Source: Azolla caroliniana
Taxonomy: Eukaryota; Plantae; Polypodiophyta
Assembly (NCBI GenBank): GCA_043228905.1
Contig: JBHGNT010000156.1
Span: forward strand, 307 to 64,306
Reading direction: 5' to 3'
DNA: 64,000 nucleotides
Part shown: piece by piece, positions 1 to 64,000 of the stretch
How the letters are laid out: each line of letters starts with the position of its first letter
Numbering within the stretch: the stretch's first letter is position 1
Made by a program: the position numbers and the translations under genes
Notes under the pieces: model-generated
Databases searched by the model: none
Told to the model about the DNA's origin: nothing
Seen by the model: the letters and a program-made list of their open reading frames with translations, nothing else

Positions 1-1258
1 GCTTTGCATATAGCCTATGTTCTCGAAGTCGTTTTAGTACTAATAGTACATGAGAATCATGTTCTTCTTGGGTCTTTGAATAAACCAGTAGATCATCTAA
101 ATAGATGATCAGAAAATCATCCAATAGATCTCGAAATATATCATTCGCCATGTGCTGAAAGACTGCTGGCGCATTAGTGAGTCCGAACGGCATGACCGTA
201 TACTCGAAGTGCCCATATCTGGTGCGAAACGCGGTCTTCCATTCATCTCCTGGTCGGATTCGTACGAGGTTATAGGCTCCTCGTAAATCGATCTTCGTGA
301 AGAACCTGGCACCATTGATTCGTTCTAAAAGACTTGAGATAAGGGGAAGAGCATACCTATTTCTTATTGTAACCTTATTCAAGCCACGGTAATCTACAAC
401 AAGTCGAAGCGAGCCATCTTTTTTCTTGACGAAGAAAATGGGTGCGCCGGCTGGAGATTTCGAATGCCGAATGAAACCGTTCTCCAAATTCTCCTCTATA
501 TAGGCTCGAAGGACTTCTAGCTCGGTTGGTGACAAATTGTAGATCGGCCCCCATGGCGGCTCTTTTCCCGGTTGTAAGTCGATGGCGCAATCGTACGGCC
601 GATGATGAGGAAGTGTGTTGGCTTGTACTTTATCGAACACATCAGCGTACTGACGATACTTCTCGGGGAGTTGAACAGTACTGTCTTCTTTAGTGGTGAT
701 GGAGGGGTTTACTGATATTGCGAAAAGGAACATCTCCTCCTTGCGCCCTTCTTCACGCAACTGATGTAGCGAAATGGTTGGCATTGTCTTTTGGGTTTGT
801 CGACACCGGATTGCCCTTGTTCTCCAATCTATGTTTGGATTGTGTAATTCGAACCATGGTAATCCTAAAACTATGGGATGTTCTGGGATACTAATAATAT
901 TAAACGACACTACACATGCTAAGTTATCTAGGACAATATTAACAGGTTCTGACTCTTCTATGATATTCCCAGAAGCAATGGGACGACCATCAATGACTAC
1001 TACTGAGGCTGGACACGGGAGCTTACTGAGGGATATCTGATGGGCTTGGGCAAAATTCCTATCCATAAAACAAGAATTAGCTCCGGAATCTAGAAGTGCT
1101 AAGGTATGTACTGGAGGGGTACTTTTAGTACTAACTGCTACTTGGGCTACGAACACATCACTAACTTGCTTAGAGGGAATGGAACCACTAATGGGCTGCA
1201 CAGATCTAGGGCTGTCCAACCAAATGGCTCCTATTTTGGCTGGACTTAATAGTTTAAC
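1..1258 (-). CDS. pol: Pol polyprotein, partial (aspartic protease and reverse transcriptase), in the -1 frame relative to gag
   Basis: Hand translation is open from 1273 to the window start with no stop. ALLDSGANSCF (DSG 1090-1082), IVLGLPWFELHNPNIDW, LPHHRPYDCAIDL, FTKIDLRGAYNLVRI and IIYLDDLLVYS (YLDD 103-92). There is no in-frame ATG before the protease active site. It is missing from the ORF track because it is truncated by the window. Confidence 0.96.
1207..1258 (-). promoter_or_regulatory. Predicted -1 programmed ribosomal frameshift signal (slippery heptamer plus stem-loop or pseudoknot)
   Basis: G_TTA_AAC at 1258-1252, then a 6-nt spacer TATTAA. GTCCAGCCAAA (1245-1235) pairs with TTTGGTTGGAC (1224-1214). 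Loop TAGGAGC can pair with GCCCTA (1212-1207). The gag/pol overlap is limited to 1273-1246. Confidence 0.85.
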
Positions 1259-2436
1259 TCTTCTTCTAACTGACTAAGGACATCAAATTTGTTGACTAAA
1301 TTTGGACTATAAGTACTATTAGAACTTTCATGCATACCTAGGGAAGTAGACTCAGTTTTAGCATTATTAAGACTATCAGACACACCTAGGGAAACAGACT
1401 CGGGTTTAGTACTATTAGTACAGGCAATTATTTGGTTTACCTGTCTTTTTGGTCTATTGGGACAGTTTACTGCAATATGCCCTGGTCCCCCGCAATACAA
1501 ACATAGTCGATGTGCCCTGCGTCGCTGCTTTTCTTCTTCCGATAGTGGTCCGCGACGACGTGTGGTGTCGATCTCCATTGGAGTCGGAGTATTCGTTGGA
1601 GATGTACTGAAGGACTCCCTTGAAAAAGGCTTTGCTACGATTGAAGCATAGGTAGGCTCCGATCTTGTCCTTGGCATTTGGAACTGACGTTCCGAGCGTC
1701 GTTCGAAGAGGCGGTTATCGCATCGCACCGCACGACTGATTGCTTCGGTCAATGATTTTGGCTCTTCGGGGAAAGTTAAGAGTAGATCTTTAACATCATT
1801 CCGTAGGCCAAAGCGAAATTGTTCCATCAATGCCTGGTCATCCCAGGGAATATCGCTGGCAAGAAGACGGAAGTCCGCAGCATAAGCTGAGGCCGGCCGC
1901 TCACCTTGGCGCAATCTCCGGATTTTGTTGATGGCGGTTCTGACACTGTCAGTATCTCCGAAACAGGATTTAAACTCGCTCATAAACTCTTCAAAATTAT
2001 TTAACATGGGAGAGTTTTTCTCTAACAGAGGGGCGAACCATGCCAAAGCCGTGCCACTAAGTAGAGTGCCAACTAGTCCCACTCGGGATGCATCGGTGGG
2101 ATATCGAGAAGGATGCATTTGGATCACTAGACGTACCTGGTTGAGGAATCCTCTAAACTGTGATCTGGTCCCATCAAATTTTGTAGGGAGACCGATCTTG
2201 GGTTCTCTGTGAATCCCTTGATTACCTGATCCTTGTTGTTGGAGTGATATAATGGTCGCTTCGAGTTGTTGTACCCGTAGCGTCAGCTCCCCATGTTGTT
2301 GCTGTTTTTCCAGCGCCGTTTGTTGAAGATCCCCCAACAGGCGGTGATTTTCTTGTTCAAGCGCTAAAAATTTCTCTTTTAAGGACTGGAGCTCCGAGAA
2401 AACAGATTGGTATTCTTGAGCGCTAACAGTTTCCAT
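1246..2436 (-). CDS. gag: Gag (396 aa): N-terminal coiled coil, sushi/PEG10-like capsid, CCHC zinc knuckle
   Basis: EPKIGLPTKFDGTRSQFRGF, LRQGERPASAYAADFR, QFRFGL and PMEID motifs; CLYCGGPGHIAVNC (CX2CX4HX4C, 1503-1462); ATG lies about 95 nt downstream of the LTR. Confidence 0.96.
   Translation of the reverse strand: METVSAQEYQSVFSELQSLKEKFLALEQENHRLLGDLQQTALEKQQQHGELTLRVQQLEATIISLQQQGSGNQGIHREPKIGLPTKFDGTRSQFRGFLNQVRLVIQMHPSRYPTDASRVGLVGTLLSGTALAWFAPLLEKNSPMLNNFEEFMSEFKSCFGDTDSVRTAINKIRRLRQGERPASAYAADFRLLASDIPWDDQALMEQFRFGLRNDVKDLLLTFPEEPKSLTEAISRAVRCDNRLFERRSERQFQMPRTRSEPTYASIVAKPFSRESFSTSPTNTPTPMEIDTTRRRGPLSEEEKQRRRAHRLCLYCGGPGHIAVNCPNRPKRQVNQIIACTNSTKPESVSLGVSDSLNNAKTESTSLGMHESSNSTYSPNLVNKFDVLSQLEEELNY
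1312..1418 (-). repeat. Degenerate in-frame 48-bp (16-codon) tandem duplication in the Gag C-terminal tail
   Basis: acctagggaa..agactc at 1336 and 1384 (48 apart); agtactattag at 1312 and 1408 (96 apart); peptides TKPESVSLGVSDSLNN and AKTESTSLGMHESSNS. Confidence 0.75.
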
Positions 2437-2518
2437 TTTGATAGGGAGAATAAGGGTATTAGTATGAAGAGAAGGAGGATAAAAGGGAAGGAAGAGGGAG
2501 AGAAAGACCAGATGGAGA

Positions 2519-2530
2519 AAATCGGTTCAA
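2519..2530 (-). promoter_or_regulatory. Primer-binding site, self-priming type (not tRNA-complementary)
   Basis: The element strand reads ...TGACA-GT-TTGAACCGATTT, with no TGG for tRNA CCA. It is the perfect 12-nt complement of 2781-2770 inside the LTR. Confidence 0.85.
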
Positions 2531-2555
2531 ACTGTCAGGAACGCTACCTAGGCGG

Positions 2556-2630
2556 AGAAGGAATTAGTACTAAAAGAAGGATTAGTACAATTGTTGAGAA
2601 CAGTACTAAGACAGAGAAGGATTAGTACTA
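2556..2630. repeat. Three copies of AGAAGG(A)ATTAGTAWA-like motif (core ATTAGTAC) in LTR U5
   Basis: AGAAGGAATTAGTACTA 2556-2572, AGAAGGATTAGTACAA 2575-2590, AGAAGGATTAGTACTA 2615-2630. Confidence 0.75.
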
Positions 2631-2660
2631 TGAGAGGTGTAGAACGTTGAGAGAAGGAAC

Positions 2661-2696
2661 GAGTGAGAGGGAGAGAGAGAGAGAAAGAGAGAGAGA
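2661..2696. repeat. Imperfect (GA)n/(TC)n microsatellite in LTR R/U5
   Basis: gagtgagagggagagagagagagaaagagagagaga. Confidence 0.85.
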
Positions 2697-2769
2697 ATGA
2701 TGATACGAAGGATATATGTATTAGGTGAAGGAAAATATACAATAACAGCTAGAAGGCTTAAGACTGGCG

Positions 2770-2781
2770 TTGAACCGATTT
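2770..2781 (-). promoter_or_regulatory. Predicted transcription start and self-primer (AAATCGGTTCAA)
   Basis: Begins 33 nt downstream of the first T of the TATA box; complementary to the PBS at 2530-2519. Confidence 0.75.
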
Positions 2782-2806
2782 GGTTCGAACTAATGCCTTG
2801 CGCCTC

Positions 2807-2814
2807 CTTTTATA
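2807..2814 (-). promoter_or_regulatory. TATA box (TATAAAAG) of the LTR promoter
   Basis: Matches the TATAWAWR consensus, is oriented toward gag, and has plausible spacing to the predicted start. Confidence 0.8.
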
Positions 2815-2819
2815 GTGTC

Positions 2820-2872
2820 TTCAGGAATACTCCTGAAGTTTCTAGAATGTTCCAGAGAAATCTGGAATATAC
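2820..2872. promoter_or_regulatory. Extended heat-shock element array (alternating nGAAn/nTTCn)
   Basis: TTC2820 GAA2825 cTC2830 GAA2835 TTC2840 GAA2845 TTC2850 GAg2855 aTC2860 GAA2865 TaC2870: 11 in-phase pentamers, 7 perfect, 4 consecutive perfect. Confidence 0.78.
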
Positions 2873-2940
2873 ATCCATTTCCTAATAAAATATAAATGAA
2901 AATAATATACTTCGAATTACAATGTATAATATAACGGTAA

Positions 2941-2980
2941 AGACTCGACCCATGTAACAACAGGTTATGGGTTCGAGTCT
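2941..2980. repeat. Subterminal inverted repeat or hairpin in U3
   Basis: AGACTCGA-CCCATGTAAC [AACAG] GTT-ATGGG-T-TCGAGTCT, 10 bp from the LTR end. Confidence 0.75.
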
Positions 2981-3604
2981 AGTTATGACAAGGGCTGCTC
3001 TCAACTCACTACTCATGTTTGCTAATTTCGTCATGTCTCTCCACCTGAGTTTCAAAATCTTGATTTTTGAATTCCATATCATAGCTAGGGTTGTTAGCTT
3101 CGATTCGCATGTTTGAACACAAAAATCCGATATCACAGGAGCCAGGTATGAACATTTTAATTTACGCAAGGGCTCCTCTCAACTCACTCCTCAAATTTGG
3201 TAATTTCATCATGTCTCTCGACCTGAGTTTAAAAATCTTGATTTATAAATTCCATATCATAGCTAGCGTTGTTAGCTTCGATTCGCATGTTTGAACACAA
3301 AAATCCGATATCACACGAGCCAGGTATGAACATTTTAATTTACTCAAGCGCTCCTCTCAACTCACTACTCATGTTTGCTAATTTCGTCATGTCTCTCGAC
3401 CTGAGTTTCAAAATCTTGATTTTTGAATTCCATATCATAGCTAGCGTTGTTAGCTTCGATTCGCATGTTTGAACACAAAAATCCGATATCACACGAGCCA
3501 GGTATGAACATTTTAATTTACTCAAGGGCTGCTCTCAACTCACTCCTCAAATTTTGTAATTTCGTCATGTATCTCGACCTGAGTTTAAAAATCTTGATAA
3601 ATTA

Positions 3605-6600
3605 ATTCCATATCATAGCTAGCGTTGTTAGCTTCGATTCGCATGTTTGGACACAAAAATCCGATATTACACGAGCCAGGTATGAACATTTTAATTTACT
3701 CAAGGGCTCCTCTCAACTCACTACTCATGTTTGGTAATTTCATCAGGTCTCTCGACCTGAGTTTCAAAATCTTGATTTATTAATTCCATATCATAGCTAG
3801 CGTTGGTAGCTTCGATTCGCATGTTTGAACACAAAAATCCGATATCACACGAGCCAGGTATGAACATTTTAATTTACTCAAGGGTTCCTCTCAACTCACT
3901 CCTCAAATTTGGTAATTTCATCATGTCTCTCGACCTGAGTTTAAAAATCTTGATTTATAAATTCCATATCATAGCTAGCGTTGTTAGCTTCGATTCGCAT
4001 GTTTGAACACAAAAATCCGATATCACACGAGCCAGGTATGAACATTTTAATTTACTCAAGGGCTCCTCTCAACTCACTGCTCAAATTTGGTAATTTCGTC
4101 ATGTCTCTCGACCTGAGTTTCAAAATCTTGATTTTTGAATTCCATATCATAGCTAGCGTTGTTAGCTTCGATTCCCATGTTTGAACACAAAAATCCGATA
4201 TCACACGAGCCAGGTATGAACATTTTAATTTACTCACGGGCTCCTCTCAACTCACTCCTCAAATTTGGTAATTTCGTCATGTCTCTCGACCTGAGTTTCA
4301 AAATCTTGATTTTTGAATTCCATATCATAGCTAGCGTTGTTAGCTTCGATTCGCATGTTTGAACACAAAAATCCGATATCACACGAGCCAGGTATGAACA
4401 TTTTAATTTACTCAAGGGCTCCTCTCAACTCACTACTCATGTTTGCTAATTTCGTCATGTCTCTCGACCTGAATTTCAAAATCTTGATTTATTAATTCCA
4501 TATCATAGCTAGCGTTGTTAGCTTCGATTCGCATGTTTGAACACAAAAATCCGATATCACACGAGCCAGGTATGAACATTTTAATTTACTCAAGCGCTCC
4601 TCTCAACTCACTACTCATGTTTGCTAATTTCGTCATGTCTCTCGACCTGAGTTTCAAAATCTTGATTTTTGAATTCCATATCATAGCTAGCGTTGTTAGC
4701 TTCGATTCGCATGTTTGAACACAAAAATCCGATATCACACGAGCCAGGTATGAACATTTTAATTTACTCAAGGGCTGCTCTCAACTCACTCCTCAAATTT
4801 TGTAATTTCGTCATGTATCTCGACCTGAGTTTAAAAATCTTGATAAATTAATTCCATATCATAGCTAGCGTTGTTAGCTTCGATTCGCATGTTTGGACAC
4901 AAAAATCCGATATTACACGAGCCAGGTATGAACATTTTAATTTACTCAAGGGCTCCTCTCAACTCACTACTCATGTTTGGTAATTTCATCAGGTCTCTCG
5001 ACCTGAGTTTCAAAATCTTGATTTATTAATTCCATATCATAGCTAGCGTTGGTAGCTTTGATTCGCATGTTTGAACACAAAAATCCGATATCACACGAGC
5101 CAGGTATGAACATTTTAATTTACTCAAGGGTTCCTCTCAACTCACTCCTCAAATTTGGTAATTTCATCATGTCTCTCGACCTGAGTTTAAAAATCTTGAT
5201 TTATTAATTCCATATCATAGCTAGCGTTGTTAGCTTCGATTCGCATGTTTGAACACAAAAATCCGATATCACACGAGCCAGGTAGGAACATTTTAATTTA
5301 CTCAAGGGCTCCTCTCAACTCACTACTCCTGTTTGCTAATTTCGTCATGTCTCTCGACCTGAGTTTCAAAATCTTGATTTTTGAATTCCATATCATAGCT
5401 AGCGTTGTTAGCTTCGATTCGCATGTTTGAACACAAAAATCCGATATCACACGAGCCAGGTATGAACATTTTAATTTACATACGAGCTCTTCTCAACTCA
5501 CTCCTCAAATTTGGTAATTTCGTCATGTCTCTCGACCTGAGTTTCAAAATCTTGATTTTTTAATTCCATATCATAGCTAGCGTTGTTAGCTTTGATTCGC
5601 ATGTTTGAACACAAAAATCGGATATCACACGAGCTAGGTATGAACATTTTAATTTACTCAAGCGCTCCTCTCAACTCACTCCTCAAATTTGGTAATTTCG
5701 TCATGTGTCTCGACCTGAGTTTCAAAATCTTGAGTTTTTAATTCAATATCATAGCTAGCGTTGTTAGCTTCGATTCGCAAGTTTGAACACAAAAATCCGA
5801 TATGACACGAGCCAGGTATGAACATTTTAATTTACTCACGGGCTCCTCTCAACTCACTCCTCAAATTTGGTAATTTCGTCATGTCTCTCGACCTGAGTTT
5901 CAAAATCTTGATTTTTGAATTCCATATCATAGCTAGCGTTGTTAGCTTCGATTCGCATGTTTGAACACAAAAATCCGATATCACACGAGCCAGGTATGAA
6001 CATTTTAATTTACTCAAGGGCTCCTCTCAACTCACTACTCATGTTTGCTAATTTCGTCATGTCTCTCGACCTGAATTTCAAAATCTTGATTTTTGAATTC
6101 CATATCATAGCTAGCGTTGTTAGCTTCGATTCGCATGTTTGAACACAAAAATCCGATATCACACGAGCCAGGTATGAACATTTTAATTTACTCAAGGGCT
6201 CTTCTCAACTCACTACTCATGTTTGCTAATTTCGTCATGTCTCTCGACCTGAGTTTCAAAATCTTGATTTTTGAATTCCATATCATAGCTAGGGTTGTTA
6301 TCTTCGATTCGCATGTTTGGACACAAAAATCCGATATCACAGGAGCCAGGTATGAACATTTTAATTTACGCAAGGGCTGCTCTCAACTCACTCCTCAAAT
6401 TTGGTAATTTCATCAGGTCTCTCGACCTGAGTTTCAAAATCTTGATTTTTTAATTCCATATCATAGCTAGCGTTGTTAGCTTCGATTCGCATGTTTGAAC
6501 ACAAAAATCCGATATCACACGAGCCAGGTATGAACATTTTAATTTACATACGAGCTCTTCTCAACTCACTCCTCAAATTTGGTAATTTCGTCATGTCTCT

Positions 6601-9600
6601 CGACCTGAGTTTCAAAATCTTGATTTTTTAATTCCATATCATAGCTAGCGTTGTTAGCTTTGATTCGCATGTTTGAACACAAAAATCGGATATCACACGA
6701 GCTAGGTATGAACATTTTAATTTACTCAAGCGCTCCTCTCAACTCACTCCTCAAATTTGGTAATTTCGTCATGTGTCTCGACCTGAGTTTCAAAATCTTG
6801 AGTTTTTAATTCAATATCATAGCTAGCGTTGTTAGCTTCGATTCGCATGTTTGAACACAAAAATCCGATATGACACGAGCCAGGTATGAACATTTTAATT
6901 TACTCACGGGCTCCTCTCAACTCACTCCTCAAATTTGGTAATTTCGTCATGTCTCTCGACCTGAGTTTCAAAATCTTGATTTTTGAATTCCATATCATAG
7001 CTAGCGTTGTTAGCTTCGATTCGCATGTTTGAACACAAAAATCCGATATCACACGAGCCAGGTATGAACATTTTAATTTACTCAAGGGCTCTTCTCAACT
7101 CACTACTCATGTTTGCTAATTTCGTCATGTCTCTCGACCTGAGTTTCAAAATCTTGATTTATAAATTCCATATCATAGCTAGGGTTGTTAGCTTCGATTC
7201 GCATGTTTGGACACAAAAATCCGATATCACAGGAGCCAGGTATGAACATTTTAATTTACGCAAGGGCTGCTCTCAACTCACTCCTCAAATTTGGTAATTT
7301 CATCAGGTCTCTCGACCTGAGTTTCAAAATCTTGATTTTTTAATTCCATATCATAGCTAGCGTTGTTAGCTTCGATTCGCATGTTTGAACACAAAAATCC
7401 GATATCACACGAGCCAGGTATGAACATTTTAATTTACTCAAGCGCTCCTCTCAACTCACTACTCATGTTTGCTAATTTCGTCATGTCTCTCGACCTGAGT
7501 TTCAAAATCTTGATTTTTGAATTCCATATCATAGCTAGCGTTGTTAGCTTCGATTCGCATGTTTGAACACAAAAATCCGATATCACACGAGCCAGGTATG
7601 AACATTTTAATTTACTCAAGGGCTGCTCTCAACTCACTCCTCAAATTTTGTAATTTCGTCATGTATCTCGACCTGAGTTTAAAAATCTTGATAAATTAAT
7701 TCCATATCATAGCTAGCGTTGTTAGCTTCGATTCGCATGTTTGGACACAAAAATCCGATATTACACGAGCCAGGTATGAACATTTTAATTTACTCAAGGG
7801 CTCCTCTCAACTCACTACTCATGTTTGGTAATTTCATCAGGTCTCTCGACCTGAGTTTCAAAATCTTAATTTATTAATTCCATATCATAGCTAGCGTTGG
7901 TAGCTTTGATTCGCATGTTTGAACACAAAAATCCGATATCACACGAGCCAGGTATGAACATTTTAATTTACTCAAGGGTTCCTCTCAACTCACTCCTCAA
8001 ATTTGGTAATTTCATCATGTCTCTCGACCTGAGTTTAAAAATCTTGATTTATTAATTCCATATCATAGCTAGCGTTGTTAGCTTCGATTCGCATGTTTGA
8101 ACACAAAAATCCGATATCACACGAGCCAGGTAGGAACATTTTAATTTACTCAAGGGCTCCTCTCAACTCACTACTCATGTTTGCTAATTTCGTCATGTCT
8201 CTCGACCTGAGTTTCAAAATCTTGATTTTTGAATTCCATATCATAGCTAGCGTTGTTAGCTTCGATTCGCATGTTTGAACACAAAAATCCGATATCACAC
8301 GAGCCAGGTATGAACATTTTAATTTACTCAAGGGTTCCTCTCAACTCACTCCTCAAATTTGGTAATTTCATCATGTCTCTCGACCTGAGTTTAAAAATCT
8401 TGATTTATTAATTCCATATCATAGCTAGCGTTGGTAGCTTTGATTCGCATGTTTGGACACAAAAATCCGATATCACAGGAGCCAGGTATGAACATTTTAA
8501 TTTACGCAAGGGCTGCTCTCAACTCACTCCTCAAATTTGGTAATTTCATCAGGTCTCTCGACCTGAGTTTCAAAATCTTGATTTTTTAATTCCATATCAT
8601 AGCTAGCGTTGTTAGCTTCGATTCGAATGTTTGAACACAAAAATCCGATATCACACGAGCCAGGTATGAACATTTTAATTTACATACGAGCTCTTCTCAA
8701 CTCACTCCTCAAATTTGGTAATTTCGTCATGTCTCTCGACCTGAGTTTCAAAATCTTGATTTTTTAATTCCATATCATAGCTAGCGTTGTTAGCTTTGAT
8801 TCGCATGTTTGAACACAAAAATCGGATATCACACGAGCTAGGTATGAACATTTTAATTTACTCAAGCGCTCCTCTCAACTCACTCCTCAAATTTGGTAAT
8901 TTCGTCATGTGTCTCGACCTGAGTTTCAAAATCTTGAGTTTTTAATTCAATATCATAGCTAGCGTTGTTAGCTTCGATTCGCATGTTTGAACACAAAAAT
9001 CCGATATGACACGAGCCAGGTATGAACATTTTAATTTACTCACGGGCTCCTCTCAACTCACTCCTCAAATTTGGTAATTTCGTCATGTCTCTCGACCTGA
9101 GTTTCAAAATCTTGATTTTTGAATTCCATATCATAGCTAGCGTTGTTAGCTTCGATTCGCATGTTTGAACACAAAAATCCGATATCACACGAGCCAGGTA
9201 TGAACATTTTAATTTACTCAAGGGCTCTTCTCAACTCACTACTCATGTTTGCTAATTTCGTCATGTCTCTCGACCTGAGTTTCAAAATCTTGATTTATTA
9301 ATTCCATATCATAGCTAGGGTTGTTAGCTTCGATTCGCATGTTTGGACACAAAAATCCGATATCACAGGAGCCAGGTATGAACATTTTAATTTACGCAAG
9401 GGCTGCTCTCAACTCACTCCTCAAATTTGGTAATTTCATCAGGTCTCTCGACCTGAGTTTCAAAATCTTGATTTTTTAATTCCATATCATAGCTAGCGTT
9501 GTTAGCTTCGATTCGCATGTTTGAACACAAAAATCCGATATCACACGAGCCAGGTATGAACATTTTAATTTACTCAAGGGCTCTTCTCAACTCACTACTC

Positions 9601-12600
9601 ATGTTTGCTAATTTCGTCATGTCTCTCGACCTGAGTTTCAAAATCTTGATTTATTAATTCCATATCATAGCTAGGGTTGTTAGCTTCGATTCGCATGTTT
9701 GGACACAAAAATCCGATATCACAGGAGCCAGGTATGAACATTTTAATTTACGCAAGGGCTGCTCTCAACTCACTCCTCAAATTTTGTAATTTCGTCATGT
9801 ATCTCGACCTGAGTTTAAAAATCTTGATAAATTAATTCTATATCATAGCTAGCGTTGTTAGCTTTGATTCGCATGTTTGGACACAAAAATCCGATATGAC
9901 ACGAGCCAGGTATGAACATTTTAATTTACTCACGGGCTCCTCTCAACTCACTCCTCAAATTTGGTAATTTCGTCATGTCTCTCGACCTGAGTTTCAAAAT
10001 CTTGATTTTTGAATTCCATATCATAGCTAGCGTTGTTAGCTTCGATTCGCATGTTTGAACACAAAAATCCGATATCACACGAGCCAGGTATGAACATTTT
10101 AATTTACTCAAGGGCTGCTCTCAACTCACTCCTCAAATTTTGTAATTTCGTCATGTATCTCGACCTGAGTTTAAAAATCTTGATAAATTAATTCCATATC
10201 ATAGCTAGCGTTGTTAGCTTCGATTCGCATGTTTGGACACAAAAATCCGATATTACACGAGCCAGGTATGAACATTTTAATTTACTCAAGGGCTCCTCTC
10301 AACTCACTACTCATGTTTGGTAATTTCATCAGGTCTCTCGACCTGAGTTTCAAAATCTTGATTTATTAATTCCATATCATAGCTAGCGTTGGTAGCTTTG
10401 ATTCGCATGTTTGAACACAAAATCCCGATATCACACGAGCCAGGTATGAACATTTTAATTTACTCAAGGGCTCCTCTCAACTCACTACTCATGTTTGCTA
10501 ATTTCGTCATGTCTCTCGACCTGAGTTTCAAAATCTTGATTTTTTAATTCCATATCATAGCTAGCGTTGTTAGCTTCGATTCGCATGTTTGAACACAAAA
10601 ATCCGATATCACACGAGCCAGGTATGAACATTTTAATTTACATACGAGCTCTTCTCAACTCACTCCTCAAATTTGGTAATTTCGTCATGTCTCTCGACCT
10701 GAGTTTCAAAATCTTGATTTTTTAATTCCATATCATAGCTAGCGTTGTTAGCTTTGATTCGCATGTTTGAACACAAAAATCGGATATCACACGAGCTAGG
10801 TATGAACATTTTAATTTACTCAAGCGCTCCTCTCAACTCACTCCTCAAATTTGGTAATTTCGTCATGTGTCTCGACCTGAGTTTCAAAATCTTGAGTTTT
10901 TAATTCAATATCATAGCTAGCGTTGTTAGCTTCGATTCGCATGTTTGAACACAAAAATCCGATATGACACGAGCCAGGTATGAACATTTTAATTTACTCA
11001 CGGGCTCCTCTCAACTCACTCCTCAAATTTGGTAATTTCGTCATGTCTCTCGACCTGAGTTTCGAAATCTTGATTTTTGAATTCCATATCATAGCTAGCG
11101 TTGTTAGCTTCGATTCGCATGTTTGGACACAAAAATCCGATATTACACGAGCCAGGTATGAACATTTTAATTTACTCAAGGGCTCCTCTCAACTCACTAC
11201 TCATGTTTGGTAATTTCATCAGGTCTCTCGACCTGAGTTTCAAAATCTTGATTTATTAATTCCATATCATAGCTAGCGTTGGTAGCTTCGATTCGCATGT
11301 TTGAACACAAAAATCCGATATCACACGAGCCAGGTATGAACATTTTAATTTACTCAAGGGTTCCTCTCAACTCACTCCTCAAATTTGGTAATTTCATCAT
11401 GTCTCTCGACCTGAGTTTAAAAATCTTGATTTATAAATTCCATATCATAGCTAGCGTTGTTAGCTTCGATTCGCATGTTTGAACACAAAAATCCGATATC
11501 ACACGAGCCAGGTATGAACATTTTAATTTACTCAAGGGCTCCTCTCAACTCACTGCTCAAATTTGGTAATTTCGTCATGTCTCTCGACCTGAGTTTCAAA
11601 ATCTTGATTTTTGAATTCCATATCATAGCTAGCGTTGTTAGCTTCGATTCCCATGTTTGAACACAAAAATCCGATATCACACGAGCCAGGTATGAACATT
11701 TTAATTTACTCACGGGCTCCTCTCAACTCACTCCTCAAATTTGGTAATTTCGTCATGTCTCTCGACCTGAGTTTCAAAATCTTGATTTTTGAATTCCATA
11801 TCATAGCTAGCGTTGTTAGCTTCGATTCGCATGTTTGAACACAAAAATCCGATATCACACGAGCCAGGTATGAACATTTTAATTTACTCAAGGGCTCCTC
11901 TCAACTCACTACTCATGTTTGCTAATTTCGTCATGTCTCTCGACCTGAATTTCAAAATCTTGATTTATTAATTCCATATCATAGCTAGCGTTGTTAGCTT
12001 CGATTCGCATGTTTGAACACAAAAATCCGATATCACACGAGCCAGGTATGAACATTTTAATTTACTCAAGCGCTCCTCTCAACTCACTACTCATGTTTGC
12101 TAATTTCGTCATGTCTCTCGACCTGAGTTTCAAAATCTTGATTTTTGAATTCCATATCATAGCTAGCGTTGTTAGCTTCGATTCGCATGTTTGAACACAA
12201 AAATCCGATATCACACGAGCCAGGTATGAACATTTTAATTTACTCAAGGGCTGCTCTCAACTCACTCCTCAAATTTTGTAATTTCGTCATGTATCTCGAC
12301 CTGAGTTTAAAAATCTTGATAAATTAATTCCATATCATAGCTAGCGTTGTTAGCTTCGATTCGCATGTTTGGACACAAAAATCCGATATTACACGAGCCA
12401 GGTATGAACATTTTAATTTACTCAAGGGCTCCTCTCAACTCACTACTCATGTTTGGTAATTTCATCAGGTCTCTCGACCTGAGTTTCAAAATCTTGATTT
12501 ATTAATTCCATATCATAGCTAGCGTTGGTAGCTTTGATTCGCATGTTTGAACACAAAAATCCGATATCACACGAGCCAGGTATGAACATTTTAATTTACT

Positions 12601-15600
12601 CAAGGGTTCCTCTCAACTCACTCCTCAAATTTGGTAATTTCATCATGTCTCTCGACCTGAGTTTAAAAATCTTGATTTATTAATTCCATATCATAGCTAG
12701 CGTTGTTAGCTTCGATTCGCATGTTTGAACACAAAAATCCGATATCACACGAGCCAGGTAGGAACATTTTAATTTACTCAAGGGCTCCTCTCAACTCACT
12801 ACTCCTGTTTGCTAATTTCGTCATGTCTCTCGACCTGAGTTTCAAAATCTTGATTTTTGAATTCCATATCATAGCTAGCGTTGTTAGCTTCGATTCGCAT
12901 GTTTGAACACAAAAATCCGATATCACACGAGCCAGGTATGAACATTTTAATTTACATACGAGCTCTTCTCAACTCACTCCTCAAATTTGGTAATTTCGTC
13001 ATGTCTCTCGACCTGAGTTTCAAAATCTTGATTTTTTAATTCCATATCATAGCTAGCGTTGTTAGCTTTGATTCGCATGTTTGAACACAAAAATCGGATA
13101 TCACACGAGCTAGGTATGAACATTTTAATTTACTCAAGCGCTCCTCTCAACTCACTCCTCAAATTTGGTAATTTCGTCATGTGTCTCGACCTGAGTTTCA
13201 AAATCTTGAGTTTTTAATTCAATATCATAGCTAGCGTTGTTAGCTTCGATTCGCAAGTTTGAACACAAAAATCCGATATGACACGAGCCAGGTATGAACA
13301 TTTTAATTTACTCACGGGCTCCTCTCAACTCACTCCTCAAATTTGGTAATTTCGTCATGTCTCTCGACCTGAGTTTCAAAATCTTGATTTTTGAATTCCA
13401 TATCATAGCTAGCGTTGTTAGCTTCGATTCGCATGTTTGAACACAAAAATCCGATATCACACGAGCCAGGTATGAACATTTTAATTTACTCAAGGGCTCC
13501 TCTCAACTCACTACTCATGTTTGCTAATTTCGTCATGTCTCTCGACCTGAATTTCAAAATCTTGATTTTTGAATTCCATATCATAGCTAGCGTTGTTAGC
13601 TTCGATTCGCATGTTTGAACACAAAAATCCGATATCACACGAGCCAGGTATGAACATTTTAATTTACTCAAGGGCTCTTCTCAACTCACTACTCATGTTT
13701 GCTAATTTCGTCATGTCTCTCGACCTGAGTTTCAAAATCTTGATTTTTGAATTCCATATCATAGCTAGGGTTGTTATCTTCGATTCGCATGTTTGGACAC
13801 AAAAATCCGATATCACAGGAGCCAGGTATGAACATTTTAATTTACGCAAGGGCTGCTCTCAACTCACTCCTCAAATTTGGTAATTTCATCAGGTCTCTCG
13901 ACCTGAGTTTCAAAATCTTGATTTTTTAATTCCATATCATAGCTAGCGTTGTTAGCTTCGATTCGCATGTTTGAACACAAAAATCCGATATCACACGAGC
14001 CAGGTATGAACATTTTAATTTACATACGAGCTCTTCTCAACTCACTCCTCAAATTTGGTAATTTCGTCATGTCTCTCGACCTGAGTTTCAAAATCTTGAT
14101 TTTTTAATTCCATATCATAGCTAGCGTTGTTAGCTTTGATTCGCATGTTTGAACACAAAAATCGGATATCACACGAGCTAGGTATGAACATTTTAATTTA
14201 CTCAAGCGCTCCTCTCAACTCACTCCTCAAATTTGGTAATTTCGTCATGTGTCTCGACCTGAGTTTCAAAATCTTGAGTTTTTAATTCAATATCATAGCT
14301 AGCGTTGTTAGCTTCGATTCGCATGTTTGAACACAAAAATCCGATATGACACGAGCCAGGTATGAACATTTTAATTTACTCACGGGCTCCTCTCAACTCA
14401 CTCCTCAAATTTGGTAATTTCGTCATGTCTCTCGACCTGAGTTTCAAAATCTTGATTTTTGAATTCCATATCATAGCTAGCGTTGTTAGCTTCGATTCGC
14501 ATGTTTGAACACAAAAATCCGATATCACACGAGCCAGGTATGAACATTTTAATTTACTCAAGGGCTCTTCTCAACTCACTACTCATGTTTGCTAATTTCG
14601 TCATGTCTCTCGACCTGAGTTTCAAAATCTTGATTTATAAATTCCATATCATAGCTAGGGTTGTTAGCTTCGATTCGCATGTTTGGACACAAAAATCCGA
14701 TATCACAGGAGCCAGGTATGAACATTTTAATTTACGCAAGGGCTGCTCTCAACTCACTCCTCAAATTTGGTAATTTCATCAGGTCTCTCGACCTGAGTTT
14801 CAAAATCTTGATTTTTTAATTCCATATCATAGCTAGCGTTGTTAGCTTCGATTCGCATGTTTGAACACAAAAATCCGATATCACACGAGCCAGGTATGAA
14901 CATTTTAATTTACTCAAGCGCTCCTCTCAACTCACTACTCATGTTTGCTAATTTCGTCATGTCTCTCGACCTGAGTTTCAAAATCTTGATTTTTGAATTC
15001 CATATCATAGCTAGCGTTGTTAGCTTCGATTCGCATGTTTGAACACAAAAATCCGATATCACACGAGCCAGGTATGAACATTTTAATTTACTCAAGGGCT
15101 GCTCTCAACTCACTCCTCAAATTTTGTAATTTCGTCATGTATCTCGACCTGAGTTTAAAAATCTTGATAAATTAATTCCATATCATAGCTAGCGTTGTTA
15201 GCTTCGATTCGCATGTTTGGACACAAAAATCCGATATTACACGAGCCAGGTATGAACATTTTAATTTACTCAAGGGCTCCTCTCAACTCACTACTCATGT
15301 TTGGTAATTTCATCAGGTCTCTCGACCTGAGTTTCAAAATCTTAATTTATTAATTCCATATCATAGCTAGCGTTGGTAGCTTTGATTCGCATGTTTGAAC
15401 ACAAAAATCCGATATCACACGAGCCAGGTATGAACATTTTAATTTACTCAAGGGTTCCTCTCAACTCACTCCTCAAATTTGGTAATTTCATCATGTCTCT
15501 CGACCTGAGTTTAAAAATCTTGATTTATTAATTCCATATCATAGCTAGCGTTGTTAGCTTCGATTCGCATGTTTGAACACAAAAATCCGATATCACACGA

Positions 15601-18600
15601 GCCAGGTAGGAACATTTTAATTTACTCAAGGGCTCCTCTCAACTCACTACTCATGTTTGCTAATTTCGTCATGTCTCTCGACCTGAGTTTCAAAATCTTG
15701 ATTTTTGAATTCCATATCATAGCTAGCGTTGTTAGCTTCGATTCGCATGTTTGAACACAAAAATCCGATATCACACGAGCCAGGTATGAACATTTTAATT
15801 TACTCAAGGGTTCCTCTCAACTCACTCCTCAAATTTGGTAATTTCATCATGTCTCTCGACCTGAGTTTAAAAATCTTGATTTATTAATTCCATATCATAG
15901 CTAGCGTTGGTAGCTTTGATTCGCATGTTTGGACACAAAAATCCGATATCACAGGAGCCAGGTATGAACATTTTAATTTACGCAAGGGCTGCTCTCAACT
16001 CACTCCTCAAATTTGGTAATTTCATCAGGTCTCTCGACCTGAGTTTCAAAATCTTGATTTTTTAATTCCATATCATAGCTAGCGTTGTTAGCTTCGATTC
16101 GAATGTTTGAACACAAAAATCCGATATCACACGAGCCAGGTATGAACATTTTAATTTACATACGAGCTCTTCTCAACTCACTCCTCAAATTTGGTAATTT
16201 CGTCATGTCTCTCGACCTGAGTTTCAAAATCTTGATTTTTTAATTCCATATCATAGCTAGCGTTGTTAGCTTTGATTCGCATGTTTGAACACAAAAATCG
16301 GATATCACACGAGCTAGGTATGAACATTTTAATTTACTCAAGCGCTCCTCTCAACTCACTCCTCAAATTTGGTAATTTCGTCATGTGTCTCGACCTGAGT
16401 TTCAAAATCTTGAGTTTTTAATTCAATATCATAGCTAGCGTTGTTAGCTTCGATTCGCATGTTTGAACACAAAAATCCGATATGACACGAGCCAGGTATG
16501 AACATTTTAATTTACTCACGGGCTCCTCTCAACTCACTCCTCAAATTTGGTAATTTCGTCATGTCTCTCGACCTGAGTTTCAAAATCTTGATTTTTGAAT
16601 TCCATATCATAGCTAGCGTTGTTAGCTTCGATTCGCATGTTTGAACACAAAAATCCGATATCACACGAGCCAGGTATGAACATTTTAATTTACTCAAGGG
16701 CTCTTCTCAACTCACTACTCATGTTTGCTAATTTCGTCATGTCTCTCGACCTGAGTTTCAAAATCTTGATTTATTAATTCCATATCATAGCTAGGGTTGT
16801 TAGCTTCGATTCGCATGTTTGGACACAAAAATCCGATATCACAGGAGCCAGGTATGAACATTTTAATTTACGCAAGGGCTGCTCTCAACTCACTCCTCAA
16901 ATTTGGTAATTTCATCAGGTCTCTCGACCTGAGTTTCAAAATCTTGATTTTTTAATTCCATATCATAGCTAGCGTTGTTAGCTTCGATTCGCATGTTTGA
17001 ACACAAAAATCCGATATCACACGAGCCAGGTATGAACATTTTAATTTACTCAAGGGCTCTTCTCAACTCACTACTCATGTTTGCTAATTTCGTCATGTCT
17101 CTCGACCTGAGTTTCAAAATCTTGATTTATTAATTCCATATCATAGCTAGGGTTGTTAGCTTCGATTCGCATGTTTGGACACAAAAATCCGATATCACAG
17201 GAGCCAGGTATGAACATTTTAATTTACGCAAGGGCTGCTCTCAACTCACTCCTCAAATTTTGTAATTTCGTCATGTATCTCGACCTGAGTTTAAAAATCT
17301 TGATAAATTAATTCTATATCATAGCTAGCGTTGTTAGCTTTGATTCGCATGTTTGGACACAAAAATCCGATATGACACGAGCCAGGTATGAACATTTTAA
17401 TTTACTCACGGGCTCCTCTCAACTCACTCCTCAAATTTGGTAATTTCGTCATGTCTCTCGACCTGAGTTTCAAAATCTTGATTTTTGAATTCCATATCAT
17501 AGCTAGCGTTGTTAGCTTCGATTCGCATGTTTGAACACAAAAATCCGATATCACACGAGCCAGGTATGAACATTTTAATTTACTCAAGGGCTGCTCTCAA
17601 CTCACTCCTCAAATTTTGTAATTTCGTCATGTATCTCGACCTGAGTTTAAAAATCTTGATAAATTAATTCCATATCATAGCTAGCGTTGTTAGCTTCGAT
17701 TCGCATGTTTGGACACAAAAATCCGATATTACACGAGCCAGGTATGAACATTTTAATTTACTCAAGGGCTCCTCTCAACTCACTACTCATGTTTGGTAAT
17801 TTCATCAGGTCTCTCGACCTGAGTTTCAAAATCTTGATTTATTAATTCCATATCATAGCTAGCGTTGGTAGCTTTGATTCGCATGTTTGAACACAAAATC
17901 CCGATATCACACGAGCCAGGTATGAACATTTTAATTTACTCAAGGGCTCCTCTCAACTCACTACTCATGTTTGCTAATTTCGTCATGTCTCTCGACCTGA
18001 GTTTCAAAATCTTGATTTTTTAATTCCATATCATAGCTAGCGTTGTTAGCTTCGATTCGCATGTTTGAACACAAAAATCCGATATCACACGAGCCAGGTA
18101 TGAACATTTTAATTTACATACGAGCTCTTCTCAACTCACTCCTCAAATTTGGTAATTTCGTCATGTCTCTCGACCTGAGTTTCAAAATCTTGATTTTTTA
18201 ATTCCATATCATAGCTAGCGTTGTTAGCTTTGATTCGCATGTTTGAACACAAAAATCGGATATCACACGAGCTAGGTATGAACATTTTAATTTACTCAAG
18301 CGCTCCTCTCAACTCACTCCTCAAATTTGGTAATTTCGTCATGTGTCTCGACCTGAGTTTCAAAATCTTGAGTTTTTAATTCAATATCATAGCTAGCGTT
18401 GTTAGCTTCGATTCGCATGTTTGAACACAAAAATCCGATATGACACGAGCCAGGTATGAACATTTTAATTTACTCACGGGCTCCTCTCAACTCACTCCTC
18501 AAATTTGGTAATTTCGTCATGTCTCTCGACCTGAGTTTCGAAATCTTGATTTTTGAATTCCATATCATAGCTAGCGTTGTTAGCTTCGATTCGCATGTTT

Positions 18601-18601
18601 G
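3605..18601. repeat. Higher-order repeat: 42-monomer (7476 bp) block in two tandem copies
   Basis: Rare variants recur at +7476: cactGctc 4079/11555, attcCcatg 4175/11651, cgcaAgttt 5780/13256, attcgAatg 8626/16102, attcTata 9839/17315, ttcGaaat 11064/18540. Confidence 0.93.
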
Positions 18602-21600
18602 AACACAAAAATCCGATATCACACGAGCCAGGTATGAACATTTTAATTTACTCAAGGGCTCCTCTCAACTCACTACTCATGTTTGCTAATTTCGTCATGT
18701 CTCTCGACCTGAATTTCAAAATCTTGATTTTTGAATTCCATATCATAGCTAGCGTTGTTAGCTTCGATTCGCATGTTTGAACACAAAAATCCGATATCAC
18801 ACGAGCCAGGTATGAACATTTTAATTTACTCAAGGGCTCTTCTCAACTCACTACTCATGTTTGCTAATTTCGTCATGTCTCTCGACCTGAGTTTCAAAAT
18901 CTTGATTTTTTAATTCCATATCATAGCTAGGGTTGTGAGCTTCGATTCGCATGTTTGGACACAAAAATCCGATATCACAGGAGCCAGGTATGAACATTTT
19001 AATTTACGCAAGGGCTGCTCTCAACTCACTCCTCAAATTTGGTAATTTCATCAGGTCTCTCGACCTGAGTTTCAAAATCTTGATTTTTTAATTCCATATC
19101 ATAGCTAGCGTTGTTAGCTTCGATTCGCATGTTTGAACACAAAAATCCGATATCACACGAGCCAGGTATGAACATTTTAATTTACTCAAGCGCTCCTCTC
19201 AACTCACTACTCATGTTTGCTAATTTCGTCATGTCTCTCGACCTGAGTTTCAAAATCTTGATTTTTGAATTCCATATCATAGCTAGCGTTGTTAGCTTCG
19301 ATTCGCATGTTTGAACACAAAAATCCGATATCACACGAGCCAGGTATGAACATTTTAATTTACTCAAGGGCTCCTCTCAACTCACTCCTCAAATTTTGTA
19401 ATTTCGTCATGTATCTCGACCTGAGTTTAAAAATCTTGATAAATTAATTCCATATCATAGCTAGCGTTGTTAGCTTCGATTCGCATGTTTGGACACAAAA
19501 ATCCGATATTACACGAGCCAGGTATGAACATTTTAATTTACTCAAGGGCTCCTCTCAACTCACTACTCATGTTTGGTAATTTCATCAGGTCTCTCGACCT
19601 GAGTTTCAAAATCTTGATTTATTAATTCCATATCATAGCTAGCGTTGTTAGCTTCGATTCGCATGTTTGAACAAAAAAATCCGATATCACACGAGCCAGG
19701 TATGAACATTTTAATTTACTCAAGGGCTCCTCTCAACTCACTGCTCATGTTTGCTAATTTCGTCATGTCTCTCGACCTGAGTTTCAAAATCTTGATTTTT
19801 GAATTCCATATCATAGCTAGCGTTGTTAGCTTCGATTCACATGTTTGAACACAAAAATCCGATATCACACGAGCCAGGTATGAACATTTTAATTTACTCA
19901 AGGGCTGCTCTCAACTCACTCCTCAAATTTTGTAATTTCGTCATGTATCTCGACCTGAGTTTAAAAATCTTGATAAATTAATTCCATATCATAGCTAGCG
20001 TTGTTAATTTCAACTCATGTTTGCTAATTTCGTCATGTCTCTCGACCTGAGTTTCAAAATCTTGATTTTTGAATTCCATATCATAGCTAGCGTTGTTAGC
20101 TTCGATTCGCATGTTTGAACACAAAAATCCGATATGACACGAGCCAGGTATGAACATTTTAATTTACTCACGGGCTCCTCTCAACTCACTCCTCAAATTT
20201 GGTAATTTCGTCATGTCTCTCGACCTGAGTTTCAAAATCTTGATTTTTGAATTCCATATCATAGCTAGCGTTGTTAGCTTCGATTCGCATGTTTGAACAC
20301 AAAAATCCGATATCACACGAGCCAGGTATGAACATTTTAATTTACTCAAGGGCTCCTCTTAACTCACTACTCATGTTTGCTAATTTCGTCATGTCTCTCG
20401 ACCTGAATTTCAAAATCTTGATTTTTGAATTCCATATCATAGCTAGCGTTGTTAGCTTCGATTCGCATGTTTGAACACAAAAATCCGATATCACACGAGC
20501 CAGGTATGAACATTTTAATTTACTCAAGGGCTCTTCTCAACTCACTACTCATGTTTGCTAATTTCGTCATGTCTCTCGACCTGAGTTTCAAAATCTTGAT
20601 TTTTGAATTCCATATCATAGCTAGGGTTGTTAGCTTCGATTCGCATGTTTGGACACAAAAATCCGATATCACAGGAGCCAGGTATGAACATTTTAATTTA
20701 CGCAAGGGCTGCTCTCAACTCACTCCTCAAATTTGGTAATTTCATCAGGTCTCTCGACCTGAGTTTCAAAATCTTGATTTTTTAATTCCATATCATAGCT
20801 AGCGTTGTTAGCTTCGATTCGCATGTTTGAACACAAAAATCCGATATCACACGAGCCAGGTATGAACATTTTAATTTACTCAAGCGCTCCTCTCAACTCA
20901 CTACTCATGTTTGCTAATTTCGTCATGTCTCTCGACCTGAGTTTCAAAATCTTGATTTTTGAATTCCATATCATAGCTAGCGTTGTTAGCTTCGATTCGC
21001 ATGTTTGAACACAAAAATCCGATATCACACGAGCCAGGTATGAACATTTTAATTTACTCAAGGGCTGCTCTCAACTCACTCCTCAAATTTTGTAATTTCG
21101 TCATGTATCTCGACCTGAGTTTAAAAATCTTGATAAATTAATTCCATATCATAGCTAGCGTTGTTAGCTTCGATTCGCATGTTTGGACACAAAAATCCGA
21201 TATTACACGAGCCAGGTATGAACATTTTAATTTACTCAAGGGCTCCTCTCAACTCACTACTCATGTTTGGTAATTTCATCAGGTCTCTCGACCTGAGTTT
21301 CAAAATCTTGATTTATTAATTCCATATCATAGCTAGCGTTGGTAGCTTTGATTCGCATGTTTGAACACAAAAATCCGATATCACACGAGCCAGGTATGAA
21401 CATTTTAATTTACTCAAGGGCTCCTCTCAACTCACTACTCATGTTTGCTAATTTCGTCATGTCTCTCGACCTGAGTTTCAAAATCTTGATTTTTGAATTC
21501 CATATCATAGCTAGCGTTGTTAGCTTCGATTCGCATGTTTGAACACAAAAATCCGATATCACACGAGCCAGGTATGAACATTTTAATTTACATACGAGCT

Positions 21601-24600
21601 CTTCTCAACTCACTCCTCAAATTTGGTAATTTCGTCATGTCTCTCGACCTGAGTTTCAAAATCTTGATTTTTTAATTCCATATCATAGCTAGCGTTGTTA
21701 GCTTTGATTCGCATGTTTGAACACAAAAATCGGATATCACACGAGCTAGGTATGAACATTTTAATTTACTCAAGCGCTCCTCTCAACTCACTCCTCAAAT
21801 TTGGTAATTTCGTCATGTGTCTCGACCTGAGTTTCAAAATCTTGAGTTTTTAATTCAATATCATAGCTAGCGTTGTTAGCTTCGATTCGCATGTTTGAAC
21901 ACAAAAATCCGATATGACACGAGCCAGGTATGAACATTTTAATTTACTCACGGGCTCCTCTCAACTCACTCCTCAAATTTGGTAATTTCGTCATGTCTCT
22001 CGACCTGAGTTTCAAAATCTTGATTTTTGAATTCCATATCATAGCTAGCGTTGTTAGCTTCGATTCGCATGTTTGAACACAAAAATCCGATATCACACGA
22101 GCCAGGTATGAACATTTTAATTTACTCAAGGGCTCCTCTCAACTCACTACTCATGTTTGCTAATTTCGTCATGTCTCTCGACCTGAATTTCAAAATCTTG
22201 ATTTTTGAATTCCATATCATAGCTAGCGTTGTTAGCTTCGATTCGCATGTTTGAACACAAAAATCCGATATCACACGAGCCAGGTATGAACATTTTAATT
22301 TACTCAAGGGCTCTTCTCAACTCACTACTCATGTTTGCTAATTTCGTCATGTCTCTCGACCTGAGTTTCAAAATCTTGATTTTTGAATTCCATATCATAG
22401 CTAGGGTTGTTAGCTTCGATTCGCATGTTTGGACACAAAAATCCGATATCACAGGAGCCAGGTATGAACATTTTAATTTACGCAAGGGCTGCTCTCAACT
22501 CACTCCTCAAATTTGGTAATTTCATCAGGTCTCTCGACCTGAGTTTCAAAATCTTGATTTTTTAATTCCATATCATAGCTAGCGTTGTTAGCTTCGATTC
22601 GCATGTTTGAACACAAAAATCCGATATCACACGAGCCAGGTATGAACATTTTAATTTACTCAAGCGCTCCTCTCAACTCACTACTCATGTTTGCTAATTT
22701 CGTCATGTCTCTCGACCTGAGTTTCAAAATCTTGATTTTTGAATTCCATATCATAGCTAGCGTTGTTAGCTTCGATTCGCATGTTTGAACACAAAAATCC
22801 GATATCACACGAGCCAGGTATGAACATTTTAATTTACTCAAGGGCTCCTCTCAACTCACTACTCATGTTTGCTAATTTCGTCATGTCTCTTGACCTGAAT
22901 TTCAAAATCTTGATTTTTGAATTCCATATCATAGCTAGCGTTGTTAGCTTCGATTCGCATGTTTGAACACAAAAATCCGATATCACACGAGCCAGGTATG
23001 AACATTTTAATTTACTCAAGCGCTCCTCTCAACTCACTACTCATGTTTGCTAATTTCGTCATGTCTCTCGACCTGAGTTTCAAAATCTTGATTTTTGAAT
23101 TCCATATCATAGCTAGCATTGTTAGCTTCGATTCGCATGTTTGAACACAAAAATCCGATATCACACGAGCCAGGTATGAACATTTTAATTTACTCAAGGG
23201 CTACTCTCAACTCACTCCTCAAATTTTGTAATTTCGTCATGTATCTCGACCTGAGTTTGAAAATCTTGATAAATTAATTCCATATCATAGCTAGCGTTGT
23301 TAGCTTCGATTCGCATGTTTGGACACAAAAATCCGATATAACACGAGCCAGGTATGAACATTTTAATTTACTCAAGGGCTCCTCTCAACTCACTACTCAT
23401 GTTTGGTAATTTCATCAGGTCTCTCGACCTGAGTTTCAAAATCTTGATTTATTAATTCCATATCATAGCTAGCGTTGGTAGCTTTGATTCGCATGTTTGA
23501 ACACAAAAATCCGATATCACACGAGCCAGGTATGAACATTTTAATTTACTCAAGGGTTCCTCTCAACTCACTCCTCAAATTTGGTAATTTCATCATGTCT
23601 CTCGACCTGAGTTTAAAAATCTTGATTTATTAATTCCATATCATAGCTAGCGTTGTTAGCTTCGATTCGCATGTTTGAACACAAAAATCCGATATCACAC
23701 GAGCCAGGTAGGAACATTTTAATTTACTCAAGGGCTCCTCTCAACTCACTACTCATGTTTGCTAATTTCGTCATGTCTCTCGACCTGAGTTTCAAAATCT
23801 TGATTTTTGAATTCCATATCATAGCTAGCGTTGTTAGCTTCGATTCGCATGTTTGGACACAAAAATCCGATATCACAGGAGCCAGGTATGAACATTTTAA
23901 TTTACGCAAGGGCTGCTCTCAACTCACTCCTCAAATTTGGTAATTTCATCAGGTCTCTCGACCTGAGTTTCAAAATCTTGATTTTTTAATTCCATATCAT
24001 AGCTAGCGTTGTTAGCTTCGATTCGCATGTTTGAACACAAAAATCCGATATCACACGAGCCAGGTATGAACATTTTAATTTACTCAAGGGCTGCTCTCAA
24101 CTCACTCCTCAAATTTTGTAATTTCGTCATGTATCTCGACCTGAGTTTAAAAATCTTGATAAATTAATTCCATATCATAGCTAGCGTTGTTAGCTTCGAT
24201 TCGCATGTTTGGACACAAAAATCCGATATTACACGAGCCAGGTATGAACATTTTAATTTACTCAAGGGCTCCTCTCAACTCACTACTCATGTTTGGTAAT
24301 TTCATCAGGTCTCTCGACCTGAGTTTCAAAATCTTGATTTATTAATTCCATATCATAGCTAGCGTTGGTAGCTTTGATTCGCATGTTTGAACACAAAAAT
24401 CCGATATCACACGAGCCAGATATGAACATTTTAATTTACTCAAGGGCTCCTCTCAACTCACTCCTCAAATTTGGTAATTTCGTCATGTGTCTCGACCTGA
24501 GTTTCAAAATCGTGAGTTTTTAATTCAATATCATAGCTAGCGTTGTTAGCTTCGATTCGCATGTTTGAACACAAAAATCCGATATGACACGAGCCAGGTA

Positions 24601-27600
24601 TGAACATTTTAATTTACTCACGGGCTCCTCTCAACTCACTCCTCAAATTTGGTAATTTCGTCATGTCTCTCGACCTGAGTTTCAAAATCTTGATTTTTGA
24701 ATTCCATATCATAGCTAGCGTTGTTAGCTTCGATTCGCATGTTTGAACACAAAAATCCGATATCACACGAGCCAGATATGAACATTTTAATTTACTCAAG
24801 GGCTCCTCTCAACTCACTCCTCAAATTTGGTAATTTCATCATGTCTCTCGACCTGAGTTTCAAAATCTTGATTTATTAATTCCATATCATAGCTAGCGTT
24901 GTTAGCTTCGATTCGCATGTTTGAACACAAAAATCCGATATCACACGAGCCAGGTATGAACATTTTAATTTACTCAAGGGCTCCTCTCAACTCACTACTC
25001 ATGTTTGCTAATTTCGTCATGTCTCTCCACCTGAGTTTCAAAATCTTGATTTTTGAATTCCATATCGTAGCTAGCGTTGTTAGCTTCGATTCGCATGTTT
25101 GAACACAAAAATCCGATATCACACGAGCCAGGTATGAACATTTTAATTTACTCAAGGGCTGCTCTCAACTCACTCCTCAAATTTTGTAATTTCGTCATGT
25201 ATCTCGACCTGAGTTTAAAAATCTTGATAAATTAATTCCATATCATAGCTAGCGTTGTTAGCTTCGATTCGCATGTTTGGACACAAAAATCCGATATTAC
25301 ACGAGCCAGGTATGAACATTTTAATTTACTCAAGGGCTCTTCTCAACTCACTACTCATGTTTGCTAATTTCGTCATGTCTCTCGACCTGAGTTTCAAAAT
25401 CTTGATTTTTGAATTCCATATCATAGCTAGGGTTGTTAGCTTCGATTCGCATGTTTGGACACAAAAATCCGATATCACAGGAGCCAGGTATGAACATTTT
25501 AATTTACGCAAGGGCTGCTCTCAACTCACTCCTCAAATTTGGTAATTTCATCAGGTCTCTCGACCTGAGTTTCAAAATCTTGATTTTTTAATTCCATATC
25601 ATAGCTAGCGTTGTTAGCTTTGATTCGCATGTTTGAACACAAAAATCGGATATCACACGAGCTAGGTATGAACATTTTAATTTACTCAAGCGCTCCTCTC
25701 AACTCACTCCTCAAATTTGGTAATTTCGTCATGTGTCTCGACCTGAGTTTCAAAATCGTGAGTTTTTAATTCAATATCATAGCTAGCGTTGTTAGCTTCG
25801 ATTTGCATGTTTGAACACAAAAATCCGATATGACACGAGCCAGGTATGAACATTTTAATTTACTCACGGGCTCCTCTCAACTCACTCCTCAAATTTGGTA
25901 ATTTCGTCATGTCTCTCGACCTGAGTTTCAAAATCTTGATTTTTGAATTCCATATCATAGCTAGCGTTGTTAGCTTCGATTCGCATGTTTGAACACAAAA
26001 ATCCGATATCACACGAGCCAGATATGAACATTTTAATTTACTCAAGGGCTCCTCTCAACTCACTCCTCAAATTTGGTAATTTCATCATGTCTCTCGACCT
26101 GAGTTTCAAAATCTTGATTTATTAATTCCATATCATAGCTAGCGTTGTTAGCTTCGATTCGCATGTTTGAACACAAAAATCCGATATCACACGAGCCAGG
26201 TATGAACATTTTAATTTACTCAAGGGCTACTCTCAACTCACTCCTCAAATTTTGTAATTTCGTCATGTATCTCGACCTGAGTTTGAAAATCTTGATAAAT
26301 TAATTCCATATCATAGCTAGCGTTGTTAGCTTCGATTCGCATGTTTGGACACAAAAATCCGATATAACACGAGCCAGGTATGAACATTTTAATTTACTCA
26401 AGGGCTCCTCTCAACTCACTACTCATGTTTGGTAATTTCATCAGGTCTCTCGACCTGAGTTTCAAAATCTTGATTTATTAATTCCATATCATAGCTAGCG
26501 TTGGTAGCTTTGATTCGCATGTTTGAACACAAAAATCCGATATCACACGAGCCAGGTATGAACATTTTAATTTACTCAAGGGTTCCTCTCAACTCACTCC
26601 TCAAATTTGGTAATTTCATCATGTCTCTCGACCTGAGTTTAAAAATCTTGATTTATTAATTCCATATCATAGCTAGCGTTGTTAGCTTCGATTCGCATGT
26701 TTGAACACAAAAATCCGATATCACACGAGCCAGGTAGGAACATTTTAATTTACTCAAGGGCTCCTCTCAACTCACTACTCATGTTTGCTAATTTCGTCAT
26801 GTCTCTCGACCTGAGTTTCAAAATCTTGATTTTTGAATTCCATATCATAGCTAGCGTTGTTAGCTTCGATTCGCATGTTTGAACACAAAAATCCGATATG
26901 ACACGAGCCAGGTATGAACATTTTAATTTACTCACGGGCTCCTCTCAACTCACTCCTCAAATTTGGTAATTTCGTCATGTCTCTCGACCTGAGTTTCAAA
27001 ATCTTGATTTTTGAATTCCATATCATAGCTAGCGTTGTTAGCTTCGATTCGCATGTTTGAACACAAAAATCCGATATCACACGAGCCAGGTATGAACATT
27101 TTAATTTACTCAAGGGCTCCTCTCAACTCACTACTCATGTTTGCTAATTTCGTCATGTCTCTCGACCTGAATTTCAAAATCTTGATTTTTGAATTCCATA
27201 TCATAGCTAGCGTTGTTAGCTTCGATTCGCATGTTTGAACACAAAAATCCGATATCACACGAGCCAGGTATGAACATTTTAATTTACTCAAGGGCTCTTC
27301 TCAACTCACTACTCATGTTTGCTAATTTCGTCATGTCTCTCGACCTGAGTTTCAAAATCTTGATTTTTTAATTCCATATCATAGCTAGGGTTGTTATCTT
27401 CGATTCGCATGTTTGGACACAAAAATCCGATATCACAGGAGCCAGGTATGAACATTTTAATTTACGCAAGGGCTGCTCTCAACTCACTCCTCAAATTTGG
27501 TAATTTCATCAGGTCTCTCGACCTGAGTTTCAAAATCTTGATTTTTTAATTCCATATCATAGCTAGCGTTGTTAGCTTCGATTCGCATGTTTGAACACAA

Positions 27601-30600
27601 AAATCCGATATCACACGAGCCAGGTATGAACATTTTAATTTACATACGAGCTCTTCTCAACTCACTCCTCAAATTTGGTAATTTCGTCATGTCTCTCGAC
27701 CTGAGTTTCAAAATCTTGATTTTTTAATTCCATATCATAGCTAGCGTTGTTAGCTTTGATTCGCATGTTTGAACACAAAAATCGGATATCACACGAGCTA
27801 GGTATGAACATTTTAATTTACTCAAGCGCTCCTCTCAACTCACTCCTCAAATTTGGTAATTTCGTCATGTGTCTCGACCTGAGTTTCAAAATCTTGAGTT
27901 TTTAATTCAATATCATAGCTAGCGTTGTTAGCTTCGATTCGCATGTTTGAACACAAAAATCCGATATCACACGAGCCAGGTATGAACATTTTAATTTACT
28001 CACGGGCTCCTCTCAACTCACTCCTCAAATTTGGTAATTTCGTCATGTCTCTCGACCTGAGTTTCAAAATCTTGATTTTTGAATTCCATATCATAGCTAG
28101 CGTTGTTAGCTTCGATTCGCATGTTTGAACACAAAAATCCGATATCACACGAGCCAGATATGAACATTTTAATTTACTCAAGGGCTCCTCTCAACTCACT
28201 CCTCAAATTTGGTAATTTCATCATGTCTCTCGACCTGAGTTTCAAAATCTTGATTTATTAATTCCATATCATAGCTAGCGTTGGTAGCTTCGATTCGCAT
28301 GTTTGAACACAAAAATCCGATATCACACGAGCCAGGTATGAACATTTTAATTTACTCAAGGGCTCCTCTCAACTCACTACTCATGTTTGCTAATTTCGTC
28401 ATGTCTCTCCACCTGAGTTTCAAAATCTTGATTTTTGAATTCCATATCGTAGCTAGCGTTGTTAGCTTCGATTCGCATGTTTGAACACAAAAATCCGATA
28501 TCACACGAGCCAGGTATGAACATTTTAATTTACTCAAGGGCTGCTCTCAACTCACTCCTCAAATTTTGTAATTTCGTCATGTATCTCGACCTGAGTTTAA
28601 AAATCTTGATAAATTAATTCCATATCATAGCTAGCGTTGTTAGCTTCGATTCGCATGTTTGGACACAAAAATCCGATATTACACGAGCCAGGTATGAACA
28701 TTTTAATTTACTCAAGGGCTCTTCTCAACTCACTACTCATGTTTGCTAATTTCGTCATGTCTCTCGACCTGAGTTTCAAAATCTTGATTTTTGAATTCCA
28801 TATCATAGCTAGGGTTGTTAGCTTCGATTCGCATGTTTGGACACAAAAATCCGATATCACAGGAGCCAGGTATGAACATTTTAATTTACGCAAGGGCTGC
28901 TCTCAACTCACTCCTCAAATTTGGTAATTTCATCAGGTCTCTCGACCTGAGTTTCAAAATCTTGATTTTTTAATTCCATATCATAGCTAGCGTTGTTAGC
29001 TTCGATTCGCATGTTTGAACACAAAAATCCGATATCACACGAGCCAGGTATGAACATTTTAATTTACTCAAGCTCTCCTCTCAACTCACTACTCATGTTT
29101 GCTAATTTCGTCATGTCTCTCGACCTGAGTTTCAAAATCTTGATTTTTGAATTCCATATCATAGCTAGCGTTGTTAGCTTCGATTCGCATGTTTGAACAC
29201 AAAAATCCGATATCACACGAGCCAGGTATGAACATTTTAATTTACTCAAGGGCTGCTCTCAACTCACTCCTCAAATTTTGTAATTTCGTCATGTATCTCG
29301 ACCTGAGTTTAAAAATCTTGATAAATTAATTCCATATCATAGCTAGCGTTGTTAGCTTCGATTCGCATGTTTGGACACAAAAATCCGATATGACACGAGC
29401 CAGGTATGAACATTTTAATTTACTCAAGGGCTCCTCTCAACTCACTACTCATGTTTGGTAATTTCATCAGGTCTCTCGACCTGAGTTTCAAAATCTTGAT
29501 TTATTAATTCCATATCATAGCTAGCGTTGGTAGCTTTGATTCGCATGTTTGAACACAAAAATCCGATATCACACGAGCCAGGTATGAACATTTTAATTTA
29601 CTCAAGGGCTCCTCTCAACTCACTACTCATGTTTGCTAATTTCGTCATGTCTCTCGACCTGAATTTCAAAATCTTGATTTTTGAATTCCATATCATAGCT
29701 AGCGTTGTTAGCTTCGATTCGCATGTTTGAACACAAAAATCCGATATCACACGAGCCAGGTATGAACATTTTAATTTACTCAAGGGCTCTTCTCAACTCA
29801 CTACTCATGTTTGCTAATTTCGTCATGTCTCTCGACCTGAGTTTCAAAATCTTGATTTTTGAATTCCATATCATAGCTAGGGTTGTTATCTTCGATTCGC
29901 ATGTTTGGACACAAAAATCCGATATCACAGGAGCCAGGTATGAACATTTTAATTTACGCAAGGGCTGCTCTCAACTCACTCCTCAAATTTGGTAATTTCA
30001 TCAGGTCTCTCGACCTGAGTTTGAAAATCTTGATTTTTTAATTCCATATCATAGCTAGCGTTGTTAGCTTCGATTCGCATGTTTGAACACAAAAATCCGA
30101 TATCACACGAGCCAGGTATGAACATTTTAATTTACATACGAGCTCTTCTCAACTCACTCCTCAAATTTGGTAATTTCGTCATGTCTCTCGACCTGAGTTT
30201 CAAAATCTTGATTTTTTAATTCCATATCATAGCTAGCGTTGTTAGCTTTGATTCGCATGTTTGAACACAAAAATCGGATATCACACGAGCTAGGTATGAA
30301 CATTTTAATTTACTCAAGCGCTCCTCTCAACTCACTCCTCAAATTTGGTAATTTCGTCATGTGTCTCGACCTGAGTTTCAAAATCTTGAGTTTTTAATTC
30401 AATATCATAGCTAGCGTTGTTAGCTTCGATTCGCATGTTTGAACACAAAAATCCGATATCACACGAGCCAGGTATGAACATTTTAATTTACTCACGGGCT
30501 CCTCTCAACTCACTCCTCAAATTTGGTAATTTCGTCATGTCTCTCGACCTGAGTTTCAAAATCTTGATTTTTGAATTCCATATCATAGCTAGCGTTGTTA

Positions 30601-33600
30601 GCTTCGATTCGCATGTTTGAACACAAAAATCCGATATCACACGAGCCAGATATGAACATTTTAATTTACTCAAGGGCTCCTCTCAACTCACTCCTCAAAT
30701 TTGGTAATTTCATCATGTCTCTCGACCTGAGTTTCAAAATCTTGATTTATTAATTCCATATCATAGCTAGCGTTGTTAGCTTCGATTCGCATGTTTGAAC
30801 ACAAAAATCCGATATCACACGAGCCAGGTATGAACATTTTAATTTACTCAAGGGCTCCTCTCAACTCACTACTCATGTTTGCTAATTTCGTCATGTCTCT
30901 CCACCTGAGTTTCAAAATCTTGATTTTTGAATTCCATATCGTAGCTAGCGTTGTTAGCTTCGATTCGCATGTTTGAACACAAAAATCCGATATCACACGA
31001 GCCAGGTATGAACATTTTAATTTACTCAAGGGCTGCTCTCAACTCACTCCTCAAATTTTGTAATTTCGTCATGTATCTCGACCTGAGTTTAAAAATCTTG
31101 ATAAATTAATTCCATATCATAGCTAGCGTTGTTAGCTTCGATTCGCATGTTTGGACACAAAAATCCGATATTACACGAGCCAGGTATGAACATTTTAATT
31201 TACTCAAGGGCTCTTCTCAACTCACTACTCATGTTTGCTAATTTCGTCATGTCTCTCGACCTGAGTTTCAAAATCTTGATTTTTGAATTCCATATCATAG
31301 CTAGGGTTGTTAGCTTCGATTCGCATGTTTGGACACAAAAATCCGATATCACAGGAGCCAGGTATGAACATTTTAATTTACGCAAGGGCTGCTCTCAACT
31401 CACTCCTCAAATTTGGTAATTTCATCAGGTCTCTCGACCTGAGTTTCAAAATCTTGATTTATTAATTCCATATCATAGCTAGCGTTGGTAGCTTTGATTC
31501 GCATGTTTGAACACAAAAATCCGATATCACACGAGCCAGGTATGAACATTTTAATTTACTCAAGGGCTCCTCTCAACTCACTACTCATGTTTGCTAATTT
31601 CGTCATGTCTCTCGACCTGAATTTCAAAATCTTGATTTTTGAATTCCATATCATAGCTAGCGTTGTTAGCTTCGATTCGCATGTTTGAACACAAAAATCC
31701 GATATCACACGAGCCAGGTATGAACATTTTAATTTACTCAAGGGCTCTTCTCAACTCACTACTCATGTTTGCTAATTTCGTCATGTCTCTCGACCTGAGT
31801 TTCAAAATCTTGATTTTTGAATTCCATATCATAGCTAGGGTTGTTATCTTCGATTCGCATGTTTGGACACAAAAATCCGATATCACAGGAGCCAGGTATG
31901 AACATTTTAATTTACGCAAGGGCTGCTCTCAACTCACTCCTCAAATTTGGTAATTTCATCAGGTCTCTCGACCTGAGTTTGAAAATCTTGATTTTTTAAT
32001 TCCATATCATAGCTAGCGTTGTTAGCTTCGATTCGCATGTTTGAACACAAAAATCCGATATCACACGAGCCAGGTATGAACATTTTAATTTACATACGAG
32101 CTCTTCTCAACTCACTCCTCAAATTTGGTAATTTCGTCATGTCTCTCGACCTGAGTTTCAAAATCTTGATTTTTTAATTCCATATCATAGCTAGCGTTGT
32201 TAGCTTTGATTCGCATGTTTGAACACAAAAATCGGATATCACACGAGCTAGGTATGAACATTTTAATTTACTCAAGCGCTCCTCTCAACTCACTCCTCAA
32301 ATTTGGTAATTTCGTCATGTGTCTCGACCTGAGTTTCAAAATCTTGAGTTTTTAATTCAATATCATAGCTAGCGTTGTTAGCTTCGATTCGCATGTTTGA
32401 ACACAAAAATCCGATATGACACGAGCCCGGTATGAACATTTTAATTTACTCACGGGCTCCTCTCAACTCACTCCTCAAATTTGGTAATTTCGTCATGTCT
32501 CTCGACCTGAGTTTCAAAATCTTGATTTTTGAATTCCATATCATAGCTAGCGTTGTTAGCTTCGATTCGCATGTTTGAACACAAAAATCCGATATCACAC
32601 GAGCCAGGTATGAACATTTTAATTTACTCAAGGGCTCCTCTCAACTCACTACTCATGTTTGCTAATTTCGTCATGTCTCTCGACCTGAATTTCAAAATCT
32701 TGATTTTTGAATTCCATATCATAGCTAGCGTTGTTAGCTTCGATTCGCATGTTTGAACACAAAAATCCGATATTACACGAGCCAGGTATGAACATTTTAA
32801 TTTACTCAAGGGCTCTTCTCAACTCACTACTCATGTTTGCTAATTTCGTCATGTCTCTCGACCTGAGTTTGAAAATCTTGATTTTTGAATTCCATATCAT
32901 AGCTAGGGTTGTTAGCTTCGATTCGCATGTTTGGACACAAAAATCCGATATCACAGGAGCCAGGTATGAACATTTTAATTTACGCAAGGGCTGCTCTCAA
33001 CTCACTCCTCAAATTTGGTAATTTCATCAGGTCTCTCGACCTGAGTTTCAAAATCTTGATTTTTTAATTCCATATCATAGCTAGCGTTGTTAGCTTCGAT
33101 TCGCATGTTTGAACACAAAAATCCGATATCACACGAGCCAGGTATGAACATTTTAATTTACTCAAGCGCTCCTCTCAACTCACTACTCATGTTTGCTAAT
33201 TTCGTCATGTCTCTCGACCTGAGTTTCAAAATCTTGATTTTTGAATTCCATATCATAGCTAGCGTTGTTAGCTTCGATTCGCATGTTTGAACACAAAAAT
33301 CCGATATCACACGAGCCAGGTATGAACATTTTAATTTACTCAAGCGCTCCTCTCAACTCACTACTCATGTTTGCTAATTTCGTCATGTCTCTCGACCTGA
33401 GTTTCAAAATCTTGATTTTTGAATTCCATATCATAGCTAGCATTGTTAGCTTCGATTCGCATGTTTGAACACAAAAATCCGATATCACACGAGCCAGGTA
33501 TGAACATTTTAATTTACTCAAGGGCTACTCTCAACTCACTCCTCAAATTTTGTAATTTCGTCATGTATCTCGACCTGAGTTTAAAAATCTTGATAAATTA

Positions 33601-36600
33601 ATTCCATATCATAGCTAGCGTTGTTAGCTTCGATTCGCATGTTTGGACACAAAAATCCGATATAACACGAGCCAGGTATGAACATTTTAATTTACTCAAG
33701 GGCTCCTCTCAACTCACTACTCATGTTTGGTAATTTCATCAGGTCTCTCGACCTGAGTTTCAAAATCTTGATTTATTAATTCCATATCATAGCTAGCGTT
33801 GGTAGCTTTGATTCGCATGTTTGAACACAAAAATCCGATATCACACGAGCCAGGTATGAACATTTTAATTTACTCAAGGGTTCCTCTCAACTCACTCCTC
33901 AAATTTGGTAATTTCATCATGTCTCTCGACCTGAGTTTAAAAATCTTGATTTATTAATTCCATATCATAGCTAGCGTTGTTAGCTTCGATTCGCATGTTT
34001 GAACACAAAAATCCGATATCACACGAGCCAGGTAGGAACATTTTAATTTACTCAAGGGCTCCTCTCAACTCACTACTCATGTTTGCTAATTTCGTCATGT
34101 CTCTCGACCTGAGTTTCAAAATCTTGATTTTTGAATTCCATATCATAGCTAGCGTTGTTAGCTTCGATTCGCATGTTTGAACACAAAAATCCGATATCAC
34201 ACGAGCCAGGTATGAACATTTTAATTTACATACGAGCTCTTCTCAACTCACTCCTCAAATTTGGTAATTTCGTCATGTCTCTCGACCTGAGTTTCAAAAT
34301 CTTGATTTTTTAATTCCATATCATAGCTAGCGTTGTTAGCTTTGATTCGCATGTTTGAACACAAAAATCGGATATCACACGAGCTAGGTATGAACATTTT
34401 AATTTACTCAAGCGCTCCTCTCAACTCACTCCTCAAATTTGGTAATTTCGTCATGTGTCTCGACCTGAGTTTCAAAATCGTGAGTTTTTAATTCAATATC
34501 ATAGCTAGCGTTGTTAGCTTCGATTCGCATGTTTGAACACAAAAATCCGATATGACACGAGCCAGGTATGAACATTTTAATTTACTCACGGGCTCCTCTC
34601 AACTCACTCCTCAAATTTGGTAATTTCGTCATGTCTCTCGACCTGAGTTTCAAAATCTTGATTTTTGAATTCCATATCATAGCTAGCGTTGTTAGCTTCG
34701 ATTCGCATGTTTGAACACAAAAATCCGATATCACACGAGCCAGGTATGAACATTTTAATTTACTCAAGGGCTCCTCTCAACTCACTACTCATGTTTGCTA
34801 ATTTCGTCATGTCTCTCGACCTGAATTTCAAAATCTTGATTTTTGAATTCCATATCATAGCTAGCGTTGTTAGCTTCGATTCGCATGTTTGAACACAAAA
34901 ATCCGATATCACACGAGCCAGGTATGAACATTTTAATTTACTCAAGGGCTCTTCTCAACTCACTACTCATGTTTGCTAATTTCGTCATGTCTCTCGACCT
35001 GAGTTTCAAAATCTTGATTTTTGAATTCCATATCATAGCTAGGGTTGTTATCTTCGATTCGCATGTTTGGACACAAAAATCCGATATCACAGGAGCCAGG
35101 TATGAACATTTTAATTTACGCAAGGGCTGCTCTCAACTCACTCCTCAAATTTGGTAATTTCATCAGGTCTCTCGACCTGAGTTTCAAAATCTTGATTTTT
35201 TAATTCCATATCATAGCTAGCGTTGTTAGCTTCGATTCGCATGTTTGAACACAAAAATCCGATATCACACGAGCCAGGTATGAACATTTTAATTTACATA
35301 CGAGCTCTTCTCAACTCACTCCTCAAATTTGGTAATTTCGTCATGTCTCTCGACCTGAGTTTCAAAATCTTGATTTTTTAATTCCATATCATAGCTAGCG
35401 TTGTTAGCTTTGATTCGCATGTTTGAACACAAAAATCGGATATCACACGAGCTAGGTATGAACATTTTAATTTACTCAAGCGCTCCTCTCAACTCACTCC
35501 TCAAATTTGGTAATTTCGTCATGTGTCTCGACCTGAGTTTCAAAATCTTGAGTTTTTAATTCAATATCATAGCTAGCGTTGTTAGCTTCGATTCGCATGT
35601 TTGAACACAAAAATCCGATATCACACGAGCCAGGTATGAACATTTTAATTTACTCACGGGCTCCTCTCAACTCACTCCTCAAATTTGGTAATTTCGTCAT
35701 GTCTCTCGACCTGAGTTTCAAAATCTTGATTTTTGAATTCCATATCATAGCTAGCGTTGTTAGCTTCGATTCGCATGTTTGAACACAAAAATCCGATATC
35801 ACACGAGCCAGATATGAACATTTTAATTTACTCAAGGGCTCCTCTCAACTCACTCCTCAAATTTGGTAATTTCATCATGTCTCTCGACCTGAGTTTCAAA
35901 ATCTTGATTTATTAATTCCATATCATAGCTAGCGTTGTTAGCTTCGATTCGCATGTTTGAACACAAAAATCCGATATCACACGAGCCAGGTATGAACATT
36001 TTAATTTACTCAAGGGCTCCTCTCAACTCACTACTCATGTTTGCTAATTTCGTCATGTCTCTCCACCTGAGTTTCAAAATCTTGATTTTTGAATTCCATA
36101 TCGTAGCTAGCGTTGTTAGCTTCGATTCGCATGTTTGAACACAAAAATCCGATATCACACGAGCCAGGTATGAACATTTTAATTTACTCAAGGGCTGCTC
36201 TCAACTCACTCCTCAAATTTTGTAATTTCGTCATGTATCTCGACCTGAGTTTAAAAATCTTGATAAATTAATTCCATATCATAGCTAGCGTTGTTAGCTT
36301 CGATTCGCATGTTTGGACACAAAAATCCGATATTACACGAGCCAGGTATGAACATTTTAATTTACTCAAGGGCTCTTCTCAACTCACTACTCATGTTTGC
36401 TAATTTCGTCATGTCTCTCGACCTGAGTTTCAAAATCTTGATTTTTGAATTCCATATCATAGCTAGGGTTGTTAGCTTCGATTCGCATGTTTGGACACAA
36501 AAATCCGATATCACAGGAGCCAGGTATGAACATTTTAATTTACGCAAGGGCTGCTCTCAACTCACTCCTCAAATTTGGTAATTTCATCAGGTCTCTCGAC

Positions 36601-39600
36601 CTGAGTTTCAAAATCTTGATTTTTTAATTCCATATCATAGCTAGCGTTGTTAGCTTCGATTCGCATGTTTGAACACAAAAATCCGATATCACACGAGCCA
36701 GGTATGAACATTTTAATTTACTCAAGCGCTCCTCTCAACTCACTACTCATGTTTGCTAATTTCGTCATGTCTCTCGACCTGAGTTTCAAAATCTTGATTT
36801 TTGAATTCCATATCATAGCTAGCGTTGTTAGCTTCGATTCGCATGTTTGAACACAAAAATCCGATATCACACGAGCCAGGTATGAACATTTTAATTTACT
36901 CAAGGGCTGCTCTCAACTCACTCCTCAAATTTTGTAATTTCGTCATGTATCTCGACCTGAGTTTAAAAATCTTGATAAATTAATTCCATATCATAGCTAG
37001 CGTTGTTAGCTTCGATTCGCATGTTTGGACACAAAAATCCGATATGACACGAGCCAGGTATGAACATTTTAATTTACTCAAGGGCTCCTCTCAACTCACT
37101 ACTCATGTTTGGTAATTTCATCAGGTCTCTCGACCTGAGTTTCAAAATCTTGATTTATTAATTCCATATCATAGCTAGCGTTGGTAGCTTTGATTCGCAT
37201 GTTTGAACACAAAAATCCGATATCACACGAGCCAGGTATGAACATTTTAATTTACTCAAGGGCTCCTCTCAACTCACTACTCATGTTTGCTAATTTCGTC
37301 ATGTCTCTCGACCTGAATTTCAAAATCTTGATTTTTGAATTCCATATCATAGCTAGCGTTGTTAGCTTCGATTCGCATGTTTGAACACAAAAATCCGATA
37401 TCACACGAGCCAGGTATGAACATTTTAATTTACTCAAGGGCTCTTCTCAACTCACTACTCATGTTTGCTAATTTCGTCATGTCTCTCGACCTGAGTTTCA
37501 AAATCTTGATTTTTGAATTCCATATCATAGCTAGGGTTGTTATCTTCGATTCGCATGTTTGGACACAAAAATCCGATATCACAGGAGCCAGGTATGAACA
37601 TTTTAATTTACGCAAGGGCTGCTCTCAACTCACTCCTCAAATTTGGTAATTTCATCAGGTCTCTCGACCTGAGTTTGAAAATCTTGATTTTTTAATTCCA
37701 TATCATAGCTAGCGTTGTTAGCTTCGATTCGCATGTTTGAACACAAAAATCCGATATCACACGAGCCAGGTATGAACATTTTAATTTACATACGAGCTCT
37801 TCTCAACTCACTCCTCAAATTTGGTAATTTCGTCATGTCTCTCGACCTGAGTTTCAAAATCTTGATTTTTTAATTCCATATCATAGCTAGCGTTGTTAGC
37901 TTTGATTCGCATGTTTGAACACAAAAATCGGATATCACACGAGCTAGGTATGAACATTTTAATTTACTCAAGCGCTCCTCTCAACTCACTCCTCAAATTT
38001 GGTAATTTCGTCATGTGTCTCGACCTGAGTTTCAAAATCTTGAGTTTTTAATTCCATATCATAGCTAGCGTTGTTAGCTTCGATTCGCATGTTTGAACAC
38101 AAAAATCCGATATGACACGAGCCAGGTATGAACATTTTAATTTACTCACGGGCTCCTCTCAACTCACTCCTCAAATTTGGTAATTTCGTCATGTCTCTCG
38201 ACCTGAGTTTCAAAATCTTGATTTTTGAATTCCATATCATAGCTAGCGTTGTTAGCTTCGATTCGCATGTTTGAACACAAAAATCCGATATCACACGAGC
38301 CAGGTATGAACATTTTAATTTACTCAAGGGCTCCTCTCAACTCACTACTCATGTTTGCTAATTTCGTCATGTCTCTCGACCTGAATTTCAAAATCTTGAT
38401 TTTTGAATTCCATATCATAGCTAGCGTTGTTAGCTTCGATTCGCATGTTTGAACACAAAAATCCGATATCACACGAGCCAGGTATGAACATTTTAATTTA
38501 CTCAAGGGCTCTTCTCAACTCACTACTCATGTTTGCTAATTTCGTCATGTCTCTCGACCTGAGTTTGAAAATCTTGATTTTTGAATTCCATATCATAGCT
38601 AGGGTTGTTAGCTTCGATTCGCATGTTTTGACACAAAAATCCGATATCACAGGAGCCAGGTATGAACATTTTAATTTACGCAAGGGCTGCTCTCAACTCA
38701 CTCCTCAAATTTGGTAATTTCATCAGGTCTCTCGACCTGAGTTTCAAAATCTTGATTTTTTAATTCCATATCATAGCTAGCGTTGTTAGCTTCGATTCGC
38801 ATGTTTGAACACAAAAATCCGATATCACACGAGCCAGGTATGAACATTTTAATTTACTCAAGCGCTCCTCTCAACTCACTACTCATGTTTGCTAATTTCG
38901 TCATGTCTCTCGACCTGAGTTTCAAAATCTTGATTTTTGAATTCCATATCATAGCTAGCGTTGTTAGCTTCGATTCGCATGTTTGAACACAAAAATCCGA
39001 TATCACACGAGCCAGGTATGAACATTTTAATTTACTCAAGGGCTGCTCTCAACTCACTCCTCAAATTTTGTAATTTCGTCATGTATCTCGACCTGAGTTT
39101 AAAAATCTTGATAAATTAATTCCATATCATAGCTAGCGTTGTTAGCTTCGATTCGCATGTTTGGACACAAAAATCCGATATTACACGAGCCAGGTATGAA
39201 CATTTTAATTTACTCAAGGGCTCCTCTCAACTCACTACTCATGTTTGGTAATTTCATCAGGTCTCTCGACCTGAGTTTCAAAATCTTAATTTATTAATTC
39301 CATATCATACCTAGCGTTGGTAGCTTTAATTCGCATGTTTGAACACAAAAATCCGATATCACACGAGCCAGGTATGAACATTTTAATTTACTCAAGGGTT
39401 CCTCTCAACTCACTCCTCAAATTTGGTAATTTCATCATGTCTCTCGACCTGAGTTTCAAAATCTTGATTTATTAATTCCATATCATAGCTAGCGTTGTTA
39501 GCTTCGATTCGCATGTTTGAACACAAAAATCCGATATCACACGAGCCAGGTAGGAACATTTTAATTTACTCAAGGGCTCCTCTCAACTCACTACTCATGT

Positions 39601-40100
39601 TTGCTAATTTCGTCATGTCTCTCGACCTGAGTTTCAAAATCTTGATTTCTGAATTCCATATCATAGCTAGCGTTGTTAGCTTCGATTCGCATGTTTGAAC
39701 ACAAAAATCCGATATCACACGAGCCAGGTATGAACATTTTAATTTACTCAAGGGCTGCTCTCAACTCACTCCTCAAATTTTGTAATTTCGTCATGTATCT
39801 CGACCTGAGTTTAAAAATCTTGATAAATTAATTCCATATCATAGCTAGCGTTGTTAGCTTCGATTCGCATGTTTGGACACAAAAATCCGATATTACACGA
39901 GCCAGGTATGAACATTTTAATTTACTCAAGGGCTCCTCTCAACTCACTACTCATGTTTGGTAATTTCATCAGGTCTCTCGACCTGAGTTTCAAAATCTTG
40001 ATTTATTAATTCCATATCATAGCTAGCGTTGGTAGCTTTGATTCGCATGTTTGAACACAAAAATCCGATATTACACGAGCCAGGTATGAACATTTTAATT
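18602..40100. repeat. Mosaic domain of partial duplications (offsets of 10, 11, 14, 19, 32, 43 and 58 monomers)
   Basis: Matching variant runs at 20271/22051, 29527/31485, 27925/30417, 24899/28281, 31485/37181, 27925/35579 and 22941/33265. It uses the same monomer types as the 42-mer. Confidence 0.78.
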
Positions 40101-41815
40101 TACTCAAGGGTTCCTCTCAACTCACTCCTCAAATTTGGTAATTTCATCATGTCTCTCGACCTTAGTTTCAAAATCTTGATTTGTTAATTCCATATCATAG
40201 CTAGCGTTGTTAGCTTCGATTCGCATGTTTGAACACAAAAATCCGATATCACACGAGCCAGGTATGAACATTTTAATTTACTCAAGGGCTCCTCTCAACT
40301 CACTACTCATGTTTGCTAATTTCGTCATGTCTCTCGACCTGAGTTTCAAAATCTTGATTTTTGAATTCCATATCATAGCTAGCGTTGTTAGCTTCGATTC
40401 GCATGTTTGAACACAAAAATCCGATATCACACGAGCCAGGTATGAACATTTTAATTTACTCAAGGGCTGCTCTCAACTCACTACTCATGTTTGCTAATTT
40501 CGTCATGTCTCTCGACCTGAATTTCAAAATCTTGATTTTTGAATTCCATATCATAGCTAGCGTTGGTAGATTTGATTCGCATGTTTGAACACAAAAATCC
40601 GATATCACACGAGCCAGGTATGAACATTTTAATTTACTCAAGCGCTCCTCTCAACTCACTACTCATGTTTGCTAATTTCGTTATGTCTCTCGACCTGAGT
40701 TTGAAAATCTTGATTTATAAATTCCATATCATAGCTAGCGTTGTTATCTTCGATTCGCATGTTTGAACACAAAAATCTGATATCACACGAGCCAGGTATG
40801 AACATTTTAATTTACTCAAGCGCTCCTCTCAACTCACTACTCATGTTTGCTAATTTCGTCATGTCTCTCGACCTGAGTTTCAAAATCTTGATTTTTGAAT
40901 TCCATATCATAGCTAGGGTTGTTAGCTTCGATTCGCATGTTTGGACACAAAAATCCGATATCACACGAGCCAGGTATGAACATTTTAATTTACTCAAGGG
41001 CTGCTCTCAACTCACTCCTCAAATTTGGTAATTTCATCATGTCTCTCGACCTGAGTTTCAAAATCTTGATTTATTAATTCCATATCATAGCTACCGTTGT
41101 TAGCTTTGATTCGCATGTTTGAACACAAAAATCCGATATTACACGAGCCAGATATGAACATTTTAAGTTACTCAAGGGCTCCTCTCAGCTCACTCCTCAA
41201 ATTTGGTAATGTCATCATGTCTCTCGACCTGAGTTTCAAAATCTTGATTTATTAATTCCATATCATAGCTAGCGTTGGTAGCTTTGATTCGCATGTTTGA
41301 ACACAAAAATCCGATATCACACGAGCGAGGTATGAACATTTTAATTTACTCAAGCGCTCCTCTCAACTCACTACTCATGTTTGCTAATTTCGTCATGTCT
41401 CTCGACCTGAGTTTCAAAATCTTGATTTTTTAATTCAATATCATAGCTAGGGTTGTTAGCTTCGATTCGCATGTTTGGACACAAAAAGCCGATATCACAC
41501 GAGCCAGGTATGAACATTTTAATTTACTCAAGGGCTCCTCTCAACTCCCTCCTCAAGTTTGCTAATTTCCTCACGTGTATCGAACTCAGTTTCAAAATCT
41601 TGATTTTTTAATTTCACATCATAGCTAGCGTTGTTAGCTTCGATTTTCATGTTTGAACAGAGAAATCCGATATGACACGATCCAGGTATGAACATTTTAA
41701 TTTATCTACTAGCTCTTCTCAACTCACTCCTCAAATTCTGTAATTTCGTCATGTCTCTTGACCTGAGTTTCAAAATCGTGACTTTTTAATTCCATATCAT
41801 AGCTAGGGTTGTTAG

Positions 41816-44800
41816 CTTCGATTCGCATGTTTGAACACAAAAATCCGATATCACACGAGCCAGGTATGAACATTTTAATTTACTCAAGGGCTCCTCTCAA
41901 CTCCCTCCTCAAGTTTGATAATTTCGTCATGTCTCTTGACCTGAGTTTCAAAATCTTGATTTTTGAATCCCATATCATAGCTAGCGTTATTAGCTTAGTT
42001 TCGGATATTTGAACACATAAATCCGATATGACACGAGACAGGTATGAACATTTTAATTTACATACGAGCTCTTCTCAACTCACTCCTCAAATTTGGTAAT
42101 TTCGTCATGTCTCTCGACTTGAGTTTCAAAATCTTGAGTTTTTAATTCAATATCATAGCTAGCGTTGTTAGCTTCGATTCGCATGTTTGAACACAAAAAT
42201 CCGATATGACACGAGCCAGGTATGAACATTTTAATTTACTCACGGGCTCCTCTCAACTCACTCCTCAAATTTGGTAATTTCGTCATGTCTCTCGACCTGA
42301 GTTTCAAAATCTTGAGTTTTTAATTCAATATCATCGCTAGCGTTGTTAGCTTCGATTCGCATGTTTTGAACACAAAAATCCGATATCACACGATCCAGGT
42401 ATGAACATTTTAATTTACTCAAGGGCTCCTCTCAGCTCACTCCTCAAATTTGGTAATTTCATCATGTCTCTCGACCTGAGTTTCAAAATCTTGATTTTTG
42501 AATTCCATATCATAGCTAGCGTTGTTAGCTTCGATTCGCATGTTTGAACACAAAAATCGGATATTACACAAGCCAGGTATGAACATTTTAATTTACTCAA
42601 GGGCTCCTCTCAACTCACTACTCATGTTTGCTAATTTCGTCATGTCTCTCGACCTGAGTTTCAAAATCTTGATTTTTGAATTCCATATCATAGCTAGCGT
42701 TGGTAGCTTCGATTCGCATGTTTGAACACAAAAATCCGATATCACACGAGCCAGGTATGAACATTTTAATTTACATACGAGCTCTTCTCAACTCACTACT
42801 CAAATTTGGTAATTTCGTCATGTCTCTCGACCTGAGTTTCAAAATCTTGATTTTTTAATTCCATATCATAGCTAGCGTTGTTAGCTTCGATTCGCATGTT
42901 TGAACACAAAAATCGGATATCACACGAGCTAGGTATGAACATTTTAATTTACTCAAGCGCTCCTCTCAACTCACTCCTCAAATTTGGTAATTTCGTCATG
43001 TCTCTCGACCTGAGTTTCAAAATCTTGAGTTTTTAATTCAATATCATAGCTAGCGTTGTTAGCTTCGATTCGCATGTTTGAACACAAAAATCCGATATGA
43101 CACGAGCCAGGTATGAACATTTTAATTTACTCACGGGCTCCTCTCAACTCACTCCTCAAATTTGGTAATTTCGTCATGTCTCTCGACCTGAGTTTCAAAA
43201 TCTTGATTTTTCAATTCCATATCATCGCTAGCGTTGTTAGCTTCGATTCGCATGTTTGAACACAAAAATCCGATATCACACGATCCAGGTATGAACATTT
43301 TAATTTACTCAAGGGCTCCTCTCAGCTCACTCCTCAAATTTGGTAATTTCATCATGTCTCTCGACCTGAGTATCAAAATCTTGATTTTTGAATTCCATAT
43401 CATAGCTAGCGTTGTTAGCTTCGATTCGCATGTTTGAACACAAAAATCCGATATCACACGAGCCAGGTATGAACATTTTAATTTACTCAAGGGCTCCTCT
43501 CAACTCACTACTCATGTTTGCTAATTTCGTCATGTCTCTCGACCTGAGTTTCAAAATCTTGATTTTTGAATTCCATATCATAGCTAGCGTTGGTAGCTTC
43601 GATTCGCATGTTTGAACACAAAAATCCGATATCACACGAGCCAGGTATGAACATTTTAATTTACTCAAGCGCTCCTCTCAACTCACTCCTCAAATTTGGT
43701 AATTTCGTCATGTCTCTCGACCTGAGTTTCAAAATCTTGAGTTTTTAATTCAATATCATAGCTAGCGTTGTTAGCTTCGATTCGCATGTTTGAACACAAA
43801 AATCCGATATGACACGAGCCAGGTATGAACATTTTAATTTACTCACGGGCTCCTCTCAACTCACTCCTCAAATTTGGTAATTTCGTCATGTCTCTCGACC
43901 TGAGTTTCAAAATCTTGATTTTTCAATTCCATATCATCGCTAGCGTTGTTAGCTTCGATTCGCATGTTTGAACACAAAAATCCGATATCACACGATCCAG
44001 GTATGAACATTTTAATTTACTCAAGGGCTCCTCTCAGCTCACTCCTCAAATTTGGTAATTTCATCATGTCTCTCGACCTGAGTATCAAAATCTTGATTTT
44101 TGAATTCCATATCATAGCTAGCGTTGTTAGCTTCGATTCGCATGTTTGAACACAAAAATCCGATATCACACGAGCCAGGTATGAACATTTTAATTTACTC
44201 AAGGGCTCCTCTCAACTCACTACTCATGTTTGCTAATTTCGTCATGTCTCTCGACCTGAGTTTCAAAATCTTGATTTTTGAATTCCATATCATAGCTAGC
44301 GTTGGTAGCTTCGATTCGCATGTTTGAACACAAAAATCCGATATCACACGAGCCAGGTATGAACATTTTAATTTACTCAAGGGCTGCTCTCAACTCACTA
44401 CTCATGTTTGCTAATTTCGTCATGTCTCTCGACCTAAGTTTCAAAATCTTGATTTTTGAATTCCATAACATAGGTAGCGTTGTTAGCTTCGATTCGCATG
44501 TTTGAACACAAAAAGCCGATATCACACGAGCCAGATATGACCATTTTAATTTACTCAAGGGCTCCTCTTAGCTCACTCCTCAAATTTGGTAATTTCATCA
44601 TGTCTCTCGACCTGAGTTTCAAAATCTTGATTTTTGAATTCCAAATAATAGCTAGCGTTGTTAGCTTCGATTCGCATGTTTGAACACAAAAGCGGATATC
44701 ACACGAGCCAGGTATGAACATTTTAATTTACTCAAGGGCTCCTCTCAACTCACTACTCATGTTTGGTAATTTCATCATGTCTCTCGACCTGAGTTTCAAA

Positions 44801-47800
44801 ATCTTGATTTATTAATTCCATATCATAACTAGCGTTGTTACCTTCGATTCGCATGTTTGAACACAAAAATCCGATATCACACGAGCCAGGTATGAACATT
44901 TTAATTTACTCAAGGGCTCCTCTCAACTCCCTCCTCAAGTTTGATAATTTCGTCATGTCTCTTGACCTGAGTTTCAAAATCTTGATTTTTGAATCCCATA
45001 TCATAGCTAGCGTTATTAGCTTAGTTTCGGATATTTGAACACATAAATCCGATATGACACGAGACAGGTATGAACATTTTAATTTACATACGAGCTCTTC
45101 TCAACTCACTCCTCAAATTTGGTAATTTCGTCATGTCTCTCGACCTGAGTTTCAAAATCTTGAGTTTTTAATTCAATATCATAGCTAGCGTTGTTAGCTT
45201 CGATTCGCATGTTTGAACACAAAAATCCGATATGACACGAGCCAGGTATGAACATTTTAATTTACTCACGGGCTCCTCTCAACTCACTCCTCAAATTTGG
45301 TAATTTCGTCATGTCTCTCGACCTGAGTTTCAAAATCTTGAGTTTTTAATTCAATATCATCGCTAGCGTTGTTAGCTTCGATTCGCATGTTTTGAACACA
45401 AAAATCCGATATCACACGATCCAGGTATGAACATTTTAATTTACTCAAGGGCTCCTCTCAGCTCACTCCTCAAATTTGGTAATTTCATCATGTCTCTCGA
45501 CCTGAGTTTCAAAATCTTGATTTTTGAATTCCATATCATAGCTAGCGTTGTTAGCTTCGATTCGCATGTTTGAACACAAAAATCGGATATTACACAAGCC
45601 AGGTATGAACATTTTAATTTACTCAAGGGCTCCTCTCAACTCACTACTCATGTTTGCTAATTTCGTCATGTCTCTCGACCTGAGTTTCAAAATCTTGATT
45701 TTTGAATTCCATATCATAGCTAGCGTTGGTAGCTTCGATTCGCATGTTTGAACACAAAAATCCGATATCACACGAGCCAGGTATGAACATTTTAATTTAC
45801 ATACGAGCTCTTCTCAACTCACTACTCAAATTTGGTAATTTCGTCATGTCTCTCGACCTGAGTTTCAAAATCTTGATTTTTTAATTCCATATCATAGCTA
45901 GCGTTGTTAGCTTCGATTCGCATGTTTGAACACAAAAATCGGATATCACACGAGCTAGGTATGAACATTTTAATTTACTCAAGCGCTCCTCTCAACTCAC
46001 TCCTCAAATTTGGTAATTTCGTCATGTCTCTCGACCTGAGTTTCAAAATCTTGAGTTTTTAATTCAATATCATAGCTAGCGTTGTTAGCTTCGATTCGCA
46101 TGTTTGAACACAAAAATCCGATATGACACGAGCCAGGTATGAACATTTTAATTTACTCACGGGCTCCTCTCAACTCACTCCTCAAATTTGGTAATTTCGT
46201 CATGTCTCTCGACCTGAGTTTCAAAATCTTGATTTTTCAATTCCATATCATCGCTAGCGTTGTTAGCTTCGATTCGCATGTTTGAACACAAAAATCCGAT
46301 ATCACACGATCCAGGTATGAACATTTTAATTTACTCAAGGGCTCCTCTCAGCTCACTCCTCAAATTTGGTAATTTCATCATGTCTCTCGACCTGAGTATC
46401 AAAATCTTGATTTTTGAATTCCATATCATAGCTAGCGTTGTTAGCTTCGATTCGCATGTTTGAACACAAAAATCCGATATCACACGAGCCAGGTATGAAC
46501 ATTTTAATTTACTCAAGGGCTCCTCTCAACTCACTACTCATGTTTGCTAATTTCGTCATGTCTCTCGACCTGAGTTTCAAAATCTTGATTTTTGAATTCC
46601 ATATCATAGCTAGCGTTGGTAGCTTCGATTCGCATGTTTGAACACAAAAATCCGATATCACACGAGCCAGGTATGAACATTTTAATTTACTCAAGGGCTG
46701 CTCTCAACTCACTACTCATGTTTGCTAATTTCGTCATGTCTCTCGACCTAAGTTTCAAAATCCTGATTTTTGAATTCCATAACATAGGTAGCGTTGTTAG
46801 CTTCGATTCGCATGTTTGAACACAAAAAGCCGATATCACACGAGCCAGATATGACCATTTTAATTTACTCAAGGGCTCCTCTTAGCTCACTCCTCAAATT
46901 TGGTAATTTCATCATGTCTCTCGACCTGAGTTTCAAAATCTTGATTTTTGAATTCCAAATAATAGCTAGCGTTGTTAGCTTCGATTCGCATGTTTGAACA
47001 CAAAAGCGGATATCACACGAGCCAGGTATGAACATTTTAATTTACTCAAGGGCTCCTCTCAACTCACTACTCATGTTTGGTAATTTCATCATGTCTCTCG
47101 ACCTGAGTTTCAAAATCTTGATTTATTAATTCCATATCATAACTAGCGTTGTTACCTTCGATTCGCATGTTTGAACACAAAAATCCGATATCACACGAGC
47201 CAGGTATGAACATTTTAATTTACTCAAGGGCTCCTCTCAACTCCCTCCTCAAGTTTGATAATTTCGTCATGTCTCTTGACCTGAGTTTCAAAATCTTGAT
47301 TTTTGAATCCCATATCATAGCTAGCGTTATTAGCTTAGTTTCGGATATTTGAACACATAAATCCGATATGACACGAGACAGGTATGAACATTTTAATTTA
47401 CATACGAGCTCTTCTCAACTCACTCCTCAAATTTGGTAATTTCGTCATGTCTCTCGACCTGAGTTTCAAAATCTTGAGTTTTTAATTCAATATCATAGCT
47501 AGCGTTGTTAGCTTCGATTCGCATGTTTGAACACAAAAATCCGATATGACACGAGCCAGGTATGAACATTTTAATTTACTCACGGGCTCCTCTCAACTCA
47601 CTCCTCAAATTTGGTAATTTCGTCATGTCTCTCGACCTGAGTTTCAAAATCTTGAGTTTTTAATTCAATATCATCGCTAGCGTTGTTAGCTTCGATTCGC
47701 ATGTTTTGAACACAAAAATCCGATATCACACGATCCAGGTATGAACATTTTAATTTACTCAAGGGCTCCTCTCAGCTCACTCCTCAAATTTGGTAAGTTC

Positions 47801-49379
47801 ATCATGTCTCTCGACCTGAGTTTCAAAATCTTGATTTTTGAATTCCATATCATAGCTAGCGTTGTTAGCTTCGATTCGCATGTTTGAACACAAAAATCGG
47901 ATATTACACAAGCCAGGTATGAACATTTTAATTTACTCAAGGGCTCCTCTCAACTCACTACTCATGTTTGCTAATTTCGTCATGTCTCTCGACCTGAGTT
48001 TCAAAATCTTGATTTTTGAATTCCATATCATAGCTAGCGTTGGTAGCTTCGATTCGCATGTTTGAACACAAAAATCCGATATCACACGAGCCAGGTATGA
48101 ACATTTTAATTTACATACGAGCTCTTCTCAACTCACTACTCAAATTTGGTAATTTCGTCATGTCTCTCGACCTGAGTTTCAAAATCTTGATTTTTTAATT
48201 CCATATCATAGCTAGCGTTGTTAGCTTCGATTCGCATGTTTGAACACAAAAATCGGATATCACACGAGCTAGGTATGAACATTTTAATTTACTCAAGCGC
48301 TCCTCTCAACTCACTCCTCAAATTTGGTAATTTCGTCATGTCTCTCGACCTGAGTTTCAAAATCTTGAGTTTTTAATTCAATATCATAGCTAGCGTTGTT
48401 AGCTTCGATTCGCATGTTTGAACACAAAAATCCGATATGACACGAGCCAGGTATGAACATTTTAATTTACTCACGGGCTCCTCTCAACTCACTCCTCAAA
48501 TTTGGTAATTTCGTCATGTCTCTCGACCTGAGTTTCAAAATCTTGATTTTTCAATTCCATATCATCGCTAGCGTTGTTAGCTTCGATTCGCATGTTTGAA
48601 CACAAAAATCCGATATCACACGATCCAGGTATGAACATTTTAATTTACTCAAGGGCTCCTCTCAGCTCACTCCTCAAATTTGGTAATTTCATCATGTCTC
48701 TCGACCTGAGTATCAAAATCTTGATTTTTGAATTCCATATCATAGCTAGCGTTGTTAGCTTCGATTCGCATGTTTGAACACAAAAATCCGATATCACACG
48801 AGCCAGGTATGAACATTTTAATTTACTCAAGGGCTGCTCTCAACTCACTACTCATGTTTGCTAATTTCGTCATGTCTCTCGACCTAAGTTTCAAAATCTT
48901 GATTTTTGAATTCCATAACATAGGTAGCGTTGTTAGCTTCGATTCGCATGTTTGAACACAAAAAGCCGATATCACACGAGCCAGATATGACCATTTTAAT
49001 TTACTCAAGGGCTCCTCTTAGCTCACTCCTCAAATTTGGTAATTTCATCATGTCTCTCGACCTGAGTTTCAAAATCTTGATTTTTGAATTCCAAATAATA
49101 GCTAGCGTTGTTAGCTTCGATTCGCATGTTTGAACACAAAAGCGGATATCACACGAGCCAGGTATGAACATTTTAATTTACTCAAGGGCTCCTCTCAACT
49201 CACTACTCATGTTTGGTAATTTCATCATGTCTCTCGACCTGAGTTTCAAAATCTTGATTTATTAATTCCATATCATAACTAGCGTTGTTACCTTCGATTC
49301 GCATGTTTGAACACAAAAATCCGATATCACACGAGCCAGGTATGAACATTTTAATTTACTCAAGGGCTCCTCTCAACTC
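41816..49379. repeat. 13-monomer HOR in three copies of 17, 13 and 12 monomers
   Basis: Marker gttattagcttagtttcggatatttg near 41990, 45015 and 47330 (offsets 3026 and 2314). Copy 1 has an internal 4-mer duplication (43234/43946). Copy 3 lacks one monomer (47006 to 49142 = 2136). Confidence 0.9.
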
Positions 49380-49659
49380 ACTACTCATGTTTGCTAATTT
49401 CGTCATGTCTCTCGACCTGAGTTTCAAAATCTTGATTTATTAATTCCATATCATAGCTAGCGTTGTTACCTTCGATTCGCATGTTTGAACACAAAAATCC
49501 GATATCACACGAGCCAGGTATGAACATTTTAATTTACTCAAGGGCTCCTCTCAACTCACTACTCATGTTTGCTAATTTCGTCATGTCTCTCGACCTGAGT
49601 TTCAAAATCTTGATTTATTAATTCCATATCATAGCTAGCGTTGAACATGTTTGATAGCG

Positions 49660-52600
49660 CTTCGATTCGCATGTTTGAACACAAAAATCCGATATCACAC
49701 GAGCCAGGTATGAACATTTTAATTTACTCAAGCGCTCCTCTCAACTCACTACTCATATTTGCTAATTTCGTCATGTCTCTTGACCTGAGTTTCAAAATCT
49801 TGATTTTCTAATTCCATATCATAGCTAGCGTTGTTAGCTTCGATTCGCATGTTTGAACACAAAAATCCGATATCACACGAGCCAGGTATGAACATTTTAA
49901 TTTACTCAAGGGCTGCTCTCAACTCACTCCTCATGTTTGCTAATTTCGTCATGTCTCTCGACCTGAGTTTGAAAATCTTGATTTTTGAATTCCATATCAT
50001 AGCTAGGGTTGTTAGCTTTGATTCGCATGTTTGAACACAAAAATCCGATATCACACGAGCCAGGTATGAACATTTTAATTTACTCAAGGGCTGCTCTCAA
50101 CTCACTCCTCAAATTTGGTAATTTCATCATGTCTCTCGACCTGAGTTTCAAAATCTTGATTTTTGAATTCCATATCATAGCTAGCGTTGTTAGCTTCGAT
50201 TCGCATGTTTGAACACAAAAATTCGATATCACACGAGCCAGGTATGAACATTTTAATTTACTCAAGGGCTCCTCTCAACTCACTACTCATGTTTGCTAAT
50301 TTCGTCATGTCTCTCGACCTGAGTTTCAAAATCTTGATTTATTAATTCCATATCATAGCTAGCGTTGGTAGCTTCGATTCGCATGTTTGAACACAAAAAT
50401 CCGATATCACACGAGCCAGGTATGAACATTTTAATTTACTCAAGGGCTCCTCTCAACTCACTACTCATGTTTGCTAATTTCGTCATGTCTCTCGACCTGA
50501 GTTTCAAAATCTTGATTTTCTAATTCCATATCATAGCTAGCGTTGTTAGCTTCGATTCGCATGTTTGAACACAAAAATCCGATATCACACGAGCCAGGTA
50601 TGAACATTTTAATTTACTCAAGCGCTCCTCTCAACTCACTACTCATGTTTGCTAATTTCGTCATGTCTCTCGACCTGATTTTCAAAATCTTGATTTTTGA
50701 ATTCCATATCATAGCTAGCGTTGTTAGCTTCGATTCGCATGTTTGAACACAAAAATCCGATATCACACGAGCCAGGTATGAACATTTTAATTTACTCAAG
50801 CGCTCCTCTCAACTCACTACTCATATTTGCTAATTTCGTCATGTCTCTCGACCTGAGTTTCAAAATCTTGATTTTCTAATTCCATATCATAGCTAGCGTT
50901 GTTAGCTTCGATTCGCATGTTTGAACACAAAAATCCGATATCACACGAGCCAGGTATGAACATTTTAATTTACTCAAGCGCTCCTCTCAACTCACTACTC
51001 ATGTTTGCTAATTTCGTCATGTCTCTCGACCTGAATTTCAAAATCTTGATTTTTGAATTCCATATCATAGCTAGCGATGGTAGCTTTGATTCGCATGTTT
51101 GAACACAAAAATCCGATATCACACGAGCCAGGTATGAACATTTTAATTTACTCAAGCGCTCCTCTCAACTCACTCCTCATGTTTGCTAATTTCGTCATGT
51201 CTCTCGACCTGAGTTTGAAAATCTTGATTTTTGAATTCCATATCATAGCTAGGGTTGTTAGCTTTGATTCGCATGTTTGAACACAAAAATCCGATATCAC
51301 ACGAGCCAGGTATGAACATTTTAATTTACTCAAGGGCTGCTCTCAACTCACTCCTCAAATTTGGTAATTTCATCATGTCTCTCGACCTGAGTTTCAAAAT
51401 CTTGATTTTTGAATTCCATATCATAGCTAGCGTTGTTAGCTTCGATTCGCATGTTTGAACACAAAAATCCGATATCACACGAGCCAGGTATGAACATTTT
51501 AATTTACTCAAGGGCTCCTCTCAACTCACTACTCATGTTTGCTAATTTCGTCATGTCTCTCGACCTGAGTTTCAAAATCTTGATTTATTAATTCCATATC
51601 ATAGCTAGCGTTGGTAGCTTCGATTCGCATGTTTGAACACAAAAATCCGATATCACACGAGCCAGGTATGAACATTTTAATTTACTCAAGGGCTCCTCTC
51701 AACTCACTACTCATGTTTGCTAATTTCGTCATGTCTCTCGACCTGAGTTTCAAAATCTTGATTTTTGAATTCCATATCATAGCTAGCGTTGTTAGCTTCG
51801 ATTCGCATGTTTGAACACAAAAATCCGATATCACACGAGCCAGGTATGAACATTTTAATTTACTCAAGCGCTCCTCTCAACTCACTACTCATATTTGCTA
51901 ATTTCGTCATGTCTCTCGACCTGAGTTTCAAAATCTTGATTTTCTAATTCCATATCATAGCTAGCGTTGTTAGCTTCGATTCGCATGTTTGAACACAAAA
52001 ATCCGATATCACACGAGCCAGGTATGAACATTTTAATTTACTCAAGGGCTGCTCTCAACTCACTACTCATGTTTGCTAATTTCGTCATGTCTCTCGACCT
52101 GAATTTCAAAATCTTGATTTTTGAATTCCATATCATAGCTAGCGTTGGTAGCTTTGATTCGCATGTTTGAACACAAATATCCGATATCACACGAGCCAGG
52201 TATGAACATTTTAATTTACTCAAGCGCTCCTCTCAACTCACTCCTCATGTTTGCTAATTTCGTCATGTCTCTCGACCTGAGTTTCAAAATCTTGATTTTT
52301 GAATTCCATATCATAGCTAGGGTTGTTAGCTTTGATTCGCATGTTTGAACACAAAAATCCGATATCACACGAGCCAGGTATGAACATTTTAATTTACTCA
52401 AGGGATCCTCTCAACTCACTACTCATGTTTGCTAATTTCGTCATGTCTCTCCACCTGAGTTTCAAAATCTTGATTTTTGAATTCCATATCATAGCTAGCG
52501 TTGTTAGCTTCGATTCGCATGTTTGAACACAAAAATCCGATATCACACGAGCCAGGTATGAACATTTTAATTTACTCAAGGGCTCCTCTCAACTCACTAC

Positions 52601-55600
52601 TCATGTTTGCTAATTTCGTCATGTCTCTCCACCTGAGTTTCAAAATCTTGATTTATTAATTCCATATCATAGCTAGCGTTGGTAGCTTCGATTTGCATGT
52701 TTGAACACAAAAATCCGATATCACACGAGCCAGGTATGAACATTTTAATTTACTCAAGGGCTCCTCTCAACTCACTACTCATGTTTGCTAATTTCGTCAT
52801 GTCTCTCGACCTGATTTTCAAAATCTTGATTTTTGAATTCCATATCATAGCTAGCGTTGTTAGCTTCGATTCGCATGTTTGAACACAAAAATCCGATATC
52901 ACACGAGCCAGGTATGAACATTTTAATTTACTCAAGCGCTCCTCTCAACTCACTACTCATATTTGCTAATTTCGTCATGTCTCTCGACCTGAGTTTCAAA
53001 ATCTTGATTTTCTAATTCCATATCATAGCTAGCGTTGTTAGCTTCGATTCGCATGTTTGAACACAAAAATCCGATATCACACGAGCCAGGTATGAACATT
53101 TTAATTTACTCAAGCGCTCCTCTCAACTCACTACTCATGTTTGCTAATTTCGTCATGTCTCTCGACCTGAATTTCAAAATCTTGATTTTTGAATTCCATA
53201 TCATAGCTAGCGTTGGTAGCTTTGATTCGCATGTTTGAACACAAAAATCCGATATCACACGAGCCAGGTATGAACATTTTAATTTACTCAAGCGCTCCTC
53301 TCCACTCACTCCTCATGTTTGCTAATTTCGTCATGTCTCTCGACCTGAGTTTGAAAATCTTGATTTTTGAATTCCATATCATAGCTAGGGTTGTTAGCTT
53401 TGATTCGCATGTTTGAACACAAAAATCCGATATCACACGAGCCAGGTATGAACATTTTAATTTACTCAAGGGCTGCTCTCAACTCACTCCTCAAATTTGG
53501 TAATTTCATCATGTCTCTCGACCTGAGTTTCAAAATCTTGATTTTTGAATTCCATATCATAGCTAGCGTTGTTAGCTTCGATTCGCATGTTTGAACACAA
53601 AAATCCGATATCACACGAGCCAGGTATGAACATTTTAATTTACTCAAGGGCTCCTCTCAACTCACTACTCATGTTTGCTAATTTCGTCATGTCTCTCGAC
53701 CTGAGTTTGAAAATCTTGATTTATTAATTCCATATCATAGCTAGCGTTGGTAGCTTCGATTCGCATGTTTGAACACAAAAATCCGATATCACACGAGCCA
53801 GGTATGAACATTTTAATTTACTCAAGGGCTCCTCTCAACTCACTACTCATGTTTGCTAATTTCGTCATGTCTCTCGACCTGAGTTTCAAAATCTTGATTT
53901 TTGAATTCCATATCATAGCTAGCGTTGTTAGCTTCGATTCGCATGTTTGAACACAAAAATCCGATATCACACGAGCCAGGTATGAACATTTTAATTTACT
54001 CAAGCGCTCCTCTCAACTCACTACTCATATTTGCTAATTTCGTCATGTCTCTCGACCTGAGTTTCAAAATCTTGATTTTCTAATTCCATATCATAGCTAG
54101 CGTTGTTAGCTTCGATTCGCATGTTTGAACACAAAAATCCGATATCACACGAGCCAGGTATGAACATTTTAATTTACTCAAGGGCTGCTCTCAACTCACT
54201 ACTCATGTTTGCTAATTTCGTCATGTCTCTCGACCTGAATTTCAAAATCTTGATTTTTGAATTCCATATCATAGCTAGCGTTGGTAGCTTTGATTCGCAT
54301 GTTTGAACACAAATATCCGATATCACACGAGCCAGGTATGAACATTTTAATTTACTCAAGCGCTCCTCTCAACTCACTCCTCATGTTTGCTAATTTCGTC
54401 ATGTCTCTCGACCTGAGTTTGAAAATCTTGATTTTTGAATTCCATATCATAGCTAGGGTTGTTAGCTTTGATTCGCATGTTTGAACACAAAAATCCGATA
54501 TCACACGAGCCAGGTATGAACATTTTAATTTACTCAAGGGCTGCTCTCAACTCACTCCTCAAATTTGGTAATTTCATCATGTCTCTCGACCTGAGTTTCA
54601 AAATCTTGATTTATTAATTCCATATCATAGCTACCGTTGTTAGCTTCGATTCGCATGTTTGAACACAAAAATCCGATATCACACGAGCCAGGTATGGACA
54701 TTTTAATTTACTCAAGGGCTCCTCTCAACTCACTACTCATGTTTGCTAATTTCGTCATGTCTCTCGACCTGAGTTTCAAAATCTTGATTTATTAATTCCA
54801 TATCATAGCTAGCGTTGGTAGCTTCGATTCGCATGTTTGAACACAAAAATCCGATATCACACGAGCCAGGTATGAACATTTTAATTTACTCAAGGGCTCC
54901 TCTCAACTCACTACTCATGTTTGCTAATTTCGTCATGTCTCTCGACCTGAGTTTCAAAATCTTGATTTTTGAATTCCATATCATAGCTAGCGTTGTTAGC
55001 TTCGATTCGCATGTTTGAACACAAAAATCCGATATCACACGAGCCAGGTATGAACATTTTAATTTACTCAAGCGCTCCTCTCAACTCACTACTCATATTT
55101 GCTAATTTCGTCATGTCTCTCGACCTGAGTTTCAAAATCTTGATTTTCTAATTCCATATCATAGCTAGCGTTGTTAGCTTCGATTCGCATGTTTGAACAC
55201 AAAAATCCGATATCACACGAGCCAGGTATGAACATTTTAATTTACTCAAGGGCTGCTCTCAACTCACTACTCATGTTTGCTAATTTCGTCATGTCTCTCG
55301 ACCTGAATTTCAAAATCTTGATTTTTGAATTCCATATCATAGCTAGCGTTGGTAGCTTTGATTCGCATGTTTGAACACAAATATCCGATATCACACGAGC
55401 CAGGTATGAACATTTTAATTTACTCAAGCGCTCCTCTCAACTCACTCCTCATGTTTGCTAATTTCGTCATGTCTCTCGACCTGAGTTTGAAAATCTTGAT
55501 TTTTGAATTCCATATCATAGCTAGGGTTGTTAGCTTTGATTCGCATGTTTGAACACAAAAATCCGATATCACACGAGCCAGGTATGAACATTTTAATTTA

Positions 55601-55700
55601 CTCAAGGGTTGCTCTCAACTCACTCCTCAAATTTGGTAATTTCATCATGTCTCTCGACCTGAGTTTCAAAATCTTGATTTATTAATTCCATATCATAGCT
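49660..55700. repeat. 6-monomer HOR (1068 bp) with partial 12-mer superstructure
   Basis: ctcatAtttgc at 49757, 50825, 51893, 52961, 54029 and 55097; gacctgaTtttc recurs at +2136 (ORFs 50543/52679). Confidence 0.87.
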
Positions 55701-58700
55701 ACCGTTGTTAGCTTCGATTCGCATGTTTGAACACAAAAATCCGATATCACACGAGCCAGGTATGGACATTTTAATTTACTCAAGGGCTCCTGTCAACTCA
55801 CTACTCATGTTTGCTAATTTCGTCATGTCTCTCCACCTGAGTTTCAAAATCTTGATTTTTGAATTCCATATCATAGCTAGCGTTGTTAGCTTCGATTCGC
55901 ATGTTTGAACACAAAAATCGGATATTACACGCGCTAGGTATGAACATTTTAATTTACTCAAGGGCTGCTCTCAACTCACTACTCATGTTTGCTAATTTCG
56001 TCATGTCTCTCCACCTGAGTTTCAAAATCTTGATTTTTGAATTCCATATCATAGCTAGCGTTGTTAGCTTTGATTCGCATGTTTGAACACAAAAATCCGA
56101 TATCACACGAGCCAGGTATGAACATTTTAATTTACTCAAGGGCTCCTCTCAACTCACTACTCATGTTTGCTAATTTCGTCATGTCTCTCCACCTGAGTTT
56201 CAAAATCTTGATTTTTGAATTCCATATCATAGCTAGCGTTGTTAGCTTCGATTCGCATGTTTGAACACAAAAATCGGATATTACACGCGCTAGGTATGAA
56301 CATTTTAATTTACTCAAGGGCTGCTCTCAACTCACTACTCATGTTTGGTAATTTCATCATGTCTCTCGACCTGAGTTTCAAAATCTTGATTTATTAATTC
56401 CATATCATAGCTAGCGTTGTTACCTTCGATTCGCATGTTTGAACACAAAAATCCGATATCACACGAGCCAGGTATGAACATTTTAATTTACTCAAGGGCT
56501 CCTCTCAACTCACTACTCATGTTTGCTAATTTCGTCATGTCTCTCGACCTGAGTTTCAAAATCTTGATTTTTGAATTCCATATCATAGCTAGCGTTGTTA
56601 GCTTCGATTCGCATGTTTGAACACAAACATCTGATATCACACGAGCCAGGTATGAACATTTACATTTACCCACTAGCTCTTCTCAACTCACTCCTCAAAT
56701 TTGGTAATTTCGTCATGTCTCTCGACCTGAGTTTCAAAATCTTGATTTATTAATTCCATATCATAGCTAGCGTTGTTAGCTTCGATTCGCATGTTTGAAC
56801 AGAAAAATTCGATATCACACGAGCCAGGTATGAACATTTTAATTTAGTCAAGGGCTCCTCTCAACTCCCTCCTCAAGTTTGCTAATTTCGTCATGTCTCT
56901 CGACCTGAGTTTCAAAATCTTGATTTTTGAATTCCATATCATAGCTAGCGTTGTTAGCTTCGATTCGCATGTTTGAACACAAAAATCCGATATCACACGA
57001 GCCAGGTATGAACATTTTAATTTACTCAAGGGTTCCTCTCAACTCACTCCTCAAATTTGGTAATTTCATCATGTCTCTCGACCTGAGTTTCAAAATCTTG
57101 ATTTATTAATTCCATATCATAGCTAGCGTTGTTAGCTTCGATTCGCATGTTTGAACACAAAAATCCGATATCACACGAGCCAGGTATGAACATTTTAATT
57201 TACTCAAGCGCTCCTCTCAACTCACTACTCATGTTTGCTAATTTCGTCATGTCTCCTGACCTGAGTTTCAAAATCTTGATTTTCTAATTCCATATCATAG
57301 CTACCGTTGTTAGCTTCGATTCGCATGTTTGAACACAAAAATCCGATATCACACGAGCCAGGTATGAACATTTTAATTTACTCAAGGGCTCCTGTCAACT
57401 CACTACTCATGTTTGCTAATTTCGTCATGTCTCTCCACCTGAGTTTCAAAATCTTGATTTTTGAATTCCATATCATAGCTAGCGTTGTTAGCTTCGATTC
57501 GCATGTTTGAACACAAAAATCGGATATTACACGCGCTAGGTATGAACATTTTAATTTACTCAAGGGCTGCTCTCAACTCACTACTCATGTTTGCTAATTT
57601 CGTCATGTCTCTCCACCTGAGTTTCAAAATCTTGATTTTTGAATTCCATATCATAGCTAGCGTTGTTAGCTTTGATTCGCATGTTTGAACACAAAAATCC
57701 GATATCACACGAGCCAGGTATGAACATTTTAATTTACTCAAGGGCTCCTCTCAACTCACTACTCATGTTTGCTAATTTCGTCATGTCTCTCCACCTGAGT
57801 TTCAAAATCTTGATTTTTGAATTCCATATCATAGCTAGCGTTGTTAGCTTCGATTCGCATGTTTGAACACAAAAATCGGATATTACACGCGCTAGGTATG
57901 AACATTTTAATTTACTCAAGGGCTGCTCTCAACTCACTACTCATGTTTGCTAATTTCGTCATGTCTCTCGACCTGAGTTTCAAAATCTTGATTTTTGAAT
58001 TCCATATCATAGCTAGCGTTGGTAGCTTCCATTCGCATGTTTGAACACAAAAATCCGATATCACACGAGCCAGGTATGAACATTTTAATTTACTCAAGGG
58101 GTGCTCACAACTCACTACTCATGTTTGCTAATTTCGTCATGTCTCTCGACCTGAGTTTCAAAATCTTGATTTTTGAATTCCATAACATAGGTAGCGTTGT
58201 TAGCTTCGATTCGCATGTTTGAACACAAAAAGCCGATATCACACGAGCCAGGTATGACCATTTTAATTTACTCAAGGGCTCCTCTTAGCTCACTCCTCAA
58301 ATTTGGTAATTTCATCATGTCTCTCGACCTGAGTTTCAAAATCTTGATTTTTGAATTGCATATAATAGCTAGCGTTGTTAGCTTCGATTCGCATGTTTGA
58401 ACACAAAAATCGGATATCACACGAGCCAGGTATGAACATTTTAATTTACTCAAGCGCTCCTCTCAACTCACTACTCATGTTTGCTAATTTCGTCATGTCT
58501 CTCGACCTGAGTTTCAAAATCTTGATTTTCTAATTCCATATCATAGCTACCGTTGTTTGCTTCGATTCGCATGTTTGAACACAACAATCCGATATCACAC
58601 GAGCCAGGTATGGACATTTTAATTTACTCAAGGGCTCCTGTCAACTCACTACTCATGTTTGCTAATTTCGTCATGTCTCTCCACCTGAGTTTCAAAATCT

Positions 58701-61700
58701 TGATTTTTGAATTCCATATCATAGCTAGCGTTGTTAGCTTCGATTCGCATGTTTGAACACAAAAATCGGATATTACACGCGCTAGGTATGAACATTTTAA
58801 TTTACTCAAGGGCTGCTCTCAACTCACTACTCATGTTTGCTAATTTCGTCATGTCTCTCCACCTGAGTTTCAAAATCTTGATTTTTGAATTCCATATCAT
58901 AGCTAGCGTTGTTAGCTTCGATTCGCATGTTTGAACACAAAAATCCGATATCACACGAGCCAGGTATGAACATTTTAATTTACTCAAGCGCTCCTCTCAA
59001 CTCACTACTCATATTTGCTAATTTCGTCATGTCTCTCGACCTGAGTTTCAAAATCTTGATTTTCTAATTCCATATCATAGCTAGCGTTGTTAGCTTCGAT
59101 TCGCATGTTTGAACACAAAAATCCGATATCACACGAGCCAGGTATGAACATTTTAATTTACTCAAGGGCTGCTCTCAACTCACTACTCATGTTTGCTAAT
59201 TTCGTCATGTCTCTCGACCTGAATTTCAAAATCTTGATTTTTGAATTCCATATCATAGCTAGCGTTGGTAGCTTTTATTCGCATGTTTGAACACAAATAT
59301 CCGATATCACACGAGCCAGGTATGAACATTTTAATTTACTCAAGCGCTCCTCTCAACTCACTCCTCATGTTTGCTAATTTCGTCATGTCTCTCGACCTGA
59401 GTTTGAAAATCTTGATTTTTGAATTCCATATCATAGCTAGGGTTGTTAGCTTTGATTCGCATGTTTGAACACAAAAATCCGATATCACACGAGCCAGGTA
59501 TGAACATTTTAATTTACTCAAGGGTTGCTCTCAACTCACTCCTCAAATTTGGTAATTTCATCATGTCTCTCGACCTGAGTTTCAAAATCTTGATTTATTA
59601 ATTCCATATCATAGCTACCGTTGTTAGCTTCGATTCGCATGTTTGAACACAAAAATCCGATATCACACGAGCCAGGTATGGACATTTTAATTTACTCAAG
59701 GGCTCCTGTCAACTCACTACTCATGTTTGCTAATTTCGTCATGTCTCTCCACCTGAGTTTCAAAATCTTGATTTTTGAATTCCATATCATAGCTAGCGTT
59801 GTTAGCTTCGATTCGCATGTTTGAACACAAAAATCGGATATTACACGCGCTAGGTATGAACATTTTAATTTACTCAAGGGCTGCTCTCAACTCACTACTC
59901 ATGTTTGCTAATTTCGTCATGTCTCTCCACCTGAGTTTCAAAATCTTGATTTTTGAATTCCATATCATAGCTAGCGTTGTTAGCTTTGATTCGCATGTTT
60001 GAACACAAAAATCCGATATCACACGAGCCAGGTATGAACATTTTAATTTACTCAAGGGCTCCTCTCAACTCACTACTCATGTTTGCTAATTTCGTCATGT
60101 CTCTCCACCTGAGTTTCAAAATCTTGATTTTTGAATTCCATATCATAGCTAGCGTTGTTAGCTTCGATTCGCATGTTTGAACACAAAAATCGGATATTAC
60201 ACGCGCTAGGTATGAACATTTTAATTTACTCAAGGGCTGCTCTCAACTCACTACTCATGTTTGGTAATTTCATCATGTCTCTCGACCTGAGTTTCAAAAT
60301 CTTGATTTATTAATTCCATATCATAGCTAGCGTTGTTACCTTCGATTCGCATGTTTGAACACAAAAATCCGATATCACACGAGCCAGGTATGAACATTTT
60401 AATTTACTCAAGGGGTGCTCACAACTCACTACTCATGTTTGCTAATTTCGTCATGTCTCTCGACCTGAGTTTCAAAATCTTGATTTTTGAATTCCATATC
60501 ATAGCTAGCGTTGGTAGCTTCCATTCGCATGTTTGAACACAAAAATCCGATATCACACGAGCCAGGTATGAACATTTTAATTTACTCAAGGGGTGCTCAC
60601 AACTCACTACTCATGTTTGCTAATTTCGTCATGTCTCTCGACCTGAGTTTCAAAATCTTGATTTTTGAATTCCATAACATAGGTAGCGTTGTTAGCTTCG
60701 ATTCGCATGTTTGAACACAAAAAGCCGATATCACACGAGCCAGGTATGACCATTTTAATTTACTCAAGGGCTCCTCTTAGCTCACTCCTCAAATTTGGTA
60801 ATTTCATCATGTCTCTCGACCTGAGTTTCAAAATCTTGATTTTTGAATTGCATATAATAGCTAGCGTTGTTAGCTTCGATTCGCATGTTTGAACACAAAA
60901 ATCGGATATCACACGAGCCAGGTATGAACATTTTAATTTACTCAAGCGCTCCTCTCAACTCACTACTCATGTTTGCTAATTTCGTCATGTCTCTCGACCT
61001 GAGTTTCAAAATCTTGATTTTCTAATTCCATATCATAGCTACCGTTGTTTGCTTCGATTCGCATGTTTGAACACAACAATCCGATATCACACGAGCCAGG
61101 TATGGACATTTTAATTTACTCAAGGGCTCCTGTCAACTCACTACTCATGTTTGCTAATTTCGTCATGTCTCTCCACCTGAGTTTCAAAATCTTGATTTTT
61201 GAATTCCATATCATAGCTAGCGTTGTTAGCTTCGATTCGCATGTTTGAACACAAAAATCGGATATTACACGCGCTAGGTATGAACATTTTAATTTACTCA
61301 AGGGCTGCTCTCAACTCACTACTCATGTTTGCTAATTTCGTCATGTCTCTCCACCTGAGTTTCAAAATCTTGATTTTTGAATTCCATATCATAGCTAGCG
61401 TTGTTAGCTTCGATTCGCATGTTTGAACACAAAAATCCGATATCACACGAGCCAGGTATGAACATTTTAATTTACTCAAGCGCTCCTCTCAACTCACTAC
61501 TCATATTTGCTAATTTCGTCATGTCTCTCGACCTGAGTTTCAAAATCTTGATTTTCTAATTCCATATCATAGCTAGCGTTGTTAGCTTCGATTCGCATGT
61601 TTGAACACAAAAATCCGATATCACACGAGCCAGGTATGAACATTTTAATTTACTCAAGGGCTGCTCTCAACTCACTACTCATGTTTGCTAATTTCGTCAT

Positions 61701-64000
61701 GTCTCTCGACCTGAATTTCAAAATCTTGATTTTTGAATTCCATATCATAGCTAGCGTTGGTAGCTTTGATTCGCATGTTTGAACACAAATATCCGATATC
61801 ACACGAGCCAGGTATGAACATTTTAATTTACTCAAGCGCTCCTCTCAACTCACTCCTCATGTTTGCTAATTTCGTCATGTCTCTCGACCTGAGTTTGAAA
61901 ATCTTGATTTTTGAATTCCATATCATAGCTAGGGTTGTTAGCTTTGATTCGCATGTTTGAACACAAAAATCCGATATCACACGAGCCAGGTATGAACATT
62001 TTAATTTACTCAAGGGTTGCTCTCAACTCACTCCTCAAATTTGGTAATTTCATCATGTCTCTCGACCTGAGTTTCAAAATCTTGATTTATTAATTCCATA
62101 TCATAGCTACCGTTGTTAGCTTCGATTCGCATGTTTGAACACAAAAATCCGATATCACACGAGCCAGGTATGGACATTTTAATTTACTCAAGGGCTCCTG
62201 TCAACTCACTACTCATGTTTGCTAATTTCGTCATGTCTCTCCACCTGAGTTTCAAAATCTTGATTTTTGAATTCCATATCATAGCTAGCGTTGTTAGCTT
62301 CGATTCGCATGTTTGAACACAAAAATCGGATATTACACGCGCTAGGTATGAACATTTTAATTTACTCAAGGGCTGCTCTCAACTCACTACTCATGTTTGC
62401 TAATTTCGTCATGTCTCTCCACCTGAGTTTCAAAATCTTGATTTTTGAATTCCATATCATAGCTAGCGTTGTTAGCTTTGATTCGCATGTTTGAACACAA
62501 AAATCCGATATCACACGAGCCAGGTATGAACATTTTAATTTACTCAAGGGCTCCTCTCAACTCACTACTCATGTTTGCTAATTTCGTCATGTCTCTCCAC
62601 CTGAGTTTCAAAATCTTGATTTTTGAATTCCATATCATAGCTAGCGTTGTTAGCTTCGATTCGCATGTTTGAACACAAAAATCGGATATTACACGCGCTA
62701 GGTATGAACATTTTAATTTACTCAAGGGCTGCTCTCAACTCACTACTCATGTTTGGTAATTTCATCATGTCTCTCGACCTGAGTTTCAAAATCTTGATTT
62801 ATTAATTCCATATCATAGCTAGCGTTGTTACCTTCGATTCGCATGTTTGAACACAAAAATCCGATATCACACGAGCCAGGTATGAACATTTTAATTTACT
62901 CAAGGGCTCCTCTCAACTCACTACTCATGTTTGCTAATTTCGTCATGTCTCTCGACCTGAGTTTCAAAATCTTGATTTTTGAATTCCATATCATAGCTAG
63001 CGTTGTTAGCTTCGATTCGCATGTTTGAACACAAACATCTGATATCACACGAGCCAGGTATGAACATTTACATTTACCCACTAGCTCTTCTCAACTCACT
63101 CCTCAAATTTGGTAATTTCGTCATGTCTCTCGACCTGAGTTTCAAAATCTTGATTTATTAATTCCATATCATAGCTAGCGTTGTTAGCTTCGATTCGCAT
63201 GTTTGAACAGAAAAATTCGATATCACACGAGCCAGGTATGAACATTTTAATTTAGTCAAGGGCTCCTCTCAACTCCCTCCTCAAGTTTGCTAATTTCGTC
63301 ATGTCTCTCGACCTGAGTTTCAAAATCTTGATTTTTGAATTCCATATCATAGCTAGCGTTGTTAGCTTCGATTCGCATGTTTGAACACAAAAATCCGATA
63401 TCACACGAGCCAGGTATGAACATTTTAATTTACTCAAGGGTTCCTCTCAACTCACTCCTCAAATTTGGTAATTTCATCATGTCTCTCGACCTGAGTTTCA
63501 AAATCTTGATTTATTAATTCCATATCATAGCTAGCGTTGTTAGCTTCGATTCGCATGTTTGAACACAAAAATCCGATATCACACGAGCCAGGTATGAACA
63601 TTTTAATTTACTCAAGCGCTCCTCTCAACTCACTACTCATGTTTGCTAATTTCGTCATGTCTCCTGACCTGAGTTTCAAAATCTTGATTTTCTAATTCCA
63701 TATCATAGCTACCGTTGTTAGCTTCGATTCGCATGTTTGAACACAAAAATCCGATATCACACGAGCCAGGTATGAACATTTTAATTTACTCAAGGGCTCC
63801 TGTCAACTCACTACTCATGTTTGCTAATTTCGTCATGTCTCTCCACCTGAGTTTCAAAATCTTGATTTTTGAATTCCATATCATAGCTAGCGTTGTTAGC
63901 TTCGATTCGCATGTTTGAACACAAAAATCGGATATTACACGCGCTAGGTATGAACATTTTAATTTACTCAAGGGCTGCTCTCAACTCACTACTCATGTTT
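54950..64000. repeat. 22-monomer HOR containing a 14-monomer tandem duplication (offsets 3916, 2492, 6408)
   Basis: ctcatAtttgc at 55097, 59013 and 61505; 14-mer pairs 58019/60511, 58553/61045 and 59621/62113 (about 57935-62905); 36-mer pairs 56417/62825 and 57307/63715. Confidence 0.83.

What the first reader, a model, noticed from the sequence alone, without database searches (positions are those of the whole stretch)
2519..2814. tRNA-independent self-priming architecture in the retrotransposon
Seen: there is no TGG-type PBS after the LTR. TTGAACCGATTT (2530-2519) is the perfect 12-nt complement of AAATCGGTTCAA (2781-2770), which starts 33 nt after TATAAAAG. Known: S. pombe Tf1 primes with its own first 11 nt, released by RNase H, and this is predicted for sushi/Maggy-like and Tcn1-type chromoviruses. 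Inference: this element self-primes with a transcript start at about 2781-2780, unlike the tRNA-primed CRM or ATHILA elements usually described in plant satellite centromeres.
Basis: partly seen in the sequence, partly recalled or inferred. Interest (0 to 1): 0.8.

Follow-up and report, generated by a model that had tools for sequence, protein, structure and literature searches.

The report
Self-priming retrotransposon beside plant satellite
A jumping gene next to a satellite array, likely in a fern, has no tRNA docking site; the 12 bases after its left repeat pair perfectly with the predicted start of its own RNA and change in step with it in relatives, so it likely primes its own copying as yeast Tf1 does, a trick already predicted in print for the plant group it resembles.

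Summary
Observation confirmed; interpretation supported; not new. The minus-strand element is a Ty3/gypsy retrotransposon (LTR 2990-2533, TGTCA...TGACA) abutting a 178-bp satellite. Two bases after the LTR, 2530-2519 is the exact complement of 2781-2770, 33 nt after the TATA box (anchored chance 1 of 5000 shuffles). In 22 aligned elements (window plus metagenome relatives), 95% of pair cells hold, 5 of 12 pairs change on both sides (0 of 500 shuffles) and five different perfect duplexes occur, which a fixed tRNA primer cannot easily explain. Relatives carry a chromodomain, and the RT falls outside the seed-plant clade. Self-priming is already predicted for 83% of 1500 plant Tcn1 elements (Neumann 2019), and this scan noted it before in three moss windows. 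Not shown: the start site, exclusion of host tRNAs, Tcn1 membership, centromere identity. Tf1's flanking 'pretzel' duplexes were not found. Extras: the host is likely a fern, where a PCR survey found no Tcn1; 18 of 23 LTRs carry an outward-facing tRNA-like A/B-box pair in U3; two putative RNA runs hold a strand-switch junction at the 12-mer.

The parts
2533..2990 (-). 5' LTR, 458 bp, TGTCA...TGACA
   Evidence: 99.5% identical to L001 over 560 nt
2807..2814 (-). TATA box (TATAAAAG)
   Evidence: 32-34 nt before the primer in 21 of 22 aligned elements
2770..2781 (-). predicted self-primer, first 12 nt of the RNA (start site inferred: C at -1 in 22 of 22 and A at +1 in 21 of 22 aligned elements)
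2531..2532 (-). GT spacer between the LTR end and the primer-binding site (would give a 2-nt extension for integrase to trim; inference)
2519..2530 (-). primer-binding site, exact complement of 2781-2770; no TGG
1246..2436 (-). gag ORF, 396 aa (Retrotrans_gag, Ty3_capsid, DUF4939, weak zf-CCHC)
2..1273 (-). pol ORF overlapping the gag end in the -1 frame: protease and RT, running off the window; relatives L007 and L063 continue with RNase H, integrase and chromodomain
2927..2980 (+). tRNA-like A box (2927-2937) and B box (2970-2980), 43 nt apart, antisense to the element at the outer edge of U3; first T5 run on that strand at 3064, inside the satellite
2991..64000 (.). 178-bp satellite array that abuts the LTR (about 340 monomers, 93-94% matches)

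Best explanation
This is the 5' half of a Ty3/gypsy LTR retrotransposon, likely a Tf1/sushi-type (Tcn1-like) chromovirus in a fern, whose 12 bases after the LTR pair exactly with 2781-2770, the predicted first 12 bases of its RNA, so it likely primes reverse transcription with its own 5' end. Shown: the complementarity, its position 2 nt after the LTR, the fixed distance from the TATA box, and paired changes in relatives. Inferred from Tf1: Pol II starts at about 2781; the RNA folds so that +1 to +12 pairs with the site; RNase H of the element's RT cuts after +12; RT extends the freed 12-mer into U5, beginning with the complement of the GT spacer; plus-strand synthesis later copies the primer back into the binding site, which would keep the two in step.
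For: Exact 12/12 complement at the canonical place (1 of 5000). Of 22 elements with both anchors (found from flanking motifs, not from the 12-mers), 11 pair 12/12 by Watson-Crick and 14 with G-U allowed. Five distinct perfect duplexes occur (window/L001/L011/L049; L007/L008/L027; L015/L047; L063 first element; L063 second element); 95.1% of 264 cells paired against 88.4 +/- 1.0 shuffled; 5 pairs and 18 cells with two-sided change, 0 of 500; sliding the partner by 1-3 columns gives 4.9-64.8% paired. RNAalifold finds the same helix unprompted. Mean pairing probability is 0.91-0.94 in 5 of 5 elements folded from +1. Relatives have a chromodomain (2 of 2 scanned). The RT core is 72% identical to a Cunninghamella element and 50-53% to five seed-plant elements (measured with L007), and the seed-plant/Closterium clade (100/100) excludes the window. 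Neumann 2019 predicts self-priming for 83% of 1500 Tcn1 elements, and the Tf1 mechanism is described in PMC7175516 and PMC10085805.
Against: No start-site data; contigs cannot show one. Putative RNA contigs cross 2781 into U3 (X15, X18, X22), which fits the 3' LTR, read-through or DNA and neither supports nor refutes the start. 8 of 22 elements carry 1-4 true mismatches (mostly low-coverage single copies), and the high-coverage contigs L004 and L005 keep a U-G pair at position 5, which strict copying of the site from the primer should erase over cycles. The 22 rows are related, so the shuffle counts are not probabilities; about six independent changes underlie them (my count). The two flanking duplexes that Tf1 needs were not found: U5-end duplex 0 of 18 and leader duplex 2 of 18 elements at 5 or fewer of 100 shuffles; only a 3-bp GUC/GAC helix is conserved. 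Novikova 2010 found evidence for neither tRNA priming nor self-priming in SM-Tcn1.
Confidence: 0.9

Rival explanations
1. A host tRNA or internal tRNA fragment primes the element, and the LTR match is a by-product.
For: Internal tRNA fragments are proposed as primers elsewhere (half-tRNAs in Neumann 2019; anticodon-loop sites in fungal Helenus). The 12-mers contain T-loop-like words (7-9 nt; T-loop consensus recalled, and seen in the tRNA-Arg of L036). Host tRNAs could not be searched.
Against: No TGG. The site varies across five sequences and each time the LTR copy follows; a tRNA-templated site should stay fixed or follow tRNAs, not the LTR. The T-loop-like words sit in different registers in the window and in L063, and the L063 primer departs from the L036 tRNA at its last two bases, the end that must pair to prime.
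Confidence: 0.04
2. The pairing is real but serves as a structural or regulatory long-range helix (packaging, translation, dimerisation), or priming uses the 12-mer differently, for example from a longer 5' end or from the 3'-LTR copy.
For: The start site is unmapped and the Tf1-type flanking duplexes were not found. Two putative RNA runs hold U3 + 12-mer joined to antisense U5, a product that a U3-containing RNA primed at the 12-mer would give.
Against: The helix ends exactly 2 nt from the LTR end, where minus-strand synthesis must start, and no other primer site is there. Its 5' arm keeps a fixed distance from TATA with a C/A step at -1/+1. With 60 nt of U3 added, the helix is lost in the window and L007 (0.16, 0.0) though kept in 3 of 5 tested. 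The junction is also what fold-back of plus-strand strong-stop DNA or a library artefact would give.
Confidence: 0.05
3. The inverted repeat is chance.
For: Unanchored, 43 of 1000 shuffles give an inverted repeat this long.
Against: Anchored chance is 1 of 5000; the pairing is conserved with two-sided changes in relatives.
Confidence: 0.01

Closest known systems
Plant Tcn1 clade of chromoviruses (REXdb chromovirus|Tcn1; Neumann et al. 2019, PMC6317226: passages and supplementary table row read; Novikova et al. 2010, PMC2864245: passages)
   Same: Non-seed-plant host (likely), no tRNA site, predicted self-priming (83% of 1500), overlapping gag and pol ORFs (the commonest Tcn1 layout, 60%), chromodomain in relatives, RT nearer fungal than seed-plant elements, LTR about 450 bp (SM-Tcn1 440 bp), pyrimidine-rich leader.
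   Different: Those papers report Tcn1 from mosses and lycophytes only, and Novikova's PCR screen of 26 ferns and horsetails found none; this host is likely a fern. The passages I read give no covariation test and mention no tRNA-like boxes in U3. No named Tcn1 RT was in my tree.
Tf1/Tf2 of Schizosaccharomyces pombe, with Tj1 and Tosmo1-3 (PMC7175516, PMC10085805, PMC4600332, PMC11042837: passages)
   Same: Site next to the LTR complementary to the RNA 5' end; Ty3/gypsy with chromodomain.
   Different: 12 nt rather than 11; a 2-nt spacer; no conserved flanking 'pretzel' duplexes detected; separate gag and pol frames; nothing tested at the bench here.
Helenus/Cassandra TRIMs (Kojima 2024, PMC10886601: abstract and passages), for the U3 boxes only
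   Same: tRNA-like sequence with Pol III boxes inside an LTR.
   Different: Those are non-autonomous, tRNA-primed TRIMs thought to use the Pol III promoter to make their own template. Here the element is protein-coding, has a TATA promoter, and the boxes face away from the element.

Membership tests
Ty3/gypsy LTR retrotransposon | TG...CA LTR; gag then PR-RT-RH-INT order | tested here: met
   LTR, gag, PR and RT in the window; RH and INT after RT in relatives L007 and L063. The window ends inside RT.
Chromovirus | Chromodomain at the end of integrase | tested here: met
   PF00385 in L007 (E 1.8e-14) and L063 (8.5e-13). Tested on relatives (L007 RT core 98% identical to the window's); the window's own integrase lies outside it.
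Tf1/sushi group | No tRNA site; binding site complementary to the 5' LTR at the RNA start | tested here: met
Tf1/sushi group | Transcript starts at the primer, which RNase H releases | not testable with these tools
   Only contigs were served; inferred from TATA spacing.
Tf1/sushi group | Three-duplex 'pretzel' (two duplexes flanking the primer helix) | tested here: inconclusive
   No conserved or significant flanking duplex in 18 elements; a 3-bp conserved helix only. Published pretzels were picked by eye, so short ones could be missed.
Tf1/sushi group | RT groups with fungal/vertebrate rather than seed-plant chromoviruses | tested here: inconclusive
   Outside the 100/100 seed-plant + Closterium clade, in an unresolved fan with fungal and vertebrate rows; midpoint root only.
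Tcn1 clade | RT monophyly with Cryptococcus Tcn1, PpatensLTR and SM-Tcn1 | not testable with these tools
   No named Tcn1 protein came back, and the cluster look-up could not be made.
Tcn1 clade | 5-bp target-site duplication | not testable with these tools
   The 3' end lies outside the window and no genome is held.
CRM / Athila (tRNA-primed centromeric elements) | tRNA-type site beginning TGG; RT within seed-plant lineages | tested here: not met
   (no named CRM or Athila RT in the tree; the five seed-plant rows are unclassified gypsy RTs)

The most novel reading that the evidence does not exclude
A fern radiation of self-priming chromoviruses carries, in every LTR, a working tRNA-derived Pol III promoter that faces outward. 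From the 5' LTR it would transcribe the flank (here about 140 nt ending in the 178-bp satellite), and from the 3' LTR it would run antisense over the PPT and chromodomain, so each insertion would seed small-RNA or TFIIIC-bound chromatin in satellite DNA. The strand-switch contigs in two putative RNA runs would be captured self-primed reverse-transcription products, which would be direct in-planta evidence for the mechanism.
Probability: 0.2. Interest if true: 0.62.

Novelty: new member of a known kind. Interest (0 to 1): 0.32.

Why it matters
The mechanism itself is known from Tf1 and predicted for plant Tcn1, so this copy is ordinary. What it adds is modest: comparative support (five matched primer/site pairs) for a prediction that, in the papers I read, rests on complementarity alone; a likely extension of the lineage to ferns; and a young, abundant family in which CAGE and strong-stop sequencing could test self-priming in a plant. 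The outward-facing tRNA-like boxes in U3 are the less expected feature and would matter for how such elements shape satellite chromatin if they prove to be transcribed.

Tried and rejected
No whole genome is held, so host tRNAs, the 3' LTR, the target-site duplication and copy number could not be examined. Viral contigs: 99 pattern matches, none a relative. The cluster look-up for names of relatives could not be made. The look-up of sequencing runs: no RNA holder listed; all runs were contigs, so no start sites. Pretzel duplex search: negative. ARAGORN at default settings called no tRNA in the LTRs of 15 loci (one tRNA-Arg in the flank of L036), and at lowered thresholds the calls were scattered and uninformative. 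Rfam gave no tRNA match for window 2400-3400 (E up to 10) or for 7 loci (E up to 1), so the U3 segment is not a tRNA gene. The strand-switch junction was sought in 70 loci: 7 loose pattern hits (6 in loci, 1 in the window), all continuing into the normal leader, 0 true. No strand-change joint was among the 5 joints listed, but 118 loose-end rows were hidden there and 1476. A hairpin across the predicted start folds in 20 of 23 LTRs but is strong only in some subfamilies and absent in L063's first element: not taken as conserved. Rows dropped before the count of 22 (one search printed 36): 10 spurious anchor hits, L006 (3' LTR followed by flank), and L038, L067 and L068 (no binding site after the LTR anchor). 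The ESM Atlas gave no taxa for the nearest clusters. Literature searches. None of the 25 papers listed contains 'Tcn1'; two searches listed no title on tRNA-like boxes in the LTR of an autonomous gypsy element; one search did not identify the satellite. The library lacks most subscription papers (Levin 1995/96, Lin and Levin 1997/98 and Butler 2001 were seen only as cited).

Full report
Anatomy. The window holds the 5' 3 kb of a minus-strand retroelement followed by 61 kb of a 178-bp satellite. Gag (2436-1246, 396 aa) matches Retrotrans_gag and Ty3_capsid; pol overlaps its end in the -1 frame and carries protease and RT up to the window edge. The LTR runs 2990-2533 and has 5-bp terminal inverted repeats. 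Its outer edge is fixed by L001, which is 99.5% identical but has another flank, and by PPT/LTR junctions in L005-L007. The satellite starts cleanly at 2991.

Observation. Confirmed exactly: 2530-2519 is the 12/12 complement of 2781-2770, lies 2 nt after the LTR's CA, has no TGG, and its partner starts 33 nt after TATAAAAG. A 12-nt inverted repeat anywhere in this region is not rare (43 of 1000 shuffles), but one anchored at the LTR end is (1 of 5000). The predicted 5' RNA folds with this helix at z = -5.38.

Relatives. The search for related loci gave 70 metagenome loci. Using only flanking motifs as anchors, 21 elements in these loci plus the window had both a primer position and an LTR end followed by a site; the 14 other rows were dropped (10 spurious anchor hits, one 3' LTR, three LTRs without a site). 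Eleven of 22 pair perfectly and 14 with G-U; 8 have 1-4 mismatches and are mostly low-coverage single copies. Five different perfect duplexes occur, including two divergent elements lying in tandem in L063. On alignment A2, 95.1% of cells pair, 5 of 12 pairs show two-sided changes and no shuffle of 500 reached these values; sliding the partner destroys the pairing. RNAalifold finds the helix unprompted. The rows are related and the changes number about six events, so this is strong but not a formal probability. Lock-step change is what self-priming predicts, because plus-strand synthesis copies the primer into the site (Tf1 cDNA retains this copy; PMC11042837 passages), and it is not what a tRNA primer predicts. 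One wrinkle: high-coverage contigs L004 and L005 keep a U-G pair. TATA-to-primer distance is 32-34 nt in 21 of 22 (L049 is cut short), with C at -1 invariant and A at +1 in 21 of 22; that this fits a plant Pol II start is recalled knowledge, not measured.

Lineage and host. L007 and L063 encode PR-RT-RH-INT-chromodomain. The RT core is 72% identical to a Cunninghamella element, 55-65% to vertebrate and 50-53% to seed-plant elements. In the careful tree of 48 rows the family sits outside the seed-plant + Closterium clade, unresolved among fungal and vertebrate rows (bootstrap not fully settled, midpoint root). No named Tcn1 sequence was available, so Tcn1 membership is likely but untested. Holders of the DNA include runs labelled plant and leaf metagenome; a host GT47 gene beside relative L051 has ferns as best named hits (Adiantum 49-53%, Ceratopteris 49-50%, mosses 45-46%), and a Ceratopteris protein is a 51% Gag hit. 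The host is therefore likely a fern; this is inferred from a relative's contig, and one earlier scan note on this genome guessed mosses.

Mechanism. Most likely (0.9) Tf1-type self-priming: start at 2781, pairing of +1 to +12 with the site, RNase H cut, extension into U5. The start, the cut and the extension are inferred. Tf1 needs two more duplexes (PMC10085805 passages); I found none conserved in 18 elements apart from a 3-bp helix with the LTR end, so the RNA fold may be simpler than Tf1's.

Prior knowledge. Neumann 2019 states that most Tcn1 elements lack tRNA sites and are predicted to self-prime; its table gives 83% of 1500 (5 supplementary files were searchable as text, and per-element primer sequences were not seen). 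Novikova 2010 found no priming site in SM-Tcn1 and no Tcn1 in 26 ferns and horsetails. This scan recorded the same layout in three moss windows. The finding is therefore a new member of a known kind. The centromere contrast is not established: nothing here shows the array is centromeric, and none of 70 loci contained satellite words.

Side finding 1: tRNA-like boxes. On the strand opposite to the element, the outer 65 nt of U3 carry an A box and a B box 43-44 nt apart, as in the tRNA-Arg found in L036 (44 nt). 18 of 23 LTRs scored above all 200 shuffles, always antisense; 5 did not (L009, L015, L031, L042, L067; box consensus recalled and chosen after seeing the sequences). 11 of 20 LTRs aligned to that tRNA better than all 200 shuffles and 3 more were matched by one shuffle. 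Conservation peaks over the A box and just before the B box (0.93, 0.91) with dips nearby (0.58, 0.68), but other U3 parts are as conserved (up to 0.95), so selection on the boxes is not shown. ARAGORN and Rfam do not call it a tRNA. Helenus TRIMs are the published parallel; two earlier scan notes describe similar boxes in fungal LTRs, one judging them a passenger.

Side finding 2: strand-switch junction. In one search, contigs of X15 and X22 (both guessed to be RNA, different organisms and studies) match U3 plus the 12-mer and then continue as the opposite strand of the U5 end: 118 nt in X22 (depth 3.5) and 6 nt then an Illumina adapter in X15 (adapter recognised from memory). X18 did not show it; no such joint was listed for X1, X2 or X17, with many rows hidden, and none of 70 loci has it. 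It fits fold-back of plus-strand strong-stop DNA, priming on a U3-containing RNA, an inversion between the repeats, or a library artefact at an inverted repeat. It is a lead, not support, and it does not map the start site.

Verdict. Real, well supported, and of a kind already predicted: interest 0.32.

Noticed in passing
window 2927-2980 (+); same place in 18 of 23 LTRs, e.g. L006, L013, L063: tRNA-like A box and B box at tRNA spacing, antisense at the outer edge of U3, pointing into the flank; first T5 run at 3064 in the satellite.
   Followed up: partly
window 2770, contigs of runs X15 and X22: Strand-switch junction at the 12-mer: U3 + primer joined to antisense U5. Fold-back product, inversion or library artefact.
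   Followed up: partly
window 2790-2769 (-); strongest in L004-L008 and L027: The last bases of U3 can pair with the primer in a local hairpin, which would mask the 3'-LTR or read-through copy of the primer in these subfamilies but not in L063 or L015.
   Followed up: partly
window 2560-2632 (-), U5: Repeated palindromic TAGTACTA units in U5, varying in number between subfamilies and absent in L011, L058 and L063; a (CT)n tract at 2696-2661.
   Followed up: no
L063:505-7055; L005; L061: PPT-LTR-site-gag junctions: tandem elements sharing an LTR or assembly collapse. L063 holds two different elements (76% alike) in tandem, as integrase-independent tandem insertion of Tf1 would give.
   Followed up: no
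window 1273-1246 (-): gag and pol overlap by 28 nt in the -1 frame without an obvious canonical slippery heptamer; how Pol is made is open.
   Followed up: no
window 20006-20454: Local irregularity in the satellite (92-, 270- and 448-bp periods) marks a truncated monomer; no non-satellite insert elsewhere in the array.
   Followed up: no
window 2870-2810 (-): Imperfect palindromic TTCTAGAA-type repeats just upstream of the TATA box, the best-conserved part of U3 (0.95) and expanded in L063; they resemble heat-shock elements (recalled).
   Followed up: no
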